This document shows, piece after piece, positions 1 to 64,000 of a stretch of 64,000 nt of DNA (its first letter is position 1; each line of letters starts with the position of its first letter). The notes under the pieces are model-generated. The model was not told the DNA's origin. It worked only from the letters and a program-made list of their open reading frames with translations, and made no database searches. The position numbers were made by a program, and so were the translations under genes. The DNA comes from Nitrospirota bacterium. GTDB lineage: Bacteria > Nitrospirota > UBA9217. Location: NCBI GenBank assembly GCA_963840455.1, contig CAWIYV010000007.1, positions 416,001 to 480,000 on the forward strand. The letters run 5' to 3'.

Positions 1-260
1 GCGAGGATGGCCTTCACCGTCCGTCCCGCATTCGAGTCGAGCTCAACCACAGCGCAGCGCAGGCTGCAGACGCCGACGGAGATCCCGTCCTCATATTGTA
101 CCAGCATTCTGCTGAATCCGTAGGCCTTCCGGTCCATGCCGCAGTGGACGCAGGAACGGTATTCCGATATATCATCGCCAGCGGGGACAGCCGCTCCCGC
201 CAAGATGACCAGCAGTGATGCACAAAAGAGGACGACGCAAACTCTCAGGTTCATGATCAT
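1..260 (-). CDS. NosL-family copper chaperone-like protein (C-terminus runs off window)
   Basis: Not in the ORF track. Manual translation gives MIMNLRVCVVLFCASLLVILAGAAVPAGDDISEYRSCVHCGMDRKAYGFSRMLVQYEDG..GVCSLRC: signal peptide, CxxCGM and CSxxC motifs. GAGGAG RBS at 264-269. Confidence 0.8.
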   Translation of the reverse strand, partial: MIMNLRVCVVLFCASLLVILAGAAVPAGDDISEYRSCVHCGMDRKAYGFSRMLVQYEDGISVGVCSLRCAVVELDSNAGRTVKAIL

Positions 261-288
261 GTACTCCTCAAAGGGGCGATGGCTCCGA

Positions 289-846
289 TCACGGCAGACC
301 GGCCAGGACATTATGTAACCGCACCCCGTCCTTATAATCTTCGTTCATGCGAACGATTCCCGCACTATCCACGACGACGGTGATCCCCATTGTGCCATGA
401 TAGAGGTTCTCGACCGTATCTTGCGTATCCGCAAGAATCGTCAATGCTGTGCCACTGAAACCGTAATTGGTCGCAGATTGCTGTACCTGTGTAATCGTGT
501 CGCTAACATAATCCACCGCATAGAACCGCACATTCGGAAATGCGGGTATCTGGACATTCACTATATTGTCCATGTGGTCCCAACATATAGGGCACCACAT
601 GGTGAAGTAAAATACCACTCCCTGCAAGCCGGTGGTCGTGAGGACAGAGGAAAGAGTGACATCATTTCCGAACATATCTGGAATGGTGAAATCCGGAGCT
701 AGTTGGCCGGGTAAGGGTCCAATCGTGCCCGGCGTTACGGGGGGCTGCTTGTCGCTCCCGGATGGAAAGAGATCGTCCGTAATGCCGCCGCATCCGGCGA
801 GCATGACAAGGATCATGATGAGGATGCTGTTCTTAACGGAACCCAT
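289..846 (-). CDS. Redoxin/AhpC-TSA-fold lipoprotein
   Basis: Lipobox LAGC, APDFT motif, FTMWCPIC active site. Confidence 0.8.
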   Translation of the reverse strand: MGSVKNSILIMILVMLAGCGGITDDLFPSGSDKQPPVTPGTIGPLPGQLAPDFTIPDMFGNDVTLSSVLTTTGLQGVVFYFTMWCPICWDHMDNIVNVQIPAFPNVRFYAVDYVSDTITQVQQSATNYGFSGTALTILADTQDTVENLYHGTMGITVVVDSAGIVRMNEDYKDGVRLHNVLAGLP

Positions 847-1819
847 AGCTCACTCCCAGGGTATAGATATCGGTGGTCGGGAAGTTATCGCCCCAGCCGT
901 CCTGCCGGACCGCGTGGATCCAGGAGACCCTCGTGCTCCAATCATGGTCGGTGCTTGAATAGGCGAGTGCAGCGCCGATCGACTCCTTCCGAAATCCGCT
1001 CGATGGGTCCTTGGCGTCGTTGTAGGTCCCGTCCGCCTCCCGCAGATAGGAAAAGGACCCCGTGCCTGTCAGTTTGTCCCCGCCGGTGCCGATGTAGTAC
1101 GTGTAGCCGAGGGAAAGGGATGCGGATGTGCGGTCTCCCAAAGTCTTATGGTAAGGATCCACATATCTGCCGTATTCACGATTGACCGATCTCTCAATGT
1201 ACGTTCCATAGCTCAGCGACAGGGATGCGTTCCAGGGATTCACTGTTTTTGCGACAACGATATTGCCATCGAGACGGTAGAAGCCTCGTCCGGTAATATC
1301 GTAGCTGCTCGTCACATCATCATAGGGGGAAATGCCTGTCGGAACCAGCAAGCCCATGCCGATCGTGACCGACGGGATCATATCCTTCATGCTTCGGATC
1401 TTCCAGGCAGACTTGTCGTCGACAGCTTCATACCAGACATTTAGCGTCGTGTCGCCGATCCCATTAGACCGAGAGGTACTTCTTGGATAACCATTGTAAT
1501 TCCAAACATAGGGAACGGTAATGCTTGTCTGCCAGCGTGAAGCAAGGCGCTGGGCTAATCCGAGGTTTAGGCGATATTGCCAAAGATGATAATTTGGTTG
1601 GCTAAAATATTGTCCCTTGTTATTCCAGAGCCCATTGTATTTTTCCACATCTACGGACAGATCGATCATGCCCCGATAGTAACTGGGCAGCAGCAAGGCT
1701 GTTCCTCCACCTCCGCCGCAACAGGAGCCTGCCCAGGTGGAAAGGGGAGAAAGGAGCGCGGCCCCCGTGAAGAGGGCCGCGATCAGGATATAAAATGCCC
1801 GTGCACTTGGCATCAGCAT
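833..1819 (-). CDS. Outer-membrane beta-barrel, putative transporter
   Basis: Signal peptide followed by SCCGGG. Alternating aromatic beta-strands, GIGD and PTG motifs, C-terminal YGF. Confidence 0.65.
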   Translation of the reverse strand: MLMPSARAFYILIAALFTGAALLSPLSTWAGSCCGGGGGTALLLPSYYRGMIDLSVDVEKYNGLWNNKGQYFSQPNYHLWQYRLNLGLAQRLASRWQTSITVPYVWNYNGYPRSTSRSNGIGDTTLNVWYEAVDDKSAWKIRSMKDMIPSVTIGMGLLVPTGISPYDDVTSSYDITGRGFYRLDGNIVVAKTVNPWNASLSLSYGTYIERSVNREYGRYVDPYHKTLGDRTSASLSLGYTYYIGTGGDKLTGTGSFSYLREADGTYNDAKDPSSGFRKESIGAALAYSSTDHDWSTRVSWIHAVRQDGWGDNFPTTDIYTLGVSYGFR

Positions 1820-1821
1820 GC

Positions 1822-3432
1822 CTACTGGGGAGTGACGACGAAGGACGTATATGCGTTGGCACCGGAGGCTGCTGCGCCATCCGTGGTCTTGTCCTGTCCG
1901 TTCACTTGCAACTTGATGTAGATCGTGGCCGTCTGGCCAGATACAAGACCGCCGAGCCCGTTCAGGGACCAGTGGCCGTTGCCTGCGTCCGTTCCGATGA
2001 CCGGCGATGTAAATGACGTATCCGTTGCGGCCGATACGGCCATGGACGTCACCGTTCCCGTCGGACTGCTCAGCACTGAGCCGACCGACGCGGGATTGAA
2101 GTTCATCATCATGTTCTCGGCGTGGGAGATCATAAAGTTCAAGGTTTCGCTGGACGCATTGACCGACCCGTCCCGGAACAGGATGTATCGTGTATACTGC
2201 GTGCCGCTCGGCCCGCTGACGATATCGGCCGGTCCGTATAACCGCTGAACGATCGTATCGGTGCCCATCGCCATGCCGACAGAGGGATAGAATGTCGCTG
2301 ATTCGGCTCCCATCCCCATGCCGATCATGACCTTCATTTCCCAGATCCCCATGTTCAGACCCGAAGCCATAAGATAATAGGCCGTGCAGTCATAGGTGCC
2401 GGGAGTGCCGGATTCGGTGGCAGCATCGACCGGTGTGCCGTGGTTCTTCGTGGACATATGCATCATCGGCATGAGCTTGACCGTCAGGCCCGTTGCGGGC
2501 AAGCCGTCGCTCCGGTTCGTGATCCTGATCTTGAACATTGTTTTGCCTATCGTGGGCCCCATCATTCCCAGAGGAACATATTCGACCCGGTAGGTCGGTG
2601 TCAGCGAGACCTTTGAAAATGATAGATTGCCGACCTGGTCAACGGTCAGACCGGTCAAATTGCGGGTGGTGTTCGATAGACAGGTCACCAAAGCACATTC
2701 GAATTTATTCATAATATCCTCGGGAACGCTTCCCGTGCCGAGCGATACTGGCATTGATACGTTCTTGCCATCGAGAATCCCGTCAGCAAGATCCTGAGCA
2801 AGTGCTTCAAGCAGGTCGAACTGGTCGATCGGGCTGAGGCCAAGGTCCTTGGTCAATTGGCTGAACGCCATGGCCCGAAGGCCCGCGAGGCGCTGCGCCG
2901 TGCTGGATGCAGCGGAATAAGGCGCATTGCAGGGCGCGATGGATGCGTCGGGGGCGAAGCCGAAGGCCGAAGCGAACAGAGCAGATGCATCAGCATTCGT
3001 CCTGCCGTGGATGCGCATGAGATCGGCGATGATCGTTGATGAGGGATCGAGGTTCACGGAGGCATTTGAACCCATGCTTCCCGCCGACATATATGCCGCG
3101 AGGGAACTGGCCGTCGTCGTTGCGCCCGTCGCTTCGTCAACGAACGTTCCGCCGCTTGAACGGAAGAGAATCGTTCCCGTGAGGAAGCTGGACGGAATGC
3201 CAATGCTGTACCTGCCGTCCACGGCCGTGGTGACCGGTCCGGCTATGGTGGTGGTGCCTGTCGAGTTCAGGACAACAACAGTTGCCCCGGATACCGGGGC
3301 CGCGTAGACTGAACCGCTGACAGTCGTGTCTGTTGACGGCGCCGCATTGTTTGAAGAACCGCCGCACCCCGCAAGCAGGGCCAGAAACGCAGCAAGAACC
3401 AAAGCTAATCCTTTGTTCCGTTGTGTCTGCAT
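1822..3432 (-). CDS. Met/His-rich surface lipoprotein with YtkA/FixH-like domain
   Basis: Lipobox LAGC. Contains PMMHMSTKNHGTP, YYLMASG, MKVMIGMGMG and HAENMMM. Confidence 0.6.
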   Translation of the reverse strand: MQTQRNKGLALVLAAFLALLAGCGGSSNNAAPSTDTTVSGSVYAAPVSGATVVVLNSTGTTTIAGPVTTAVDGRYSIGIPSSFLTGTILFRSSGGTFVDEATGATTTASSLAAYMSAGSMGSNASVNLDPSSTIIADLMRIHGRTNADASALFASAFGFAPDASIAPCNAPYSAASSTAQRLAGLRAMAFSQLTKDLGLSPIDQFDLLEALAQDLADGILDGKNVSMPVSLGTGSVPEDIMNKFECALVTCLSNTTRNLTGLTVDQVGNLSFSKVSLTPTYRVEYVPLGMMGPTIGKTMFKIRITNRSDGLPATGLTVKLMPMMHMSTKNHGTPVDAATESGTPGTYDCTAYYLMASGLNMGIWEMKVMIGMGMGAESATFYPSVGMAMGTDTIVQRLYGPADIVSGPSGTQYTRYILFRDGSVNASSETLNFMISHAENMMMNFNPASVGSVLSSPTGTVTSMAVSAATDTSFTSPVIGTDAGNGHWSLNGLGGLVSGQTATIYIKLQVNGQDKTTDGAAASGANAYTSFVVTPQ

Positions 3433-3461
3433 GATTGTGACCTCTCCATGTTCATGAATAG

Positions 3462-3959
3462 TTATAGTCGCGATAAGAGATCAATGATCTCTTGTTCATA
3501 AACCGGTACGAATACCCCGCTGAATCCCTGGTGCACGTATCGGATGATGCTGTCACGGCCGATAAGATAGAGCGCCGGCAGACCGGAAAAGCGGTAGGCT
3601 TCCGCCGTATCGCCCCGCGTGTCCAGGACCACGGGAAAGCCGACAGGCCGCTTTTTCAGAAATGCCGCTAACCGTTCGGCGGTAGCGTCAACTGCTATTC
3701 CGATGACGATGAATCCCTTATCCCGATATATTCGATAGAGCCGATCCAGCTCGGGAAACTCCTCTCTACACGAAAGACACCAGGGGGCCCAGAAAGCGAG
3801 CAGGATAACGTTTCCGTTCAGACTTTCGAGTGAGACCGAACTTCCGTTCACATCAGCAAGCTGAAAAGCAGGCGCTCTATCCCCGGCCTGGACCGCGTTC
3901 ACAGTGGCAGGTGTCAGGACAAGCAAAAGGGCTATGAAGATGTTAATGTTCACGTTCAC
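3462..3959 (-). CDS. TlpA/ResA-family thiol-disulfide reductase
   Basis: Signal peptide, GDRAPAFQL, FWAPWCLSCREEFP. Confidence 0.85.
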   Translation of the reverse strand: MNVNINIFIALLLVLTPATVNAVQAGDRAPAFQLADVNGSSVSLESLNGNVILLAFWAPWCLSCREEFPELDRLYRIYRDKGFIVIGIAVDATAERLAAFLKKRPVGFPVVLDTRGDTAEAYRFSGLPALYLIGRDSIIRYVHQGFSGVFVPVYEQEIIDLLSRL

Positions 3960-3971
3960 TCTGAAAGAAAT

Positions 3972-4033
3972 GGCTCCGCCTCAGAAATATCTTGAGCAGC
4001 AGGGATGATGCCGGATACTTCCGAAGCGGAGCC
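3972..4033 (-). promoter_or_regulatory. 20-bp stem-loop just upstream of tlpA, covering a GGAG and followed by a U-rich tract
   Basis: On the minus strand GGCTCCGCTTCGGAAGTATC pairs with GATATTTCTGAGGCGGAGCC. All three non-Watson-Crick positions are G-U on this strand. Confidence 0.6.
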
Positions 4034-4149
4034 GGGCGAAAGGGGGAGAAACGCCCATAGGTGTGAGCCGGCTTGCAGGACGGCGCACAAACGCAACCGG
4101 ATCGCGGTGCGCATTTCGACACGCTTACGGAAATACTGGAAACGAGGGG

Positions 4150-4437
4150 TTACGACCTGGGGGGATGTTCGCTGCTACTGGTGAGGATCAGTTCAGTGAA
4201 GACCGGATGGACCGGTTCGGTGAAAGATACGGAAAGGGTGGGAGGTGCAGTGCAGGGTGCCAGACCGACGCAGGGCATCTCGCCGTTCGAAGAAAGGGCC
4301 GGTGCGGCAGAGTGGCAGACGTCGAGAGTGCCCAGGAACGAGCGTCCGTCATTCACGGCCATGAACGACAACGATGTCACCGGAGCGAGGACCGTGAACG
4401 CGAGGACGATCAGCAGGATGAATGTTACCGACTTCAT
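4150..4437 (-). CDS. Small exported Cys-containing protein ending EHPPRS (DUF2946/CutF/CruR-like leader candidate)
   Basis: Hydrophobic N-terminus, three Cys (LDVCH, MPC, APC), C-terminal Pro-Pro motif. First ORF of the operon. Confidence 0.55.
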   Translation of the reverse strand: MKSVTFILLIVLAFTVLAPVTSLSFMAVNDGRSFLGTLDVCHSAAPALSSNGEMPCVGLAPCTAPPTLSVSFTEPVHPVFTELILTSSSEHPPRS

Positions 4438-4443
4438 AGTTGA

Positions 4444-4472
4444 AGTATAGAAATAAAATATCGTCCTGTCAA
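4444..4472 (-). promoter_or_regulatory. Sigma70 promoter TTGACA-N17-TATACT, 6 nt before ATG (leaderless)
   Basis: Direct read of the sequence. Confidence 0.7.
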
Positions 4473-4783
4473 CGTAAAGTTTTAATTATTGTTGGTTTGA
4501 TGTGTGCCATATCGCGTTCATGGTAAGCTCTTTTGCGGGTTTTTATAACTGGAATGCCGCAAAATAGTGCACGAAGTTCAGCAGGAGGGTGTGAAACATC
4601 TGTCATGTGTATTTGCTCAATAGCCTGACGAGGTTCTATGATTCCGGATCTTGCGCTTCGACGCTGAGTGCATCCGGGTAGGCAGCAATGTTCGAAGCGA
4701 ACTTAACGGGGAATCAACACTGGATTTTTGAACGCTAACGGTAATGAGCACGATGAAACTCACGGTAATTACTGAATTCTTTA

Positions 4784-4812
4784 TTGACACCTCCCGGCAA
4801 ATACGGTAATTT
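4784..4812 (+). promoter_or_regulatory. Sigma70 promoter TTGACA-N17-TAATTT, 5 nt before mobA ATG
   Basis: Direct read; no SD before the ATG. Confidence 0.65.
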
Positions 4813-4817
4813 TAACC

Positions 4818-5396
4818 ATGACGGGCATCATTCTTGCCGGTGGAGAAAGCCGGCGCATGGGCACGGACAAGGCCCTGCTCGATATCAACGGCAGGCCCAT
4901 GATCGAACATGTTCTTGCAGTATTTGCAGGTCTGTTCAAGAAGACCATCATTGTCACGAACACGCCGGACCGATACCGGATGTACGGCGTCGAGCTGACC
5001 AGTGATGTCCTTGACATCCGTGGTCCACTGACCGGCATCTATTCGGGGCTGCTCAGATCGCATGATGAGTATAATTTCGTCGCAGCCTGCGACATGCCCT
5101 TTCTGAACCCCCGGCTCATAGCGTACATGGGAGAGCTGGCTGCGGGACATGATGCCGTGGTCCCGATGTTCGGCGGCGGTTTTCTCGAGCCGCTCCACGC
5201 GATCTACCGCAAGGGTATCTTCCCGGTCATCGAGATGCAGGTCCGGAAGCAGGACCGCAGGATCCGGGGTATGTTCGATCATATTCAGGTCAGGTATGTA
5301 ACAGAAGAAGAGATCGTCCGGTTCGACCCGCTGAAAAAGTCATTCAGGAATTTAAATACACCGAAGGAGTACAAGGAGGCAGTATGTTTGGATTAG
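4818..5396 (+). CDS. mobA: Molybdenum cofactor guanylyltransferase
   Basis: [39 protein letters not shown]. Confidence 0.92.
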
Positions 5397-5566
5397 GAAT
5401 GCCGGAGCTGTTGGTCATTCTGGTCATTGTCATTATCATCTTTGGGGCCAGCCGTCTCCCGCAGCTGGGCGAAGGGCTCGGCAAGGCCATTAAAGGCTTT
5501 AAGAAGGGGATCGCGGACAGCAACGAGGCGAACAAGGACTCGTCCAAGCCTGAAAATAAGTCATAA
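5384..5566 (+). CDS. tatA: Twin-arginine translocase subunit TatA/E
   Basis: [40 protein letters not shown]; AGGAGG RBS. Confidence 0.95.
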
Positions 5567-5588
5567 CCGGGAACGCGGGGCGTCGGCG

Positions 5589-7343
5589 ATGAAATGGGTA
5601 CTCGCAGAACATGATGCGGGGGCCGTTTCGCGGCTCTCGGACCAGGCCGGCATCCACCCGCTCATCGCACGGCTCATGGTCGCCCGGGGGATCACCGACG
5701 CCGCCGCTGCGCTTGTCTTCCTTTCCCGTGACCTTTCCTCGCTCTCCGATCCACGGGCCCTCCGCGGCATGGACAGGGCCGTCGGCCGCATCCGTCAGGC
5801 GATCTCTTCAGGCGAACCCATAACCGTTTACGGTGATTACGATGTTGACGGCGTGACCGGCGCCGCGCTGCTTTTCCTCGCGCTGCGGGAGCTGGGCGCC
5901 AGGGTCGATAGCTACATTCCGGACAGGATGACCGAAGGGTACGGCCTGAACGCAGAGGCTCTGGGCCGCATCAAGGCCTCCGGCGCGGCACTTGTCATCA
6001 CCGTCGATTGCGGTATCAGCGCCGTCAATCAGGCTGCCGCTGCCCGAGCACTGGGCCTCGACCTCATCATCACCGACCACCATGAATCGGCAGCGGTCCA
6101 CTGGGAGGGGCCGTCACCTGCCCCGGGTGTTCTGCCGGAGGCGTTTGCGGTCATCCATCCAGGGCTGGTCCAACCGGGAACTTCCGATGCCGTACGGGAT
6201 AGCATCGGCGGTCTCACGGGTGTGGGCGTCGCCTTCAAACTGGCACAGGCGCTCGCGGACCTGCCTGCCGGCGATGAACGCATGATGCAGTATCTCGACC
6301 TGGTGACCCTGGGGACCATTGCCGACATCGGCAGGCTCACGGGAGAAAACCGGGTCCTCGTGGGGCATGGGCTGGATATCCTCTCGTCGGAGCCGCCGCG
6401 CCTCCGGCCCGGCATCGCAGCGTTGAAGCAGGTCGCGAACCTGAGCGGCAAGAAGGTGAGCGTCGGGACCGTGGGCTTCACCCTGGCGCCGAGGATCAAC
6501 GCCAGCGGAAGGCTCGAGCGCGCCGACACCGCCTTCCGGCTCATGACCACGGGTTCGCCCGACGAGGCTCTGCACCTGGCGACCATGCTGGACCGGGTCA
6601 ACCGTGAGCGACAGGCGGTCGAAGAGGCCATCTGGGGGTCGGCCCGCGAGCTCTGCCTCCAGGCGGACATGGCGAACACCGGCGCCTTCATCCTGTCGTC
6701 CGATGAATGGCACCCCGGCGTGATCGGGATCGTGGCGTCGAGGATCGTCGAGGAGTTCTACCGTCCCACGGCGCTCATCTCGGTTAAGGACGGCGTGGGG
6801 AAGGGGTCTGCGCGGAGCATTCCGGGCTTCGACCTGTACCAGGGGCTGTCAGCCTGCTCTGACCTGCTCCTCGGGTTCGGCGGGCATAAGTACGCCGCCG
6901 GCCTTACGGTGGCCGTGGACCAGATCCAGCCCCTCAGGGAGCGGCTGAGCGCGGCAGTGCTCGAACTGTTCGGCCCCAACGGGTTCGTGAGGACCCTGTC
7001 CATCGATTCACCGGTCACTTTTGACGACCTGACTTTCGACCTGCTGCGCGACATCGAGCGGATGGCGCCCTTCGGCCAGGGCAATCCCGAACCGCGGTTC
7101 GGAGCCAAGGGCCTCGAGGTCCTGTCTCTCCGTCCGGTGAAGGACAACAAGCACCTGAAGCTCCGGCTCCGCCAGCAGAACAACCTGCAGTTCGATGCCA
7201 TCGCTTTCAACAAGGGTGAGTCGCTCGGAAGCCGGCTCCGGACCGGGACGCAGGTCGCCGCAGTGTTCACGCCGCGGATCAACACTTGGAACGGTATCAC
7301 GAACATACAGCTGGAGATCAGGGACATCAAGGTAGAAAAATGA
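5589..7343 (+). CDS. recJ: ssDNA-specific exonuclease RecJ
   Basis: GDYDVDG, ITVDCG, TDHH, PRINASGR, GSARS, GGHKYAAG, PFGQGNPEP. Start moved to the ATG at 5589. Confidence 0.95.
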   Translation: MKWVLAEHDAGAVSRLSDQAGIHPLIARLMVARGITDAAAALVFLSRDLSSLSDPRALRGMDRAVGRIRQAISSGEPITVYGDYDVDGVTGAALLFLALRELGARVDSYIPDRMTEGYGLNAEALGRIKASGAALVITVDCGISAVNQAAAARALGLDLIITDHHESAAVHWEGPSPAPGVLPEAFAVIHPGLVQPGTSDAVRDSIGGLTGVGVAFKLAQALADLPAGDERMMQYLDLVTLGTIADIGRLTGENRVLVGHGLDILSSEPPRLRPGIAALKQVANLSGKKVSVGTVGFTLAPRINASGRLERADTAFRLMTTGSPDEALHLATMLDRVNRERQAVEEAIWGSARELCLQADMANTGAFILSSDEWHPGVIGIVASRIVEEFYRPTALISVKDGVGKGSARSIPGFDLYQGLSACSDLLLGFGGHKYAAGLTVAVDQIQPLRERLSAAVLELFGPNGFVRTLSIDSPVTFDDLTFDLLRDIERMAPFGQGNPEPRFGAKGLEVLSLRPVKDNKHLKLRLRQQNNLQFDAIAFNKGESLGSRLRTGTQVAAVFTPRINTWNGITNIQLEIRDIKVEK

Positions 7344-7429
7344 ACGTACAGATAATTATTATAGGATCTTCTCCCTCTTATGTGGGTAACATTGTCCGCT
7401 ACCTAATAAGAATCGTGTTTTCTGCATAT

Positions 7430-7586
7430 CCCCTTCGCATCCTGAATGAATTTCCTGACCCGTCTACGGCCACGTCCGCTCGCCCGCGCAAACTCGGCCT
7501 GCGGCCTCAGACATGCGCGTTCGCCCTGCGGGACGCTTCCTTAGGCCAAGACGGGTGCCCAGAAAATTCATAGGGACGCTCCGGGG
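7430..7586. repeat. ~157-nt imperfect branched palindrome (MITE/REP-like or ncRNA)
   Basis: ATGAATTTCCTGACCCGTCT..GGCC pairs with GGCCAAGACGGGT..CAGAAAATTCAT, with internal sub-hairpins. Confidence 0.45.
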
Positions 7587-7940
7587 ACATGCGGGATTTG
7601 GGTATAGGCCTGTGCATCTGCCTTTCCAAAAGCTCCTGCATCCCGTGAACAGGTCCGTGCACAAGCATGCGCAGGCGGTCACGGCAGGTGCCATCACCAA
7701 GCCAGGCAGACACGGCTGAGCCCGTTTTGACGGGCGAGGGGAAGTGCTGCTTTACCCAATGAATATTGTTATCAGTACCAGTCCTGCATGCCTGCGCGGA
7801 CCTGTGAACCGGGGTGCAGAAAAAATGGCATCGTGAATTTTATCTTTTTTGACGACTGTAAATAGTTGCATGCTGCACAATTGCTTTGGAAATGAGTTTT
7901 TTGATATAGTGCATGATCGTTCGTGCTTGCATATAAATCT

Positions 7941-10097
7941 ATGACAAACGTCCGTCTTGAAGACATCGTCGAACGGCTCCAGAGCAACAATCCGGAGGCC
8001 GATGTGGACCTGGTGAGGCGCGCCTACATCTTTTCGGCAAAGGCGCACCAGGGACAGATGCGGCTGTCCGGCGAGTCCTACCTCATCCATCCCCTCGACG
8101 TGGCCAAGATCCTTTCGGAGCTTCGGATGGACCCGGCTACCGTTGCGGCTGGGATCCTTCACGACACCATCGAGGACACCACCTCGACCCTCGAGGAGAT
8201 CCGCTCGCTCTTCGGCGACGAAGTGGCCAAGCTCGTGGACGGCATGACGAAGCTTTCGCGCATGGAGCTCCAGAGCCGCGAGGAGCGTGAGGCGCAGAAC
8301 TTCCGCAAGATGATCGTGGCCATGTCCAACGACATCCGAGTCATCCTGATCAAGCTTGCCGACCGGCTCCACAACATGCGCACGCTGACATTCCTCCCTC
8401 CTGAAAAGCAGAAGCGCACCGCCCAGGAGACCCTGGACATCTACGCGCCCCTCGCGAACCGACTGGGGATCCAGAAGTTCAAGACCGAGCTCGAGGACCT
8501 CTCGTTCCGGTATCTGCACCCCGAGGAGTACCGTGACATCGCGGACAAGGTCGCCCAGAAGCGCATGGAGCGTCAGGCCTACATCGATGATCTGATCGAG
8601 ATCGTGAAACGCCAGCTCGCGGAGCACGGCTACAAGGGCGATGTGAAGGGACGGCCCAAACATTTCTACGGCATCTGGCAGAAGATGCAGAAGCAGGGCA
8701 TCTCCTTCGACGACGTCTACGACCTCATCGCGGTGAGGATCATCACGGACAGCAAGGTCAACTGCTACGCCATCCTCGGTCTGATCCACTCCCTCTGGAC
8801 GCCGGTCCCGGGCCGTTTCAAGGATTTCATCGGCGTTCCGAAGTCGAACTTGTACCAGTCGCTCCACACAACGGTCATCGGCCCCAAGGGCGAGCGCGTG
8901 GAGTTCCAGATCCGCACCGAGGAAATGCACCGCCTCGCCGAGGAAGGCATCGCCGCGCACTGGCGGTACAAGGAAAAGTCCGCCATGAGCCAGAGCGAGG
9001 AGCAGCAGTTCGCCTGGCTCCGCCAGCTCCTGGAGTGGCAGAGCGACCTGACCGACGCCAAAGAGTTCATGGACACGGTCAAGGGAGACCTCTTCCCGGA
9101 CATGGTCTATATCTTCACCCCCAAGGGCGACGTGCGGGAGCTGCCGCAGGGCTCCACGCCGGTGGACTTCGCCTATGCCGTGCACACCGATATAGGCCAC
9201 CAGTGCGTGGGCGCCAAGATCAACGGGAAGATCGTGCCGCTCAAACACGTGCTCCGGAACGGCGACCGGATCGAGATCATCACGCAGACCGGCCACACAC
9301 CGAGCCGCGACTGGCTTAAGTTCGTCAAGACCTCCAAGGCCCGCACAAGGATCAAGGCGTGGGTCAAGACCGAAGAACGCCGGAGGAGCATCCTGCTCGG
9401 CAAGGAACTGCTCGAAAAGGACCTGCGCAAGCACGACCTGAATCCCTCGAAGGTCTTCAAGTCCGACGACATCCATCGCGTGGCCCACGAGCTGTCCAGC
9501 AATACGGTCGAGGACATGCTCGCGGCCATCGGCTACGGCAAGATGTCGGCGCACATGGTGGCGAACAAGCTGGCGCCTGACCGGCCCCATGTGGAGCCCC
9601 TGCCGAAGAAGCCGCACAAGAAGCCGGCTCAGGAGCGAAAAGGCGCCGGCACCGGCATGAACATCAGCGGCATGGACAGCATGCTGTTCCATCTTTCCAA
9701 GTGCTGCAATCCCGTGCCCGGAGACCGCGTGGTGGGGTTCATCACGCGCGGACGGGGCATTTCCATTCATACGACGGACTGCCCGAACGTCTCCGACCTC
9801 GCGCTCGACCGCGAGCGGGTCGTCGAGGTGTCCTGGGGCGATTTTCAGCCCACGGCCCACGAGGTAAAGATCTCCGTGAGGACTGCGGACAAACCGGGCC
9901 TGCTGGCGAACGTCTCGTCGTCCATCAGCGCGGCTGAAGCGAACATCACCCACGCCGAGGTCACCACCGACAAGGACAAACAAGCCACCCTCAACTTCAC
10001 CATCGACATCAAGGACGTGGAGCACCTGAACCGCATCATCAAGTCGATCGAGGGCGTCGACGGGGTAATGGACGTCCGGCGGGTGAAGGCGGGATGA
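7941..10097 (+). CDS. spoT: Bifunctional (p)ppGpp synthetase/hydrolase (long RSH)
   Basis: HD domain (LHDTIED), KLADRLHNMRT, YQSLHT, EFQIRT, TGS, CC-zinc and ACT domains. Confidence 0.93.
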   Translation: MTNVRLEDIVERLQSNNPEADVDLVRRAYIFSAKAHQGQMRLSGESYLIHPLDVAKILSELRMDPATVAAGILHDTIEDTTSTLEEIRSLFGDEVAKLVDGMTKLSRMELQSREEREAQNFRKMIVAMSNDIRVILIKLADRLHNMRTLTFLPPEKQKRTAQETLDIYAPLANRLGIQKFKTELEDLSFRYLHPEEYRDIADKVAQKRMERQAYIDDLIEIVKRQLAEHGYKGDVKGRPKHFYGIWQKMQKQGISFDDVYDLIAVRIITDSKVNCYAILGLIHSLWTPVPGRFKDFIGVPKSNLYQSLHTTVIGPKGERVEFQIRTEEMHRLAEEGIAAHWRYKEKSAMSQSEEQQFAWLRQLLEWQSDLTDAKEFMDTVKGDLFPDMVYIFTPKGDVRELPQGSTPVDFAYAVHTDIGHQCVGAKINGKIVPLKHVLRNGDRIEIITQTGHTPSRDWLKFVKTSKARTRIKAWVKTEERRRSILLGKELLEKDLRKHDLNPSKVFKSDDIHRVAHELSSNTVEDMLAAIGYGKMSAHMVANKLAPDRPHVEPLPKKPHKKPAQERKGAGTGMNISGMDSMLFHLSKCCNPVPGDRVVGFITRGRGISIHTTDCPNVSDLALDRERVVEVSWGDFQPTAHEVKISVRTADKPGLLANVSSSISAAEANITHAEVTTDKDKQATLNFTIDIKDVEHLNRIIKSIEGVDGVMDVRRVKAG

Positions 10098-10098
10098 G

Positions 10099-10147
10099 AG
10101 ACAGAAGACAGAAGACAGAAGACAGGAGTCAGAATTCAGGAGACAGG
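10099..10147 (+). repeat. Heptamer tandem tract, AGACAGR x7 (degenerate)
   Basis: AGACAGA AGACAGA AGACAGA AGACAGG AGTCAGA ATTCAGG AGACAGG. Confidence 0.85.
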
Positions 10148-10160
10148 AGAACGGAAAATT

Positions 10161-10541
10161 GTGAAAAAGATAATTAGAACCACTGACGCGCCGCAGGCCA
10201 TCGGGCCCTATTCCCAAGCAGTCGAGGCGAATGGGTTCGTATTCGTGTCAGGGCAGATCCCGCTCGACCCGAAGACCGGCTATCTCGCCCCAGGGGGCAT
10301 TCGGGAGCAGATGAAGCAGGTGATGGAGAACGGGAAGGCGATCCTCGCGGCCGCGGGATGCGGCATGGGCCAGGTGGTCAAGACGACGATCTATCTCAGG
10401 AACATCGGTGACTTCGCCGCGGTGAACGAGGTCTATGGCAGTTACTTCCCGGCAGAACCTCCCGCCCGGGCGACTGTCGAGGTCTCGCGGCTTCCCAAGG
10501 AATCAGAGGTCGAGATCGACCTCATCGCGGTGAAAGCATGA
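10161..10541 (+). CDS. ridA: RidA/YjgF reactive intermediate deaminase
   Basis: APQAIGPYSQA, SGQIP, PPARATVEV. Confidence 0.92.
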   Translation: MKKIIRTTDAPQAIGPYSQAVEANGFVFVSGQIPLDPKTGYLAPGGIREQMKQVMENGKAILAAAGCGMGQVVKTTIYLRNIGDFAAVNEVYGSYFPAEPPARATVEVSRLPKESEVEIDLIAVKA

Positions 10542-10677
10542 TCTCAGATCTGAAATTTGAGATTTGAGATGAAGGGCCTCTAAAGGACAGCGTTATCTAA
10601 ACTATACTACTCGAACTCCTGACAAGTCGAAGAAGTCGAAGAGAATTTTCAAAGAAGCCCTGAAACGATCCCGCCGC

Positions 10678-11460
10678 CTATTTCTTCTTGTGTTCATGGC
10701 TGTTGATGTGGTCCATGCAGTATCCCAAGCCTCCGCAGTCCGGGCAGTAGCGGAAATCCATGTCCGGGTGCGTCACATCGGTCTTCCCGCATGATGCGCA
10801 CCGGTGGAACGCCTCGCGCGTACCGGTCAACGCCTTTGCCTGCTCCGCCATCCTCTGCTTTCCCGTCCTCATCTTCCACCAGATGTCCCTGCCGAAGAAC
10901 AGGAAAAAATTGCCGATCGAGGCAACGATGAGCAGCCGCGTCGACCAATCGCCGGAAATGAATGAGATCCCGTACCCGACCCAGGCGAGGAGCGCGAGCC
11001 ATTTGACCTTCACCGGGAGGATGAAGAAAATATAGAATTGGAAATCGGGATAGAGCGCGGCGAAGGCAAGGAACACGGAACCGCCGATGAAAATATTGTT
11101 CGCTGACTGGTAGGGGGTCAGGAACGAGAACGCGACCGTGGCAATGTATCCGGTAAGCAGGAAAACATTGTACCGAAACGCGCCCCAGTGGCCTTCCAGC
11201 GCGCCGCCCATGAGGTAGAACACATAGAGGGCGAAAAAGATGAAGAACAGGCTCGCGCTCGGCGGAATAAAGGGGAAGGTGAGCAGCCGCCACCACTCTC
11301 CCGCGAGCACCCGTGCCGGTATCAGCAGGGCGCGGCCGATATCAAGCTTTCCCGAATAGGCGAAGAGATAGAGGAATGCCTGGCCGATAATGATGGCGGT
11401 CGTGACATTGGGGACGGCGTAGCGTCCGAACTTCCGTTCGAGCTTATCTAGGAATGCCAT
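10678..11460 (-). CDS. Rhomboid-like membrane protein with C-terminal Cys/His zinc motif
   Basis: GEWWRLLTFPF, several TM segments, HRCASC...YCPDC...YCMDH. Confidence 0.65.
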   Translation of the reverse strand: MAFLDKLERKFGRYAVPNVTTAIIIGQAFLYLFAYSGKLDIGRALLIPARVLAGEWWRLLTFPFIPPSASLFFIFFALYVFYLMGGALEGHWGAFRYNVFLLTGYIATVAFSFLTPYQSANNIFIGGSVFLAFAALYPDFQFYIFFILPVKVKWLALLAWVGYGISFISGDWSTRLLIVASIGNFFLFFGRDIWWKMRTGKQRMAEQAKALTGTREAFHRCASCGKTDVTHPDMDFRYCPDCGGLGYCMDHINSHEHKKK

Positions 11461-11485
11461 ACGTGCTCCAATAAAATAGATTTTA

Positions 11486-11574
11486 ACCGCGAAGGCGCCA
11501 AGGACGCGAAGGTCGAAGAGATCGCTTCGTGCTTATCTTAATGCTTTTCTTCGCGCTCTTCGCGTCTTTGCGGT
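11486..11574. repeat. Inverted pair of nonamer-period tracts overlapping the Smr gene 3' end
   Basis: ACCGCGAAGGCGCCAAGGACGCGAAG ... CTTCGCGCTCTTCGCGTCTTTGCGGT. Confidence 0.7.
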
Positions 11575-11864
11575 AAAGCATCTCCTGGGTTTTTCTTTAA
11601 GATGACGATCGTCGCTCCCCAGCCGCCCGCTTCTTCGCCCGCCAGCCGGAATGATGCCACCTCGGGCATACGCGAAAGCATCGCATGCACGGTCTCACGC
11701 AGCGCACCGATGCCTTTGCCATGGATGATGCGGACTTGGAGGATGCCTTTTTTGCGGCATTCGGTCAGATAATCAGGCACCAGGTCCTTCACATCTTCAG
11801 GCCGGAACGTGTGCAGGTCGAGTGTTCCGTCGACCGGCAGTTCGTGAGGGCTATCGTGGTCCAT
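11538..11864 (-). CDS. Smr/MutS2 C-terminal domain protein
   Basis: LDLHTF, VRIIHGKGIGALR, GGWGAT. Confidence 0.9.
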   Translation of the reverse strand: MDHDSPHELPVDGTLDLHTFRPEDVKDLVPDYLTECRKKGILQVRIIHGKGIGALRETVHAMLSRMPEVASFRLAGEEAGGWGATIVILKKNPGDALPQRREEREEKH

Positions 11865-11953
11865 GGGAAGCTCTTTTGCTGGCCGATGAAATTTGTTTCA
11901 TTGCGGCCGCTCGTGGATTCAAGATATTCCCAGTTGACCGGAAGATGCGATCC

Positions 11954-12349
11954 TCAGCGGGCCCACGCGTCATCGGAGCCCTTTTCCTGCAGGGCCGTGA
12001 AGATCATGTCCAGCACTTCCTGCTGTTTCGCCTCGAACTTGTTCAGCACGCCGAGGCAGCTCCCCATCGGGAACCGCTTGTGCAGATAGTCGGCGTCGCG
12101 TCCGGAAAAGATGATGATGCGGTTCCTGGCGATCCCCTTGCTGACAGCATAGGCCAGGACCTTGGCGCCGTCAAGCCCCGGCATCTCGAGGTCGATGAGC
12201 AGCAGGTCGAGGTCCGTGGTGATGGAGGCCAGGCAATGCACCGGATCATCGCAGGTCAGGACGGTGAGTCCCGGGAACCGGTGGCGGATGTGGTCCCGGA
12301 CAAGGTCCAGAAAGGAATCTTCGTCGTCGATGATCAGGACCTTTCCCAT
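11954..12349 (-). CDS. Single-domain response regulator
   Basis: KVLIIDDE, LIDLEMPGLDG. Confidence 0.85.
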   Translation of the reverse strand: MGKVLIIDDEDSFLDLVRDHIRHRFPGLTVLTCDDPVHCLASITTDLDLLLIDLEMPGLDGAKVLAYAVSKGIARNRIIIFSGRDADYLHKRFPMGSCLGVLNKFEAKQQEVLDMIFTALQEKGSDDAWAR

Positions 12350-12358
12350 GTACGCGTC

Positions 12359-13195
12359 TCACCCGTTGAGCGAACGGACGAACTGCTCGGCGGTCCGGCC
12401 GTTCCTGCCCCCGGATTCCAATGCCCACTGGATGGCCATTCGGTGCAGTTCACCGGCGTCCCTGGAGATGCCGTAGTGCCGCGCGTAGAGGTCGACGATC
12501 TCCAGATAGGTCCCTTCGGAGATGTGATAGAAGCCGAGGCGGATGCCGAACCGGTCGGCGAGCGAGACCTTCTCCTCCACCGTGTCGGAAGGCCGGATGT
12601 CGTCGCTGTCGTTGTCCGAGAACCGCGTCGGGACCAGGTGCTTCCGGTTCGAGGTCGCGTAGAACAGCAGGTTGTCCGGCATCTGCTCCAGCCCGCCGTC
12701 CATGACGGTCTTCATCTCCTGGTAGTCGGTCTGCTCCTCCTCGAAGGACAGGTCGTCTATGAAGATGATGAACCGGCGGGAGGAATGGGCGGCAATGAGG
12801 TCGTACAGCGCCTGGACCGTCAGGATGTCATGCTTGAGCACCTGCACCATCCGCAGGCCGGTCCCGGCGAACGCCGTGAGGAGCGACTTCACGAGCGAGG
12901 ACTTGCCGGTGCCGCGTTCGCCCCAGAGGAGAACATTGTTGGCCCTCGAGCCGGCGAGGAAACGCCGCGTATTGCCCAGTACCCGGTCCTTCTGGCCATC
13001 GATCCCGAGGAGCATTGCAGGGTCCAGCCGGACGGGCCTCTTGACGGGCAGGAGGCTCCTGCTTTTCCCTTCCCACTGGAACGCCTCATGGCCGGCGATA
13101 TCTGCTTCAGTGGGCCGATGGACGATATACTCGTCCAGAAGTCGGTCCAATTTGGAGAAAGCGCTCGTAATGGCGGGATGTTTGTCGAGGTCCAT
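12359..13195 (-). CDS. DUF815-family AAA+ ATPase
   Basis: NNVLLWGERGTGKSS, FIDDLSFE, YATSNRKHL, EEKVSLADRFG. Confidence 0.88.
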   Translation of the reverse strand: MDLDKHPAITSAFSKLDRLLDEYIVHRPTEADIAGHEAFQWEGKSRSLLPVKRPVRLDPAMLLGIDGQKDRVLGNTRRFLAGSRANNVLLWGERGTGKSSLVKSLLTAFAGTGLRMVQVLKHDILTVQALYDLIAAHSSRRFIIFIDDLSFEEEQTDYQEMKTVMDGGLEQMPDNLLFYATSNRKHLVPTRFSDNDSDDIRPSDTVEEKVSLADRFGIRLGFYHISEGTYLEIVDLYARHYGISRDAGELHRMAIQWALESGGRNGRTAEQFVRSLNG

Positions 13196-13207
13196 GTCAG
13201 TTCCCTG

Positions 13208-13873
13208 CTAGGCCAGAGCTTCGCTGTTGATCGTTCTGACCTGTGCTGCAGCGTCGAACACCGCGACGAGCCGTTCTCCGTTCACCAGCTCTGCGCTGAC
13301 GGTGTCTCCTGTTTCGGCCGCCGGGATCCCCCGGGCCCGGAAATAGGACAGCAGGGCGTTCCGGTGGTTGAAATCATAGCGCGATGCCAGATCGGCCAGT
13401 TGCCGGACAAGGCCCCGGCGGTCGAACACCAGCTGGTCGTCCAGGGCGATGCCGGACAGGAGCAGGAAGAGCGTGCCCCCCTCGTAGGGGTCCCGGTAGA
13501 AGCCGCTCGCCCTGCAGATCTCCGAGGCGATCAGCGAGAGCATGGTCCCGTCCGCCCGGTCGAGGTCAACGGCAGGGAGGGTGAGCTCCTGCACGCCTTC
13601 TTTCTCGCCCCAAGCCCTTAATTCACGCGCCGATAGGAGGAGATTGGGCGGGACTTCCGTCTGTTCCTCGGCCCACGCCCACAGCCAGGTGAGCGAATTT
13701 TCCGATTCGGTCCCGAGAACCTGGAACGGGAAGACGAGGCTGTCGCTGAATCGCGCCGTCCCCGCGTCGAGGTCTAAGTCTAGGATGTGCTCGCCTAGGA
13801 AAGAAACAAGGCGCGCCTGCTTTTCCAGTGATACAAGGGCGTATCGTTCAAAATATCGTTTCAGGTTGCTCAT
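13208..13873 (-). CDS. Conserved hypothetical protein (DUF6882-like)
   Basis: QVLGTES..TWLWAWA motif. Start moved to the ATG at 13873. Confidence 0.6.
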   Translation of the reverse strand: MSNLKRYFERYALVSLEKQARLVSFLGEHILDLDLDAGTARFSDSLVFPFQVLGTESENSLTWLWAWAEEQTEVPPNLLLSARELRAWGEKEGVQELTLPAVDLDRADGTMLSLIASEICRASGFYRDPYEGGTLFLLLSGIALDDQLVFDRRGLVRQLADLASRYDFNHRNALLSYFRARGIPAAETGDTVSAELVNGERLVAVFDAAAQVRTINSEALA

Positions 13874-13995
13874 GGTGTTCGACCGCACAGGCAGGACGTA
13901 CGCGAATGGGACACTATAGCCATATTTCCGGGAATTTGCAAGTTCGGGGGATGACTGAGGGCCGGCCACGGGAGTGCCGGGGCCAGGGGACATGA

Positions 13996-14925
13996 TCAGG
14001 CGGATTCCGAGCGGTTCCTGCCGTTCTTCTTCGCGCTGTACATGGCTAGGTCGGCGGCGTGGAGCATCTTGTCCCGACTGTCAATGTCGGGGTCGGGTAT
14101 GCCGGCGACGCCGATACTGACAGTGATCTTCTTGCCCGGCATGCCGGTAAAGGAGTGGTTGGCGATCGCCTTCCGCACCCGTTCCGCTGCTCGCAGGCCG
14201 TTCTCTCTGGTCGTGTTCGGGCTCAGGATCACGAACTCCTCGCCGCCCCATCGGGCGGGGGTGTCCACTTCGCGGATGGTTGATTGGATCACCTGGGCAA
14301 GCTCCCTGAGCACTATGTCGCCGTCTTGGTGGCCGAGAGTATCGTTGACCGTTTTGAAGTGGTCGATGTCGATCATGAGCAGGCTCAGGGGAAGCTGGTA
14401 CCGCGAGGCCCGTTTGAACTCGTTCGAGAAGATGGTCTCGAAGCGCCTCCGGTTGTACAAGCCGGTCAGCTGGTCCATGATCGCCAGGCTCTCGACGCGG
14501 GTGAGCATGTCCTCGAGCTGGCGGTTCTTCTGTTTAAGCTCGTCCTGATTGGTCTTGGCCCGCAGGCGCACATAGATGCGCGCGTTGAGCTCGGCCTCGT
14601 CGAAGGGTTTGGGAAGATAGTCGTCGGCGCCGGCCTCGAGGCCGGAAACCTTGTCGGACATCTCACCCTTGGCGGTCAACATGATGACGGGGATGTCGCG
14701 GGTGGCGTGGTCGAGCTTGAGCCAGCGGCAGACGTCACTGCCGTCGATGTCGGGCAGGATGCGGTCGAGCAGAATGATGTCGGCGTTGACGGTCTTGGCG
14801 GCCTTGAATGCAGACATGCCGTCCTCGACGGTGGAAACGCGGTATCCGTTCCGTTCCAGGTAGTCCTTGATGATCGAGGCCTGAGCCTTATTGTCCTCGA
14901 CCAGTAGTATATGCGCTTTTGACAT
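13996..14925 (-). CDS. REC-GGDEF diguanylate cyclase
   Basis: REC domain plus DQLTGLYNRR, DIDHFK, RxxD I-site (REVD) and RWGGEEF. Confidence 0.92.
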   Translation of the reverse strand: MSKAHILLVEDNKAQASIIKDYLERNGYRVSTVEDGMSAFKAAKTVNADIILLDRILPDIDGSDVCRWLKLDHATRDIPVIMLTAKGEMSDKVSGLEAGADDYLPKPFDEAELNARIYVRLRAKTNQDELKQKNRQLEDMLTRVESLAIMDQLTGLYNRRRFETIFSNEFKRASRYQLPLSLLMIDIDHFKTVNDTLGHQDGDIVLRELAQVIQSTIREVDTPARWGGEEFVILSPNTTRENGLRAAERVRKAIANHSFTGMPGKKITVSIGVAGIPDPDIDSRDKMLHAADLAMYSAKKNGRNRSESA

Positions 14926-15269
14926 GCTGCAGCAGTCCCCCCGTTGGCCGATCACCTATGCTCACAGCTCGGTCGATGTGTCACGAATTATGTCATATTG
15001 AGGAAAAAAAAACAAGATGAATCAGTGAAGGCAAAAAAAACGGTGGACAAAGAAATGCCAGTATAAATAGTGTCTTTGTTATCTTTTCTCCGTGAACTCA
15101 GGGACCTCTGTGGCAAAGCATTTAATGCTCTCGTGAGCAACTGCAAGTGAAATTTTCTGTCGTGCCTTTGTCCGGCTTTTCTCGCTCCCTTGCGGTGCAA
15201 GGTCTTCAGTCTGCGTGTTGTCAAGATCGTCCGAGACGTCAGATGGCAGGGCTAAAAGGGGAGGGCACG

Positions 15270-18200
15270 TCAGTTCAGGGATACCGACCCGTCACCCAGG
15301 AGGATTTCGATCTCACTGATGAGCTGGTCCGAGGGGGTAACGCGGATATCCCTCCCCACGGAGATGAGGGAGTCCTTGCGGGAGGGGTTCTGGAGGCGGA
15401 GGAAGACGGGGATGTCGCCCTTGTAGCGGAGCAGGATGTCCTTGACCTTCAGGAGGTCGTCCTGGGTGAGGCCAGTGGCGCTCAGGCGGATGTCCATCCG
15501 GGTGGTTCCCCGTTTCTTCACATCGGCGAGGAGATGGAGCCTCGTGGCCTTGATCTTGTTGCCCTGTTCGCTCTTGTCGAACAGCCCTGCCACGATGAGC
15601 GGCGTGTCGGTCAGGAGCATATGGCTTGCCGTCGCGTAGAGGTCGGGAAAGACGATGACCTCCACGGTCCCGGTCAGGTCCTCGAGGTTGATGATTGCCA
15701 TCTTGTCGCCCCGCTTCGTGACCTTCTGTTTCAGGCCCGCGATGATGCCGCAGATGGAGATCTCCTTGCCATCGGGGACGCCTTCCAGCGTCTCCGTGGT
15801 GTGCGAGGCATAGCGCTTCATGTCCGCCTGGAATGCCGCGAGGGGGTGGCCGGTGATGTAGAACCCGACGCTTTCCTTCTCGAATGCCAGGAGCTGGCTC
15901 TCCTTCCACTCCGGGACATTCGGCAGGTCCGGGTCCTTCTTCTCGTCCATGGCGTCAAAGATGCTGGACTGGCCGATGGCCTCCTGCTCCTGGTGACGGG
16001 AGGCCTGGTCCATCAGCATGTCGATGGCTTCCATCATCTGGGCCCGCCGCGCGCCGGTCCCGTCGAAGGCGCCGCACTTGATGAGCGCCTCGATGACGCG
16101 GCGGTTCACCCTGCGTTGATCGACCTTCCGGCAGAAATCGGCCAGAGACGTGAATGATCCTTTGGCCTCCCGGGCCTCGATCATGGCCTCGATGGCCGAG
16201 AGACCGACGTTCTTCACCGCGGCAAGGCCGAACCTGACCGAGCCAATGGTGCTGCCCGGCTCGACGGTGTCGCGTTCGTGGGCCTCGACGACCGTGAAGT
16301 CCCAGCGGCTCTCGTTCACGTCCGGCGGCAGGATGGTGATCCCCATCTGGCGCGCCTCGTAGATGTACTTCACCACCTTGTCCGTGTCCTGGACCTCGCT
16401 CGTGAGCAGAGCGGCCATGTACTCCACGGGGTAGTGGGTCTTGAGGTATGCCGTTTGGTACGAAATGAGGGCGTAGGCCGCGCTGTGGGACTTGTTGAAG
16501 CCGTACTCGGCGAACTTGGCCATGAGGTCGAAGATCGCCTCGGCCTTCTTCGGATCGATGCCCTGCTTCTTCGCTCCCTCGATGAACGGCACCTTCTCCT
16601 TCTTCATGACCTCCGGGTCCTTCTTGCCCATGGCCCGGCGCAGCAGGTCCGCGCCGCCGAGGGAATAACCCGCGAGTGTCCTGGCTATCTGCATCACCTG
16701 TTCCTGATAGACGATGACGCCATAGGTGTCCTTCAGGATCGGCTCGAGCTGCGGGAGGTCATAGACGATCCTGGTCGAGCCCTTCTTGCGCTTGATGAAG
16801 TCGTCCACCATGCCGCTGTTCAGCGGGCCGGGGCGGTAGAGCGCGAGCAGGGCGATGATGTCCTCGAAGCACTGGGGCTTCATCTTGAGGACCAGGTCCC
16901 GCATGCCCGACGATTCAAGCTGGAAGATGCCGGCCGTGTCGCCTCGGCCGAGATAGTCGTAGGTCTTCTGATCGTCGAGGGGCAAGCGGCTGACGGAGAA
17001 GGGCTCCTGTCGGGCGAGAGGGGCCTTCTGGCGCCGCAGGTCGATAAGCTCCTCCGCCTTCCGGATGACCGTGAGATTGCGGAGGCCCAGAAAGTCGAAC
17101 TTCACGAGGCCGATCTTCTCGACGCCCTTCATGTCGAACTGCGTCATGACCTCGTCCTTGGCGGTCTTGTAGAGCGGCAGGTATTCGGTGAGCGGCTCCT
17201 GGGAGATGACCACGCCGGCAGCATGCTTGGACGCATGGCGCACCTGGCCCTCGAGGTGCAGGGCGATCTCCATGAGCTCGGCCATGCGTGGGTCCTTTTT
17301 CGCGGCCTCCTTCAGCTTCGGCTCCTGTTCCATGGCCTTCTGGAGCGAGATGTTCAGTACGTTCGGCACCAGTTTGGCGACCCTGTCCACCTCGGCGTAG
17401 GGGATGTCGAGCACCCGGCCCACGTCGCGGATCACACCCTTGGCCATCATGGTCCCGTAGGTGATGATCTGGGTCACATGGTCCGGCCCGTACTTCTCGG
17501 TGACGTATTTGATGACCTCGTCGCGCCGGTCCTGACAGAAGTCCACGTCGATGTCCGGCATGCTGATGCGCTCGGGGTTCAGGAACCGCTCGAACAGGAG
17601 GTTGTAGGGGATAGGATCGAGGTCGGTGATCCGGAGGCTGTAGGCGACCAGGCTCCCGGCGGCGGAGCCGCGGCCCGGGCCGACCGGGATGCCGTGCTCC
17701 CGGGCGTAGCGGATGAAGTCCCAGACGATCAGCAGATAGCCGGGGAAGCCCATCCGTTCGATCATCTGGATCTCGGCCTCGAGCCGCTGTTGGTAGGCCT
17801 CGCGGTCGATGCTGCCGGGCCCGCGCACGGCCTCGATCTCGGCAAACCGTTCGTGGAGGCCCGTGCGGGCAAGCTCAGCCATGTAGGTCTCGCGTGTGTA
17901 GCCTTCAGGGACCGGGAAGTTGGGGAGGTGGTACTTGCCCAGCTCCAGGTCGATGCTGCACCGCTCGGCGATCCGAATGGTGTTCGTGATGGCCTCGGGG
18001 ACATGGGAGAAGGCCTTCTTCATCTCCTCGGGCGTCTTCATGTAAAAGGTCTCGGAAGAGAACTTGAGCCGCTTCTCGTCTTTCACCAGCTTGCCCTGGT
18101 TGATGCAGAGCAGGGCGTCGTGGGATTTGTGGTCCTCCATATTCAGGTAGTGACAGTCATTCGTGGCAACGAGGGGCAGGCCGGTCTCCTGGCCCAGGCG

Positions 18201-18794
18201 GATGAGCTCGCGGTTCACCTGCTCCTGCTCGGGGATGCCGTTGTCCTGGAGCTCGAGGTAGAAGTTGTCCTTGCCCAGGATGTCCTGGTACTCAAGGGCC
18301 GCCTTCTTCGCGTCGTCGTACCGTCTGGCGTTCAGGAGGCGGGGGACTTCGCCGCCCAGACAGGCGGACAGGCCGATGAGGCCGTCATGGTGCTTCCGGA
18401 GCAGCTCCTTGTCGATGCGCGGCTTGTAGTAGAACCCTTCCAGGTAGGCGGCCGTGACCAGCTTCACGAGGTTCTTGTAGCCCTTGTTGTTCCGGGCCAG
18501 GAGGATGAGGTGGAAGGCGTAGGTGTCCTCGTCCTGCGAGCCAGTGGCAATGGACTTCTCGAACCGCGAGCCCGGGGCCACGTAGGTCTCGCAGCCGATG
18601 ATGGGCTTGATCCCACCCTTGAGCGCCTTCTGGTAGAAGTCGAGGACCGAGAAGAGGTTGCCGTGGTCCGTGACCGCAACCGCCGGCATCTTAAGCTCAA
18701 CAGCCTTCTTGATGAGGTTGTCAATGCTGATGGCGCCGTCAAGCAGGCTATATTCGGTGTGGAGATGAAGGTGGACGAAATCGGCGTGATGCAT
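15270..18794 (-). CDS. dnaE: DNA polymerase III alpha subunit
   Basis: HLHLHTEYSLLDG, GPGRGSAAGS, PDIDVDF, FNKSHS, clamp motif QSSIF. Start at ATG 18794. Confidence 0.97.
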   Translation of the reverse strand: MHHADFVHLHLHTEYSLLDGAISIDNLIKKAVELKMPAVAVTDHGNLFSVLDFYQKALKGGIKPIIGCETYVAPGSRFEKSIATGSQDEDTYAFHLILLARNNKGYKNLVKLVTAAYLEGFYYKPRIDKELLRKHHDGLIGLSACLGGEVPRLLNARRYDDAKKAALEYQDILGKDNFYLELQDNGIPEQEQVNRELIRLGQETGLPLVATNDCHYLNMEDHKSHDALLCINQGKLVKDEKRLKFSSETFYMKTPEEMKKAFSHVPEAITNTIRIAERCSIDLELGKYHLPNFPVPEGYTRETYMAELARTGLHERFAEIEAVRGPGSIDREAYQQRLEAEIQMIERMGFPGYLLIVWDFIRYAREHGIPVGPGRGSAAGSLVAYSLRITDLDPIPYNLLFERFLNPERISMPDIDVDFCQDRRDEVIKYVTEKYGPDHVTQIITYGTMMAKGVIRDVGRVLDIPYAEVDRVAKLVPNVLNISLQKAMEQEPKLKEAAKKDPRMAELMEIALHLEGQVRHASKHAAGVVISQEPLTEYLPLYKTAKDEVMTQFDMKGVEKIGLVKFDFLGLRNLTVIRKAEELIDLRRQKAPLARQEPFSVSRLPLDDQKTYDYLGRGDTAGIFQLESSGMRDLVLKMKPQCFEDIIALLALYRPGPLNSGMVDDFIKRKKGSTRIVYDLPQLEPILKDTYGVIVYQEQVMQIARTLAGYSLGGADLLRRAMGKKDPEVMKKEKVPFIEGAKKQGIDPKKAEAIFDLMAKFAEYGFNKSHSAAYALISYQTAYLKTHYPVEYMAALLTSEVQDTDKVVKYIYEARQMGITILPPDVNESRWDFTVVEAHERDTVEPGSTIGSVRFGLAAVKNVGLSAIEAMIEAREAKGSFTSLADFCRKVDQRRVNRRVIEALIKCGAFDGTGARRAQMMEAIDMLMDQASRHQEQEAIGQSSIFDAMDEKKDPDLPNVPEWKESQLLAFEKESVGFYITGHPLAAFQADMKRYASHTTETLEGVPDGKEISICGIIAGLKQKVTKRGDKMAIINLEDLTGTVEVIVFPDLYATASHMLLTDTPLIVAGLFDKSEQGNKIKATRLHLLADVKKRGTTRMDIRLSATGLTQDDLLKVKDILLRYKGDIPVFLRLQNPSRKDSLISVGRDIRVTPSDQLISEIEILLGDGSVSLN

Positions 18795-18889
18795 AGAGAT
18801 CCAGATAACAAGATTACCACGGAGGCACGGAGACACAGAGAACTGCAAGGACCGCGGAATGTCAAGACTCGTGGTTCAAGGATGAGAAT

Positions 18890-18965
18890 TGGAGGCGGCG
18901 ATCGGATTTGAACCGATGAATGAAGGTTTTGCAGACCTCTGCCTTAGCCACTTGGCTACGCCGCC
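18890..18965 (-). tRNA. tRNA-Cys(GCA)
   Basis: GGCGGCGTAGCCAAGTGGCTAAGGCAGAGGTCTGCAAAACCTTCATTCATCGGTTCAAATCCGATCGCCGCCTCCA. Confidence 0.95.
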
Positions 18966-19288
18966 CTGGAAAAGAACGCTGCAAAATCGCGGGGATGCAT
19001 TTCTCCGCGAACGCTGCACAGGCAATAAAATACGAGAAACGGAGGGGTAAGTCAAGCGCAAAAAGGAACGGTATGAACACGGCTGATGTGTTTGTGACAG
19101 CCGACAGGCGGGTCTTGGATGGTGATCTTCTCTGCAGACAACCCATCGCCTACGGTATGGGCGGCTAATCTGCCCATTGCAAGAACTACCTATTCCGGCG
19201 AAGATTGTGATCGTTTGACGCTGGCGCCTTGCACTCGGGCGGAGCTGACTGCGCTAGCCGCGGCGTGCGATGTCCGGAGTTCGGTGTC

Positions 19289-20407
19289 CTATACGTCGCC
19301 GGGCATGGTCAAGGTGCTGTCGTAGCCGGTGATCCGGTTCTTCCCAGTTGCCTTGGACCGGTAGAGAGCAAGGTCCGCTTCGCGGATCAGGTCGGGGATG
19401 GTCTTCGGGGAGCCCTTCAGCATGGTCGAGACACCGATGCTCACGGTGATGACCTCAAAGGGGTGCGCGGTCTTGAGGGTGAAGGGATACGTTTCGATCG
19501 AGCTCCGCACCCGTTCCGCGACCGCCAGTGCTTCGCCCATGCCGGTCTCGGCCAGCAGAAGAGAGAATTCCTCCCCGCCGTAACGGAAGCAGACGTCTGT
19601 GCTTCCGGTCCTGCATGCCTCGCGAAGAAGGGGACCCAGCTGCGCGAGCACCCGGCTGCCTTCCAGGTGGCCGTAGCGGTCATTGACCCGCTTGAAGTTG
19701 TCGATATCCACCATGATGAAGGACAGGTCCCTGCCGGTGCGCACCTGTCTGCCGAATTCCTCTTCAAGCTTCTCCAGCAGCACCCGGTAGTTGAGCAGGC
19801 CGGTGAGCTCGTCGGTCCGAGCGATTTCGAGCGTTTTTTTGAAGAGCTCCGCCTTGTCGATACCGGCGGAGATCGTGTGGGACAGGGTCCGCAGAAGGTC
19901 GAAGTCCTCTACGCGGAACGCGGAGGGCTTGCTGCGGCTGAAGCCCATGACCCCTACGATGCGGTTATCGTTCTTGAGCGGTATGCCGATATAGCTGCCG
20001 TGCTTTTGCGTTTCATCAGGGTGATGCAGAAAGGCCTCATACAGCGCGGCATTGTCCAGAAAGAGCGGCTCGCCGTTGGCCGCGATCGCACCAGGCGCAC
20101 CGTTGTCGAAATAGATGGGTTCGGACATCTTTCCCTGCAGCAGGGGGCTTCGCAAATAGATCGGCATCAGGCCGGTAAGGTCCTTCTTGACGACATAGAC
20201 CGAGGCGTCGTCAAAGCTGACCGCCCTGCTGATGGTGGCTATGATCTTCTGGATGAGTTCCGCAGGTTCCAGTTCCGAAGCGATGATCCTGCCGACCTCG
20301 CTGAAGAGGTGGGTTTCGGTCATCTTGTTGTAGAAAAGAGGCTTGTAATCGCGCACCGGATGGGTCAAAACGCTCTTTTTCCTTTCGCCGGTCTTCAGTT
20401 CCACCAT
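19289..20407 (-). CDS. GAF-GGDEF diguanylate cyclase
   Basis: GAF domain, then DELTGLLN, DIDNFK, RYGGEEF. Confidence 0.9.
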   Translation of the reverse strand: MVELKTGERKKSVLTHPVRDYKPLFYNKMTETHLFSEVGRIIASELEPAELIQKIIATISRAVSFDDASVYVVKKDLTGLMPIYLRSPLLQGKMSEPIYFDNGAPGAIAANGEPLFLDNAALYEAFLHHPDETQKHGSYIGIPLKNDNRIVGVMGFSRSKPSAFRVEDFDLLRTLSHTISAGIDKAELFKKTLEIARTDELTGLLNYRVLLEKLEEEFGRQVRTGRDLSFIMVDIDNFKRVNDRYGHLEGSRVLAQLGPLLREACRTGSTDVCFRYGGEEFSLLLAETGMGEALAVAERVRSSIETYPFTLKTAHPFEVITVSIGVSTMLKGSPKTIPDLIREADLALYRSKATGKNRITGYDSTLTMPGDV

Positions 20408-20699
20408 GGTCCTGCTCCTTGAGAAAGCTCTTTCACATAATATACCACTAAATTATAGTAATAACAAGTTAAATTTGTCATTTCTGCCTGTTTACAGATA
20501 GTTGCAATACAGATAAGACAGCAATTGGTTGCAGATTGGATAGGCAGGGTGCAATACGTGACATCATTATTTTATCGCCATGCATCATGATTGCCCTTTA
20601 TATTTCAAACTGTTATAATAAATTAGTGGACAACAAAGACGTCTATGCGGACATTTCATGCACACGGTCATCTAAACCACAGCGCCTTATGATACCCCT

Positions 20700-21728
20700 A
20701 TGATGCAATCTTTCATGCCAATACACTTCCGTGGCCTCCAGATCGATCCTCCGCTCATTCTGGCGCCCATGGCTGGCCTTACGCACACAGCACTCCGTCA
20801 GGTCATCTCCAGTTTCGGAGGGATCGGCCTGTTATCAACGGAAATGCTCTCGGCAAAACGGCTGCCCACGGAAAACCCCGCCATCTCGCCGTACCTGATC
20901 AGGACCGCCTCGGAAAAGCCGCTTTCCTATCAGCTCCTGACCTCCATGGCAGGCGAGATCGCTCGTGCCATCGACGTGCTTCATGCCGTGCATGCGGATG
21001 CTATTGACCTCAATATGGGCTGCCCTGCCCCTGCCGTTGGAAAGTTCGGCGCCGGCTTCAGCCTGATGGAGCAACCGGAGAATGTCCGGCTGATCGTGGC
21101 AGAGGCGCGGAAGCGGACCTCGCTGCCCCTTACCGCGAAGATCCGGCTCGGCACCGAGCTCGACGAGCAGAGATTAAGGTCCTTCTGTACCATGCTCGAA
21201 GGCGAAGGCATTGACATGCTCTCGGTCCATGCCCGACTTAAACATGAGTCCTTTGCCAGAAGGCCGCGATGGGAACATATTGCCGGGATCAAAGAGCGGC
21301 TCAAGATCCCGGTCATTGCCAACGGCGGGATATTCTCAGTCCAGGATGCAAAAGACTGCCTGGCTGTATCGGGCGCAGACGGTCTGATGCTCGGTCGGGG
21401 TGCAGTAATACGTCCCTGGCTCTTTGCCGAGATCGCTCGGGAACTGTACGGCAGCGGCATTGCAGAACCGGCGGTCTCTTTGCCGGCAGTGTTTGGCAGA
21501 TTTCTCGACCTGCTGAACGGACATTTCCGGCCTGAACGCCGGCTCGGCAGGCTGAAGCAGTTCACTACATATTTTGCCCGGAACTATGCATTCGGCCATC
21601 ACCTGGCAACGAAGATCCAGACCAGCAACAGCGTGGAGGAAGCGCGGGAACAGGCCAACCAGTTCTTCACAAAGGCGCACAATATAACCACCGTGGTCAC
21701 AGCGTGTACAGAGAAAAGCTTGCTGTAA
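20700..21728 (+). CDS. tRNA-dihydrouridine synthase family protein
   Basis: LAPMAG, DLNMGCP, KIRLG, VHAR, IANGGI, MLGRG. Confidence 0.9.
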   Translation: MMQSFMPIHFRGLQIDPPLILAPMAGLTHTALRQVISSFGGIGLLSTEMLSAKRLPTENPAISPYLIRTASEKPLSYQLLTSMAGEIARAIDVLHAVHADAIDLNMGCPAPAVGKFGAGFSLMEQPENVRLIVAEARKRTSLPLTAKIRLGTELDEQRLRSFCTMLEGEGIDMLSVHARLKHESFARRPRWEHIAGIKERLKIPVIANGGIFSVQDAKDCLAVSGADGLMLGRGAVIRPWLFAEIARELYGSGIAEPAVSLPAVFGRFLDLLNGHFRPERRLGRLKQFTTYFARNYAFGHHLATKIQTSNSVEEAREQANQFFTKAHNITTVVTACTEKSLL

Positions 21729-21845
21729 TTTCATAACAACAATGTCTTGATCTTTGTTACCTCGGTGATCTCTGTGTCCTCTGCGGCGATAAGGTCATTG
21801 GTGCGAGCGCGTTACCCGCAGCTTGCAGCAGGGAGATCGAATACT

Positions 21846-22874
21846 ATGAAAGCCATGGTGCTCGGGAAGATCACGGACCTCGCGAACAACACATCGCCGC
21901 TTGAACTGGTCGATCTGCCGATCCCGGTCCCCCGGGACAACGAGGTCCTCGTGAAGGTCTCGGCCTGCGGCGTCTGCCACACCGAGCTGGACGAGATCGA
22001 GGGGAGGACGCCGCCTTCGAAGTTCCCAGTCATCCCTGGTCATCAGGTCGTGGGCCGTGTCGTGGGCCGCGGCAGCTCGACGGCAAGGTTCAAGGACGAC
22101 GAGCGGGTAGGGATCGCCTGGATCCATTCCGCCTGCGGGAAATGCGCATTCTGCCTGACCGGGAGGGAGAACCTCTGCAGCGATTTCAGGGCAACGGGAA
22201 GGGATGTGGACGGAGGGTACGCGGAATATACGACGGTCCCGGAAGCGTTTGCTTACCGGATCCCCGGGGTGTTCTCCGACGCGGAAGCAGCGCCGCTCTT
22301 GTGCGCCGGGGCCATCGGCTTTCGCTCGCTGCGTTTGGCAAACCTGAAGGACGGAGAAAACATCGGGTTGACCGGCTTCGGAGCCTCGGCCCATCTCGTG
22401 CTGAAGATGGTGCGGCACCGGTATCCCGGCTCGAACATCTCCGTCTTCTCCCGCACGGCAGGGGAGCGTGCGTTCGCAAAGGAGCTTGGTGCTGTCTGGG
22501 CAGGCGATACCGGGGACGATCCGCCGGAAAAACTGCATGCCATCATCGACACGACCCCTGCATGGAAGCCTGTTGTTGACGCATTGCGAAATCTTGAAAG
22601 GGGCGGGAGGCTGGTCATCAACGCCATTCGCAAGGTGGACACGGACAAAGACGCCCTGCTCGTGCTCCACTATGCCCGCGATCTCTGGATGGAAAAGGAG
22701 ATCAAGAGCGTGGCGAACATCACGCGGAGCGACGTGGAGAGCTTTCTGCAGATGGCGGCGGACATCCCGATCAGGCCCGACGTGCAGGAGTATCCGCTCG
22801 CCGATGCCAACGTTGCACTCCTTGAACTGAAGGAGCGAAAGATCCGCGGCGCGAAGGTGCTTACGATAGGGTGA
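21846..22874 (+). CDS. Zinc-dependent alcohol dehydrogenase family protein
   Basis: CGVCHTE, PGHQVVG, CGKCAFC..LC, LLCAG. Start at ATG 21846 after GGGAG. Confidence 0.9.
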   Translation: MKAMVLGKITDLANNTSPLELVDLPIPVPRDNEVLVKVSACGVCHTELDEIEGRTPPSKFPVIPGHQVVGRVVGRGSSTARFKDDERVGIAWIHSACGKCAFCLTGRENLCSDFRATGRDVDGGYAEYTTVPEAFAYRIPGVFSDAEAAPLLCAGAIGFRSLRLANLKDGENIGLTGFGASAHLVLKMVRHRYPGSNISVFSRTAGERAFAKELGAVWAGDTGDDPPEKLHAIIDTTPAWKPVVDALRNLERGGRLVINAIRKVDTDKDALLVLHYARDLWMEKEIKSVANITRSDVESFLQMAADIPIRPDVQEYPLADANVALLELKERKIRGAKVLTIG

Positions 22875-23077
22875 CGATCGTCGCCCGGGTACACAAGCGG
22901 AAGCGCTCCCGGGATACTGCGGGCAACATCGTCAATCCCGCGGGAATTACCCCTTCCTATTACTCCCTAGAATAACCCGACCCTAATCTACGTATCGTCT
23001 TTCCTCCATGGATCGTCTGTTGATCCTGTCAAAGAGTATTTTGTTCATGCATATCCGGAAGATGATAGTGATGCCTA

Positions 23078-24391
23078 TCACACCTTGATATGCAGCATCG
23101 GCAGTCCCAGCCGCTGCCGCTTGTTCTCCCCCTTGAACAGATCAGCCTTCCGCACCGGCACATCGCCCCGTTCTCCCTCGTGCTGCGCCTGCAGCTTCGT
23201 CGGCAGGCTGGCCCCGTGCTGGACCGCGTGCTTGCCGTACTTCCGGGAGAGCTCGTCGATGCTCTCGTAGATCTTCGCCATCTTCTCGATCTTCGTTGTG
23301 TCCTCGAAGAGCCCGTACTGGACGCCGCTCTCCGCCACCAGGCCGGACAGGACGACGCCGGTCTGGCGGTAGGGGGTATGGGCCAAGTACAGGCCACGGA
23401 ACCCCTCGCGCAGCATTGTGAACAGTTCGGACGGGAATGCCGTGGGGCGGCTCAACTTCAGTTCAACGCCGGTGCTCCGGTAGTCCTGCTGCCGGAGGAA
23501 GATGATCACCCTTTTGGCAACCAGGTGGTAGCGCCGTGCTTTGATGCAGGCGTTCTCCAAGTTCTTGGAGAGCTGTGCAAAGACAAAGGTCTCGTCCGTA
23601 GAGGGAGGGGTGAAGGTCTTTGCCTTGCTGATGGACTGGTAGGCGCTCTTGGTCTCCGTCGTGACCGGGTAGACGCTCCTGCCGTTCAGTTCGTGCCAGA
23701 TCTCCTGGTAGGGTTTGGAAAGGTACCTTGTCACGAACGCCTCGTCCTTCAGTGCGAACTCCAGGGCGGTCCTGATGCCGTGCTTGCCCAGGTAAGCCGC
23801 TGTGTTCGGGCCGATACCCCAGACCTTCTCCACGGGCAGCTTCCCGAGGAAGAGATGGATGTCCCTGCCGGGGATCAGCGTGATGCCGTGGGGCTTCTTG
23901 TGCTTCGATCCGATCTTTGCCAGGACCTTCGAGAGGCTTACCCCGACGGATACTGACAGCCCCAGCTCCTGCTCGATGGCTTCCTGCATCTTCAGTGCAA
24001 TCGTCCCGTAGGGGCCGTGAAATGTCCTCCTGAGGCCGGTCAGGTCCACGAAGGCTTCGTCGATGGAGTATTCCTCAACGTCCGGCGAAAAGCGTCTTAA
24101 TATTTCGAACATGCGCACCGAAAAGAGGCTGTAGGTCTCGTAGTCCGACGGGAGGATGACGGCGTCGGGGCAGAGCTTTTTCACGTCCGAGAGGCGCACT
24201 CCGCGCTGCACGCCGCGCGCCTTGGCCTCGTAGCTCGCCGCGGCCACGATGCCGCGCTCCTTGCCGGTGATGACCGGCCTGCCGCGCAGCTCCGGGTGGA
24301 TGGCCTGCTCGCAGGAGGCGAAGAAGGCGTCGGCGTCCAGGTGGAGGATGGCGCGGGGCCAGGAGGAGATGATGAGGGGTTGGTTGGACAT
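23078..24391 (-). CDS. dinB: Y-family DNA polymerase IV
   Basis: HLDADAFFASCE, AASYEAK, YSIDEAF, WGIG, clamp motif QYGLF. Confidence 0.92.
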   Translation of the reverse strand: MSNQPLIISSWPRAILHLDADAFFASCEQAIHPELRGRPVITGKERGIVAAASYEAKARGVQRGVRLSDVKKLCPDAVILPSDYETYSLFSVRMFEILRRFSPDVEEYSIDEAFVDLTGLRRTFHGPYGTIALKMQEAIEQELGLSVSVGVSLSKVLAKIGSKHKKPHGITLIPGRDIHLFLGKLPVEKVWGIGPNTAAYLGKHGIRTALEFALKDEAFVTRYLSKPYQEIWHELNGRSVYPVTTETKSAYQSISKAKTFTPPSTDETFVFAQLSKNLENACIKARRYHLVAKRVIIFLRQQDYRSTGVELKLSRPTAFPSELFTMLREGFRGLYLAHTPYRQTGVVLSGLVAESGVQYGLFEDTTKIEKMAKIYESIDELSRKYGKHAVQHGASLPTKLQAQHEGERGDVPVRKADLFKGENKRQRLGLPMLHIKV

Positions 24392-24450
24392 AAGGTAAAA
24401 CCCGACACGGAGACGGGGGACGCGGATTTACGCGGATCAATACAAGGGAC

Positions 24451-24510
24451 AGGGAACACGCGCCTGACGCGCTGCCTTTGGCGCGTCGCTGTGGACCCGC
24501 CTTGTTAGAA
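24451..24510 (-). mobile_element. attC-like site 2 (60 bp, distal arm degenerate)
   Basis: TTCTAAC AAGGCGGGTCCACAGCGACGCGCCAAAGGCAGCGCGTCAGGCGCGT GTTCCCT. The 5' two-thirds closely match attC1. Confidence 0.65.
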
Positions 24511-24548
24511 TTCTCATTGGGTTTTATGTAGTCCCAGTGATACAGGAC

Positions 24549-25025
24549 CTACAACGGGACAACGCCGCGTGATGTGATATTGTATTTGTGAATTGATTTT
24601 ATGCTGTGCTTGTTGAGATCGTGATCAACTTGAATTTCTAATGTCGTCCCAGTCCAACGGCACGAGAGGTAGATCTGGCCTTTATAGTTCAATTCGATTG
24701 GAGATAGGAGCTTCTTTTTTGATAGATCAAGGATGTTAACTCTAGATTTGCATCCATCATCTGCGCAATAAGGCAGTGCAATCAGATTATGTTCCAGGTT
24801 TAGAAGGGGCTGACCCGCGGCATCATTCTTACCCAAAGTGATTAATGTGCTTCCAATTTTGATTTGATAGACTGTATCCCGACCTTCATAAACACCCGTC
24901 CAGTACATTACGATCTTGTCTCCGCTCGGAAGTACTTCTTGAGTGGTCCATGTTCGATCAGCGGCATAAGATAATGCCACTACGTTAGCGAATACAAGAA
25001 CCGTCAGAATAGTTTGTTTAATCAT
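24549..25025 (-). CDS. Cassette gene 2: exported hypothetical protein
   Basis: Low GC, signal peptide, YCADDGC. Begins ~16 nt after the attC1 R' with RBS AAGGTGG; alternative start 25031. Confidence 0.65.
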   Translation of the reverse strand: MIKQTILTVLVFANVVALSYAADRTWTTQEVLPSGDKIVMYWTGVYEGRDTVYQIKIGSTLITLGKNDAAGQPLLNLEHNLIALPYCADDGCKSRVNILDLSKKKLLSPIELNYKGQIYLSCRWTGTTLEIQVDHDLNKHSIKSIHKYNITSRGVVPL

Positions 25026-25040
25026 ATTCATCCACCTTGG

Positions 25041-25100
25041 GACTAACACGCCGGTCACGCGCCGCCCCTTGGCGCGACGCTGTGGACCGGCTTGTTGTCG
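25041..25100 (-). mobile_element. Integron attC site 1 (60 bp)
   Basis: R'' CGACAAC ... R' GTTAGTC. GCCGGT/ACCGGC stem; the bottom strand has extrahelical G and T on one arm. Lies 12 nt after the cassette 1 stop. Confidence 0.8.
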
Positions 25101-25112
25101 TATTTCTTTCGG

Positions 25113-25541
25113 TTATGGCGTGATAGAGTACTTGCCGTTTACATCAGAGGCGATAACACCATCAGGCGAATGAACCCAAAATAGGTTCAGATGTAAATAT
25201 TTATTTTCCGCATCGATCCAAGCATATCCTAAGTCCCAATGATGCATATTGGTCTTTATATCTTCAATCGAATAATAATAGCCTTTTTGATTGCGATAAG
25301 ACCAGTCACGCCCTTTGCCAGATAAGCTGATTTTAAAGTGAAGGGTTTCTTTTGGGAAGGTACCTTCAGGTGTTATCAATTGCCAATGAAGTTTTTGAGT
25401 AGTTACGTTGAGTAGGTATCCGCCATCGGGTTGAGGTGATATGGAATAATCTTTATTAATTGTACTTCCTAAGCCGAACACGGAAAGATACACAACGAAT
25501 AACACGGCAAGGCCAATCAGCAAATGTTTTCGCTTTACCAT
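25113..25541 (-). CDS. Cassette gene 1: membrane-anchored hypothetical protein
   Basis: Low GC, N-terminal TM helix, AGGAG RBS, followed directly by attC1. Confidence 0.7.
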   Translation of the reverse strand: MVKRKHLLIGLAVLFVVYLSVFGLGSTINKDYSISPQPDGGYLLNVTTQKLHWQLITPEGTFPKETLHFKISLSGKGRDWSYRNQKGYYYSIEDIKTNMHHWDLGYAWIDAENKYLHLNLFWVHSPDGVIASDVNGKYSITP

Positions 25542-25590
25542 AGCTCTCCTGCAAGATTTCGAATGATAAATCCGACGCTAAAGTTTTTTA

Positions 25591-25615
25591 CCAGATAACA
25601 AGATGTTATCGGAAC
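25591..25615 (-). mobile_element. attI-like or dif-like tyrosine-recombinase core site
   Basis: CGATAAC-ATCTT-GTTATCT (AAC-N5-GTT), immediately upstream of cassette 1. Confidence 0.55.
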
Positions 25616-25621
25616 GGAAAC

Positions 25622-25708
25622 CGTCATCTACATATATATACAACTATCTATCGGTATATGGATCCATCTACCAGTAGATGACGAACTGCCATATACCGGT
25701 AGATGGTT
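25622..25708. repeat. Interleaved inverted repeats built on an ATCTAC motif
   Basis: 25622-31/25674-83 (10/10), 25642-61/25689-708 (18/20), CATCTAC-CA-GTAGATG at 25665-80. Confidence 0.75.
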
Positions 25709-25723
25709 TTTCAGTTGTTAATG

Positions 25724-26074
25724 TCATTCGGAATCATCTACCTGTATATGCTTTTCCAAAGGTGTACCGCCAATCTTTCCGTATTTCACAAACCATAGTT
25801 TCTTCTCCGGGTCCCACCACCCGCCCGCTGCTTTGGCATGCAATCGTGACGGCATGTCGAAAGCGTCGATGTGCAGAGGCACAAGCGTGTCGACCGCAAA
25901 TCGTGGTGGAGGAGGGGTCCAGTCAGTCCTTTCCACGATCAACTCGACAGTCTTCAACCGCTGCCGCGACTCCTTGTCATACTTGAAACGAACGCAGAGC
26001 AGGGCATCGCCGTACTGTTCCACGAGCCTTTTGGTCCCAGGCTGCCCCGGTTTGAGAATCAATCGCGTTTTCAT
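25724..26074 (-). CDS. Hypothetical protein; C-terminus DUF5710-like (AKAAGGWWDPEKKLW)
   Basis: MKTRLILKPGQPGTKRLVEQYGDALLCVRFKYD..KTVELIVE; coherent 116-aa ORF. Confidence 0.7.
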   Translation of the reverse strand: MKTRLILKPGQPGTKRLVEQYGDALLCVRFKYDKESRQRLKTVELIVERTDWTPPPPRFAVDTLVPLHIDAFDMPSRLHAKAAGGWWDPEKKLWFVKYGKIGGTPLEKHIQVDDSE

Positions 26075-26096
26075 TGGACGTTTTGAACAATTCCAG

Positions 26097-26336
26097 CTAA
26101 GCGCTCTTTTGATGGTGAGAGGTATACCAGTCGACAAGCTGGCGTATCATTTTTTGATACGAGGTGTGATGTTTCTTGGCCTCTTTCTTAAAGAACTCCA
26201 CACTCGACTTTTTCAGGGCGATAGTCACCTTGATATTGTCTTCTTTAAGAACAAGTTGCTCAGGCGGCGGAAGAAAGTCATCGATCACTTTCAGTTTTCC
26301 AATCGGCTCATCCGAATATTTAATTTTGCTCTTCAT
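26097..26336 (-). CDS. BrnA/CopG-like RHH antitoxin
   Basis: DFLPPPEQL..KVTIAL..VEFFK..YQKMIR; overlaps the toxin stop. Confidence 0.8.
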   Translation of the reverse strand: MKSKIKYSDEPIGKLKVIDDFLPPPEQLVLKEDNIKVTIALKKSSVEFFKKEAKKHHTSYQKMIRQLVDWYTSHHQKSA

Positions 26337-26598
26337 ATATTTTCTTTCCTTTCCTCCAATATCCCGCACCGTAAATGCGGATAGTCTCTCCTCGAAAGGT
26401 GAACCGTACCGTTATGATGCCTTCGCCGACGCGGCCGATACAATAATATCGATCTTCTTCCGTGCTATGCTCGATATCCTCAACGATGATGCGATGAGGA
26501 TCAAGAAAGGCCTGCTGGGCAAGCGAGAGGGGCATCCCATGTTTCTTCTGGTTCTCTTTGTCTTTTTCCGCATCCCACTCAAAACGGATTTTCTTCAC
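26320..26598 (-). CDS. brnT: BrnT-family ribonuclease toxin
   Basis: FEWDAEKDKENQKKHG, HSTEEDRY, IRIYGA; GTG start. Confidence 0.85.
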   Translation of the reverse strand: MKKIRFEWDAEKDKENQKKHGMPLSLAQQAFLDPHRIIVEDIEHSTEEDRYYCIGRVGEGIITVRFTFRGETIRIYGAGYWRKGKKIYEEQN

Positions 26599-26688
26599 TG
26601 GGGCCACCTTACCACAAAGCATTTAATTGGGCAATATAAATATATGGCAAATTATATGGAATTAGGGGCGATACTTTCACATTGACGG

Positions 26689-27282
26689 TCACTTGTATTT
26701 TCTCACCACCGCCGTCACGACGCCGGCTACTTTAAGCTCGTTCTTAGGCTTGATGGGCTGGTACTTGGGATTGGCGGGGACGAGGGTGACGGTGTCGCCG
26801 CGCTTGCGGAGATATTTCATGGTCCACTCTCCGTCCACCTGGGCGATGACGATGTCGCCGCTTTTCGGCGTCTGGCCCTTGTCCACAATGACCATGTCGC
26901 CGGGCAGGATGCCCGCGCCGGACATGGAGTCGCCGGATACTTTTAAGAGAAAGGTGGCCTCGCGGTTCTGGATGAGGAAATCGTCGAGCGAGAGGGTGTC
27001 CACCAGCTCTTCCTCGGCAGGAGAGGGGAATCCGGCCTCGACCGTGCCGAGCACCTTGACGGGCTTTGCGATCGCCAGGGGCAGCAGCCTGCCTTTCTTG
27101 TCCCGTTCTATGACTCTGAGCTTCTCAAGCTTGCCGATGAACTTGAAGACCGCGTTCTTCGACCTGAGGCCGGTCAGATCGCCGATCTCGGAGTAGCTCG
27201 GCATCCTGCCGCTGCTTTTGAAGAACTTCCTGATCTCCTGGATGCGGGACTGGACGGTCGCGTCTTTTAGTGTTCGTGGCAT
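26689..27282 (-). CDS. lexA: LexA/UmuD-family S24 self-cleaving repressor
   Basis: N-terminal HTH (RMPSYSEI), cleavage site EAGFPSPA, catalytic Ser (GDSM) and Lys (TMKY). Confidence 0.85.
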   Translation of the reverse strand: MPRTLKDATVQSRIQEIRKFFKSSGRMPSYSEIGDLTGLRSKNAVFKFIGKLEKLRVIERDKKGRLLPLAIAKPVKVLGTVEAGFPSPAEEELVDTLSLDDFLIQNREATFLLKVSGDSMSGAGILPGDMVIVDKGQTPKSGDIVIAQVDGEWTMKYLRKRGDTVTLVPANPKYQPIKPKNELKVAGVVTAVVRKYK

Positions 27283-27288
27283 GGGAAT

Positions 27289-27318
27289 ATTATAAGTGAA
27301 CGAACGTTCACTTGTCAA
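27289..27318 (-). promoter_or_regulatory. TTGACA-N18-TATAAT promoter whose spacer is a palindromic operator (GAAC-N4-GTTC)
   Basis: Plus strand reads AAGTGAACG-AA-CGTTCACTT; the -10 lies 6 nt from the lexA ATG. Confidence 0.85.
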
Positions 27319-27355
27319 GGAAGGAGTTGCCTGCGGGGACCCAGCGGAAATAACA

Positions 27356-27386
27356 AAAAGGGGCCAGTCTCTTCGAATGGCCCCTT
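27356..27386 (-). terminator. Intrinsic terminator after the tRNA 3' duplicate
   Basis: AAGGGGCCA..TGGCCCCTT followed by a T-run on the minus strand. Confidence 0.6.
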
Positions 27387-27395
27387 AATTCGTTA

Positions 27396-27440
27396 TGGAG
27401 CGGGTGGCGGGACTCGAATCCGTGACCTCAACCTTGGCAA
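27396..27440 (-). mobile_element. att site: 45-bp duplicate of the tRNA-Gly 3' end
   Basis: 44/45 identical to 28507-28551; begins in the anticodon loop. Confidence 0.9.
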
Positions 27441-27533
27441 ATCAACAATTTGTATATGTGTTCGGAAAAAAGATATGATGTTGCGGCAGCGGCACTTATT
27501 GATAAGCATCCAGAAAAGGCAGAGGTGGTGAAA

Positions 27534-27983
27534 CTATTGTTCGTCGGCAATCCTGTATTTCTTTTTTAAGACTTGCGTTACGCGTGTTGCGTCGTATATT
27601 AAGCCATCGCCTTCCGGTTTTTCTTTGAAACAGAGAATTGTATTCGACGCACTTGGCATAGAAATATCATATGTTTCACCGCCAGGCGTGGTCGTTATCT
27701 GGGACGGCGTAGTATATGCGGAAACTGATGAGTCTTTAACGGATTTAACAATGACAAAATATCTGAATCCATTTTGAAGAGTCAATTCCGCTGAGCGGAG
27801 GAGAGCAAAATCGGATTCTATTTCATGGCCTGTATAACTATTTCCCCGAAAACTTACTTGGAATATATTGTCGCCAAGTTGACTTTCAGAATATCCACCG
27901 GTGAAACCTTCCGGTTGATACTTCGTTGCAGCACAGCCCATAAGAAAGATAACCAATGCAAAGAGAATGAGGAATATTCGCAT
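27534..27983 (-). CDS. Lipoprotein (CC0125/CC1285-like)
   Basis: LMGC lipobox, GGYSESQL, FRGN, ALLRSAELTLQNGFRYF. Confidence 0.7.
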   Translation of the reverse strand: MRIFLILFALVIFLMGCAATKYQPEGFTGGYSESQLGDNIFQVSFRGNSYTGHEIESDFALLRSAELTLQNGFRYFVIVKSVKDSSVSAYTTPSQITTTPGGETYDISMPSASNTILCFKEKPEGDGLIYDATRVTQVLKKKYRIADEQ

Positions 27984-28249
27984 AAATTACCCCCCCCTTA
28001 ATGAAATATTATCATAAAGCATCGCGAAAGGTTTAGATATGTGGAGTACCGACGCGGCACGGAGAAAGCACGGACAAGACACGGACGCGGGGACTTGGGG
28101 ATAGGAAATATAAGCCCTTCTACGGGGGCGTTATGAGGTCTTATAGGTCCGGCGTGTTTTAAGGGCCTGAAATTGCCATTGACCTGTTTAGGAGAAAAGA
28201 ACCATGAAAAACAAGAAGACACCGGAGACGGTGATAGGGAATGCTGTGA

Positions 28250-28420
28250 GTCTATTGGCTGGTCATGAAGGGCGTCGATCTGGCAACGGTCAAGGAACTC
28301 CTGGGTCATGCAGATATCAAGATGACTTTGCGCTACGCATATCTGGCATTGGCGCATAAGAAAAAAGCCATCGATATACTTCGGAGGGAAGATCAGGATG
28401 GCAGCGGTGAAGCAGTCTGA
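28250..28420 (+). pseudogene. Tyrosine integrase C-terminal remnant
   Basis: Manual translation YWLVMKGVDLATVKELLGHADIKMTLRYAYL (LLGH...Y box); in-frame stop immediately upstream. Confidence 0.85.
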
Positions 28421-28469
28421 ACAGTTGCGAAATGCTGATACTGCACAATTTACATCACAGTCCAAAGAA

Positions 28470-28499
28470 AAAGGGTTATCCGTTACGGATAACCCCTTG
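28470..28499 (-). terminator. Terminator after tRNA-Gly
   Basis: GGGTTATCCGT-T-ACGGATAACCC plus a T-tract. Confidence 0.7.
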
Positions 28500-28506
28500 A
28501 TAATAA

Positions 28507-28582
28507 TGGAGCGGGTGGCGGGACTCGAACCCGTGACCTCAACCTTGGCAAGGTCGCGCTCTACCAACTGAGCTACACCCGC
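28507..28582 (-). tRNA. tRNA-Gly(GCC)
   Basis: GCGGGTGTAGCTCAGTTGGTAGAGCGCGACCTTGCCAAGGTTGAGGTCACGGGTTCGAGTCCCGCCACCCGCTCCA. Confidence 0.95.
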
Positions 28583-28718
28583 GCTCTTTTTGAGCAGGGA
28601 CAAATATAACAAAACCGGTCTTATCTTGTCAACAGAAAAGTAGTTCCATCGCGACATAACTGACGCAGGCACCGTACTTTTTTCGCCGCAGCCATACCGC
28701 GCTGCGGGTTTTGAGGTG

Positions 28719-28747
28719 TTGACTCTCCCGGTCCAGTGTGGTATTTA
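28719..28747 (+). promoter_or_regulatory. Probable htpX promoter TTGACT-N17-(TG)TATTTA
   Basis: Direct read. Confidence 0.45.
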
Positions 28748-28798
28748 TACAAGTGTTCAAACAGCCGTTATTCCGATCCAGGAGGTAGGAAAAGCAGT

Positions 28799-29647
28799 AT
28801 GAATACGATAAAAACAGTGGTTCTTTTGACCTTTTTGACGGTGCTGCTCGTGTTCGTGGGCGGAGCGATCGGCGGCAGGAGCGGCATGATCATCGCCTTC
28901 GGCATGGCACTGGTCATGAACTTCGTGTCCTACTGGTTCAGCGACAAGATCGTCCTGTCCATGTACCACGCCCAGCCGGTCACCGAGGCGCAGGCCCCGG
29001 ACCTGTATGGTTCTGTGCGCAGGCTCAGCCAGAAGGCTGGCCTGCCCATGCCCAAGGTCTACATCATCCCGGAGCAGGCGCTCAACGCCTTTGCCACGGG
29101 CCGGAACCCGGAGCACGGCGTCGTGGCCGTGACTGAGGGGATCCTGCGGGCGCTGTCCCGTGAGGAACTGGAGGGTGTGCTCTCCCATGAACTGTCGCAC
29201 ATCAAGCACCGCGACATCCTGACCGGCACCATCGTGGCGACCATCGCCGGCGCGATCAGCATGCTGGCACAGATGGCGCAGTGGGCGATGCTCTTCGGCG
29301 GCGGCAGGCGGGACGACGACGAGGGCGGCAGCCCGATCGTGGCCCTGGTCATGATGATCGTGGCGCCCATCGCGGCCATGCTGGTGCAGATGGCCATCTC
29401 GCGCACGCGGGAATACGAGGCCGACAAGGGCGGCGCGCAGATCGCGGGAAATCCCTACGGTCTCGTGAACGCGCTCCAGAAGCTCGAACAGGCTGCGCAG
29501 GTCGTACCGATGCAGGACGCGAAGCCCGCAACGGCGCACATGTTCATCGTGAACCCGCTGACGGGCGGTGGGCTCATGAAACTGTTCAGCACCCATCCGC
29601 CGATCGCGGAGCGGGTGAAGAGGCTGAGAGAGCTGGCCCGGGGATAA
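28799..29647 (+). CDS. htpX: Zinc metalloprotease HtpX
   Basis: [29 protein letters not shown]; AGGAGG upstream. Confidence 0.95.
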
Positions 29648-29672
29648 CCATTCTCTCATGTGATCCAGGTAC

Positions 29673-29706
29673 AGCCCTGCCGGCACGTCGGCAGGGCTTT
29701 TCTTTT
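29673..29706 (+). terminator. Intrinsic terminator of htpX
   Basis: AGCCCTGCCG-gcacgt-CGGCAGGGCT-TTTCTTTT. Confidence 0.85.
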
Positions 29707-29805
29707 CCGCTTTCCGGGCGTGTCGCATCGGCGGAGTCCGGCAGTATTGCCTTGAAAATCCCGCAACCCTGTGATAAGTTGATGATCGATCAGCGGCCAT
29801 GGAAA

Positions 29806-29919
29806 ATCCAGGAGCGAGCGCAATTCCCGCAGCCTGATGCGGGGTTAGCGAGCGATTAGGATGACGAAACTACCGTGAGGATCGAAGATTCCCTGCAGCT
29901 TGCTGCAGGGAGCTTCAAT
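29806..29919 (+). mobile_element. ~115-bp two-hairpin non-autonomous element, copy 1 (IS200/IS605-end-like)
   Basis: High similarity to the reverse complement of 57802-57916; hairpin CCCTGCAGCTTGCTGCAGGG. Confidence 0.7.
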
Positions 29920-29942
29920 TGCCCGTTGAAGGAGGTGTTGAC

Positions 29943-30350
29943 GTGCGGTACCGGTATATTTCCTACAAATATTCCCGCAAGGTGAGCCCGGACACGGCGC
30001 TCCAGAACATCTGGGAGACCTTCGGCACCTGGGCAATGCCGGTTGCTTCCGGGTGGCGGCCGCCGACGGACGTCTTCGAGACACCCGACCAGCTTATCGT
30101 CCTGATCGAGGTCGCCGGGGTTACCGAGGAGGACATCAGCGTGACCCTGTTTAGTGATCTCCTGGTGGTGGAGGGGGTCCGCGAACAGCCGCAGTTCTTC
30201 AAGGGGGGCATGTCGGCCTGCCACCAGCTGGGGATCAAGTACGGCGATTTCCGCTCCGAGGTCTACATCCCGGTCAACGTGGACCACGACAACGTGACGG
30301 CGGAATACAAGAACGGCCTGCTCAAGATCGTCCTGCGGAAGATCGGATGA
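29943..30350 (+). CDS. Hsp20/alpha-crystallin small heat-shock protein
   Basis: WRPPTDVFET, YGDF, AEYKNGLLKI; GTG start after AAGGAGGT. Confidence 0.85.
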   Translation: MRYRYISYKYSRKVSPDTALQNIWETFGTWAMPVASGWRPPTDVFETPDQLIVLIEVAGVTEEDISVTLFSDLLVVEGVREQPQFFKGGMSACHQLGIKYGDFRSEVYIPVNVDHDNVTAEYKNGLLKIVLRKIG

Positions 30351-30432
30351 TCCGCACATGAATATCCGGCAGGGATTCAAAGGACTGTTCCAAAAACGTG
30401 CGCAACCCACGCAACCAACGAGGAGCAACGAG

Positions 30433-32814
30433 ATGGAAGACAAACTCGAGGCACAACCTGAAAAGATACCGCCGGTGCCCGCGGAGCTGCCGCTCCTTCC
30501 GCTGAAGGACACGGTGGTCTATCCGATGACGGTCTACCCGCTCGTGATCGGCAAGGAAAAGTCCATCAAGCTGATCAACGACATCACGGTGGGGGACAAG
30601 ATCCTGGCACTCACGGCCCAGAAGAGGACGGACGTGGAGGTTGCAAGTCCCGGCGATGTGTACACCGTCGGCACCATGGCGCGCATCCTCCAGATGGTCA
30701 AGGCGCCCGACGGCACGCTCCGGGTGCTGGTCCAGGGGATCGAACGCATCGCCATCGAGGGGTTCGTCCAGAACGAACCGTTCATCCGGGCGAAAGTGAC
30801 GGCGAAGCCGGACGCAAGCGAAAAGACGGTCCCCATCGAGGCGCTGATGCGCGGGCTTGCCGAGCTGTTCCAGAAGATGGTGTCGCTCACGCCGAACATG
30901 CCCGAGGAGCTCTCGGCGGCGGCGCTCAACATCGAGGATCCGCGTCAGCTCACCTACCTGGTGGCGACGAACATCCGCCTGGAGCTCGGGCAGCGTCAGG
31001 AGATCCTGGAGATCGACCCCGTTGCCGAGAAGATGAACCGGCTCATGCTGGTACTGAACCGGGAGATCGAGGTCTTGGAGCTGGGCAGGAAGATCCAGGG
31101 CCAGGCCAAGGACCAGATGCAGAAGGCGGAGCGGGAGTACATCCTGCGGCAGCAGCTCTCTGCCATCCGCAAGGAGCTAGGCGAGGAGTCGGACGACGGC
31201 TCGGAGACAAAGAGCCTGCGCGAGAAGATCGAACAGGCGAAGCTGCCGCCCGAGGCCGAGAAGGAGGCGAAGCGCGAACTGTCGCGCATGGAGAAGCTGA
31301 ACCAGACCTCGCCCGAGTATTCCGTGATCCGTACCTATCTCGAGTGGATGACCGGCCTGCCGTGGAATACGCTCTCGGCGTCTCCCATCGACATTGCGAA
31401 GGCGAAGGAGACGCTGGATGCGGACCACTACGGCCTGGAGAAGGTCAAGGATCGCATCCTGGAGTACCTGGCTGTGAAGAAGCTGGGCGACGAGCGCGGT
31501 GCAGGAGAGGGGACGCGGATGCGCGAGCCTATCCTGTGCTTTGCCGGCCCTCCTGGCGTGGGCAAGACGTCCCTGGGCCAGTCCATCGCCCGGGCGCTGA
31601 ATCGGAAGTTCGTCCGGCTGTCGCTCGGCGGACTGCATGATGAAGCAGAGATCCGCGGACACCGCCGCACCTATATTGGCGCCATGCCCGGACGTATCAT
31701 CCAGGTCCTGAAACGCGTGGAGACGCGCGACCCGGTCATCATGCTGGATGAGGTGGACAAGGTGGGCGCTGATTGGCGGGGCGACCCGTCATCAGCGCTG
31801 CTGGAGGTGCTGGACCCGGAGCAGAACAAGGACTTCCGGGACAACTACCTCGACGTTCCCTTCGACCTTTCCAAGGTTATGTTCATAACCACGGCGAACC
31901 AGCTCGAGACCATCCCGGCGCCGCTCCTGGACCGCATGGAGGTGCTCCGACTGTCGGGATACACGGAGCACGAGAAGCTGAACATAGCGAAAAAATACCT
32001 GGTCCCTAAGGAGATCACGGCGAATGCCCTGAAGGCCGAAGAGGTCGTCATCGAGGATGAGACAATCCAGGGCATCATCAAGGACTACACGCGCGAGGCC
32101 GGCGTCAGGAACTTGGAGCGCGAGATCGCCAACGTCTGCCGCAAGGTGGCGAAAGCGGTTGCCGAAGGCAAACCGGCGCCCATCACGGTGACGGCAAAGG
32201 ACCTCCGCGACTATCTCGGCAGGCCGCGGTTCTTCGCCGAGACCTCGGTCATGATCGACCGCCCCGGCGTGGTCACGGGCCTCGCCTGGACGCCCGTAGG
32301 CGGCGACATCCTGTTCGTCGAAGCGTCCATGATGCCGGGGAATAAGCAGCTGACCCTGACAGGACAGCTCGGCGACGTGATGAAGGAGTCCGCGCAGGCT
32401 GCGCTGTCCTATGTGCGGGCTCATGCCGAGGAGCTTGGGCTCAAGAAGGACTTCTTCGAGAAGACCGACATCCACATCCACGTTCCGGCAGGCGCCATCC
32501 CAAAGGATGGTCCTTCAGCGGGGGTGACCATGACCACGGCCCTTGTGTCCCTGCTGACCGGGAGGCGCGTGAAGAGCGATCTTGCTATGACCGGTGAGAT
32601 CACGCTCCGGGGCAAGGTGATGCCCATCGGCGGTATAAAGGAAAAGGCTCTGGCCGCGCGGCGTGCAGGGATCAAGACCATCATCCTGCCCGAGCGGAAC
32701 ATGAACGACCTCGAGGACATTCCCGAGGACCTGCGGAGAGAGATGACCTTCGTTCCCGTCGAACGGATCGACCAGGTGATCGCCGAGGCGCTGATGGAGA
32801 AAGAGGCGTCATAA
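30433..32814 (+). CDS. lon: ATP-dependent protease La
   Basis: GPPGVGKT, GHRRTYIGAMPG, PKDGPSAG. Start at ATG 30433 after AGGAG; alternative 30358. Confidence 0.96.
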   Translation: MEDKLEAQPEKIPPVPAELPLLPLKDTVVYPMTVYPLVIGKEKSIKLINDITVGDKILALTAQKRTDVEVASPGDVYTVGTMARILQMVKAPDGTLRVLVQGIERIAIEGFVQNEPFIRAKVTAKPDASEKTVPIEALMRGLAELFQKMVSLTPNMPEELSAAALNIEDPRQLTYLVATNIRLELGQRQEILEIDPVAEKMNRLMLVLNREIEVLELGRKIQGQAKDQMQKAEREYILRQQLSAIRKELGEESDDGSETKSLREKIEQAKLPPEAEKEAKRELSRMEKLNQTSPEYSVIRTYLEWMTGLPWNTLSASPIDIAKAKETLDADHYGLEKVKDRILEYLAVKKLGDERGAGEGTRMREPILCFAGPPGVGKTSLGQSIARALNRKFVRLSLGGLHDEAEIRGHRRTYIGAMPGRIIQVLKRVETRDPVIMLDEVDKVGADWRGDPSSALLEVLDPEQNKDFRDNYLDVPFDLSKVMFITTANQLETIPAPLLDRMEVLRLSGYTEHEKLNIAKKYLVPKEITANALKAEEVVIEDETIQGIIKDYTREAGVRNLEREIANVCRKVAKAVAEGKPAPITVTAKDLRDYLGRPRFFAETSVMIDRPGVVTGLAWTPVGGDILFVEASMMPGNKQLTLTGQLGDVMKESAQAALSYVRAHAEELGLKKDFFEKTDIHIHVPAGAIPKDGPSAGVTMTTALVSLLTGRRVKSDLAMTGEITLRGKVMPIGGIKEKALAARRAGIKTIILPERNMNDLEDIPEDLRREMTFVPVERIDQVIAEALMEKEAS

Positions 32815-33060
32815 CATCCGCTCATCGCAGTGGCCGTCACCACGGATCCAGGAACGAGCAGACAGATACCTATCAAATCCTTCTCAACAACAGAGGAAAA
32901 TAATTATTTATCGCGAAGTCGCGAAGAACGCGGGGGAGTAAAGACTCCTTCAAGCTTACAACAATGATTTAAAAAATTTCTTCACGACCGTTGCGCCCTC
33001 GCGGTTCCATGCTTTTGGTTCCGCTTTGTCCGGATGAGGAGATATACTGCCTGAGAACCC

Positions 33061-33093
33061 AAGATCCCTGCAGCGTGCCGCAGGGACCTTCAA
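33061..33093 (+). repeat. Partial third copy of the two-hairpin element
   Basis: AAGATCCCTGCAGCGTGCCGCAGGGACCTTCAA vs AAGATTCCCTGCAGCTTGCTGCAGGGAGCTTCAA. Confidence 0.6.
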
Positions 33094-33098
33094 CGAAC

Positions 33099-33974
33099 AT
33101 GCCAGCGCAATCTACATCCAGAAGGCTGCCCGCCTGGTTTAAGGTGCGACTGTCCACCAACGAACGGTATTCAGCGGTCCGCAGCCTGGTCCGCGAGCGG
33201 GACCTCCGAACGGTCTGCGAGAGCGCAGCGTGCCCGAACCGGAACGAATGCTGGAACGCGGGCACCGCGACCTTTCTGATACTCGGCGATGTGTGCACCC
33301 GCAGGTGCGGTTTCTGCAACATACCCTCGGGTTGTCCGACCGAACCGGACCGCAGCGAGCCCGAACGGATTGGCGGCGCTGTGGCCAGCCTCGGCCTGAC
33401 CTACGCTGTCGTCACTTCGGTGACACGCGATGACCTGCCTGACGGCGGTGCAGGACACTTCGCGGAGACCATCCGGGCCATACGACGAACGATGCCGGAC
33501 TGCAGGACCGAGGTCCTGATACCTGATTTTCAGGGTTCGTCCTCGGCGCTTGACGTCGTGCTTGATGCCTCGCCCGACATGCTGAACCATAACATCGAGA
33601 CCGTCCCTTCACTGTATCCCCGCGTGAGGCCGCAGGCAGATTACGGCAGATCGCTGCGGCTGCTGCGCAGCGCCAAGGACCGGGGCGCTGTAACGAAGTC
33701 GGGGATCATGCTTGGGCTGGGGGAGAGAGTGGAGGAAGTGCAATCGGTGCTGCGCGACCTTCGCGGCGCCGGATGCGAAATCGTGACCATGGGCCAGTAT
33801 CTGCAGCCATCGCGGGAGCATCTTTCCGTGCAGCGCTATTACCGGCCTGAGGAGTTCAGATCGCTCCGGCTCGGTGCCCTGGGCCTCGGGTTTCGCGACG
33901 TGGTCGCAGGACCGCTCGTCAGGAGCTCCTATCATGCCGGGGCGATTCAAGGAACACCGGCAGGCGGCGTTTAA
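33099..33974 (+). CDS. lipA: Lipoyl synthase
   Basis: CESAACPNRNEC, CTRRCGFC, VRSSYHA. Confidence 0.95.
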   Translation: MPAQSTSRRLPAWFKVRLSTNERYSAVRSLVRERDLRTVCESAACPNRNECWNAGTATFLILGDVCTRRCGFCNIPSGCPTEPDRSEPERIGGAVASLGLTYAVVTSVTRDDLPDGGAGHFAETIRAIRRTMPDCRTEVLIPDFQGSSSALDVVLDASPDMLNHNIETVPSLYPRVRPQADYGRSLRLLRSAKDRGAVTKSGIMLGLGERVEEVQSVLRDLRGAGCEIVTMGQYLQPSREHLSVQRYYRPEEFRSLRLGALGLGFRDVVAGPLVRSSYHAGAIQGTPAGGV

Positions 33975-34153
33975 CCTTCACCACGATGAATAGTGGGGGA
34001 CAAGGTCGACGTGACAGGAGTACCCAAGGAGATGGCCGGGCAAGATCCTGAATAAGGTCCTTCTCGACAGGACCCGGACTTAATTGGTTTGGCAGTACAT
34101 CATCCGCAAGATCAAGCACAGGCATATTCTCGGACTCGAAAGGTCGTATTCTC

Positions 34154-34993
34154 ATGAGAACATCGGTCATTGTGCCGACCTACAACAGGCCGCGGGCGCT
34201 CAGACTGAGCCTTCTGAGCCTTGCGCAACAGTCCATACTGCCGTCCGAGGTACTGATCGCCGATGACGGTAGCGGCGATGAGACAAAAGCCCTGATCGAG
34301 GAACTTCAAGTACAACTTGAATATGCATTCCCCATAAGGCGCGTCTGGCAGGAAGACATCGGGTTCCGGAAGCCCAGGATCCTGAATGAAACGGTCCGGC
34401 AGGCCACAGGTGATTATCTGATCTTCATTGATGGGGACTGCATGGCGCACAGGGATTTCGTGCGGTCCCATGTTGCCATGAGCTCGCCGGACTCCATTTT
34501 GAGCGGGAAACGGGTCGATATTGGCAAAAAATTGACCGAACAGTTGCTGGAAAAAGGTCATCCCATTGTAACGCTCAGGCCCGTCCTGGTGTGGGACGCC
34601 GTTGCCGGAGGCGAGGTCAAGTCCCGGAAGGTCGAGGAAGCCATACGCATCGAAAACACTCTGATCCGCAAGGCCTTACATCGTGACCGGATAACCGATG
34701 ACGGGGTTTGGGGATGCAATTTCAGCCTTTATAAAGACCTTTTCTACGCGATCAATGGGTGCGATGAGGATTTTCTGGACGGATCCATTGAGGACAATGA
34801 CCTTGGCATACGGGTCCTGAACCAGGGAAAGCGGGTCAGGTCTGTCAGGAACTATGCGGTCATCTTCCACTTATGGCACAAATCGTCATGGAGCTTCGAA
34901 AACGATAAGTATCAGCATAACCTTGCCATCCTGAAGCAACGAATAGCGAATAGGGAACCGAGATGCAGGAATGGGATCAGAAAGATAGTTTAA
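34154..34993 (+). CDS. GT2 glycosyltransferase
   Basis: SVIVPTYN, ADDGS, FIDGD, GCNFS, EDND. Confidence 0.88.
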   Translation: MRTSVIVPTYNRPRALRLSLLSLAQQSILPSEVLIADDGSGDETKALIEELQVQLEYAFPIRRVWQEDIGFRKPRILNETVRQATGDYLIFIDGDCMAHRDFVRSHVAMSSPDSILSGKRVDIGKKLTEQLLEKGHPIVTLRPVLVWDAVAGGEVKSRKVEEAIRIENTLIRKALHRDRITDDGVWGCNFSLYKDLFYAINGCDEDFLDGSIEDNDLGIRVLNQGKRVRSVRNYAVIFHLWHKSSWSFENDKYQHNLAILKQRIANREPRCRNGIRKIV

Positions 34994-35051
34994 GCAAGGA
35001 AAGAGGACAGGAGGCGGATTATTTAGAGGTATTTGCTAAGGCAATAATATA

Positions 35052-35079
35052 ATTTGACATAATATACATTATCAGACAT
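35052..35079 (-). other. dif site (XerC/XerD chromosome dimer resolution)
   Basis: ATGTCTGATAA-TGTATA-TTATGTCAAAT vs E. coli GGTGCGCATAA-TGTATA-TTATGTTAAAT; intergenic between convergent genes. Confidence 0.88.
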
Positions 35080-35133
35080 TTATGCAAAGCTAAATCTTAT
35101 CTCCAATACAGGCCAACCGTATCGTTCTGTTCC

Positions 35134-35970
35134 CTATAGTTTAATGCTCAACATCCCAAGGACCTTGCTCGAGTTGTCATACCCCTGATTCGTTCTGTGG
35201 ATGAACTGGGTGCCGAACGTCAGATTAAAGCGTTCGCTGACCAGGCGCAGTCCATAGGTTACTGCGTTGTAATTCCCATCATCAATGTTGACGAGATCCT
35301 TCCCTGACCTGCGGTTAAATTCAACGAGCATCTGGAGATTGCGGTACTTGCTGATGGGAACCAGGAACCCGGCGTTCAGCAGCGTGTAGCTGTCCCTCAG
35401 CGTCTTGTCGGAAACATCCTGGAGTGCCACCTGGCCGTCGGCATACAGTGCGATGATATGATCCTCCCAGGCGATCTCGCTTCCCAGGGCAAGACCAGCC
35501 CGGCAGCCCCAGTGGTTGACGCTGTTGGTCCCGGCTTCCCGGTCGCCTGTCGGGAATATCCCCGTTGCGATCATGGCGAGGCCGGGGCGATAACGGTTTT
35601 CCGGCTGGGGAAGCACGTTCCACTTGAACGAAAGCTCCGTGTCGTCCATGCCCCGGGACTTGATACCAGGATCTTCATTCCGGTAGACATATTGCGTTTT
35701 CAGCGCGAGTTCCTTGTTCGAAGCGAGGCCGAGGCTGATGGTCAGCGGATAGGATGTCGAAGTATATTTGGGAATAAGGCTGTTCTCCGAGAGCACTGCG
35801 GCCCCGATCTCGAATGTGCGCGGTGGAAGGGTGAGTGGCGATGTCGTGATGAGCAGCCCCGTCAGGCCTGAAATGTTCACCGGGCGGTTGATCAGCTCCA
35901 GCTCTTCGGCGCAGAGGCCGGCAGGTGCCAGGAACGTGAAGAAAAGTAGGGTTATCGCTACATGTCGCAT
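35134..35970 (-). CDS. Outer-membrane beta-barrel hypothetical protein
   Basis: Signal peptide, GLTGL, FPTGD, amphipathic strands. Confidence 0.55.
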   Translation of the reverse strand: MRHVAITLLFFTFLAPAGLCAEELELINRPVNISGLTGLLITTSPLTLPPRTFEIGAAVLSENSLIPKYTSTSYPLTISLGLASNKELALKTQYVYRNEDPGIKSRGMDDTELSFKWNVLPQPENRYRPGLAMIATGIFPTGDREAGTNSVNHWGCRAGLALGSEIAWEDHIIALYADGQVALQDVSDKTLRDSYTLLNAGFLVPISKYRNLQMLVEFNRRSGKDLVNIDDGNYNAVTYGLRLVSERFNLTFGTQFIHRTNQGYDNSSKVLGMLSIKL

Positions 35971-36249
35971 CACGGGATTGCCATTCTGACGTCCTTTGTG
36001 GAGATTATGCCGTAAACGGTTCTGGCCGGTTGGAACGGCCTATTTTTTTTATGCGTCATCGTACCAACAATGCAATGTTAGGTCAAGGGAATAATGCTCC
36101 AGGTAGATGATAAGTCGCTAAATTCATTGAAGTTAATGCAAATACCGGCCCTCGTCTCCCAACAATGAGGTCCTGCTTGACAAGAGACCTTTGCGGGATT
36201 ATCGTGTCAACCAATAAGCATCATCCTATAGAAAATGGAGGGAAAATAT

Positions 36250-36597
36250 ATGAAGGTGATATGTGCGGCGATATTGCTCCTGCTTTTCCTGTCCGGCAGT
36301 GCGGTCTTCGCCATGCGGCATGAGGCGACGCCGGACAAAGGCAAGGCGCTGTTCAATGATCCGAAGCTCGGCACAACAGGGAAAACATGCAACGACTGCC
36401 ACAAGGACGGAACCGGGCTGGAGCGGTCCGGGGAGAGGCAGGACCTGGAGAAGATCGTGAACAAGTGCATCACGGCGTCGCTCAAGGGCAAGGCGCTAAA
36501 ACCGAAGTCTGTTGAGATGCAGTCGCTGCTGCTCTATCTGAAGGGCCTGGGCGGGGAGAAAAAACCTGCGGCGAAAAAGGCACCGGTGGGATGTTAG
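36250..36597 (+). CDS. Small monoheme c-type cytochrome
   Basis: Signal peptide, GKALFNDP, CNDCH; GGAGGG RBS. Confidence 0.8.
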   Translation: MKVICAAILLLLFLSGSAVFAMRHEATPDKGKALFNDPKLGTTGKTCNDCHKDGTGLERSGERQDLEKIVNKCITASLKGKALKPKSVEMQSLLLYLKGLGGEKKPAAKKAPVGC

Positions 36598-36788
36598 AAA
36601 AGTAAAGATGTATGATGTATGAAGTAAGTAAGAAGAAAAAAGAGGAAATGGACAGAAGACAGCAGAAAGATACCTGAAACCCCTTTTCATGATATGCCGC
36701 AAAGGGGTCCTTTTTCAGGACCAGTGCCCTGGCACGAACACTGCGGTCCTGCTCTCCAACTCCTCGTGACGGATCAGAGAGTACAAGG

Positions 36789-36823
36789 AGCATAGAGCAA
36801 AGGGCAAGGAGCAGAGAGCTTAG
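36789..36823 (+). repeat. Heptamer tract, RGCWNRG-type x5
   Basis: AGCATAG AGCAAAG GGCAAGG AGCAGAG AGCTTAG. Confidence 0.75.
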
Positions 36824-36839
36824 CTCCATGCACCAGGCA

Positions 36840-37565
36840 CTAGGCGTTCTTCCCTATCTTCTGCTTATTCAGATATTCGAGAAAGAACGCAAGGAACAGG
36901 GAAACGAACAGGCCGGTGAATCCGGCAAGTACCATGTTCAGGCTGATCTTGGGCCGGAATTTCTTTTCCGCAGGGATCGCCCGGTCCACGACCTGGATGG
37001 TCGTATTGATGGACTTATCCTTCAGGAACTCGGTCAGGGCGAAGACATAGAAATTGGCCATCTCAGCGGCCAGGACCGGGTCCTTCCATTCTATGGTGAT
37101 GGTGACCGCTCCATCCTTGCTCTTCTTGAAATTAGCGACATCATCAAGGACCTTTTTGACCGCGTCCTGCATCAAAGGCGGCTTCTCCGGATCCTTCCAT
37201 GCGTTCCTGCCTGCGTCCCAATCATCCTCATTGAACCGCTTGAGCAGATCAAACTTCCGGATCACCTGTTCCGCAATGGTCCGGCTTTTGAGCACGACCA
37301 TGATCTTGTCCGCAGGCGTCTGGATCCCTGCTACGCCTGTCAATGCTCCGGCCAGCGGCATGTTCGAAAGTGCCGCGGCGAGCCCTCCTGCGTCAGGCCC
37401 TACCGGTATGAGCACAGTCTCGGACCGGAAGTATTTGGGCATCAGGAGGCTGATGACCATGGCCAGAAGGACGGCTACTGAACAGATGGATATCACCATC
37501 TTCTTCCTGCGACAGAGCACGTTCCAGTAGTCTAAAAGATTGATTTCTTCGCTGTGATCGACCAT
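36840..37565 (-). CDS. wzz: Wzz/polysaccharide co-polymerase
   Basis: EEINLLDY, two TM helices, VVDRAIPAEKK..P. Confidence 0.82.
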   Translation of the reverse strand: MVDHSEEINLLDYWNVLCRRKKMVISICSVAVLLAMVISLLMPKYFRSETVLIPVGPDAGGLAAALSNMPLAGALTGVAGIQTPADKIMVVLKSRTIAEQVIRKFDLLKRFNEDDWDAGRNAWKDPEKPPLMQDAVKKVLDDVANFKKSKDGAVTITIEWKDPVLAAEMANFYVFALTEFLKDKSINTTIQVVDRAIPAEKKFRPKISLNMVLAGFTGLFVSLFLAFFLEYLNKQKIGKNA

Positions 37566-37666
37566 AATCTTTTTTCCTCAAGCGCGTCTGCGGTGTCAAA
37601 AAGAACATTTCCTATCTCAATGGCCTCTTGCCAAATCGCAAGATCCTGATATCTGAATTTTGCCAT
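37566..37666 (-). pseudogene. Truncated four-helix-bundle (23S rRNA IVP-family) gene
   Basis: MAKFRYQDLAIWQEAIEIGNVL, then after a 1-nt shift FDTADALEEKRL; breaks at the wzz ATG. Confidence 0.65.
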
Positions 37667-37691
37667 TTTACCCTCAGGCCTCTGTCTTGGC

Positions 37692-37733
37692 ACCTGCCCT
37701 CTGCCCTATGCTCCCTGCACTTTGCTTTCTGCT
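37692..37733 (-). repeat. Heptamer tract x6, inverted relative to 36789-36823
   Basis: Minus strand AGCAGAA AGCAAAG TGCAGGG AGCATAG GGCAGAG GGCAGGT. Confidence 0.75.
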
Positions 37734-37737
37734 TTAT

Positions 37738-39951
37738 CTAGAAGAGGATCGTGATCGTCGCAATGACCACCGCTGTCTTGAACAGAATATCGACGATATC
37801 CCTTGTATTGCGCATAGTGGCATAGCGCTCCACCTGCTGGGGCATGAACACGGTGTCTCCCGGTTCCAGGTTCTTTTTCAAAATATTCCCGACGCCTGGC
37901 GACTGGCTGCTGACCGCCATGCCGTTCGCCTGGAGCACGTAGAGCTGGTCCTCATTGGCGTAATCGGTCTTGCCACCTGACTGATTGACATAGTCGCTCA
38001 CGGTCAATCCGGGCAGATAGATATGGGCGCTCGGCGAGTGCACCTCGCCGAGGACCATGACCTCCTGCGGCTTCTTGGGGACCAGGATGTCGTCCCCGTC
38101 CTGGAGCAGGAGGTCGTTCTTGGTCCCTGCCCAGGAGCTGATGTCTTGGGTGATGTTGATCGATACGCGGCCTTCGAACTGTTCCTGCAGGGCCTTCATG
38201 CTCGCCAGCAGGCTCTGGTTCATGCTGAATTGAGCCTTGGTAAAGGCCGCCTCCTCGGCGCTGATGGACGTGGCGGCGCCTGTCGCCGCTGACTGCCCGA
38301 TCTGCTGCTGCATCCGGGTGATGAAGAGCTGGAGGTTCCTGCTCTCGGCGGACTTCACGTCCCTTCTCTTGAAGTTCGTGCCATAGGGATAGGCCTCGGC
38401 GGTGAAACCGCCAATGCGCCGGATGAGATCGCTCAGCCGCTCGCCGGATGTGATCTCGTACACGCCCGGGCTCAGCACCTCACCGTCGATCCTCACCTTC
38501 TCCGACTTGCGGAAGGCGCTGTACACATGTATGTAATCCTGCGGCTGGAGGAGGATGTTCTGCGATTGATCCCCTGCATCCAGGGCCTGGAGATTCACCG
38601 CCAGGATCTTCCGGTCCTTGAAGTCCTCGGACAACCGCACGATCTCGGCCCGCTTCAGGTCAGCGGTGGGCCGTAGCCTGCCCAGGGAGATGATATCGCG
38701 GACCCGGAGGCCGGGCGTCCACTGGTAGGGGCCGGGTTGGTCCACCTCTCCTGCAAGGGTCACTGATTCCCATACCTTGTCGTAGATGGGGAAGACCGTG
38801 ACGGTGTCCATGTTCCTGATCGGCTCGCGCAGCTCCGGCACCTGCTTCATAGCTGATATATCGACAGAGGAAAGTTTGATGTCCAGCACGACCTGCTTCG
38901 TGTTGTTCGTGAAGCGGTTGAGCTGCACGCGGTTCCCGAAGGCGATGGGCATGACGCCGCCTGCCAGCTGGAGGACATCGCCGATCGTTTCGGCGCCCTT
39001 CAGCTCGTAGATCGCCGGCCGGTAGACCATGCCCGAGACGCCCGCGATGGGCCCGATAAGCGGGACGAACACCGTGTCCTCGCTCTGGAGTCTCACATCC
39101 TGGCTCCGGTCCCCTCTCAGCAGGAGATCGTAAAGGTCAATGGTCCTGACGACCTTGCCCGCGCGCAGCACCTGGACCGCGCGCAGGGTCCCCTTTTTTG
39201 TGGGGCCCCCTGCCGCAAAGAGCGCTCCATAGACCATTGTGAGGGAAGACAGGGTGTAATTGCCCGGGTTCGCCACCTCGCCGACAACATAGACTGAGAT
39301 GGTCTTGAGATTGCCCATGGCTACGCTCAGGTTGAAGTTGCTGTAGTACTTGGAAAGATGGCGCTTCAGGGTCTTCTCAAGTTCGCCGAACCTGAGCCCT
39401 GCGACAGGGACAACGCCGACCTTCGGAAGCGTGATGTTCCCCTCCCTGGTCACCGTCAAGGTATAAAGACCTTCCGTGGTGCCCCAGAGCGTCAGCGTGA
39501 GCTGATCGCCCGGGCCGATGAGGTAGTCGGGGCCGACCGGCATCGACGCGGTTGGCACAAAAGAAGCGACGGTCTTGTTGAAAAGGTCATAGCCGAACTG
39601 CTGCAGGTCCGAAGGTGTCCGCGTAGGGAAGTGGCCGGACAAGGTCTGCTCGAAGAGCGAGGGAGCGGCTGCGGGTGCCGCTGCCTGCGTCGATGTGGCC
39701 TGTGTGACCAGATCCGGTGATTGAGCCCGGTCCCCCTGCTTCCGTTTGAACTCGAGGTATATCTTTTTCGCCCCGTCGATGTCTCCCTGCTGCAGTGCGC
39801 TGGAGAATTTCTGGGCTGCCTGAGGATCGCTTGACTGCATCTCCTGCACTGCCTTGTTCGCCATATCGGATCCCGGCATTGTTTGCGCCATGACAGGAGC
39901 TGCGGACGCCAGAAGGCACGAGGCGATCAGGAGAGGAAACATTTTTCTCAT
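37738..39951 (-). CDS. SLBB-repeat polysaccharide export protein (Wza/KpsD-like)
   Basis: FGYDLF, YLIGPGD, multiple GEV..PG SLBB repeats. Confidence 0.85.
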   Translation of the reverse strand: MRKMFPLLIASCLLASAAPVMAQTMPGSDMANKAVQEMQSSDPQAAQKFSSALQQGDIDGAKKIYLEFKRKQGDRAQSPDLVTQATSTQAAAPAAAPSLFEQTLSGHFPTRTPSDLQQFGYDLFNKTVASFVPTASMPVGPDYLIGPGDQLTLTLWGTTEGLYTLTVTREGNITLPKVGVVPVAGLRFGELEKTLKRHLSKYYSNFNLSVAMGNLKTISVYVVGEVANPGNYTLSSLTMVYGALFAAGGPTKKGTLRAVQVLRAGKVVRTIDLYDLLLRGDRSQDVRLQSEDTVFVPLIGPIAGVSGMVYRPAIYELKGAETIGDVLQLAGGVMPIAFGNRVQLNRFTNNTKQVVLDIKLSSVDISAMKQVPELREPIRNMDTVTVFPIYDKVWESVTLAGEVDQPGPYQWTPGLRVRDIISLGRLRPTADLKRAEIVRLSEDFKDRKILAVNLQALDAGDQSQNILLQPQDYIHVYSAFRKSEKVRIDGEVLSPGVYEITSGERLSDLIRRIGGFTAEAYPYGTNFKRRDVKSAESRNLQLFITRMQQQIGQSAATGAATSISAEEAAFTKAQFSMNQSLLASMKALQEQFEGRVSINITQDISSWAGTKNDLLLQDGDDILVPKKPQEVMVLGEVHSPSAHIYLPGLTVSDYVNQSGGKTDYANEDQLYVLQANGMAVSSQSPGVGNILKKNLEPGDTVFMPQQVERYATMRNTRDIVDILFKTAVVIATITILF

Positions 39952-40150
39952 ATAGCGAAGCTCCTCGGTAGGGGCTGAGAGATCAGGGACGGATCGGGAA
40001 CATGATATGATGGCGAAACGAGAAGCGTGGGAAATATATCAGATTGGGGCGGGAAAATCAAATTATTTCAGGTTGTTCCGAACCGGATGCCCTCCGGTGA
40101 TCGGGGCCGAAGCTCCACCGCATTGCTGCGAGGAATGCGCGCTCCAGGAT

Positions 40151-42181
40151 TCACGGATGAGGCGCCTGCTGCTCCTCGGTCACTCGATTTTCCCGAAAGA
40201 TCTCATAGATGAGGTTCTTGAACGTGTCCCCGGACCCGTTCGGCCCCCCGTTCTCGGGCTGGAAATCGGGAACGAGCTTCTTGATCTTTTCCATGATCGC
40301 TCCCGAGAATCCCGCGGGGATGGCATGGAGCAGATCTTCGATGTCCTCCAGCGGCGACTTCCAGTCCTGCTGCTCACTGCCGGCTATCTTGATCTTGTCA
40401 TGGAGCGTCGCCTTGATCTCCTCGCCGGCCGTCAGGAGCTCTTCATAAAGCTTTTCGCCGGGCCGGAGACCGGTAAACGTGATCCTGATATCCTTGTCGG
40501 GTTCAAGCCCTGAAAGCCTGATCATGTCTCGGGCCAGATCGACGATCCGGACCGGCTCTCCCATATCGAGGAGAAACATCTCCCCTCCCCTCCCCATAGC
40601 GCCCGCCTGCATGATGAGCTGGACAGCCTCGGGGATGGTCATGAAATACCGGTAGATGTCCGGGTGCGTCACCGTCACAGGCCCGCCGCGCTCAATCTGG
40701 CGCCGGAACAGGGGGATCACGCTGCCCACGCTGTTCAGCACATTGCCGAACCGCACCGTCACGAACTTCGTCGTGCTCGTCTGGCCCAGGGACTGGCAGA
40801 CCATCTCGGCGAGACGCTTGCTCACGCCCATGATGTTCGTGGACCGCACGGCCTTGTCCGTGGACACCATCACGAACTTCTGCACCCCGTGGACCGCCGA
40901 GAGATAGGCCGTGTTCCAGGTGCCGAGAGCGTTGTTCCGCAGTGCCTCCACGGCATTCGATTCCATAAGCGGTACGTGCTTGTATGCCGCTGCGTGGAAC
41001 ACCACCTGGGGACGGTACTGCGCCAGGGTCTCTTCCATGCGGGGCTTGTTCAGAATATCGCCGATCACGGGTCGCACATCGGCGCCCGGGAACAGTTCCA
41101 GCAGGTCCATCTGGATCTGGTAGAGGTTGAACTCGTTCCGCTCGAACAGCACCAGCCGTTTCGGGCCGTAGCGCAGCACCTGGCGGCAGAGCTCGGAGCC
41201 GATCGATCCGCCCGCGCCGGTGATCATTACTGTCTTGCCGAGCAGGTACGCTTCGATAGACAAGGTGTCGAGCCTCACGGGTTTGCGCTGCAGCAGGTCC
41301 TCGATCCTGAAGTCGCGCAACTCCCGGACAGTCACGCTGCCGTTCAGGATCGAGTCAATGCTCGGCAGCGTCTTTGCCTTCACGCCTGCACGGGCGCAGG
41401 TCATCATAATGCGCCGCTTCGCCGCGCCGTGCGCGTGCGGGACCGCCAGGAAAACCATTTCGACCCCCTCGGACATCGCGATCCGGGGGATCTCCCGGGT
41501 GTTGCCGAGGACGCGGCAGCCGTGGATGCACAGGTTCCTCTTCTCCCGGTTATCATCGACGAATCCCACAGGATGATACGCCAAGCGGTAATTTCCGAGG
41601 ATCTCCCGCAGGATCATTTCTCCCGCCCTGCCCGCTCCCACGATGAGGACGTTCTTTGCCTCTTCTGCCCGGCCATTCATGCCGCCTGTCGAGAATCCGG
41701 TTCGGTAGAGACGATAGGCAAAACGGCTGCCGCCGATGAGGATGAGCGTAACGAACCAGTCAATGATAAAGACAGATCGGGGATAAACGCTTTCCTGGAC
41801 AAGGTAGAGCAGACTGACATACACGAGCGAACTGAGCGTAACGGCGCGGATGATCGAGAGTAGATCGCGGGCGCCCACGAACCGCCACATACCCTGGTAG
41901 AGGCCGCTGAACGCGAACACCGCGAGCCGAACCAGAATAACGAAAGGTAAAATAACCAGAATGTTATAGATATGGGGGTCGATGATCAGTGTTCCGAAGC
42001 GGAGCGAGTAGGAAAGGAATATCGAACAGGCGATCAGGACAGCATCGATGAGCATTACGATCATCTGTTTCAACCGGTTGTTCATCATGAAGACCATGAG
42101 CGGCACTTCCTCTACCAAGGATTGCTTGCGAAGAACGATTTTCCCGGGTTGTTTTTGAGGGAATAATCGCTGATCAACCAT
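40151..42181 (-). CDS. Membrane-bound UDP-GlcNAc 4,6-dehydratase (CapD/PglF family)
   Basis: TM region, TGAGGSIGSE, HAAAYKHVP, STDKAV, VRFGNV, RPGEKLYEEL. Start uncertain. Confidence 0.9.
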   Translation of the reverse strand: MVDQRLFPQKQPGKIVLRKQSLVEEVPLMVFMMNNRLKQMIVMLIDAVLIACSIFLSYSLRFGTLIIDPHIYNILVILPFVILVRLAVFAFSGLYQGMWRFVGARDLLSIIRAVTLSSLVYVSLLYLVQESVYPRSVFIIDWFVTLILIGGSRFAYRLYRTGFSTGGMNGRAEEAKNVLIVGAGRAGEMILREILGNYRLAYHPVGFVDDNREKRNLCIHGCRVLGNTREIPRIAMSEGVEMVFLAVPHAHGAAKRRIMMTCARAGVKAKTLPSIDSILNGSVTVRELRDFRIEDLLQRKPVRLDTLSIEAYLLGKTVMITGAGGSIGSELCRQVLRYGPKRLVLFERNEFNLYQIQMDLLELFPGADVRPVIGDILNKPRMEETLAQYRPQVVFHAAAYKHVPLMESNAVEALRNNALGTWNTAYLSAVHGVQKFVMVSTDKAVRSTNIMGVSKRLAEMVCQSLGQTSTTKFVTVRFGNVLNSVGSVIPLFRRQIERGGPVTVTHPDIYRYFMTIPEAVQLIMQAGAMGRGGEMFLLDMGEPVRIVDLARDMIRLSGLEPDKDIRITFTGLRPGEKLYEELLTAGEEIKATLHDKIKIAGSEQQDWKSPLEDIEDLLHAIPAGFSGAIMEKIKKLVPDFQPENGGPNGSGDTFKNLIYEIFRENRVTEEQQAPHP

Positions 42182-42429
42182 GACTCTAATTTTGTTCTGA
42201 GCACGATAATACTTAACTTAATCAGTAAAGTAAAGAATTTATATAGGGTATTTTTAGGGTATCCCACATTCCCATTCGCCCAACTCCGCATAGTGAAGAT
42301 ATTTGCTTATACACTCACCAAAAAGGAAGGAATGATAGCAACGTATTTTAGTATGTGATGTAAAGTGGGATCGTATAGAGGATACTCGGGCACTGACCGG
42401 ATGGTATAGAATCATTCACCATAGACCCG

Positions 42430-43583
42430 TCATTTCCTTACTGACCTAAGATGTACCTCCCTGATACTATCGATCACCCGGTTAAGGTCCTGGTCGGACA
42501 TTGCTGTCCCTGACGGCAGGCAAAGCCCCCTCGTGAAAAGGTCCTCTGACACGCTTCCTCCCCTCATCGGATACCCCTTGAATACCGGCTGAAGGTGCAT
42601 AGGCTTCCAAAGCGGGCGGGACTCGATGTTCTGCTCCTCCAGGGCCCGTCGCACAGCTTCGTGGCTGGCGCCAAAGAGATGGGGCGTTATCAGCATCACC
42701 GTCAGCCATCGGGTGCATTTACCGTACTCAGCCTCCGGCATGAACTCGATGCCGGGTAGACCGGACAATGCTTTATGATACTGATCGAAGATCCAGCGCT
42801 TCTTCTGCACGCGCTGGTCAAGCACCTTAAGCTGTCCCCTGCCGATGGCTGCGAGCACATTGCTCAAACGGTAGTTATACCCGATCTGCGTGTGTTCGTA
42901 GTGCGGCGCAGGGTCGCGCGCCTGCTGCGACCAGAATCGCGCCTGACTGATCAAAACCTCATCATCCGACGCCAGCATGCCGCCGCCTGATGTCGTGATG
43001 ATCTTGTTCCCGTTAAAAGAATAGATTGCCGCTTGTGCGCCTGCACCTGCAGCGCGGCCTTTTTATATGTGGCTCCAAGGGCCTCGGCTGCATCGATCAG
43101 AACCGGGATATCGTATTCAGAGCAAATATCGCTGATCCTGTCATGATCCGCGCATTGCCCGTAGATATCAGCCACGATAACGGCCTTCGGCAGGCGGTTC
43201 GTTTTGCCCCGCTGAATCAGCTCTTCCATCAGCAAGTTCGGGTCCATGTTCCAGGAAAAACGGTCCGAATCGATAAAAGTCAGCTTTGCACCCTGGAACA
43301 CAACGGGGCTCACACCACCTATGAACGTGAGGGATGGCGCAATGACCTCGTCGCCCGGACCAACGCCAAGGAAACGCAATGCGAGATGCAATGCCGCTGT
43401 GCCGCTGTTCAGCGCAACAGCGTGCGATATCCCGACCTTGTCGCAGAATTCCTTTTCAAAAGCGTCAACCTGCGGTCCAAGCGGTGCGATCCAATTGCTC
43501 TCAAAGGTCTCAGCAATGAACTGCTGTTCCTCTCCGCTCATATGGGGCGGTGAGAGGTAGATTCGCTGATAGCTATTTGCCAT
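42430..43583 (-). pseudogene. DegT/DnrJ/PglE aminotransferase, frameshifted at the A5 run 43060-43064
   Basis: LSPPHM..DAAEALGATYK in one frame; GRAAG..SFNGNKIITTSGGGML..CLPSG in the -1 frame. Confidence 0.85.
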
Positions 43584-43986
43584 TCTTCTTGGTTCGCCTT
43601 TTCACGATTTTGACGGGAACGCCGAAGGCAGTCGTATTAGCAGGGATACTTCGATTAACAAAGCTACAAGCACCGATAACGGCATTTTCGCCGACGATCA
43701 CGCCCGGCATGATCACTGAATGACTTCCGATCCTGCAATTGTTCTTCAGGATGATCGCTCCTTCCTTCCCGTCGATCGTCGATATCGAATAAATGGAGCA
43801 ATGTGAACCGATCTGCACGTCGTCCTCGATAGTAACGCCGTTTTTAGCGTTTATATAGGTAAAAGCTCCAATATCGGTTCGATCACCTAAATAAAACTTC
43901 TCCTTGTGTTTCACAATCCAATGATATATTGTGGGCTTCCCGTCTATGATCGTGGGTCTTTTCCACTTAGTAAACCGGTCTGTCAT
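43573..43986 (-). CDS. Hexapeptide-repeat acyltransferase
   Basis: IGSHSVIMPGVIVGENAVIGA..GVPVK. Confidence 0.85.
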   Translation of the reverse strand: MTDRFTKWKRPTIIDGKPTIYHWIVKHKEKFYLGDRTDIGAFTYINAKNGVTIEDDVQIGSHCSIYSISTIDGKEGAIILKNNCRIGSHSVIMPGVIVGENAVIGACSFVNRSIPANTTAFGVPVKIVKRRTKKNGK

Positions 43987-43991
43987 ATGTT

Positions 43992-44612
43992 TTATCCGTT
44001 TCCTTTGAATTTTTCCATCGTGGCATGCTCGTACTGAGTGATCCCTTCCCTTTTGAACACCTTTACCAGAGTCAGCCAGAGGATTTTCAGATCCAGCCAG
44101 ACGGACTGGTTATCAACGTACCAGACATCCAGTTCGAACTTTTCTTCCCAGCTTATCGCGTTGCGACCGTTCACCTGTGCCCACCCCGTAATACCGGGGA
44201 GTACTTCATGGCGGCGGGCTTGTACCGCTGAGTACAGAGGAAGATATTCCATTAACAGAGGACGAGGTCCGACGAGGCTCATATCACCGATAAGCACGTT
44301 GAAAAGCTCCGGCAGCTCGTCCAGACTGGTGCTCCGGAGAAATGCGCCGAATTTCATCAGACGTTGTTCGTCGGGAAGTAAATTACCCTGCTCATCCCAC
44401 GCATCAATCATAGTCCGAAATTTGAAGAGCATGAAGGGACTTCCATGCAGTCCAGGACGCTCCTGGCGAAACAAAACCGGAGAACCAATGAATAGACGGA
44501 TCAGTACAACCAGCAAACCCAATACAGGGAGCATTAGTAAAAGCCCTATTCCTGTCCCAACGAAGTCAAATAGTCGTTTCCTATCCATAGTGATCATCTC
44601 ATGCTGTTCCAA
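43992..44612 (-). CDS. Initiating phosphoglycosyltransferase (PglC-like)
   Basis: KRLFD, KFRTM, SLDELP, SLVGPRP, PGITGWAQVNGRN. Confidence 0.92.
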   Translation of the reverse strand: MEQHEMITMDRKRLFDFVGTGIGLLLMLPVLGLLVVLIRLFIGSPVLFRQERPGLHGSPFMLFKFRTMIDAWDEQGNLLPDEQRLMKFGAFLRSTSLDELPELFNVLIGDMSLVGPRPLLMEYLPLYSAVQARRHEVLPGITGWAQVNGRNAISWEEKFELDVWYVDNQSVWLDLKILWLTLVKVFKREGITQYEHATMEKFKGNG

Positions 44613-45830
44613 TTGCAGCCTGTTTAATCACATCTAACAATTTGTCAGCCAACATGTTCCGGTTAAACCGGGTTTCACCTAACACTACCGCAACTGCAGC
44701 GGCTTTTCGCAGGCGGGATTCATTTTTCAAAAAGTCGCATAGCATCCGAGCAGCCTTTTCAGGATCCTCAGGAGGGACGACAATCCCCGCACCCGTTTCT
44801 TCAAGCAACTCTGCCTGCCAACCCCGGTAGTTAATCAGCACAGCCCGACCTGCTGCCAGAGCATCAAAAAATTTATTTGCAGAGTTATTCCACATTTCAG
44901 GTATGTTGACAAAGAGCGAAGTAACAAACGTACTTGCTGAAAGAAGCCCGGGCATGTCCCGTTTTGAGACAGGAGGAATAATCCAAAGATTTTTTTCCAA
45001 TACCTTTTTCGCGAGTGCACGTCGCAAAATATATTCCTTCTGCCCACCGTCACCAGCAATGAGAAACCGTACGGTAGGATCAACACGTATCATGCTGTCA
45101 GCGATATCAACCAGGTAATCGACTCCATTAATTTGGCCCAACGTTCCAGCATAGGTTATCAGGGCACTCCCCTGTAAGTAAGGATGCCGTGCCAAAAAAT
45201 CCTTTCCGTCCTCTTCAGGAACTCTGAACAGCTCGATATCGCAGCAGTTAGGAATAACGGTTACCTGCTTGGGCTTGTATCCTGTATGGACAATTCCATC
45301 CCTCATGCCGGGAGACAGAGCGACAATATGCGCGGAGTTTCTGTATGCCGATTTCTCGAGTAGCTTTGCCAGCCACTTCGCCACGGGATTCCGTAAGGCA
45401 CCTGCAGCAATCGGCAGTTCCGGCCACAGATCCCGCACTTCAAACACCATAGGACAGTGATGAGAAATCTTCGCAGCTATGCCCGGGATGGCAATGGTTA
45501 ATGGTGTGCTCGTAGCGAAAACAACATTTACGTTTTTGACATTGACAGCTTCGATGACAGCGCGCATAGCGAAGTTGACAAATGAAAGCATGCGCTTTCA
45601 TAGGAAAGCTTGTTTGAATATGGGACGCAGATGACTTTAAGATCGATCCCATCCATTGAAAGATCCGTGACCCTTTTTTGAAATCTGTATCGTAACGGAA
45701 AAAAAGCACCCGAGGTTATCATCGTAACGTTATGGCCTGCCTTTACGAATCGACGTGCCATTTCGTACGAGCGGGTTCCTCCGGAACCATCAGGAGGGAC
45801 AAAATATTGGTGGAGATAGAGAATATGCAT
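44599..45830 (-). pseudogene. GT4 (WbuB-like) glycosyltransferase, frameshifted at 45596-45598
   Basis: HQYF..GGTRSYE N-terminus and EVRDLWPE..NKFFD C-terminus join if one A is added (TAT GAA A[A]G CGC ATG). Confidence 0.82.
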
Positions 45831-46092
45831 ATATTCTTATTCGCAGTAATCGCCACGTGAGGCCGACGAATCCGCATCACCAATAATGGAAGTTAGCTTT
45901 TCGTTAGCAGCACATCATCACGCAAAGAGCAGACATCTTCTAAGTTATATTGCATAAATAATTATTAAAACATCATGAACCACTTGAGAAATAAATTATT
46001 TCATAATTGTTGACCTTCAAATAAAAGCAGAATGGTAGCAACCGCACAGATATTATTCAATTGTTTCATCGCAATCGATTCCAAGGTTAGCA

Positions 46093-46977
46093 TCAACTAG
46101 CGAAAAATTCTTTGTATATGTAGTCGTATGTGTTACTCAAATATTTTCCGATCATCCTATTTTTTATGAAACTGGTTGTGGAATGTTCATTATGATTCAC
46201 TACTATCCTAGGATCGTACTGTACTTTAAGACTTAATCGTCTTACGGTTTCGGCAATAAATATTTCTTCTCCAAAAAGAAATGAGCCATGGTTCAAATTC
46301 CCTCCCGCATCAAAATAACTCCGATGAAATATAATAAATGAACCGTGTGGTGCATAAATATTTATTCGTAGTTCTTCTTTGGAGGTTGTTTTTTTAGGAA
46401 GACTTAAATTTGTATTTTTCCTAATTAATGATAATAATTGATAAAATAGAGATAGCGGATAGTAACGAAATATAGTTTTATAAAAAAGAATTCTGCTTTT
46501 TGCAGGTCGGTACTTCATAAAAGGATTTTGATCCGATGCTGCTTGAAGAGAATGGATTTTAGGCGCTACAATGCCATAAAAACCGGAAGGATAGAATTCA
46601 AACAATTTACTAAAAATGGCAGAATCAGGAAATACAATGTCTGTATTGGAAACGATGATCCATTCTGGCAATTTACTGGTCAACAAATATTGACTCAAGC
46701 CCCATGATGCTGCACCAAAATACCCCAGATTCTTCTCAGGATGTAGTAATTGTATTCGTGAATCTTTTGGCAGCAGAAGTTTAAGAGCATCATTTCCAGA
46801 ATTGCTATTGTCTATTACTAGCAAATTTAAATTATGAGTTGACTGCAGAGACAGTATATGATCAGAAAAGTCAATAGTATCTTTGTTGTTATTATAATTT
46901 ACACATATCACCAGAAGTTGCCTATTTTCCTTCACTTGACTTGTCGTCATCAACAAAATTCCCATTTGAATCATCAT
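46093..46977 (-). CDS. GT2 glycosyltransferase
   Basis: VNYN, IDNS, NLGY, SNTD, FLFGEE; low GC. Confidence 0.8.
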   Translation of the reverse strand: MMIQMGILLMTTSQVKENRQLLVICVNYNNNKDTIDFSDHILSLQSTHNLNLLVIDNSNSGNDALKLLLPKDSRIQLLHPEKNLGYFGAASWGLSQYLLTSKLPEWIIVSNTDIVFPDSAIFSKLFEFYPSGFYGIVAPKIHSLQAASDQNPFMKYRPAKSRILFYKTIFRYYPLSLFYQLLSLIRKNTNLSLPKKTTSKEELRINIYAPHGSFIIFHRSYFDAGGNLNHGSFLFGEEIFIAETVRRLSLKVQYDPRIVVNHNEHSTTSFIKNRMIGKYLSNTYDYIYKEFFAS

Positions 46978-46980
46978 TAA

Positions 46981-47961
46981 TTAATTTAGCAGTAGGTCTT
47001 GAGCAATACTGTTGAGCCCATTTGAGTATTTAAAGTATTTCAACATAACAGTTTCTCTGAGTATTGCAGGTATTCTCAGTACTTTGTTTTTAGGCAAAGT
47101 TACTCTTGTATAAATATGATTTCTTTTCTTCTGTAAAACATTAAATAAAGAAGAAGCATTGTGAAGACTATAGTAGGCCTGACAATCTAGCCTTTCTTTC
47201 AAGGTATCAAGGCGATCCAAAAGTATTTCCAGGATCATGTCGTTTCGTCTTTTTTTTGCTCGTTCTATCCTGAGAAAAAAGCCGATATTTTCTGCTCCAA
47301 TTTGGTTGTTGTTGTGCTGACGATACTTGATAAGCGGTTGATTTATCACGTCTAGATATGAGACGGCACTGAGAAGATAAGAAATCCATCCATCATGAAC
47401 CCAGCATTCAGGAATCGGTAAAATAAGGTTCTTGAACGACAACCGAAACGCCATTGTAGAGCCAGTAACAAAGCTACCACGCATAATCAGCAAATTGGGA
47501 GCCGCCGAAGTGACGATATTTTTTTGAATATTGGCGGTCAAGCCAAGGCTATCCCACAGGCTATATCCCATCGAGTGAAGGCTTTCATCTACAATATCAG
47601 CATTGGAAAAAACGGCAGCAACCTCAGGTCTTTTGTTTAATTTTTCTTCCAAGAATCGCAGTTTTTCTTGGGCCCATACATCATCTTGGTCTGATAAGGC
47701 AATATAATTGCCAGTGCAAAGTCCTATGGCCCTTTCAAAATTTTTCGTAACGCCTAAACGCGTATCATTGATATAAATCTTTACTGTAAAATCGACTTTC
47801 TTCGCAAATTCTTCGATAAGAGCAACTGTATTATCTGTTGAACAGTCATCGCAAATTATCAATTCATCGGGAATTCGATCTTGTTGAGCGATACTTTCAA
47901 GTTGTTCACTTATGAACTTTGCGCCATTGTAGGTGCAAAGGGCAATCGACATCATATTCAT
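46981..47961 (-). CDS. GT2 glycosyltransferase
   Basis: CTYNG, DDCSTD, SDQDDVW, HDGW, YRQH. Confidence 0.88.
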   Translation of the reverse strand: MNMMSIALCTYNGAKFISEQLESIAQQDRIPDELIICDDCSTDNTVALIEEFAKKVDFTVKIYINDTRLGVTKNFERAIGLCTGNYIALSDQDDVWAQEKLRFLEEKLNKRPEVAAVFSNADIVDESLHSMGYSLWDSLGLTANIQKNIVTSAAPNLLIMRGSFVTGSTMAFRLSFKNLILPIPECWVHDGWISYLLSAVSYLDVINQPLIKYRQHNNNQIGAENIGFFLRIERAKKRRNDMILEILLDRLDTLKERLDCQAYYSLHNASSLFNVLQKKRNHIYTRVTLPKNKVLRIPAILRETVMLKYFKYSNGLNSIAQDLLLN

Positions 47962-48052
47962 GATTATTGCTTCTCCTTCAATGCATCATTTCTTATGTTT
48001 TACATCTGCTTGCGATATAGGTCAAGAATCGAATAACCGCTCAAGTATCTCT

Positions 48053-49333
48053 TTAGGCCAGAATCTTTTGTTTATCGGTTATGTCTTTGTTTTTCGCTTT
48101 CAACAACCTATCAAGAATGAGCATTACAGCACCAAATATAACACCTTGAACAAAAAGAGCATGCCAATAGTAGAGTTCAAACCATCCCAAAGGCAACCCG
48201 GATACAAAAAAAGAGAAAATAATTGTTATCCATTTATTATTGAAAGTACTGGACATCCAAAATAGAATATAAATTGTGAGGCTCAGTAGTAATAGATACG
48301 CGATAGAGAAGTAACCTCCAAGAAAGAGATAAACGGTTCCAATCAAGGTGTGTACGTTCGAACCCTGACGTATGTCATTTTTCATGAGGTCAATAACAGA
48401 ATAATAACTCGTTAAATTGTCAACACGAGTCCATCCAAAGAGATGACGAAGGCTATTATAAATTGGAGCGATAATTACAGTTTGTTGTTCATCTGGAACT
48501 GTAAGCCCATTTTTAAATGCGTCGCCAAATGATAGAACCCCGGAAAACAAATACGAGATGAAGTGTCTTGATAATGCTTCGTAGACATTGAGATCTGCTA
48601 ACACTTCAGTACTGTTCTCCAGACCAATGTAGCCAATTAAATAAACCATCATAAATATCAAATAGAAGGCAGCGACTGTAAGCAAAATTGATTTTACTCT
48701 TATGCGAAATGTACCTGTGATCGCTCGATAAATAATACCTGCTAATATTGGTATGATAATAATACCTTTTACTTGGTTAATTAACAGCAATAACAACGAT
48801 ATCATAATCGTAATATTAATAATAAGTTTCTTCCTTTGTGTTGTTCCAATCAAATAGGAAACCAAAAAGATTGAAAATGCGCGTGTCCAGCCCTGCAAAC
48901 CTTCCGAAAAATCCCGCTGGAATTCTTCTGTTGATATGTAAAGTAGCCCCTCCCGATTTATTATACTCGTTAAGCCGTAAATATTAATAGAGGCTGTTAG
49001 CAAGGCGAGAGCAACAGGCGTATGCTCTTTTGAATCAAAACCGTTCAGTTTGGCCTTCATTAGACCTTCGGCTATCGTAGTACCGGTTGCCATTTTTACT
49101 AGTAAACTCCCCTGCCAAAATATGAACAAGCCGATTATCCATACAAGTATAGACTCAGTGTACAGTGGAATAAAGCCCAGCGTAGGCGCGAAGAAGAATG
49201 CCATGAAGACTACAATGCAGTAAGGAATTGATAAAAGATTTACCGGAGTAAACCATGAAGAGTAGAATTTGTACTCCGCTACGGTTATAAAGATAACTTC
49301 AAACAACAATATTAATAGTATTAACCAGCTCAT
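48053..49333 (-). CDS. wzy: Wzy-type polysaccharide polymerase
   Basis: About 11 TM segments, SNVHT motif, low GC, within the polysaccharide cluster. Confidence 0.65.
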   Translation of the reverse strand: MSWLILLILLFEVIFITVAEYKFYSSWFTPVNLLSIPYCIVVFMAFFFAPTLGFIPLYTESILVWIIGLFIFWQGSLLVKMATGTTIAEGLMKAKLNGFDSKEHTPVALALLTASINIYGLTSIINREGLLYISTEEFQRDFSEGLQGWTRAFSIFLVSYLIGTTQRKKLIINITIMISLLLLLINQVKGIIIIPILAGIIYRAITGTFRIRVKSILLTVAAFYLIFMMVYLIGYIGLENSTEVLADLNVYEALSRHFISYLFSGVLSFGDAFKNGLTVPDEQQTVIIAPIYNSLRHLFGWTRVDNLTSYYSVIDLMKNDIRQGSNVHTLIGTVYLFLGGYFSIAYLLLLSLTIYILFWMSSTFNNKWITIIFSFFVSGLPLGWFELYYWHALFVQGVIFGAVMLILDRLLKAKNKDITDKQKILA

Positions 49334-49412
49334 AGTGTTCTTTGTATGGCGAATGTCAGAATAATGGGGATTTGCAAAGTTTTAAGCCAAATCAGTTATT
49401 GATTATATTAAT

Positions 49413-50466
49413 CGCGGATTCTATCTCGAAGTGCAACGGCTTGAGGCCGCGACCTCCGTTGGCGTTCTGTAGCCGAGGCATTTCCTCGGTCGGCTGTTTA
49501 GCAGATATTCAATCCGGGCTATTTGCTCGGATGTGATTGTACGGAAGTCGGTTCCCTTTGGCAAGTACCAGCGAATGAGGCCATTAGCGTTCTCATTCGT
49601 GCCCCGCTCCCAGGACGCATAGGGCCGAGCAAAGTAGCATCTGATTCCCAGTCTGGCCGAGAGCGCCTCGTGTTTGGCATTCTCGGTCCCGTTGTCCAGC
49701 GTGAGGGTCTGGCGCCCTTTGGCCGGAAGCTTCTTGAGCCGATCGATGACTACCTGATTCGTCTCGTCAGCGCCCTTTCTGGACAGCTTGGTGATGAGGA
49801 CAAGGCGACTCTTACGTTCGACCAGGGTGTTGAGTGCTGCTTTACTCTTTCGGGAGATGAGGCTGTCTCCCTCCCAGTGACCGTACTGGCGACGGCTCTC
49901 TACGGACTTCGGTCGGGTATCAATCGGAATCCTATTGGGAATCGTGGTTTTTCTCACTTTTCTGCCGATGCTCTTGTTCTTCCGCTTTTTGTGGGCTCGG
50001 CGCAGCAACTGGATCATCTCCAGACGATCTGGATTCTGGGGATGATAGATGTACTGATAGATGGCCTCGTGGTTGATGGATTCTCCCGGATGGTCAAGCC
50101 GGATCCTCCCAGAGATCTGCTCCGGGGACCATCCCTTAGCGAGGCCGGCCTTTACATACTGCCGGATAAGGTCGTTTTTCAGACGCTCGTGCTTATTGGC
50201 CTCCGTCTTTCGCTCGCAGGCCCGAGCGTGTGCCCGACAGGGAACATAACGTCGCCGCTCCGGTGGAGAGTTGCGGTTGAGCTCCCGCGAGATAGTGCTT
50301 TTGTCTCGGCCCACAGCTTTTGCAATATCGCCGAGGCTGGAACCTCCTGAGAGCAAGTTGGCGATGATCTCTCTTTCCTCTTGGCTCAGGTGCTTATAGG
50401 GTTTTGGCATAGACACTTAGAGTAGCATGGCTACCCCAAGTGTTGCACTTCGCTATAGAACTCGCG
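49413..50466 (-). mobile_element. IS30-family element A; 25-bp imperfect IRs, AAT target duplication
   Basis: CGCGGATTCTATCTCGAAGTGCAAC and GTTGCACTTCGCTATAGAACTCGCG, flanked by AAT on both sides. Confidence 0.9.
49421..50410 (-). CDS. IS30 transposase
   Basis: STISRELNRN, WSPEQI, GHWEGD, TLDNGTE, ERGTNEN, RPRKCLG. Confidence 0.95.
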   Translation of the reverse strand: MPKPYKHLSQEEREIIANLLSGGSSLGDIAKAVGRDKSTISRELNRNSPPERRRYVPCRAHARACERKTEANKHERLKNDLIRQYVKAGLAKGWSPEQISGRIRLDHPGESINHEAIYQYIYHPQNPDRLEMIQLLRRAHKKRKNKSIGRKVRKTTIPNRIPIDTRPKSVESRRQYGHWEGDSLISRKSKAALNTLVERKSRLVLITKLSRKGADETNQVVIDRLKKLPAKGRQTLTLDNGTENAKHEALSARLGIRCYFARPYASWERGTNENANGLIRWYLPKGTDFRTITSEQIARIEYLLNSRPRKCLGYRTPTEVAASSRCTSR

Positions 50467-50493
50467 AATGTTTAGTAAAACGCCATTAGATGA

Positions 50494-51846
50494 TTACTGC
50501 GAAACAAAGTCACTATTCCAAGTAATAGAATCAAGTATTATATATTCACCAGGCATACTCGAGGGTACAGGATCAAAACGGATACCCGTAATAAGACCTT
50601 TATAATTCGGGGAAGAAGTCATATTTATCTTGTAGATCCGTGTCTGTCCGTCCGGCACAATGTTAAAATTAATTTTTTTGGACTCTGAGAACTTAAAAAT
50701 TGGATCGCCATAATTCGTAAAATATATTGCGGCCTGATTCATCTTACTGCGAATAGCTGCACGAATATAAAGTGTCGGAATATCGTCGGCTTGCCATAAA
50801 CTGGGCGGTCCTATGAGCTGTGGATCATTTCTATCTAATATGATGGTGATAGGACCTTTTGTGGGCACCCCATTATCTCGGCAATTATTATAAAACCAAT
50901 GCTGACGATCAGGCCCAAAAAGATAATTCGGTTTTGAATCAATCTGGTTAGCATATGCAACCTGTCGTATTTCTTCCAGGGAGCCAAGTATCAGTTGGTA
51001 TTGGTATTCATACACGATATTATTATCGATGATTTCCCTATAAAGAGGTCCAATGTAGCCTGTCGAATCGTCCAAAGGACCGCCAACGTTAGGCTTCCCA
51101 TGAAATCCACCTGCAAAATAATATACCCCCTGGTTATAAACACCTAACCCCCAGCCCTTATCATTAACCAATGCGGCCCAGTTTTCTGACGCAAACCAAG
51201 TCTTCCATGCAGGTGGTTTGGAGTCAATGATCTGAATTGAAGGTGCATTTGTAAAAGGAGCCGGTCCCGTATAGGTAAACAGTCGATACAACTTACCTAT
51301 GGTGTATACCGCAGGTAATTCCTGGTTAAATGCCGGGTACTGTTTTTTATCTGATCGATGATTAGTCAGCCGATTTCTAATCCGTGCCGTATAGTTCTGC
51401 AATTCAATCCATGTTTCAAAAGTACATTCACAGGGGACATTGTTTAATGCCCATTGCATGGGACGTTCTTTTACATATAATACCTTACCATCATTCCGAT
51501 ATTCCAGTACGGTAGCCCTATTGCCGTAAGTATCTCCGCAGCCAACCGGATTCCAAGGCCAGTTCCGATAGCCGGGGTTAGGAGTTCCAAACGGACGGGG
51601 GCCTGAATAATAGGACTGTTGTATCACTCTTCCTTTATCATGGCTATTGATAACATTTTCACCACTTTTTAAATCTGCGAAATAAGTAATGGTGCCGCCC
51701 AAATCAAGATCGATACCAATCTTAACTACTCCGTTGTCGAGAAAACTCATTTGGTTGCTGTCAGCATCTACTTTGTCCACTGTACCGCCTATAAACATGC
51801 ACAGCGTGAAAACGAATGCAATATGTAGGAAAGTGTAACTTCGCAT
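50494..51846 (-). CDS. Secreted hypothetical protein, possibly carbohydrate-active
   Basis: Signal peptide, beta/aromatic-rich, C-terminal IRFDP; no confident family. Confidence 0.6.
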   Translation of the reverse strand: MRSYTFLHIAFVFTLCMFIGGTVDKVDADSNQMSFLDNGVVKIGIDLDLGGTITYFADLKSGENVINSHDKGRVIQQSYYSGPRPFGTPNPGYRNWPWNPVGCGDTYGNRATVLEYRNDGKVLYVKERPMQWALNNVPCECTFETWIELQNYTARIRNRLTNHRSDKKQYPAFNQELPAVYTIGKLYRLFTYTGPAPFTNAPSIQIIDSKPPAWKTWFASENWAALVNDKGWGLGVYNQGVYYFAGGFHGKPNVGGPLDDSTGYIGPLYREIIDNNIVYEYQYQLILGSLEEIRQVAYANQIDSKPNYLFGPDRQHWFYNNCRDNGVPTKGPITIILDRNDPQLIGPPSLWQADDIPTLYIRAAIRSKMNQAAIYFTNYGDPIFKFSESKKINFNIVPDGQTRIYKINMTSSPNYKGLITGIRFDPVPSSMPGEYIILDSITWNSDFVSQ

Positions 51847-52017
51847 TTTACGTTATTCCTCCATATTGTAATTTCTCATCGCAATCACATTGCAGTATAT
51901 GCTGGAAATGCAGGTTGCAAAAAAAGAACTCTTTGGTTTTTTGGGGATATTAGGCTCACCCCTTGTATATATTAGCGCCGTGGTAATATTGGGTTTGCGT
52001 GCGCTGCTTTTAGTCCG

Positions 52018-53082
52018 GCCACATTCAACTCTGAAGTGCAACAAGTGAGCGAGCAACTTCCAACGGTGTTTTGAAGCCTAGGCACTTTCTGGGTCGGTTG
52101 TTGATGAGCTTCTCGATTTTCTTTATTTGCTCTTTGTCAATCTTACTGAAGTCAGTACCCTTTGGCAAGTAGCGTCGGATGAGGCCGTTGATCTGCTCAT
52201 TCGATCCTCGTTGCCATGCCGCATAGGGATGGGCAAAGTAGCATTTGATGCCAAGCGTAGCTGACAACTCCTCGTGCCTGGCATTCTCAGTGCCGTTGTC
52301 CATGGTAAGCGTCCGTTTTGCCTCCACGGGCAACTTCTTGAGCGCTCGAGCGACCGCCTTATTGGTTTCGGCAGCGGTCTTGCGTTCCAGCTTGGAAAGC
52401 CGGAGGATCCGGGTCTTGCGCTCGATTATGCTGTGCAAGGCAGACTTACTCTTGCGGGAGACCAGCGTATCGCTTTCCCAATGGCCAAATTGCTTTCGCT
52501 GATCGACCGACTTTGGCCTGGCATCAATGGAAACCCTATTGGGAATCTTGGTTTTTCGTACTTTTCTCCCTTTTCCCTTGATGCGCCGTTTCCGGTAGGC
52601 GCGACAGAGCTGGGAGATGAGGTGCTCTCGATCTGGGGTATCCCGGTGATAGATAAACTGGTAGATCGCCTCAGGGCTGATCGACAGGCCGGGAATCTCT
52701 TCCTTGAGACGACCAGCAATGATCTCCGGGGACCAGTTGATCTTAAGCTTTCGCCGGACGTACTGCTGAATCTTTTTGCTCTTGAGCAGCGGCCTATCAT
52801 GACGGGCTGTCAGTTTCCTCTGATCTGATCGTTTCTGTGCCCGGCAGGGCGTGTAACAGCTATACTCCGGGGAAGCGTTACGTATAAGCTCCCGTGAGAT
52901 CGTGCCCTTATCCCGGCTGAGTACCCGGGCAATCTCGGAAGGGCCTTTGCCCTCCCAATGCATTGATGCTATGAGCTCACGCTCTGTTTCGGTAAGATGA
53001 ACATAGGTTTTTGACATGGCCACTTAGGATAGCAGATTCCTTCCTGCTTACCCAAGTGTTGCACTTCACAATTGAACTTGCG
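52018..53082 (-). mobile_element. IS30-family element B; 25-bp imperfect IRs, CCG target duplication
   Basis: GCCACATTCAACTCTGAAGTGCAAC and GTTGCACTTCACAATTGAACTTGCG, flanked by CCG. Confidence 0.85.
52025..53017 (-). CDS. IS30 transposase (diverged from element A)
   Basis: GTISREL, WSPEII, GHWESD, TMDNGTE, RPRKCLG. Confidence 0.95.
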   Translation of the reverse strand: MSKTYVHLTETERELIASMHWEGKGPSEIARVLSRDKGTISRELIRNASPEYSCYTPCRAQKRSDQRKLTARHDRPLLKSKKIQQYVRRKLKINWSPEIIAGRLKEEIPGLSISPEAIYQFIYHRDTPDREHLISQLCRAYRKRRIKGKGRKVRKTKIPNRVSIDARPKSVDQRKQFGHWESDTLVSRKSKSALHSIIERKTRILRLSKLERKTAAETNKAVARALKKLPVEAKRTLTMDNGTENARHEELSATLGIKCYFAHPYAAWQRGSNEQINGLIRRYLPKGTDFSKIDKEQIKKIEKLINNRPRKCLGFKTPLEVARSLVALQS

Positions 53083-53092
53083 CCGTTATTAT

Positions 53093-54406
53093 TCACGTTG
53101 TACTCACCGTTCCCTGCGTATTCTTGAATAGATAAACACCACTTTTCTGAACTATGATAATCATCAATACCATCTCCAATATTTCGGCAGACAAAGACGC
53201 TGTTGCGGTGCCGAATTCACCATAAAACGGTACGGTCAAAAAAGAATATGTTACTGCAAAGAACCCAGTGGCGATCATGATCTTCATAAAGTGGCTTTGC
53301 ATATTGATATTGAGCATAATCTGCGTTCCAAGAATGTTGACCACGAAGATTGTAAACGGGAGTATGGCAAGGATCCTGATCAAGACGGTAATAGTATGAT
53401 TATGTCCGCCGGTCACTAAATATGTCAATACATCAGCTCCGAAATACAGCAGCAAACTGATTGTAAAAAAAGCAGCGCCTCCAAGGAATAATATCTTCCT
53501 CAACAGATGAAGTGTCCGCTCCCGCGACGTGACGAACATCGAACTTATCCTGGGATAGAGAGCCGTACTGAGCGGTGCGATTAGACTGACGAAGGCCCGG
53601 ACTGTCTTGTCTGCAATGGCAAAATACCCTACCTGCTGATTCGACGCAAACAGACCCAGGATAAATGTATTGCTGGTACTGAACAGCGTTATGGATATCT
53701 GCGAGATGAAAACTTGCCAGCCTTCGGCGAGAGACGATCTTATCTCGTCAAAGGACGGCGCTTTCAGAATAATCGGAAATGCAGACTGTGCAACGAGCAA
53801 GCCGATAATACCGGACAAGAGTAAACCTGCGGACTGTAGCCCTGCGGCTAATAGATAATCAGACTGCTTGTGCACAAATACAAATATAAGCGCCAAGGTT
53901 ATCGTCCGTGCAAGGATTGTGAGCGCGGTAATGTATTTCATTTTTTCCAGCCCCTGAAAGAACCAGACAGGAAAAAGCGCATTACCCGGCACGCTAATGA
54001 ACGTGATGAAGTAGATGGTCCAATCAGCCCTGAACTTCGGCACACTAAAGACGATTCCTGCTAGGACCAGCGCGCTTAGCATGACGAGTGCCAATCGGGC
54101 AGCCATGACTGACCAGAATATGTTAGATATTTTATCGCGGCTTGACCGGTTGATGGAAATTTGTCGTGTCGCTGTAAGATTAAATCCGTAATCGGTAATT
54201 AAAATAAAATATTGTACAAATGCCTGCGCGAATGCAAGCAGCCCAAATCGCTCGGCACCAAGCACGCGTACCAGATATGGGAACGTAATGAGGGGGAATA
54301 CGTACTTTGATATTTGTAGAATTGACAAAGAGATGATATTTGTAAAAATCTCCTTACCGGAATCACTCTTGAATTTTGCCAATATTTGATTTATAAATTG
54401 CTTCAT
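53093..54406 (-). CDS. wzx: Wzx flippase
   Basis: PLITFPYLVRVLG, DYGFNL, WFFQG; about 12 TM segments. Confidence 0.88.
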   Translation of the reverse strand: MKQFINQILAKFKSDSGKEIFTNIISLSILQISKYVFPLITFPYLVRVLGAERFGLLAFAQAFVQYFILITDYGFNLTATRQISINRSSRDKISNIFWSVMAARLALVMLSALVLAGIVFSVPKFRADWTIYFITFISVPGNALFPVWFFQGLEKMKYITALTILARTITLALIFVFVHKQSDYLLAAGLQSAGLLLSGIIGLLVAQSAFPIILKAPSFDEIRSSLAEGWQVFISQISITLFSTSNTFILGLFASNQQVGYFAIADKTVRAFVSLIAPLSTALYPRISSMFVTSRERTLHLLRKILFLGGAAFFTISLLLYFGADVLTYLVTGGHNHTITVLIRILAILPFTIFVVNILGTQIMLNINMQSHFMKIMIATGFFAVTYSFLTVPFYGEFGTATASLSAEILEMVLMIIIVQKSGVYLFKNTQGTVSTT

Positions 54407-54719
54407 CTATTGTTAATATTGTTTCAATATTAAAAACGGTATTTGACCGGATGGACCTAAGCGTCACCAATGATGTTTTCACGTTTCCGCATTTCTTAAC
54501 GGTGTATTTCCTCTTTATTCAATTCACTGCGTGTTTTTTATATAGCCTTGGTAGCAGTTCAATTGCCTTACCGTATTCAGGATCTATATGGGCATGACTT
54601 TTATCATAATTATCTAATACTTTTCTCATTTTCTAACGTCTTTTTTGTACATGATTTCTGTATAGAACAAAATCAGCTCAACATCTTCCGCATGCCTGTC
54701 CATCACGCGAATAACACCT

Positions 54720-55751
54720 TCAAGATAATGCCTTTTTGTACCATTCCAATGCTTGATCCAGTCCACGTTCAACGGTATGGCTCGGAATATATCCGAGCAG
54801 ATCACGGGCCTTACTGACATCTGCCTGGGAATGTTTTACATCTCCCGCACGGAAATCCCGGTAGACCGGCTTGCAGTTTTTTAGATGTGAGAAGTCTTTC
54901 TCAAGTCGAACTCGCAGCATCTCAAATAGTTGATTCAGGTCGGTCTTTGCGTTTACTGCAGTATTAAAGACCTGATTCACCGCTTCTTTATTGGAAGTCA
55001 TCGCAGCCAATAAATTCATCTGCACCACATTCGCTATATAGCAGAAATCCCGGCTGGTCTCACCGGTGCCATTGATGTACACAGGCTCCCCTTTGATCAT
55101 GGCAGCGATCCATTTCGGGATCACTGCTGCATACGCGCCTTCCGGATCCTGGCGCGGACCGAAAACATTAAAATAGCGCAGGCCGATTCCTTCCAATCCG
55201 TAACAACGGGCGAACACATCGGCGTACAGTTCGTTCACATATTTGGTAACAGCGTAGGGGGAAAGAGGTTTGCCTATCTTATCTTCGACCTTCGGGAGGC
55301 CGGGATGGTCGCCATAGGTGGAGCTGCTGGCAGCGTATACGATGCGATTCACCTTGTTGTCACGTGCGGCCGTCAACACATTAAGCGTGCCGGTTATGTT
55401 ATTTTCATTGGTAAGGATCGGGTCCTCAAGTGACCTCGGCACTGAACCAATGGCTGCTTCGTGCAGCACGTAATCAGCATCTTTGCAGGCCTTTTGACAG
55501 TCATCGAGGTTACGAATGTCACCCTTCATAAAGCTGAATCTTGACCATTGTATATCACTTACGAGCGATTTTACTTCATGCAGGTTTTGTTCATGGCCCG
55601 TCGAGAAATTATCCAGCCCGACAACGGTCTGATCGAGCCTGAGCAGGTGTTCAAGCAGGTTGGAGCCGATGAAGCCTGCGACGCCCGTTATGGCCCAGGT
55701 CGCAGGTGCTTCCCTTAATCGTTTTTTTATCTCGTCGTATCGTTCTGTCAT
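54720..55751 (-). CDS. UDP-GlcNAc(A) C4-epimerase (WbpP/TviC-like SDR)
   Basis: [36 protein letters not shown]. Confidence 0.9.
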
Positions 55752-56040
55752 GATCTTCGGGTCCGCCTTACGTTATATGCAGTTTTCGTAACTATTTGGT
55801 CAGATACCAAGGAGTCTCCCCGCAAAGCCGCAGAGCAATCAGAGAAGTTCAACAGCAGGGGAAGCCTTCTTGTCTCAACAGCAGCCAGTTCCCCGCATCG
55901 CTCGGGGTAGCACTGTGAGATGCGTTGCGAGGTGATCAAGCTTGATTCAGCCTGTACACGAGACCCGCTTTCCTTTGCGGCTTTGCGCGAAACGGTTCTG
56001 TATCGGGCGTTGTCGTCCCTCCGTATATGCCTGTTCTCCG

Positions 56041-57345
56041 TCAAGCCTTATGGATCTTGCTGCTGTTGATATTTTTTCGTCCAAATGCATTTCTCGTGTC
56101 CAGGATGCATTGGGCATGTTCTTCGATAAAGGGATAATCATAGGCTGAATGGTCGGTCAGCAGCAGCACCGCATCCATCTGCCGCAAAAGCCCTTCCGTA
56201 AGCTCAACGGACCTCATGTCAATGTCGGGATAGTGGCGGTGTCCCCGGCAGAGGGGAACATGCATATCATGGTACTGGACCTCTGCCCCGCTGCTTTTTA
56301 GCAGCTGAACGATCTTCAATGAGGGTGATTCCCTCTGGTCGTCTATGTCTCTTTTATATGCCATGCCCAGGATAAGCACTTTTGAACCATTCAGCGTCGT
56401 TCCCTTCCTGTTCAGGACCGAGGTGAGTCTTTCAACAACATAATAAGGCATGCCGGTATTGATCTCGCCCGCCAACTCGATGAACCGCGTGGCAAAATCA
56501 AATTCCCTTGCCTTCCACGTTAGATAGAACGGATCGATCGGGATGCAGTGCCCGCCGAGCCCCGGTCCAGGATAGAACGCCTGGAAGCCGAAAGGTTTTG
56601 TCTTGGCTGCTTCTATAACTTCCCATATGTCAATGCCCATCTTGTCGAAAAGCATCTTGAGTTCATTCACGAGCGCGATATTGACTGACCGGTAAATGTT
56701 TTCAAGAAGCTTTGCAGCCTCGGCTACTTTGGTCGATGAAACCGGTATGGTCTTTTCCACGATCGTGTCATAGAGCGCAACAGCCGCGGCAAGACATTGT
56801 TCCGTATATCCTCCAACGACCTTTGGGATTGTGCTGGTTGAAAATTCCTTGTTGTTCGGGTCTTCTCTTTCAGGGGAAAACGCAAGATGAAAATCCACCC
56901 CGGCTTTGAGGCCGGTGTCCTCTAATATTTTTCTCATATCCTCATCAGTAGTGCCAGGATAGGTTGTTGATTCGAGGGAGATAAGCTGGCCTTTTCGGAG
57001 GTTCTTCGCGATCGTACGCGCTGTATTGAAAACATGCGACATGTCCGGCTCCCGGTATTTGTTGAGCGGCGTTGGAACGCATATGATGATGCAGTCCATA
57101 TTCGCTAACAAGGAAAAGTCAGTCGTGGGCGTGAAAAGAGAGGCATGAACCGTAAAATGGAATGAAGGGATATGCTTTATGTAGCTCTTGCCTTTTTTAA
57201 GCGCGTCGACCTTCTTCGAATCTATATCAAATCCGGTAACAGTAAAGCCGGCCTTGCAGAACTCGATAACCAGCGGCAGGCCGACATAACCCAGCCCGAT
57301 AACGCCGATTTTCGCCTTCTTTGATTTAATTTTATTCAGCAACAT
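56041..57345 (-). CDS. UDP-GlcNAc 6-dehydrogenase (WbpA-like)
   Basis: GLGYVG, ESTTYPGTT, SPEREDP, GGHCIPIDP. Confidence 0.92.
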   Translation of the reverse strand: MLLNKIKSKKAKIGVIGLGYVGLPLVIEFCKAGFTVTGFDIDSKKVDALKKGKSYIKHIPSFHFTVHASLFTPTTDFSLLANMDCIIICVPTPLNKYREPDMSHVFNTARTIAKNLRKGQLISLESTTYPGTTDEDMRKILEDTGLKAGVDFHLAFSPEREDPNNKEFSTSTIPKVVGGYTEQCLAAAVALYDTIVEKTIPVSSTKVAEAAKLLENIYRSVNIALVNELKMLFDKMGIDIWEVIEAAKTKPFGFQAFYPGPGLGGHCIPIDPFYLTWKAREFDFATRFIELAGEINTGMPYYVVERLTSVLNRKGTTLNGSKVLILGMAYKRDIDDQRESPSLKIVQLLKSSGAEVQYHDMHVPLCRGHRHYPDIDMRSVELTEGLLRQMDAVLLLTDHSAYDYPFIEEHAQCILDTRNAFGRKNINSSKIHKA

Positions 57346-57530
57346 GGTACCCCCGGTGAGTCAGACGGCATAATTCAGTCCTGCCACGCACACTCAGCGC
57401 ACCTCAGGCCCTTACGGGCTGTTGCTCAAATCATATGGATAAAAGCAATCGGCAACGCACTATTGCTGCGACGTACATCACGACATCAAGAGCCAACAGC
57501 GATGATGGGAGTGCAGCAACCAATGTAAAT

Positions 57531-57758
57531 CAGCATGCGCTGCGCTTCGTTCCACCAGATGGGCCTTGCGGAAAGCAGGCCGGTCCGGATGACGCCCTCT
57601 GCTTCGAGCCGTTTGAGGACCCGGCAGGCTTGATCTTCCTTTTCGATGTCAAGAGAGGCCGAGGCGACAGCGGGACCGGCTGCGAACTATGCAATGATCG
57701 TGACAGTAATGACAGCTCTCGTCAGCAATGAAAGGTCCCTTTGAATGAGAATATCCAA
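57531..57758 (-). pseudogene. Remnant of a capsule assembly Wzi-like gene
   Basis: Signal peptide with internal TAG at 57687-89, then ASLDIEKEDQACRVLKRLEAEGVIRTGLLSARP..EAQRML, then similarity is lost. Family recognised from memory only. Confidence 0.45.
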
Positions 57759-57801
57759 TGGGCCAGAATCGTACCAATAAATCTGGTTGCCGTCAAGGCA
57801 T

Positions 57802-57916
57802 ATTGAAGCTCCCTACAGCAAGCTGCAGGGAATCTTCGATCCTCAAGGTAATTATTTTATTCTAATCGCTCGCGAACCCCGCAGCAAGCTACCGGGAATG
57901 CGATCGCTCCTGGATT
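57802..57916 (-). mobile_element. ~115-bp two-hairpin element, copy 2 (inverted)
   Basis: ATTGAAGCTCCCTACAGCAAGCTGCAGGGAATCTTCGATCCTCA..CTAATCGCTCGC..CCCCGCAGCAAGCT..GCTCCTGGAT. Confidence 0.7.
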
Positions 57917-58091
57917 CACCGCCGCATGCTTTAACCCCTTGTATTGTCAGGTTTAGATCTTAGCTCGTAGGTCATGGTTTTAGCTCTTAGTTCTGAGTCA
58001 TTAGTTCGAAGAGAAGCGATTGATCGGGCACCAAAGTTCCGATAAAAAAGACTGTTTTCTGACTAAAAACTGAGCACTCAAAACCTATGAC

Positions 58092-58775
58092 TCAATACTG
58101 TTTTCTCATCCTCACCAGCCGGTCTGCAAGGGCATCGAAATCCTCCTGGTCGTATCGCACCTGTCCGAGCACCGGCACTCCTGATAAATGCTCTATGACC
58201 GCGGGGTTTGTCCTTTCCGCCGGGCCCTGCCGTCCATCAGTGCTGTGATTGAATATGGTCCCGGCGATAGGGACCCTGCGTGCGCGCAGTGCCATGATGG
58301 TCAGAAGCGTGTGATTGATCGTGCCGAGACCGGGACGGGCGATGATGAGGACCGGCAGACGCAGCTCGGCTGCAAGGTCGAGATAACTCGTTCGGAAAGT
58401 CAGCGGGACCATGATGCCGCCCGCGCCTTCGACGATCAGGAACTCATGCTTCTTCGTGAGCGCGCGAAAGGCCTCTTTGACCTTCCTGGTCTCTATCGTT
58501 CTCCCCTCTTGCTGTGAGGCGACCATCGGCGCCAGAGGCGCCCGAAACCGGTAAGGATTCACGAGATCAAGCGGGTCCGCCGCTTCGGCGCTTCGCATCA
58601 GTGTCATTGCATCCGCAGGGATCAATTTTCCGTCACGGCTTCTGCAGCCTGTCTCAGCGGGCTTCATCACGCCGACGCCGATGCCCCGCGCACGGAGCGC
58701 GCAGGCAATGCCGGCAGCCACAAAGGTCTTGCCCACGCCGGTGTCAGTTCCGGTTATGAAGATGCCCTTGATCAT
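58092..58775 (-). CDS. bioD: Dethiobiotin synthase
   Basis: ITGTDTGVGKT, MKP, VEGAGG, LGTINHTLL. Confidence 0.95.
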   Translation of the reverse strand: MIKGIFITGTDTGVGKTFVAAGIACALRARGIGVGVMKPAETGCRSRDGKLIPADAMTLMRSAEAADPLDLVNPYRFRAPLAPMVASQQEGRTIETRKVKEAFRALTKKHEFLIVEGAGGIMVPLTFRTSYLDLAAELRLPVLIIARPGLGTINHTLLTIMALRARRVPIAGTIFNHSTDGRQGPAERTNPAVIEHLSGVPVLGQVRYDQEDFDALADRLVRMRKQY

Positions 58776-58854
58776 TGCACCCCCCCCCACAATGCTAAGG
58801 GTATAGCGTGCACGTTACGATAATCTCTATGCTCCACGTCCCCTGCTCGTTCCT

Positions 58855-59583
58855 TCACAACACCCTGCTGTCCAGATTGAACACCTGTCCTGAGACATGC
58901 TTCATCAGCGATACATGGAGGATGAAGGCTGCCACCTCGGCAGCGTTCGACGTCCTTCCGAGGGCGTTCTCCGCGATCACGTGCGCGAGAACGCTTTCCG
59001 GCGCAGCTGCCCCCATGTCCGTGGGAAGGTATCCCGGCAGGACGCAGTTGACCTGGATGTTGGACCTGCCGAGCTCTTGTGCTGCCGTCTTTGTCAGACC
59101 GATGAGCCCTGCCTTCGATGCGGCATAGTTCGCCTGGCCTTCCCGCCCCCTGACCCCTGCGATCGAGGCAATCGAGATGATATGGCCTGAACGCTGATCC
59201 ATCATGGCCCGGGACACGGCGCGCATGCACAGGAACGGACCCTTCAGGTTCGTGTCCATGACGCTGTCCCAGCTCGCTTCATCCATTCTCACTGCGAGAG
59301 CGTCCCGGTTCACGCCCGCGTTGTTCACCAGAACGTCGACGGAACCCCAGCGCCGAAGCGCCACACCAACCATCGAATCGATATCATCAGGCAGCCTCAC
59401 ATCAGCGCGAACAGCGATTGCATCTCCTCCTCGCCTTTGAATATCTTCAGCAACGGTCCGGGCGTCCCCTTCTTGATCCCGGTAATTGACCACGACGCGG
59501 CATCCGGTTGTGCCAAACTGCAAGGCGATCTCCCGGCCAAGGCCGCGGGATGCGCCTGTCACGATGACGACGCGTTTCAGCAT
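58855..59583 (-). CDS. FabG-like 3-oxoacyl-ACP reductase (SDR)
   Basis: TGASRGLG, NNAG, NYAASK, PGYLPTDM. Confidence 0.85.
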   Translation of the reverse strand: MLKRVVIVTGASRGLGREIALQFGTTGCRVVVNYRDQEGDARTVAEDIQRRGGDAIAVRADVRLPDDIDSMVGVALRRWGSVDVLVNNAGVNRDALAVRMDEASWDSVMDTNLKGPFLCMRAVSRAMMDQRSGHIISIASIAGVRGREGQANYAASKAGLIGLTKTAAQELGRSNIQVNCVLPGYLPTDMGAAAPESVLAHVIAENALGRTSNAAEVAAFILHVSLMKHVSGQVFNLDSRVL

Positions 59584-60752
59584 TATGCGCTTTCTCCCAG
59601 CATTCCCTGGTGCTTCAGCATGCCGAAGACTGCGAGGGCTTTATCGACGTCCTGATCGGAATGTGTTGCCATGACCGTTGTCCTGATGCGCGAGCTCCCG
59701 TCGGGCACCGAGGGCGGCCTAATGGCCGTGGCAATTACACCGGCTGCGAAAAGCTCTCCTGCCGCCGCGAGCGTTTTTTCAGCGCTTCCCAGGATGACCG
59801 GGATGATGGGTGTTGCGGAAGCGCCCAAGCTGATGCCCTTTGAAGCAAGTCCATTGGCCAGACGTTCCCGGTTCTGCCATAGTCGGTCCCGCCTCCACGG
59901 TTCGTGATCCACGATGTCGAGCGCCGCGATCGATGCAGCGCAGACAGCCGGCGGCAGCGAGGTGCTGAATATGTAGCTTCTGCTGGAATTCAACAAGTAG
60001 GCGATCAGTCCGCGGTCGCCCGCCACGTAGGCGCCGTAGGAGCCGAGGGCCTTGCCCAAGGTACCCATCTGGATCTGCACCCTGCCCTCCAGACCGAAAT
60101 GCTCGACCGTCCCCCGTCCCCGCTTCCCCAGAACGCCCGTCCCATGCGCGTCGTCGACCATGAGCATGGCATCGTATCGCTCTGCGAGCAGCGCCAGGTC
60201 AGGGAGCGGCGCGATGTCACCGTCCATGCTGAAAACGCCGTCGGTGACGATCAGCTTTCTGCGGCAGGCTGCATGTTCTTTCAGGAGAGACTCCAAATGG
60301 TCAGGGTCACGGTGCCGGTAGACAACGGTCCTCGCCCTGCTCAGGCGGCATCCGTCGATGATGCTGGCGTGGTTCAGCTCATCGCTCAGGATGACATCAC
60401 GCTCACCGGCGATGGCCGGGATGGCCCCGGTGTTCGCGGCATACCCGGAATTGAACAGGATCGCGGCTTCGGTGCCTTTGAATCCCGCGATCCGTTGTTC
60501 CAGTCCTTCGTGGAGGTCCATGTTCCCCGAAATGAGACGTGACGCGCCGGACCCCGCACCGTAGCGTTCCAGGGCATCGTGGGCAGCCTGAGCGAGCGCC
60601 GGATGTTCGGCAAGACCAAGGTAATTGTTCGAGCACAGCAGGAGGACCTCTTTACCGCTCATGACGACGCGGGGGCCCTGGCAAGAACTGATGCGTACGA
60701 GGCTACGCAGCAGGTGACGGTGTTCTTTATCATGCAGTTCCCGTTCGAACAT
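59583..60752 (-). CDS. bioF: 8-amino-7-oxononanoate synthase
   Basis: SNNYLGLA, GASRLISG, NHASIIDG, FSMDGD, DDAHG, TLGKA, IRPPSVP. Confidence 0.95.
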   Translation of the reverse strand: MFERELHDKEHRHLLRSLVRISSCQGPRVVMSGKEVLLLCSNNYLGLAEHPALAQAAHDALERYGAGSGASRLISGNMDLHEGLEQRIAGFKGTEAAILFNSGYAANTGAIPAIAGERDVILSDELNHASIIDGCRLSRARTVVYRHRDPDHLESLLKEHAACRRKLIVTDGVFSMDGDIAPLPDLALLAERYDAMLMVDDAHGTGVLGKRGRGTVEHFGLEGRVQIQMGTLGKALGSYGAYVAGDRGLIAYLLNSSRSYIFSTSLPPAVCAASIAALDIVDHEPWRRDRLWQNRERLANGLASKGISLGASATPIIPVILGSAEKTLAAAGELFAAGVIATAIRPPSVPDGSSRIRTTVMATHSDQDVDKALAVFGMLKHQGMLGESA

Positions 60753-60757
60753 GGTGC

Positions 60758-61570
60758 TTATCCGCTCCGACCCGGCAGCCCATCCCCTGCGCGGCAGGTC
60801 CCGATCTCCGTGATGAGGACCGGAGTCTCCTGCAGATATGCCATGAGGGCGTTCCTGTCAAGATCGCCATGCGTAACGAAGAACGCCCGTCCTCCGAAAC
60901 CGTTCCCGGCCTGCTTCAGGTGCGGGAACCTGACATACCCTTTTGTCCGATCTGCCACGTAGCCGGCTGTATAGTCCGGTTCATCGGACCAGCAGAGCTC
61001 TGCAACAATGCCTGGAGCGTAAGAGACCTTTGTGGCAAGTGCAAGCGCCTCCTTCGTCCGGAAGTGAGTCAGCCCGAGGGCTGACAGCTCCCGGTCGATC
61101 CGCTTGGACGCCCCGTCGCTCCAGTCGAACCGGGAGACCCGAACGCCGCGCGATCGGTCCGGCTCGAACCGCTCACCGGTCTCCGCATCAATGAGCATCG
61201 CACCCCGCATGTTTCCGCCATCAGGGGAAGCTCCCTGTTCGAGTGCACGGAATGCGGCCAGGACAGCCGAAGAAGAGACACCGGAGGCTTCAAGGACGCG
61301 TGCTGCGTTCTCCCGGCAGGCGGTAATGCTGTGCATATCCAGCGAGACGAGGTCGAGGGAGGGGACGGAACGGACCGGAATATCGCCGAGAGCGTCAATA
61401 GTTACTACGATCTGATCAGGAGCGAGCTGCTTTGACAAGGCGCGATCGACCAGTTCCTTCATGGTCAGGTCGATGCGGTCGCGCGGGACGAGCCGTTCAG
61501 CGCCGGACAGGTGAGACTGGCCTGTCGAGGCGCGCATGCGGACGCTGTAAAGAAGAGTCTCATAGCTCAT
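60758..61570 (-). CDS. bioW: 6-carboxyhexanoate (pimelate)-CoA ligase
   Basis: YSVRMRAS, HLSGAERL, MRGAML, RGVRVS, EALALATKV, ELCWSDEPDYTAGYVA. Confidence 0.9.
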   Translation of the reverse strand: MSYETLLYSVRMRASTGQSHLSGAERLVPRDRIDLTMKELVDRALSKQLAPDQIVVTIDALGDIPVRSVPSLDLVSLDMHSITACRENAARVLEASGVSSSAVLAAFRALEQGASPDGGNMRGAMLIDAETGERFEPDRSRGVRVSRFDWSDGASKRIDRELSALGLTHFRTKEALALATKVSYAPGIVAELCWSDEPDYTAGYVADRTKGYVRFPHLKQAGNGFGGRAFFVTHGDLDRNALMAYLQETPVLITEIGTCRAGDGLPGRSG

Positions 61571-61597
61571 AGCTTGTGGCTCATAGCTCTCCGCGAT

Positions 61598-62593
61598 CTA
61601 ACCGTCATTCCGGATCCTAAACCCCATATCGGCGATCATCCGCAGGTCGTCGCGCGGGTCCAGACCGGTCCGGGTGAGGTAGTTGCCGATCATGAAGCCG
61701 TCGGCGCCTGCGAGGAAGATGAGGGGGTGGAGAACGCCGAGCGCGCTTCCCCTGCCCCCGCAGACCCGGATCTCCTTCTTCGGCAGGATGAGCCGGAACA
61801 GGGCGATGGCATGGAGCGCAGCCAGCGGCATGATAGGCGTCAGGCCCGCAAAAGGCGTTCCCGGCACGGGCATGAGGAAGTTGACCGGGACCGAGTCCAC
61901 ATCCAGCTCACGCAGGGTGAATGCCATGCTGATGCGGTCCTGCATGGTCTCGCCCATGCCGAGGATCCCGCCGCTGCAGGCTGAGAGGCCCAGAGTTCGT
62001 GCATTGGCAAGCAGCTCGATCCGCTCGTCGAAGGTGTGGGTCGAGCAGACCTCCGGGAAGTATTCCCGCGATGTCTCGATGTTGTGGTGGTACCGGTCGA
62101 GGCCAGCGTCCTTGAGGTACTGGAGCTGGCGGCAGCTCAGCGTCCCGAGCGTGGCGCAGGGAGAAAGGCCGGCATCCCGGACCCGCTCCACGCCCTTCGC
62201 GATGCTCCTGAGGTCCGCAGCGTCATCGATGCCGCGACCGCTCGTGACGATGCAAAATCTTCTAGCACCATTGTCTTGCGCTTCGAGCGCCGCCGCGGCC
62301 ATGCGGTCCACATCGATGAGCGGATAGACCGGCGCGTCGGTGTCGTAATGCGACGACTGGGCGCAGTAGCGGCAGTCCTCGCTGCAGGCGCCAGACTTGG
62401 CGTTGACGATCGAGCAGATGTCGACGGCATTCCCGCGAAAATGCTCCCGTACCCGGTTCGCAGCGGAGAAAAGGTCGATGAGGTCGGCGTTCCCGGCAGA
62501 GGCGAGCACAAGCGCCGTTGCACGGTCGACGGCACCTCCTGCGAGGACCTTGTCAGCGCTGCTCTGGATCGTGTCGCGGATCGTTCTGTTCAT
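61598..62593 (-). CDS. bioB: Biotin synthase
   Basis: NAKSGACSEDCRYCAQS, HHNIETS, CSGGILGMGE, GNYLT. Confidence 0.96.
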   Translation of the reverse strand: MNRTIRDTIQSSADKVLAGGAVDRATALVLASAGNADLIDLFSAANRVREHFRGNAVDICSIVNAKSGACSEDCRYCAQSSHYDTDAPVYPLIDVDRMAAAALEAQDNGARRFCIVTSGRGIDDAADLRSIAKGVERVRDAGLSPCATLGTLSCRQLQYLKDAGLDRYHHNIETSREYFPEVCSTHTFDERIELLANARTLGLSACSGGILGMGETMQDRISMAFTLRELDVDSVPVNFLMPVPGTPFAGLTPIMPLAALHAIALFRLILPKKEIRVCGGRGSALGVLHPLIFLAGADGFMIGNYLTRTGLDPRDDLRMIADMGFRIRNDG

Positions 62594-62601
62594 AGGTTAC
62601 T

Positions 62602-62657
62602 GTTATACCTGATGCGGCGTTGAATGTCAACCCGTGCTCTTAGAGACAGTTGACAAT
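62602..62657 (-). promoter_or_regulatory. bio promoter (TTGACA-N17-TATAAC) with overlapping BirA-type operator TGTCAAC-N17-GTTGACA
   Basis: Palindrome arms 62625-31 and 62649-55; the left arm is the -35; the -10 is 8 nt from the ATG. Confidence 0.75.
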
Positions 62658-62714
62658 GGAGTACCGCGTTTCTTCAGGGGGAGATTGGACGGGATCAACA
62701 GCGGGTGCACGCGG

Positions 62715-64000
62715 TCAGCTGAGCGAGGCGATGCTGCTCTTGACCTGCTCTTCCATGAGGGCGCGGATGGACCGGAGGGATGCCTCGTCAACGGCTTCGA
62801 AGCGCATGACCAGCACGGGTTGGGTATTGGAGGCCCGGATCAGGCCCCAGCCCTTTTGAAAGACCGCGCGCACGCCGTCAACAATGATGACCTCGCGGAC
62901 CGGGAGTGACATACCTTCGGGATGTGAATACAGGTCCCTGATCTTTTCGACGACCTTGAACTTGAGGTTGTCCGGACAGTCAAAGCGGATCTCAGGGGTG
63001 TTAAAGGTCTTCGGAAGGTCCGCGATCAGTGAGCTGAGGTCGATCGCTCTTTGCTCATACATGACAGGTGATGGCGATGAACGATGAGCAGCTTTTGCTG
63101 ATGCTCTGATCTTCTTCAGGATCTCAACGACCCTGCAGGCAGCGTAGATGGCGTCGTCGTAGCCGAAGTACCGGTCAGCGAAGAAGATGTGGCCGCTCAT
63201 CTCTCCTGCCAGGACCGCGCCGGTTTCCTTCATCTTGGCCTTGATGAGCGAGTGGCCGGTCTTCCACATGATCGCGTTGCCGCCGTGGGTGCGGATGTCG
63301 TCGTACATGGTCTGGGAGCATTTCACCTCGGATACGAACGTGGCTCCCGGCCGTTCGCGCAGGATGTCGCGCGAGAACAGGACCATGAGCTGGTCACCCC
63401 AGAGCACGGCCCCTTTCTCATCGACCACACCGATCCGGTCGGAGTCGCCGTCAAAGGCGATCCCCAAATCAGCCCCCGAGCTCTTCACCCTGCTGATAAG
63501 GGTTTCGAGGTTCTTCGGGATCGTGGGATCCGGGTGGTGGTTCGGGAACCGGCCATCCGGCTCCGAGTACAGTTCGATCACCTCGCAACCCATGGAGCGG
63601 ATGACTTCCGGCGCTATCAGCCCGGCGGTGCCGTTCCCGCTGTCGAGCACGACCTTGAGCGGAACATTGAGGAACTCGCGGAAGAGGCCCTTCAGGTGGC
63701 TCGTATAATCCGGAATGATGGGATGATCTGTTATCGTGCCCTTCCCGCCGGACCTGCTGTCCTTCGACCCGGCCAGGGACGCCATGATCCTTCCTACTTT
63801 CTGGATCTCTTCGCCGTAGATCGTGTCCTTGCCGACGCAGAGCTTGAATCCGTTGAACTCTGACGGGTTGTGGCTTCCGGTGATCATGATGCCGGCGCCG
63901 GGATTCAGATGGTGAAGCGAAAAATAGAGAGCGGGCGTTGGACAGAGGCCTATGTCGATGACATTGAGGCCCGATGCGGTCACACCGCGGCCAAGGGCGT
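62715..64000 (-). CDS. Phosphomannomutase/phosphoglucomutase (5' truncated by window)
   Basis: ITGSHNP, FPNHHPDP, FDGDSDR, GEMSGH, RASNTQP. Confidence 0.93.
   Translation of the reverse strand, partial: ALGRGVTASGLNVIDIGLCPTPALYFSLHHLNPGAGIMITGSHNPSEFNGFKLCVGKDTIYGEEIQKVGRIMASLAGSKDSRSGGKGTITDHPIIPDYTSHLKGLFREFLNVPLKVVLDSGNGTAGLIAPEVIRSMGCEVIELYSEPDGRFPNHHPDPTIPKNLETLISRVKSSGADLGIAFDGDSDRIGVVDEKGAVLWGDQLMVLFSRDILRERPGATFVSEVKCSQTMYDDIRTHGGNAIMWKTGHSLIKAKMKETGAVLAGEMSGHIFFADRYFGYDDAIYAACRVVEILKKIRASAKAAHRSSPSPVMYEQRAIDLSSLIADLPKTFNTPEIRFDCPDNLKFKVVEKIRDLYSHPEGMSLPVREVIIVDGVRAVFQKGWGLIRASNTQPVLVMRFEAVDEASLRSIRALMEEQVKSSIASLS

Follow-up and report, generated by a model that had tools for sequence, protein, structure and literature searches.

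What is an array of two gene cassettes, with no integrase of its own, doing between the gene for a LexA-like repressor and that for an error-prone polymerase? Such an array lies in a 64,000-nucleotide stretch from a Nitrospirota bacterium (contig CAWIYV010000007.1, positions 416,001 to 480,000), which is here called the window and whose first letter is position 1. In its available part, bioRxiv 10.1101/2022.09.11.507474, citing IntegronFinder work, describes clustered attC sites that lack an integron integrase as a CALIN. The answer that we consider probable is that the array is a sedentary CALIN on an orphan attI-type platform, inherited vertically within the LexA-like/Y-polymerase SOS locus of one family of the Thermodesulfovibrionales (Nitrospirota), and served by the mechanism proposed below.

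The locus and its flanking SOS genes

Read along the minus strand, the locus runs LexA-like gene, brnT, a brnA-like gene, a gene here called unk, palindromes, GTT, cassettes 1 and 2, and the polymerase gene (Table 1). This is the order given in the original prediction, and the open reading frames together with Pfam and NCBIfam searches match it. The name dinB that was attached to the polymerase gene has not survived. Its product falls short of every NCBIfam Pol IV cut-off (the best score is 255.8 bits against 381, and that for NF002677 is 214.1 against 256), so the name is too specific. Canonical DinB (Pol IV) was rejected on those scores, and by its Pfam IMS domains the product is a Y-family polymerase; orthologues with 72–93% identity are present in 18 of 40 relatives. 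The repressor scores above the cut-off both for TIGR00498 (129.1 bits against 110.95) and for the UmuD model NF007621 (127 against 110) and is thus intermediate between LexA and UmuD; AG, GDSM and a later K are seen in its sequence. A second locus in the same genome (L139) has an ImuB-C-like gene with a canonical dinB and a lexA.

The lexA promoter was thought to be of the LexA-repressed type, and it does have a candidate operator: the palindrome GTGAACGTTCGTTCAC (GAAC-N4-GTTC), of what we take to be the LexA box type, sits between the −35 and −10 hexamers, and GAACNNNNGTTC, at 27298-27309, is the sole match within 15 kb. At locus L069 the same promoter–box design stands immediately upstream of the polymerase gene. 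Another promoter-like site, with 10 of 12 matches, precedes brnT at 26680-26651. As for the claim that no obvious terminator separates lexA from the polymerase gene, a terminator scan of that interval gave none that is strong, but it did give a single weak terminator-like site, a minus-strand one within brnT at 26524-26510.

In relatives other TA pairs and PDDEXK_3 genes are found between lexA and unk, and as this interval is variable yet has no attC sites, part of the plasticity of the locus has a different cause. The original prediction pointed to TA modules as stabilisers of arrays; the brnT/brnA-like pair here is flanked by lexA and unk and is not within the array that the attC sites bound. 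The sole tyrosine-recombinase scrap in the window, at 28265-28420, is part of a decayed tRNA-Gly island.

Table 1. Positions of the features discussed, in window coordinates
Feature	Position	Strand	Evidence and remarks
Y-family DNA polymerase gene (DinB/UmuC-like)	23078-24391	-	Pfam IMS 1.8e-47, IMS_C, IMS_HHH; distal flank of the array
attC2	24446-24516	-	terminal, decayed; R1 63.7 bits (model seed); R' GTT at 24455-24457
Cassette 2, 590 bp	24457-25046	-	bounded by R' GTT of attC1 and of attC2; GC 0.446
Cassette 2 ORF, 160 aa	24549-25031	-	hydrophobic N-terminus (read by eye)
attC1	25036-25106 (folded part about 25041-25102)	-	well formed; R1 76.5 bits (model seed); R' GTT at 25045-25047
Cassette 1, 552 bp	25047-25598	-	bounded by head junction G|TT (25599|25598) and R' of attC1; GC 0.424
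Cassette 1 ORF, 142 aa	25113-25541	-	hydrophobic N-terminus (read by eye)
attI-like core, CCGTTCCGATAACATCTTG|TTA	25596-25617	-	proposed crossover G|TT at 25599|25598; GTT at 25597-25599
Five phased palindromic iterons, about CCATMTACNGGTAKATGG	25624-25751	.	outermost overlaps the last unk codons
unk, 116 aa	25724-26074	-	basic, pI 9.3; platform head gene
brnA-like candidate antitoxin gene	26097-26369	-	overlaps brnT; weak DUF6364 match only
brnT	26320-26622	-	PF04365 1.7e-19, 70.3 bits against 34.5
LexA/UmuD-like S24 repressor gene	26689-27282	-	Peptidase_S24 1.8e-30; weak LexA_DNA_bind
lexA promoter, TTGACA-18-TATAAT	27289-27318	-	12/12 promoter match

The attC sites

Are the two repeats that close the cassettes genuine attC sites? 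They are, and they belong to a family that flanks true intI in relatives; the identity first proposed for them is upheld by stem covariation and by the way in which their kin are oriented. The outer boxes, AAC ... GTT (R''/R'), are present in both, and in an alignment of 24 attC sites (A1) the columns concerned pair in 21–24 of the 24 sequences. Compensatory changes are seen in 9 of the 13 predicted stem pairs of A1, its stem cells are paired in 89.5% of cases against 29–46% when the partners are slid, its covariation score of 0.224 (0.071 for shuffles) was reached by none of 500 shuffles, and the unpaired columns 23, 27, 31 and 33 are conserved. For the bottom strand of attC1 the predicted fold has −21.4 kcal/mol (z −4.1; none of 200 shuffles did as well), its AAC/GTT ends paired and four bulged bases (C, A, T and G) predicted, all on the 3′ arm. 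The earlier description of attC1 as canonical, with R''/R' boxes and two extrahelical bases, is right about the boxes and about the presence of such bases, but the number predicted is four and not two. Though of the same sequence family, attC2 has mismatched arms and folds poorly (z −1.9, equalled by 7 of 200 shuffles); the sequence that comes after its G|TT (TTCC.TGTCCC) is seen again upstream of the polymerase gene of two relatives in the same genus, L058 and L059.

The scores in Table 1 come from an attC model of our own, R1, which is distinct from that of IntegronFinder and was built solely from attC sites of lexA–polymerase loci and scattered sites of the window's genome, both window sites being among its seeds. 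R1 finds 22 further sites at loci of six relatives (L079-L084) that hold an intI above the TIGR02249 cut-off, and all 22 lie 5′ of intI, on the strand opposite to it.

An array without an integrase

With two co-oriented attC sites 590 bp apart, and the nearest TIGR02249 match a pseudogene 291 kb away, the array has what defines a CALIN; an adjacent functional intI, by which a complete integron is recognised, is absent from the locus. The absence of an integrase gene from the window had been remarked on from the start, and a TIGR02249 profile search indeed gave no match inside it. The best match in the genome, which is rated 100% complete, scores 135.6 bits against a cut-off of 265 and has a split frame. 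As this sole intI is a pseudogene, the array may now be frozen, and since attC2 has decayed as well, capture has probably stalled in this genome, while relatives still show turnover. An intI above the cut-off is present elsewhere in the genomes of 10 of the 11 array-bearing relatives, and in none of them at the lexA–polymerase locus.

The cassettes had been described as encoding low-GC exported proteins. Their GC (0.42 and 0.45, where the flanks have about 0.60) bears out the first half of this, whereas export was read by eye from hydrophobic N-termini and is accordingly putative. Neither ORF gave a Pfam or NCBIfam family match, neither cassette was present at any relative's locus by tblastn, and a simple σ70-type promoter scan gave no promoter-like site belonging to either. 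Metagenome contigs break off at the predicted crossovers 25045, 24455 and 25596, and those concerned agree with the window from 25045 on and differ before it.

The head module

The new element at this locus is its head module: unk, four to five phased palindromes and a GTT core. The 931 homologues of unk are, every one, hypothetical, and its family comprises 3013 representative clusters, all without a name. Many of the homologues bear a precomputed PF18974 label; unk itself scores 22.3 bits with DUF5710 (PF18974), against a cut-off of 26.5 and over 21 residues only. Its AF2 model (pLDDT 89.7) gave no fold match in the PDB, and none of the fold or family searches labels it as DNA-binding. A candidate identity as a standalone ImuB-C (GSU0042-like) was tried and rejected, there being no match to PF20114, which we take to be the ImuB-C family, and an hhalign probability of 0.09%.

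The palindrome motif starts at 25626, 25646, 25666, 25691 and 25736, five copies against three in the remainder of the 4.03-Mb genome, and the promoter scan from unk to cassette 1 shows no promoter-like site. In relatives palindromes and core are kept and divergence begins directly past the GTT. Such a conserved junction, with different cassettes beyond it in different relatives, is consistent with the attI-like role that the original prediction gave to the site. By eye the core is seen in six genera; the strict pattern is found in the window and in four of them (L063, L064, L066 and L068). In a different metagenome, a contig of 1038 nt aligns with 25596-26200 and stops there.

The same locus in relatives

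The LexA-to-polymerase locus is retained by relatives in the same family, with other cassettes in it. At 11 of 16 relatives' loci there are R1 matches in the stretch from the polymerase gene to lexA or to the end of the contig, and the primary ones are all on the polymerase strand; three opposite-strand rows (E 0.086–0.55) are mere echoes of strong sites. The inserts measure 1.8 to 9.8 kb, and at L072, in another family, lexA and the polymerase gene are 118 bp apart. An empty site and differing cassettes were what a comparison of relatives had been expected to reveal, and both are there.

Is the head module needed? Of the 15 loci fetched, 7 have a homologue of unk on the side of lexA. In one relative (G005; L061) unk is truncated and attC matches remain at the locus, and unk was not found in the loci of G004 and G009 (L060 and L070), where attC matches are present, so the module is dispensable for keeping an array. 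From the canonical integrons of the window's family (L079-L084) unk and palindromes are both absent; IntI clearly works without them.

The head module in other phyla

Elsewhere the module keeps the company of an integrase. In other phyla intI, with scores at unk loci of 437–503 bits, adjoins unk in 21 of 54 loci. Among 151 genomes from the class of a Blastocatellia MAG, unk lies within 1.5 kb of 28 of 85 intI matches, the 28 pairs all being divergent with gaps of 150–829 bp, and 12 of these genomes carry unk without intI. In every lineage unk is followed by a lineage-specific set of four to five palindromes and by a conserved core with GTT at its end, past which there is divergence; the sequence of the palindromes varies from lineage to lineage and their number, position and spacing are kept. 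In other phyla they are spaced about 24, 20 and 20 bp after unk and are almost absent from the rest of those loci, the analogous core is TCTAATTCATG|TT, canonical attCs follow unk, and the same plan occupies the stretch from intI to the first attC. Outside the window's family unk adjoins intI or ordinary housekeeping genes, not polymerases; at two Nitrospirota loci, L086 and L091, intI or a scrap of it directly adjoins unk. The adjacency of module and intI in other phyla gives the term ‘satellite platform’, used at the outset, a concrete meaning.

How the locus may work, and what else it may be

The attC identity, the conserved yet variable locus, the unk–palindrome–core architecture and the intI linkage in other phyla are established, and to them we add our reading of unk as a protein that attaches to the palindromes and marks an attI-type platform able to persist without intI. 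Probably as a dimer, unk would form on them a nucleoprotein arm beside the core. To judge from the anatomy of the sites and from the relatives, an integrase encoded elsewhere would recombine the folded attC bottom strand with the core at G|TT, so that new cassettes would enter directly past the palindromes and older ones would drift toward the polymerase gene. Such service in trans is plausible because relatives hold intact intI elsewhere, and it is cassette turnover in those relatives that points to it. The cassettes share the orientation of lexA, brnTA and unk and would probably be read from upstream promoters, one of which bears the LexA box, with the polymerase gene at the end of the putative transcription path; a second promoter-like site is the one before brnT. 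Array transcription may in this way be coupled to the SOS response.

Might the locus instead be a dead relic, a full unk-type integron that lost its intI and has captured nothing since, with the differences among relatives reflecting old divergence and decay? The pseudogene intI and the decayed attC2 would fit, as would a truncated unk at L061 and a missing one at L060 and L070, and the intI or scrap beside unk at L086 and L091 indicates that such platforms do lose it. Many CALINs are moreover treated as products of intI loss in the part of bioRxiv 10.1101/2022.09.11.507474 that is available. However, the same-genus loci L058, L059, L060 and L061, with polymerase identities of 88–93%, hold cassettes entirely different from those of the window, the differences begin precisely at the head core's G|TT, and nearly all array-bearing relatives have an intact intI elsewhere, which makes a relic unlikely.

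Much less likely still is a chance attG insertion into an SOS operon, in which unk would be an ImuB-C-like SOS gene and the palindromes its operator, unrelated to integrons. It is true that unk is located between lexA and the polymerase gene, that lexA-imuB-C-polY operons are known in Geobacter sulfurreducens (PMC6511836 and PMC3765255, in their available parts), and that IntI inserts cassettes at genomic sites, from which small CALINs may arise (bioRxiv 10.1101/2022.09.11.507474, likewise in part). But PF20114 matches not unk but an ORF of 95 aa in front of the canonical dinB-lexA pair elsewhere in the genome, and between the unk profile and that ORF the hhalign probability is just 0.09%; the neighbours of unk outside the window's family are not polymerases; and the same plan of core and palindromes heads canonical attC arrays in other phyla. 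It is barely credible that the repeats should be REP-like elements or else terminators, with ordinary island genes for the small ORFs. The repeats are indeed GC-rich hairpins that follow ORFs, and about 16 copies are scattered genome-wide, but the AAC/GTT ends, the covarying stem, the one-sided bulges, the strict orientation relative to intI in relatives (22/22) and the lack of a trailing T-run speak against it.

Comparison with known systems

How does a sedentary CALIN on an orphan platform compare with what is known? In the available part of bioRxiv 10.1101/2022.09.11.507474, two cassettes is the commonest CALIN size (1362 of 2961), and the window array resembles a CALIN in its two co-oriented attCs, its small ORFs without promoters and the lack of an intI nearby. 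The usual picture of a CALIN is that of a headless fragment or a chance insertion, whereas this one retains a conserved head module of gene, palindromes and GTT core and occupies one syntenic locus in several genera, with its cassettes replaced between relatives. Sedentary chromosomal integrons (the Vibrio superintegron, for instance, or the one next to ilvD in Xanthomonas) share with it a fixed position, vertical inheritance, variable cassettes mostly of unknown function, and TA genes nearby; unlike them the window locus is without intI, and its platform has an extra protein gene and palindromes between the intI position and the first cassette. The attI1 site has the accessory integrase-binding repeats DR1 and DR2, and the arms of phage lambda attP use Xis and IHF. 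By analogy with these, the head module has a crossover core with one-sided phased repeats that would assemble an accessory protein, but the repeats in the present case are palindromic, and they vary together with a separate small protein, their putative binder, and not with the integrase.

As far as the available parts of PMC6511836 and PMC3765255 go, the Geobacter sulfurreducens lexA-imuB-C-polY operon is similar in its co-directional S24 repressor, small gene and Y-polymerase, and in an autoregulated lexA promoter, which is putative in the window. It differs in that the small gene of the window, unk, is unrelated to the ImuB-C-like ORF of its genome, and in the 2.3 kb of TA genes and cassettes that lie between the window partners. 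Finally, many integron integrase promoters are under SOS control, and the window locus would likewise tie the LexA regulon to integron activity; here, however, the promoter on which LexA would act is not that of intI but one that lies upstream of both array and polymerase gene.

The lexA-to-polymerase locus

The minus-strand gene order of the original prediction, in which a LexA-like repressor gene is followed by brnT, a brnA-like frame, the gene here termed unk, a palindrome block, two cassettes each with its attC and a Y-family polymerase gene, was borne out by ORF listing and family scans.

Genes of the lexA-to-polymerase locus, in window coordinates
Feature	Position	Strand	Basis
LexA-like S24 repressor gene	26689-27282	-	ORF listing and family scans
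brnT	26320-26622	-	ORF listing and family scans
brnA-like ORF, overlapping brnT	26097-26369	-	ORF listing and family scans
unk, 116-aa ORF	25724-26074	-	ORF listing and family scans
Y-family polymerase gene	23078-24391	-	ORF listing and family scans

The start of unk is probably Met22 of its longest frame, since homologues begin there. Within the 2297 bp from lexA stop to polymerase start, the palindrome block is followed by two small low-GC ORFs with a GC-rich hairpin behind each, and GC across 24550-25750 is down to 0.38-0.48 from about 0.60. None of unk, brnT, brnA and the two cassette ORFs had an NCBIfam match. Of the proposed lexA/umuD-dinB pair the first member holds in either guise, as the LexA and UmuD models give the repressor equal scores, but the second is less secure, the polymerase scoring under every Pol IV cut-off. 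In Rfam, at E up to 10 across 20000-32000, tRNA-Gly alone was significant, that database having no attC family to match.

Are the hairpins attC sites?

The bottom strand of attC1 folds at -21.4 kcal/mol (z -4.1), with its AAC/GTT ends paired and bulges on one arm only; in attC2 the two arms have ceased to match, and its fold is accordingly poor (z -1.9). Pattern and nhmmer searches revealed a wider family of such sites in the genome, and an alignment (A1) of 24 sites from this genome and the relatives' lexA-polymerase loci has 13 stem pairs, nine with compensatory changes (RNAalifold). When the AAC/GTT and inner pairs are added, 89.5% of cells pair versus 29-46% when partners are slid, and the covariation score of A1 was reached by none of 500 shuffles. 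A home-made covariance model (R1), by which its own seeds cannot be validated, identified 22 sites in the six relatives' loci having intI above the cut-off of the IntI profile TIGR02249 (nine in L080, five in L082, three in L081, two each in L079 and L084, and one in L083). As all 22 are 5' of intI on the opposite strand, both window sites are members of the attC family found in the group's true integrons. Across the window R1 finds only attC1 and attC2. A crude AAC...GTT hairpin finder, not strand-specific, served only to choose sites for inspection.

Sampled window words reached at most 0.10 in any single sequencing run, and none of the runs is of RNA. Many contigs from four runs match attC cores alone and diverge on both sides. 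Contig matches start at 25045 and 24455, the TT of each R' GTT, and a 1038-nt contig covers unk plus the palindromes, its match running from 26200 to the head junction at 25596. These breaks, seen in short contigs only, fit the proposed crossover points. A 151-nt contig joining 24849 to 25821 was disregarded, having 24 letters on one side.

Cassette turnover and the missing integrase

Polymerase orthologues are present in 18 of 40 relatives (72-93% identity), and for 15 relatives up to 12 kb upstream of the gene was taken, all these comparisons resting on MAGs with many short contigs. A lexA is upstream in ten loci (L060, L061, L063-L068, L070 and L072), at 1.8 to 9.8 kb save for L072, from a genome of another family, where at 118 bp it directly adjoins the polymerase gene, as in no other locus. 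Between lexA and polymerase, or polymerase and contig end, 11 of 16 loci have R1 sites (one to seven each), and the primary matches are all on the polymerase strand. With tblastn neither window cassette had a match in the relatives' loci, and even the same-genus loci are wholly different: five or more other cassettes occupy L058 and two occupy L059, in L060 the cassettes are a set of TA pairs, and L061 encodes a permease along with a HigBA pair. In L067 the first cassette after unk (2991-4518) carries restriction-modification genes, for an SfiI-like enzyme and an N6/N4 DNA methylase, and then comes an attC. Compared among relatives as had been suggested, the locus has other cassettes, and in L072 an empty arrangement. 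An intI over the cut-off is present elsewhere in the genome in ten of the 11 array-bearing relatives, and in none of them at this locus.

What of an integrase in the window's own genome? On its 14 contigs the best TIGR02249 match reaches 135.6 bits versus a cut-off of 265, so there is no working integrase. The search for a distant intI advocated in the original prediction led to this one broken gene, the match, at C7:125148-125564, lying 291 kb away from the locus. The gene continues, with its C-terminal part, in a different frame about 0.7 kb onward, with a PDDEXK_3 gene between (L001 and L073; G000:C7:121650-126400). On its 5' side are two attCs, on the opposite strand, with a lipoprotein-like cassette, and about a dozen further attCs, paired or single, are scattered over other contigs.

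We consider it likely that an orphan attI-type platform occupies the locus, its array being short and now stalled in this genome, and that in relatives such platforms are served in trans. The main rival, that it is a dead relic, is weakened by the complete replacement of cassettes between genomes of the same genus, and we deem it improbable. Chance insertion at an attG, a non-classical genomic site, beside an SOS accessory gene fits poorly and merits little credence, and the notion that the hairpins are REP or terminator repeats, which also fits poorly, merits almost none.

Possible SOS control and transcription

The lexA promoter matches TTGACA-18-TATAAT perfectly, and GTGAACGTTCGTTCAC lies between its hexamers. 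Its -10 hexamer ends 6 nt before the likely ATG (27282-27294), and for that reason lexA mRNA may be leaderless. GAAC-N4-GTTC has five copies in the 64 kb, that in the lexA promoter being the sole one near the locus. The same promoter-box design as that of window lexA, TTGACA-GTGAACACTTGTTCAC-TTACAAT, is directly before the polymerase gene in one relative (L069:2812-2860, genome G013), in which the 3.1 kb upstream of that gene has no lexA. In the window a second promoter-like site precedes brnT, and there is none from unk to cassette 1. The initial impression of no obvious terminator between lexA and dinB holds for strong ones, but the path does have one weak terminator-like site. With promoter-like sites upstream and just that weak site en route, co-transcription from lexA to the polymerase gene is possible.

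Beyond lexA, the 3' half of tRNA-Gly(GCC) is repeated as a 45-nt copy (minus strand, about 27393-27437) that faces the real gene at 28507-28582. The interval contains a low-GC lipoprotein-like ORF (27534-27983) together with the C-terminal scrap of a tyrosine recombinase (28265-28420). The whole, 27393-28582, has the appearance of a 1.1-kb island in decay, att repeats included; in relatives lexA adjoins htpX and there is no tRNA-Gly island. A short repeat at 29845-30084 and in the broken-intI region (L001:2390-2735), visible as nearly identical peptides (APCSKLQG.FDP / AASCRESSIL) of spurious ORFs, is probably REP-like.

The head module in the same family

In seven of 15 loci a homologue of unk flanks the array on its lexA side (truncated in L061), and in two same-genus loci the contig stops before its position. 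A common plan is evident 3' of unk in six genera: palindromes resembling CCATMTACNGGTAKATGG, of which the first overlaps unk's last codons, then the core CCGTyyAGaTAAyAaCTkG|TTA, and then unrelated sequence. The fixed palindrome pattern has three to five copies in the window and in five of the six genera; L063 has no copy, its repeats being different. Its motif occurs five times at the window locus and three times in the remainder of the 4.03 Mb. The relatives' six canonical intI loci have neither unk nor the palindromes, and so the idea that the palindromes are the attI of canonical integrons was rejected.

unk beside intI in other phyla

Scanning species-representative genomes with unk gave 54 loci, from Nitrospirota, Acidobacteriota (many Blastocatellia), Chloroflexota, Spirochaetes, KSB1, Calditrichota, Ignavibacteriales and others, and intI was sought in them by tblastn with a relative's IntI. 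It adjoins unk in 21: twelve are full-length genes that diverge from unk across gaps of about 180-500 bp, two are divergent scraps, four are directly upstream in the same direction and three directly downstream. Four of the adjacent IntI genes score 437-503 bits on TIGR02249. In five Nitrospirota loci lexA, instead of intI, is upstream of unk, and ordinary genes, e.g., ilvD, transaldolase, scpA, clp or purA, precede the remainder. Many contigs stop a few hundred bases past unk, which would be expected of a variable array with repeats.

For an unbiased count, 151 genomes of the class holding L095, a Blastocatellia MAG, were taken (one, G170, flagged unpublished, has a single intI match and no adjacent unk). 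They contain 85 intI matches in 76 genomes and 83 unk matches in 42. Within 1.5 kb of 28 of the 85 intI matches there is an unk, always divergent and with gaps of 150-829 bp, a count that is a lower bound because 13 plus-strand intI matches sit less than 700 bp from a contig start. Twelve genomes have unk without intI, two of them with six and seven unk matches.

In every inspected lineage four or five palindromes are 3' of unk, lineage-specific in sequence (e.g., TTTCCAGTACTGGAAA, TTTCTGATATAAGAAA, GTTTCTCCATAGACCAA), and spacing is near 24, 20 and 20 bp in unrelated lineages. The repeats are confined to the 100-130 bp separating unk's 3' end from the core, with one stray match in L111, and the core common to the lineages, TCTAATTCATG|TT, follows them, with divergence beyond. 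Judged from these sequences, the palindromes co-vary with unk, whereas the core does not. As the array changes with the protein while its geometry is fixed, like a cognate binding site, we propose that the unk product binds the palindromes. Downstream sites in these phyla have the GCCTAAC...GTTAGGC attC form with one-sided bulges.

The core may also be a target of IS91-like elements. In three Blastocatellia MAGs (L097:8430-9723, L100:8420-8546 and L116:7990-9244) the core GTT is followed by a common start, GAACTAACGC, which in L097 runs into an IS91-family (Y2_Tnp) transposase gene, and in another locus (L086:4882-6936) a Y2 transposase and a tyrosine recombinase come after unk. A group II intron reverse transcriptase/maturase gene is just 3' of unk, on the opposite strand, at L094:9171-9956; attC-targeting group II introns have been reported, and this arrangement resembles them.

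The identity of unk

All 931 word-indexed homologues of unk are termed 'hypothetical', and a profile search gave 3013 representative clusters (1746 with an E of 1e-10 or lower); a search for fused forms found only three longer proteins. The AF2 model (pLDDT 89.7) has two small alpha/beta domains. Against the PDB it has no convincing neighbour (best Foldseek E 0.53), VIA-align wide assigned no fold (best Z 3.8), and ESM Atlas matches were to unnamed clusters only. Identity with the 180-aa N-terminal extension of the family's IntI was rejected (hhalign probability 0.15%). Identity with ImuB-C was checked because lexA-imuB-C-polY operons are known, as described in passages of PMC6511836 and PMC3765255. 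It too was rejected: PF20114 matches not unk but a 95-aa ORF upstream of the genome's other SOS pair, and the unk profile against that ORF gave an hhalign probability of 0.09%. At this second SOS locus (L139, G000:C7:62500-65400) the ORF is followed on one strand by DinB and then LexA, a canonical pair (DinB 326 bits versus a cut-off of 256, LexA 214 bits). The ORF has a sub-threshold DUF6504 match (17.5 bits versus 24.2), and we take it to be ImuB-C-like. In open-access literature text no conserved head gene with phased palindromes linked to intI across phyla was found.

An additional integron component?

Tentatively, and with somewhat more doubt than confidence, we suggest that unk encodes an unrecognised integron platform protein that would bind phased palindromes beside the attI core and so define a widespread integron subclass, whose attI platforms could survive and capture cassettes as intI-less satellites. 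With one of them in an SOS-controlled mutagenesis operon, DNA damage would switch on cassettes and error-prone synthesis together. The proposed subclass adjoins about a third of the intI genes in the one class sampled, that of a Blastocatellia MAG, and extends to Chloroflexota, Spirochaetota, KSB1, Calditrichota, Ignavibacteriales and Nitrospirota MAGs. If the suggestion is right, the unk module is a handle for array starts where assemblies break, and the old question of attI recognition outside the clinical classes becomes testable. The setting of LexA-like repressor and error-prone polymerase offers a concrete case in which a stress response could drive both mutation and the use of captured genes.

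Integrons are described as having three parts, intI, attI and promoter. The candidate for a fourth conserved part is a small protein, represented by thousands of sequence clusters, with its own putative phased binding array at attI, and if true it would alter the annotation of environmental integrons. Clusters of attC sites without an integron integrase, CALINs, are already known; some of the 'headless' ones would then be explained as organised satellite platforms.
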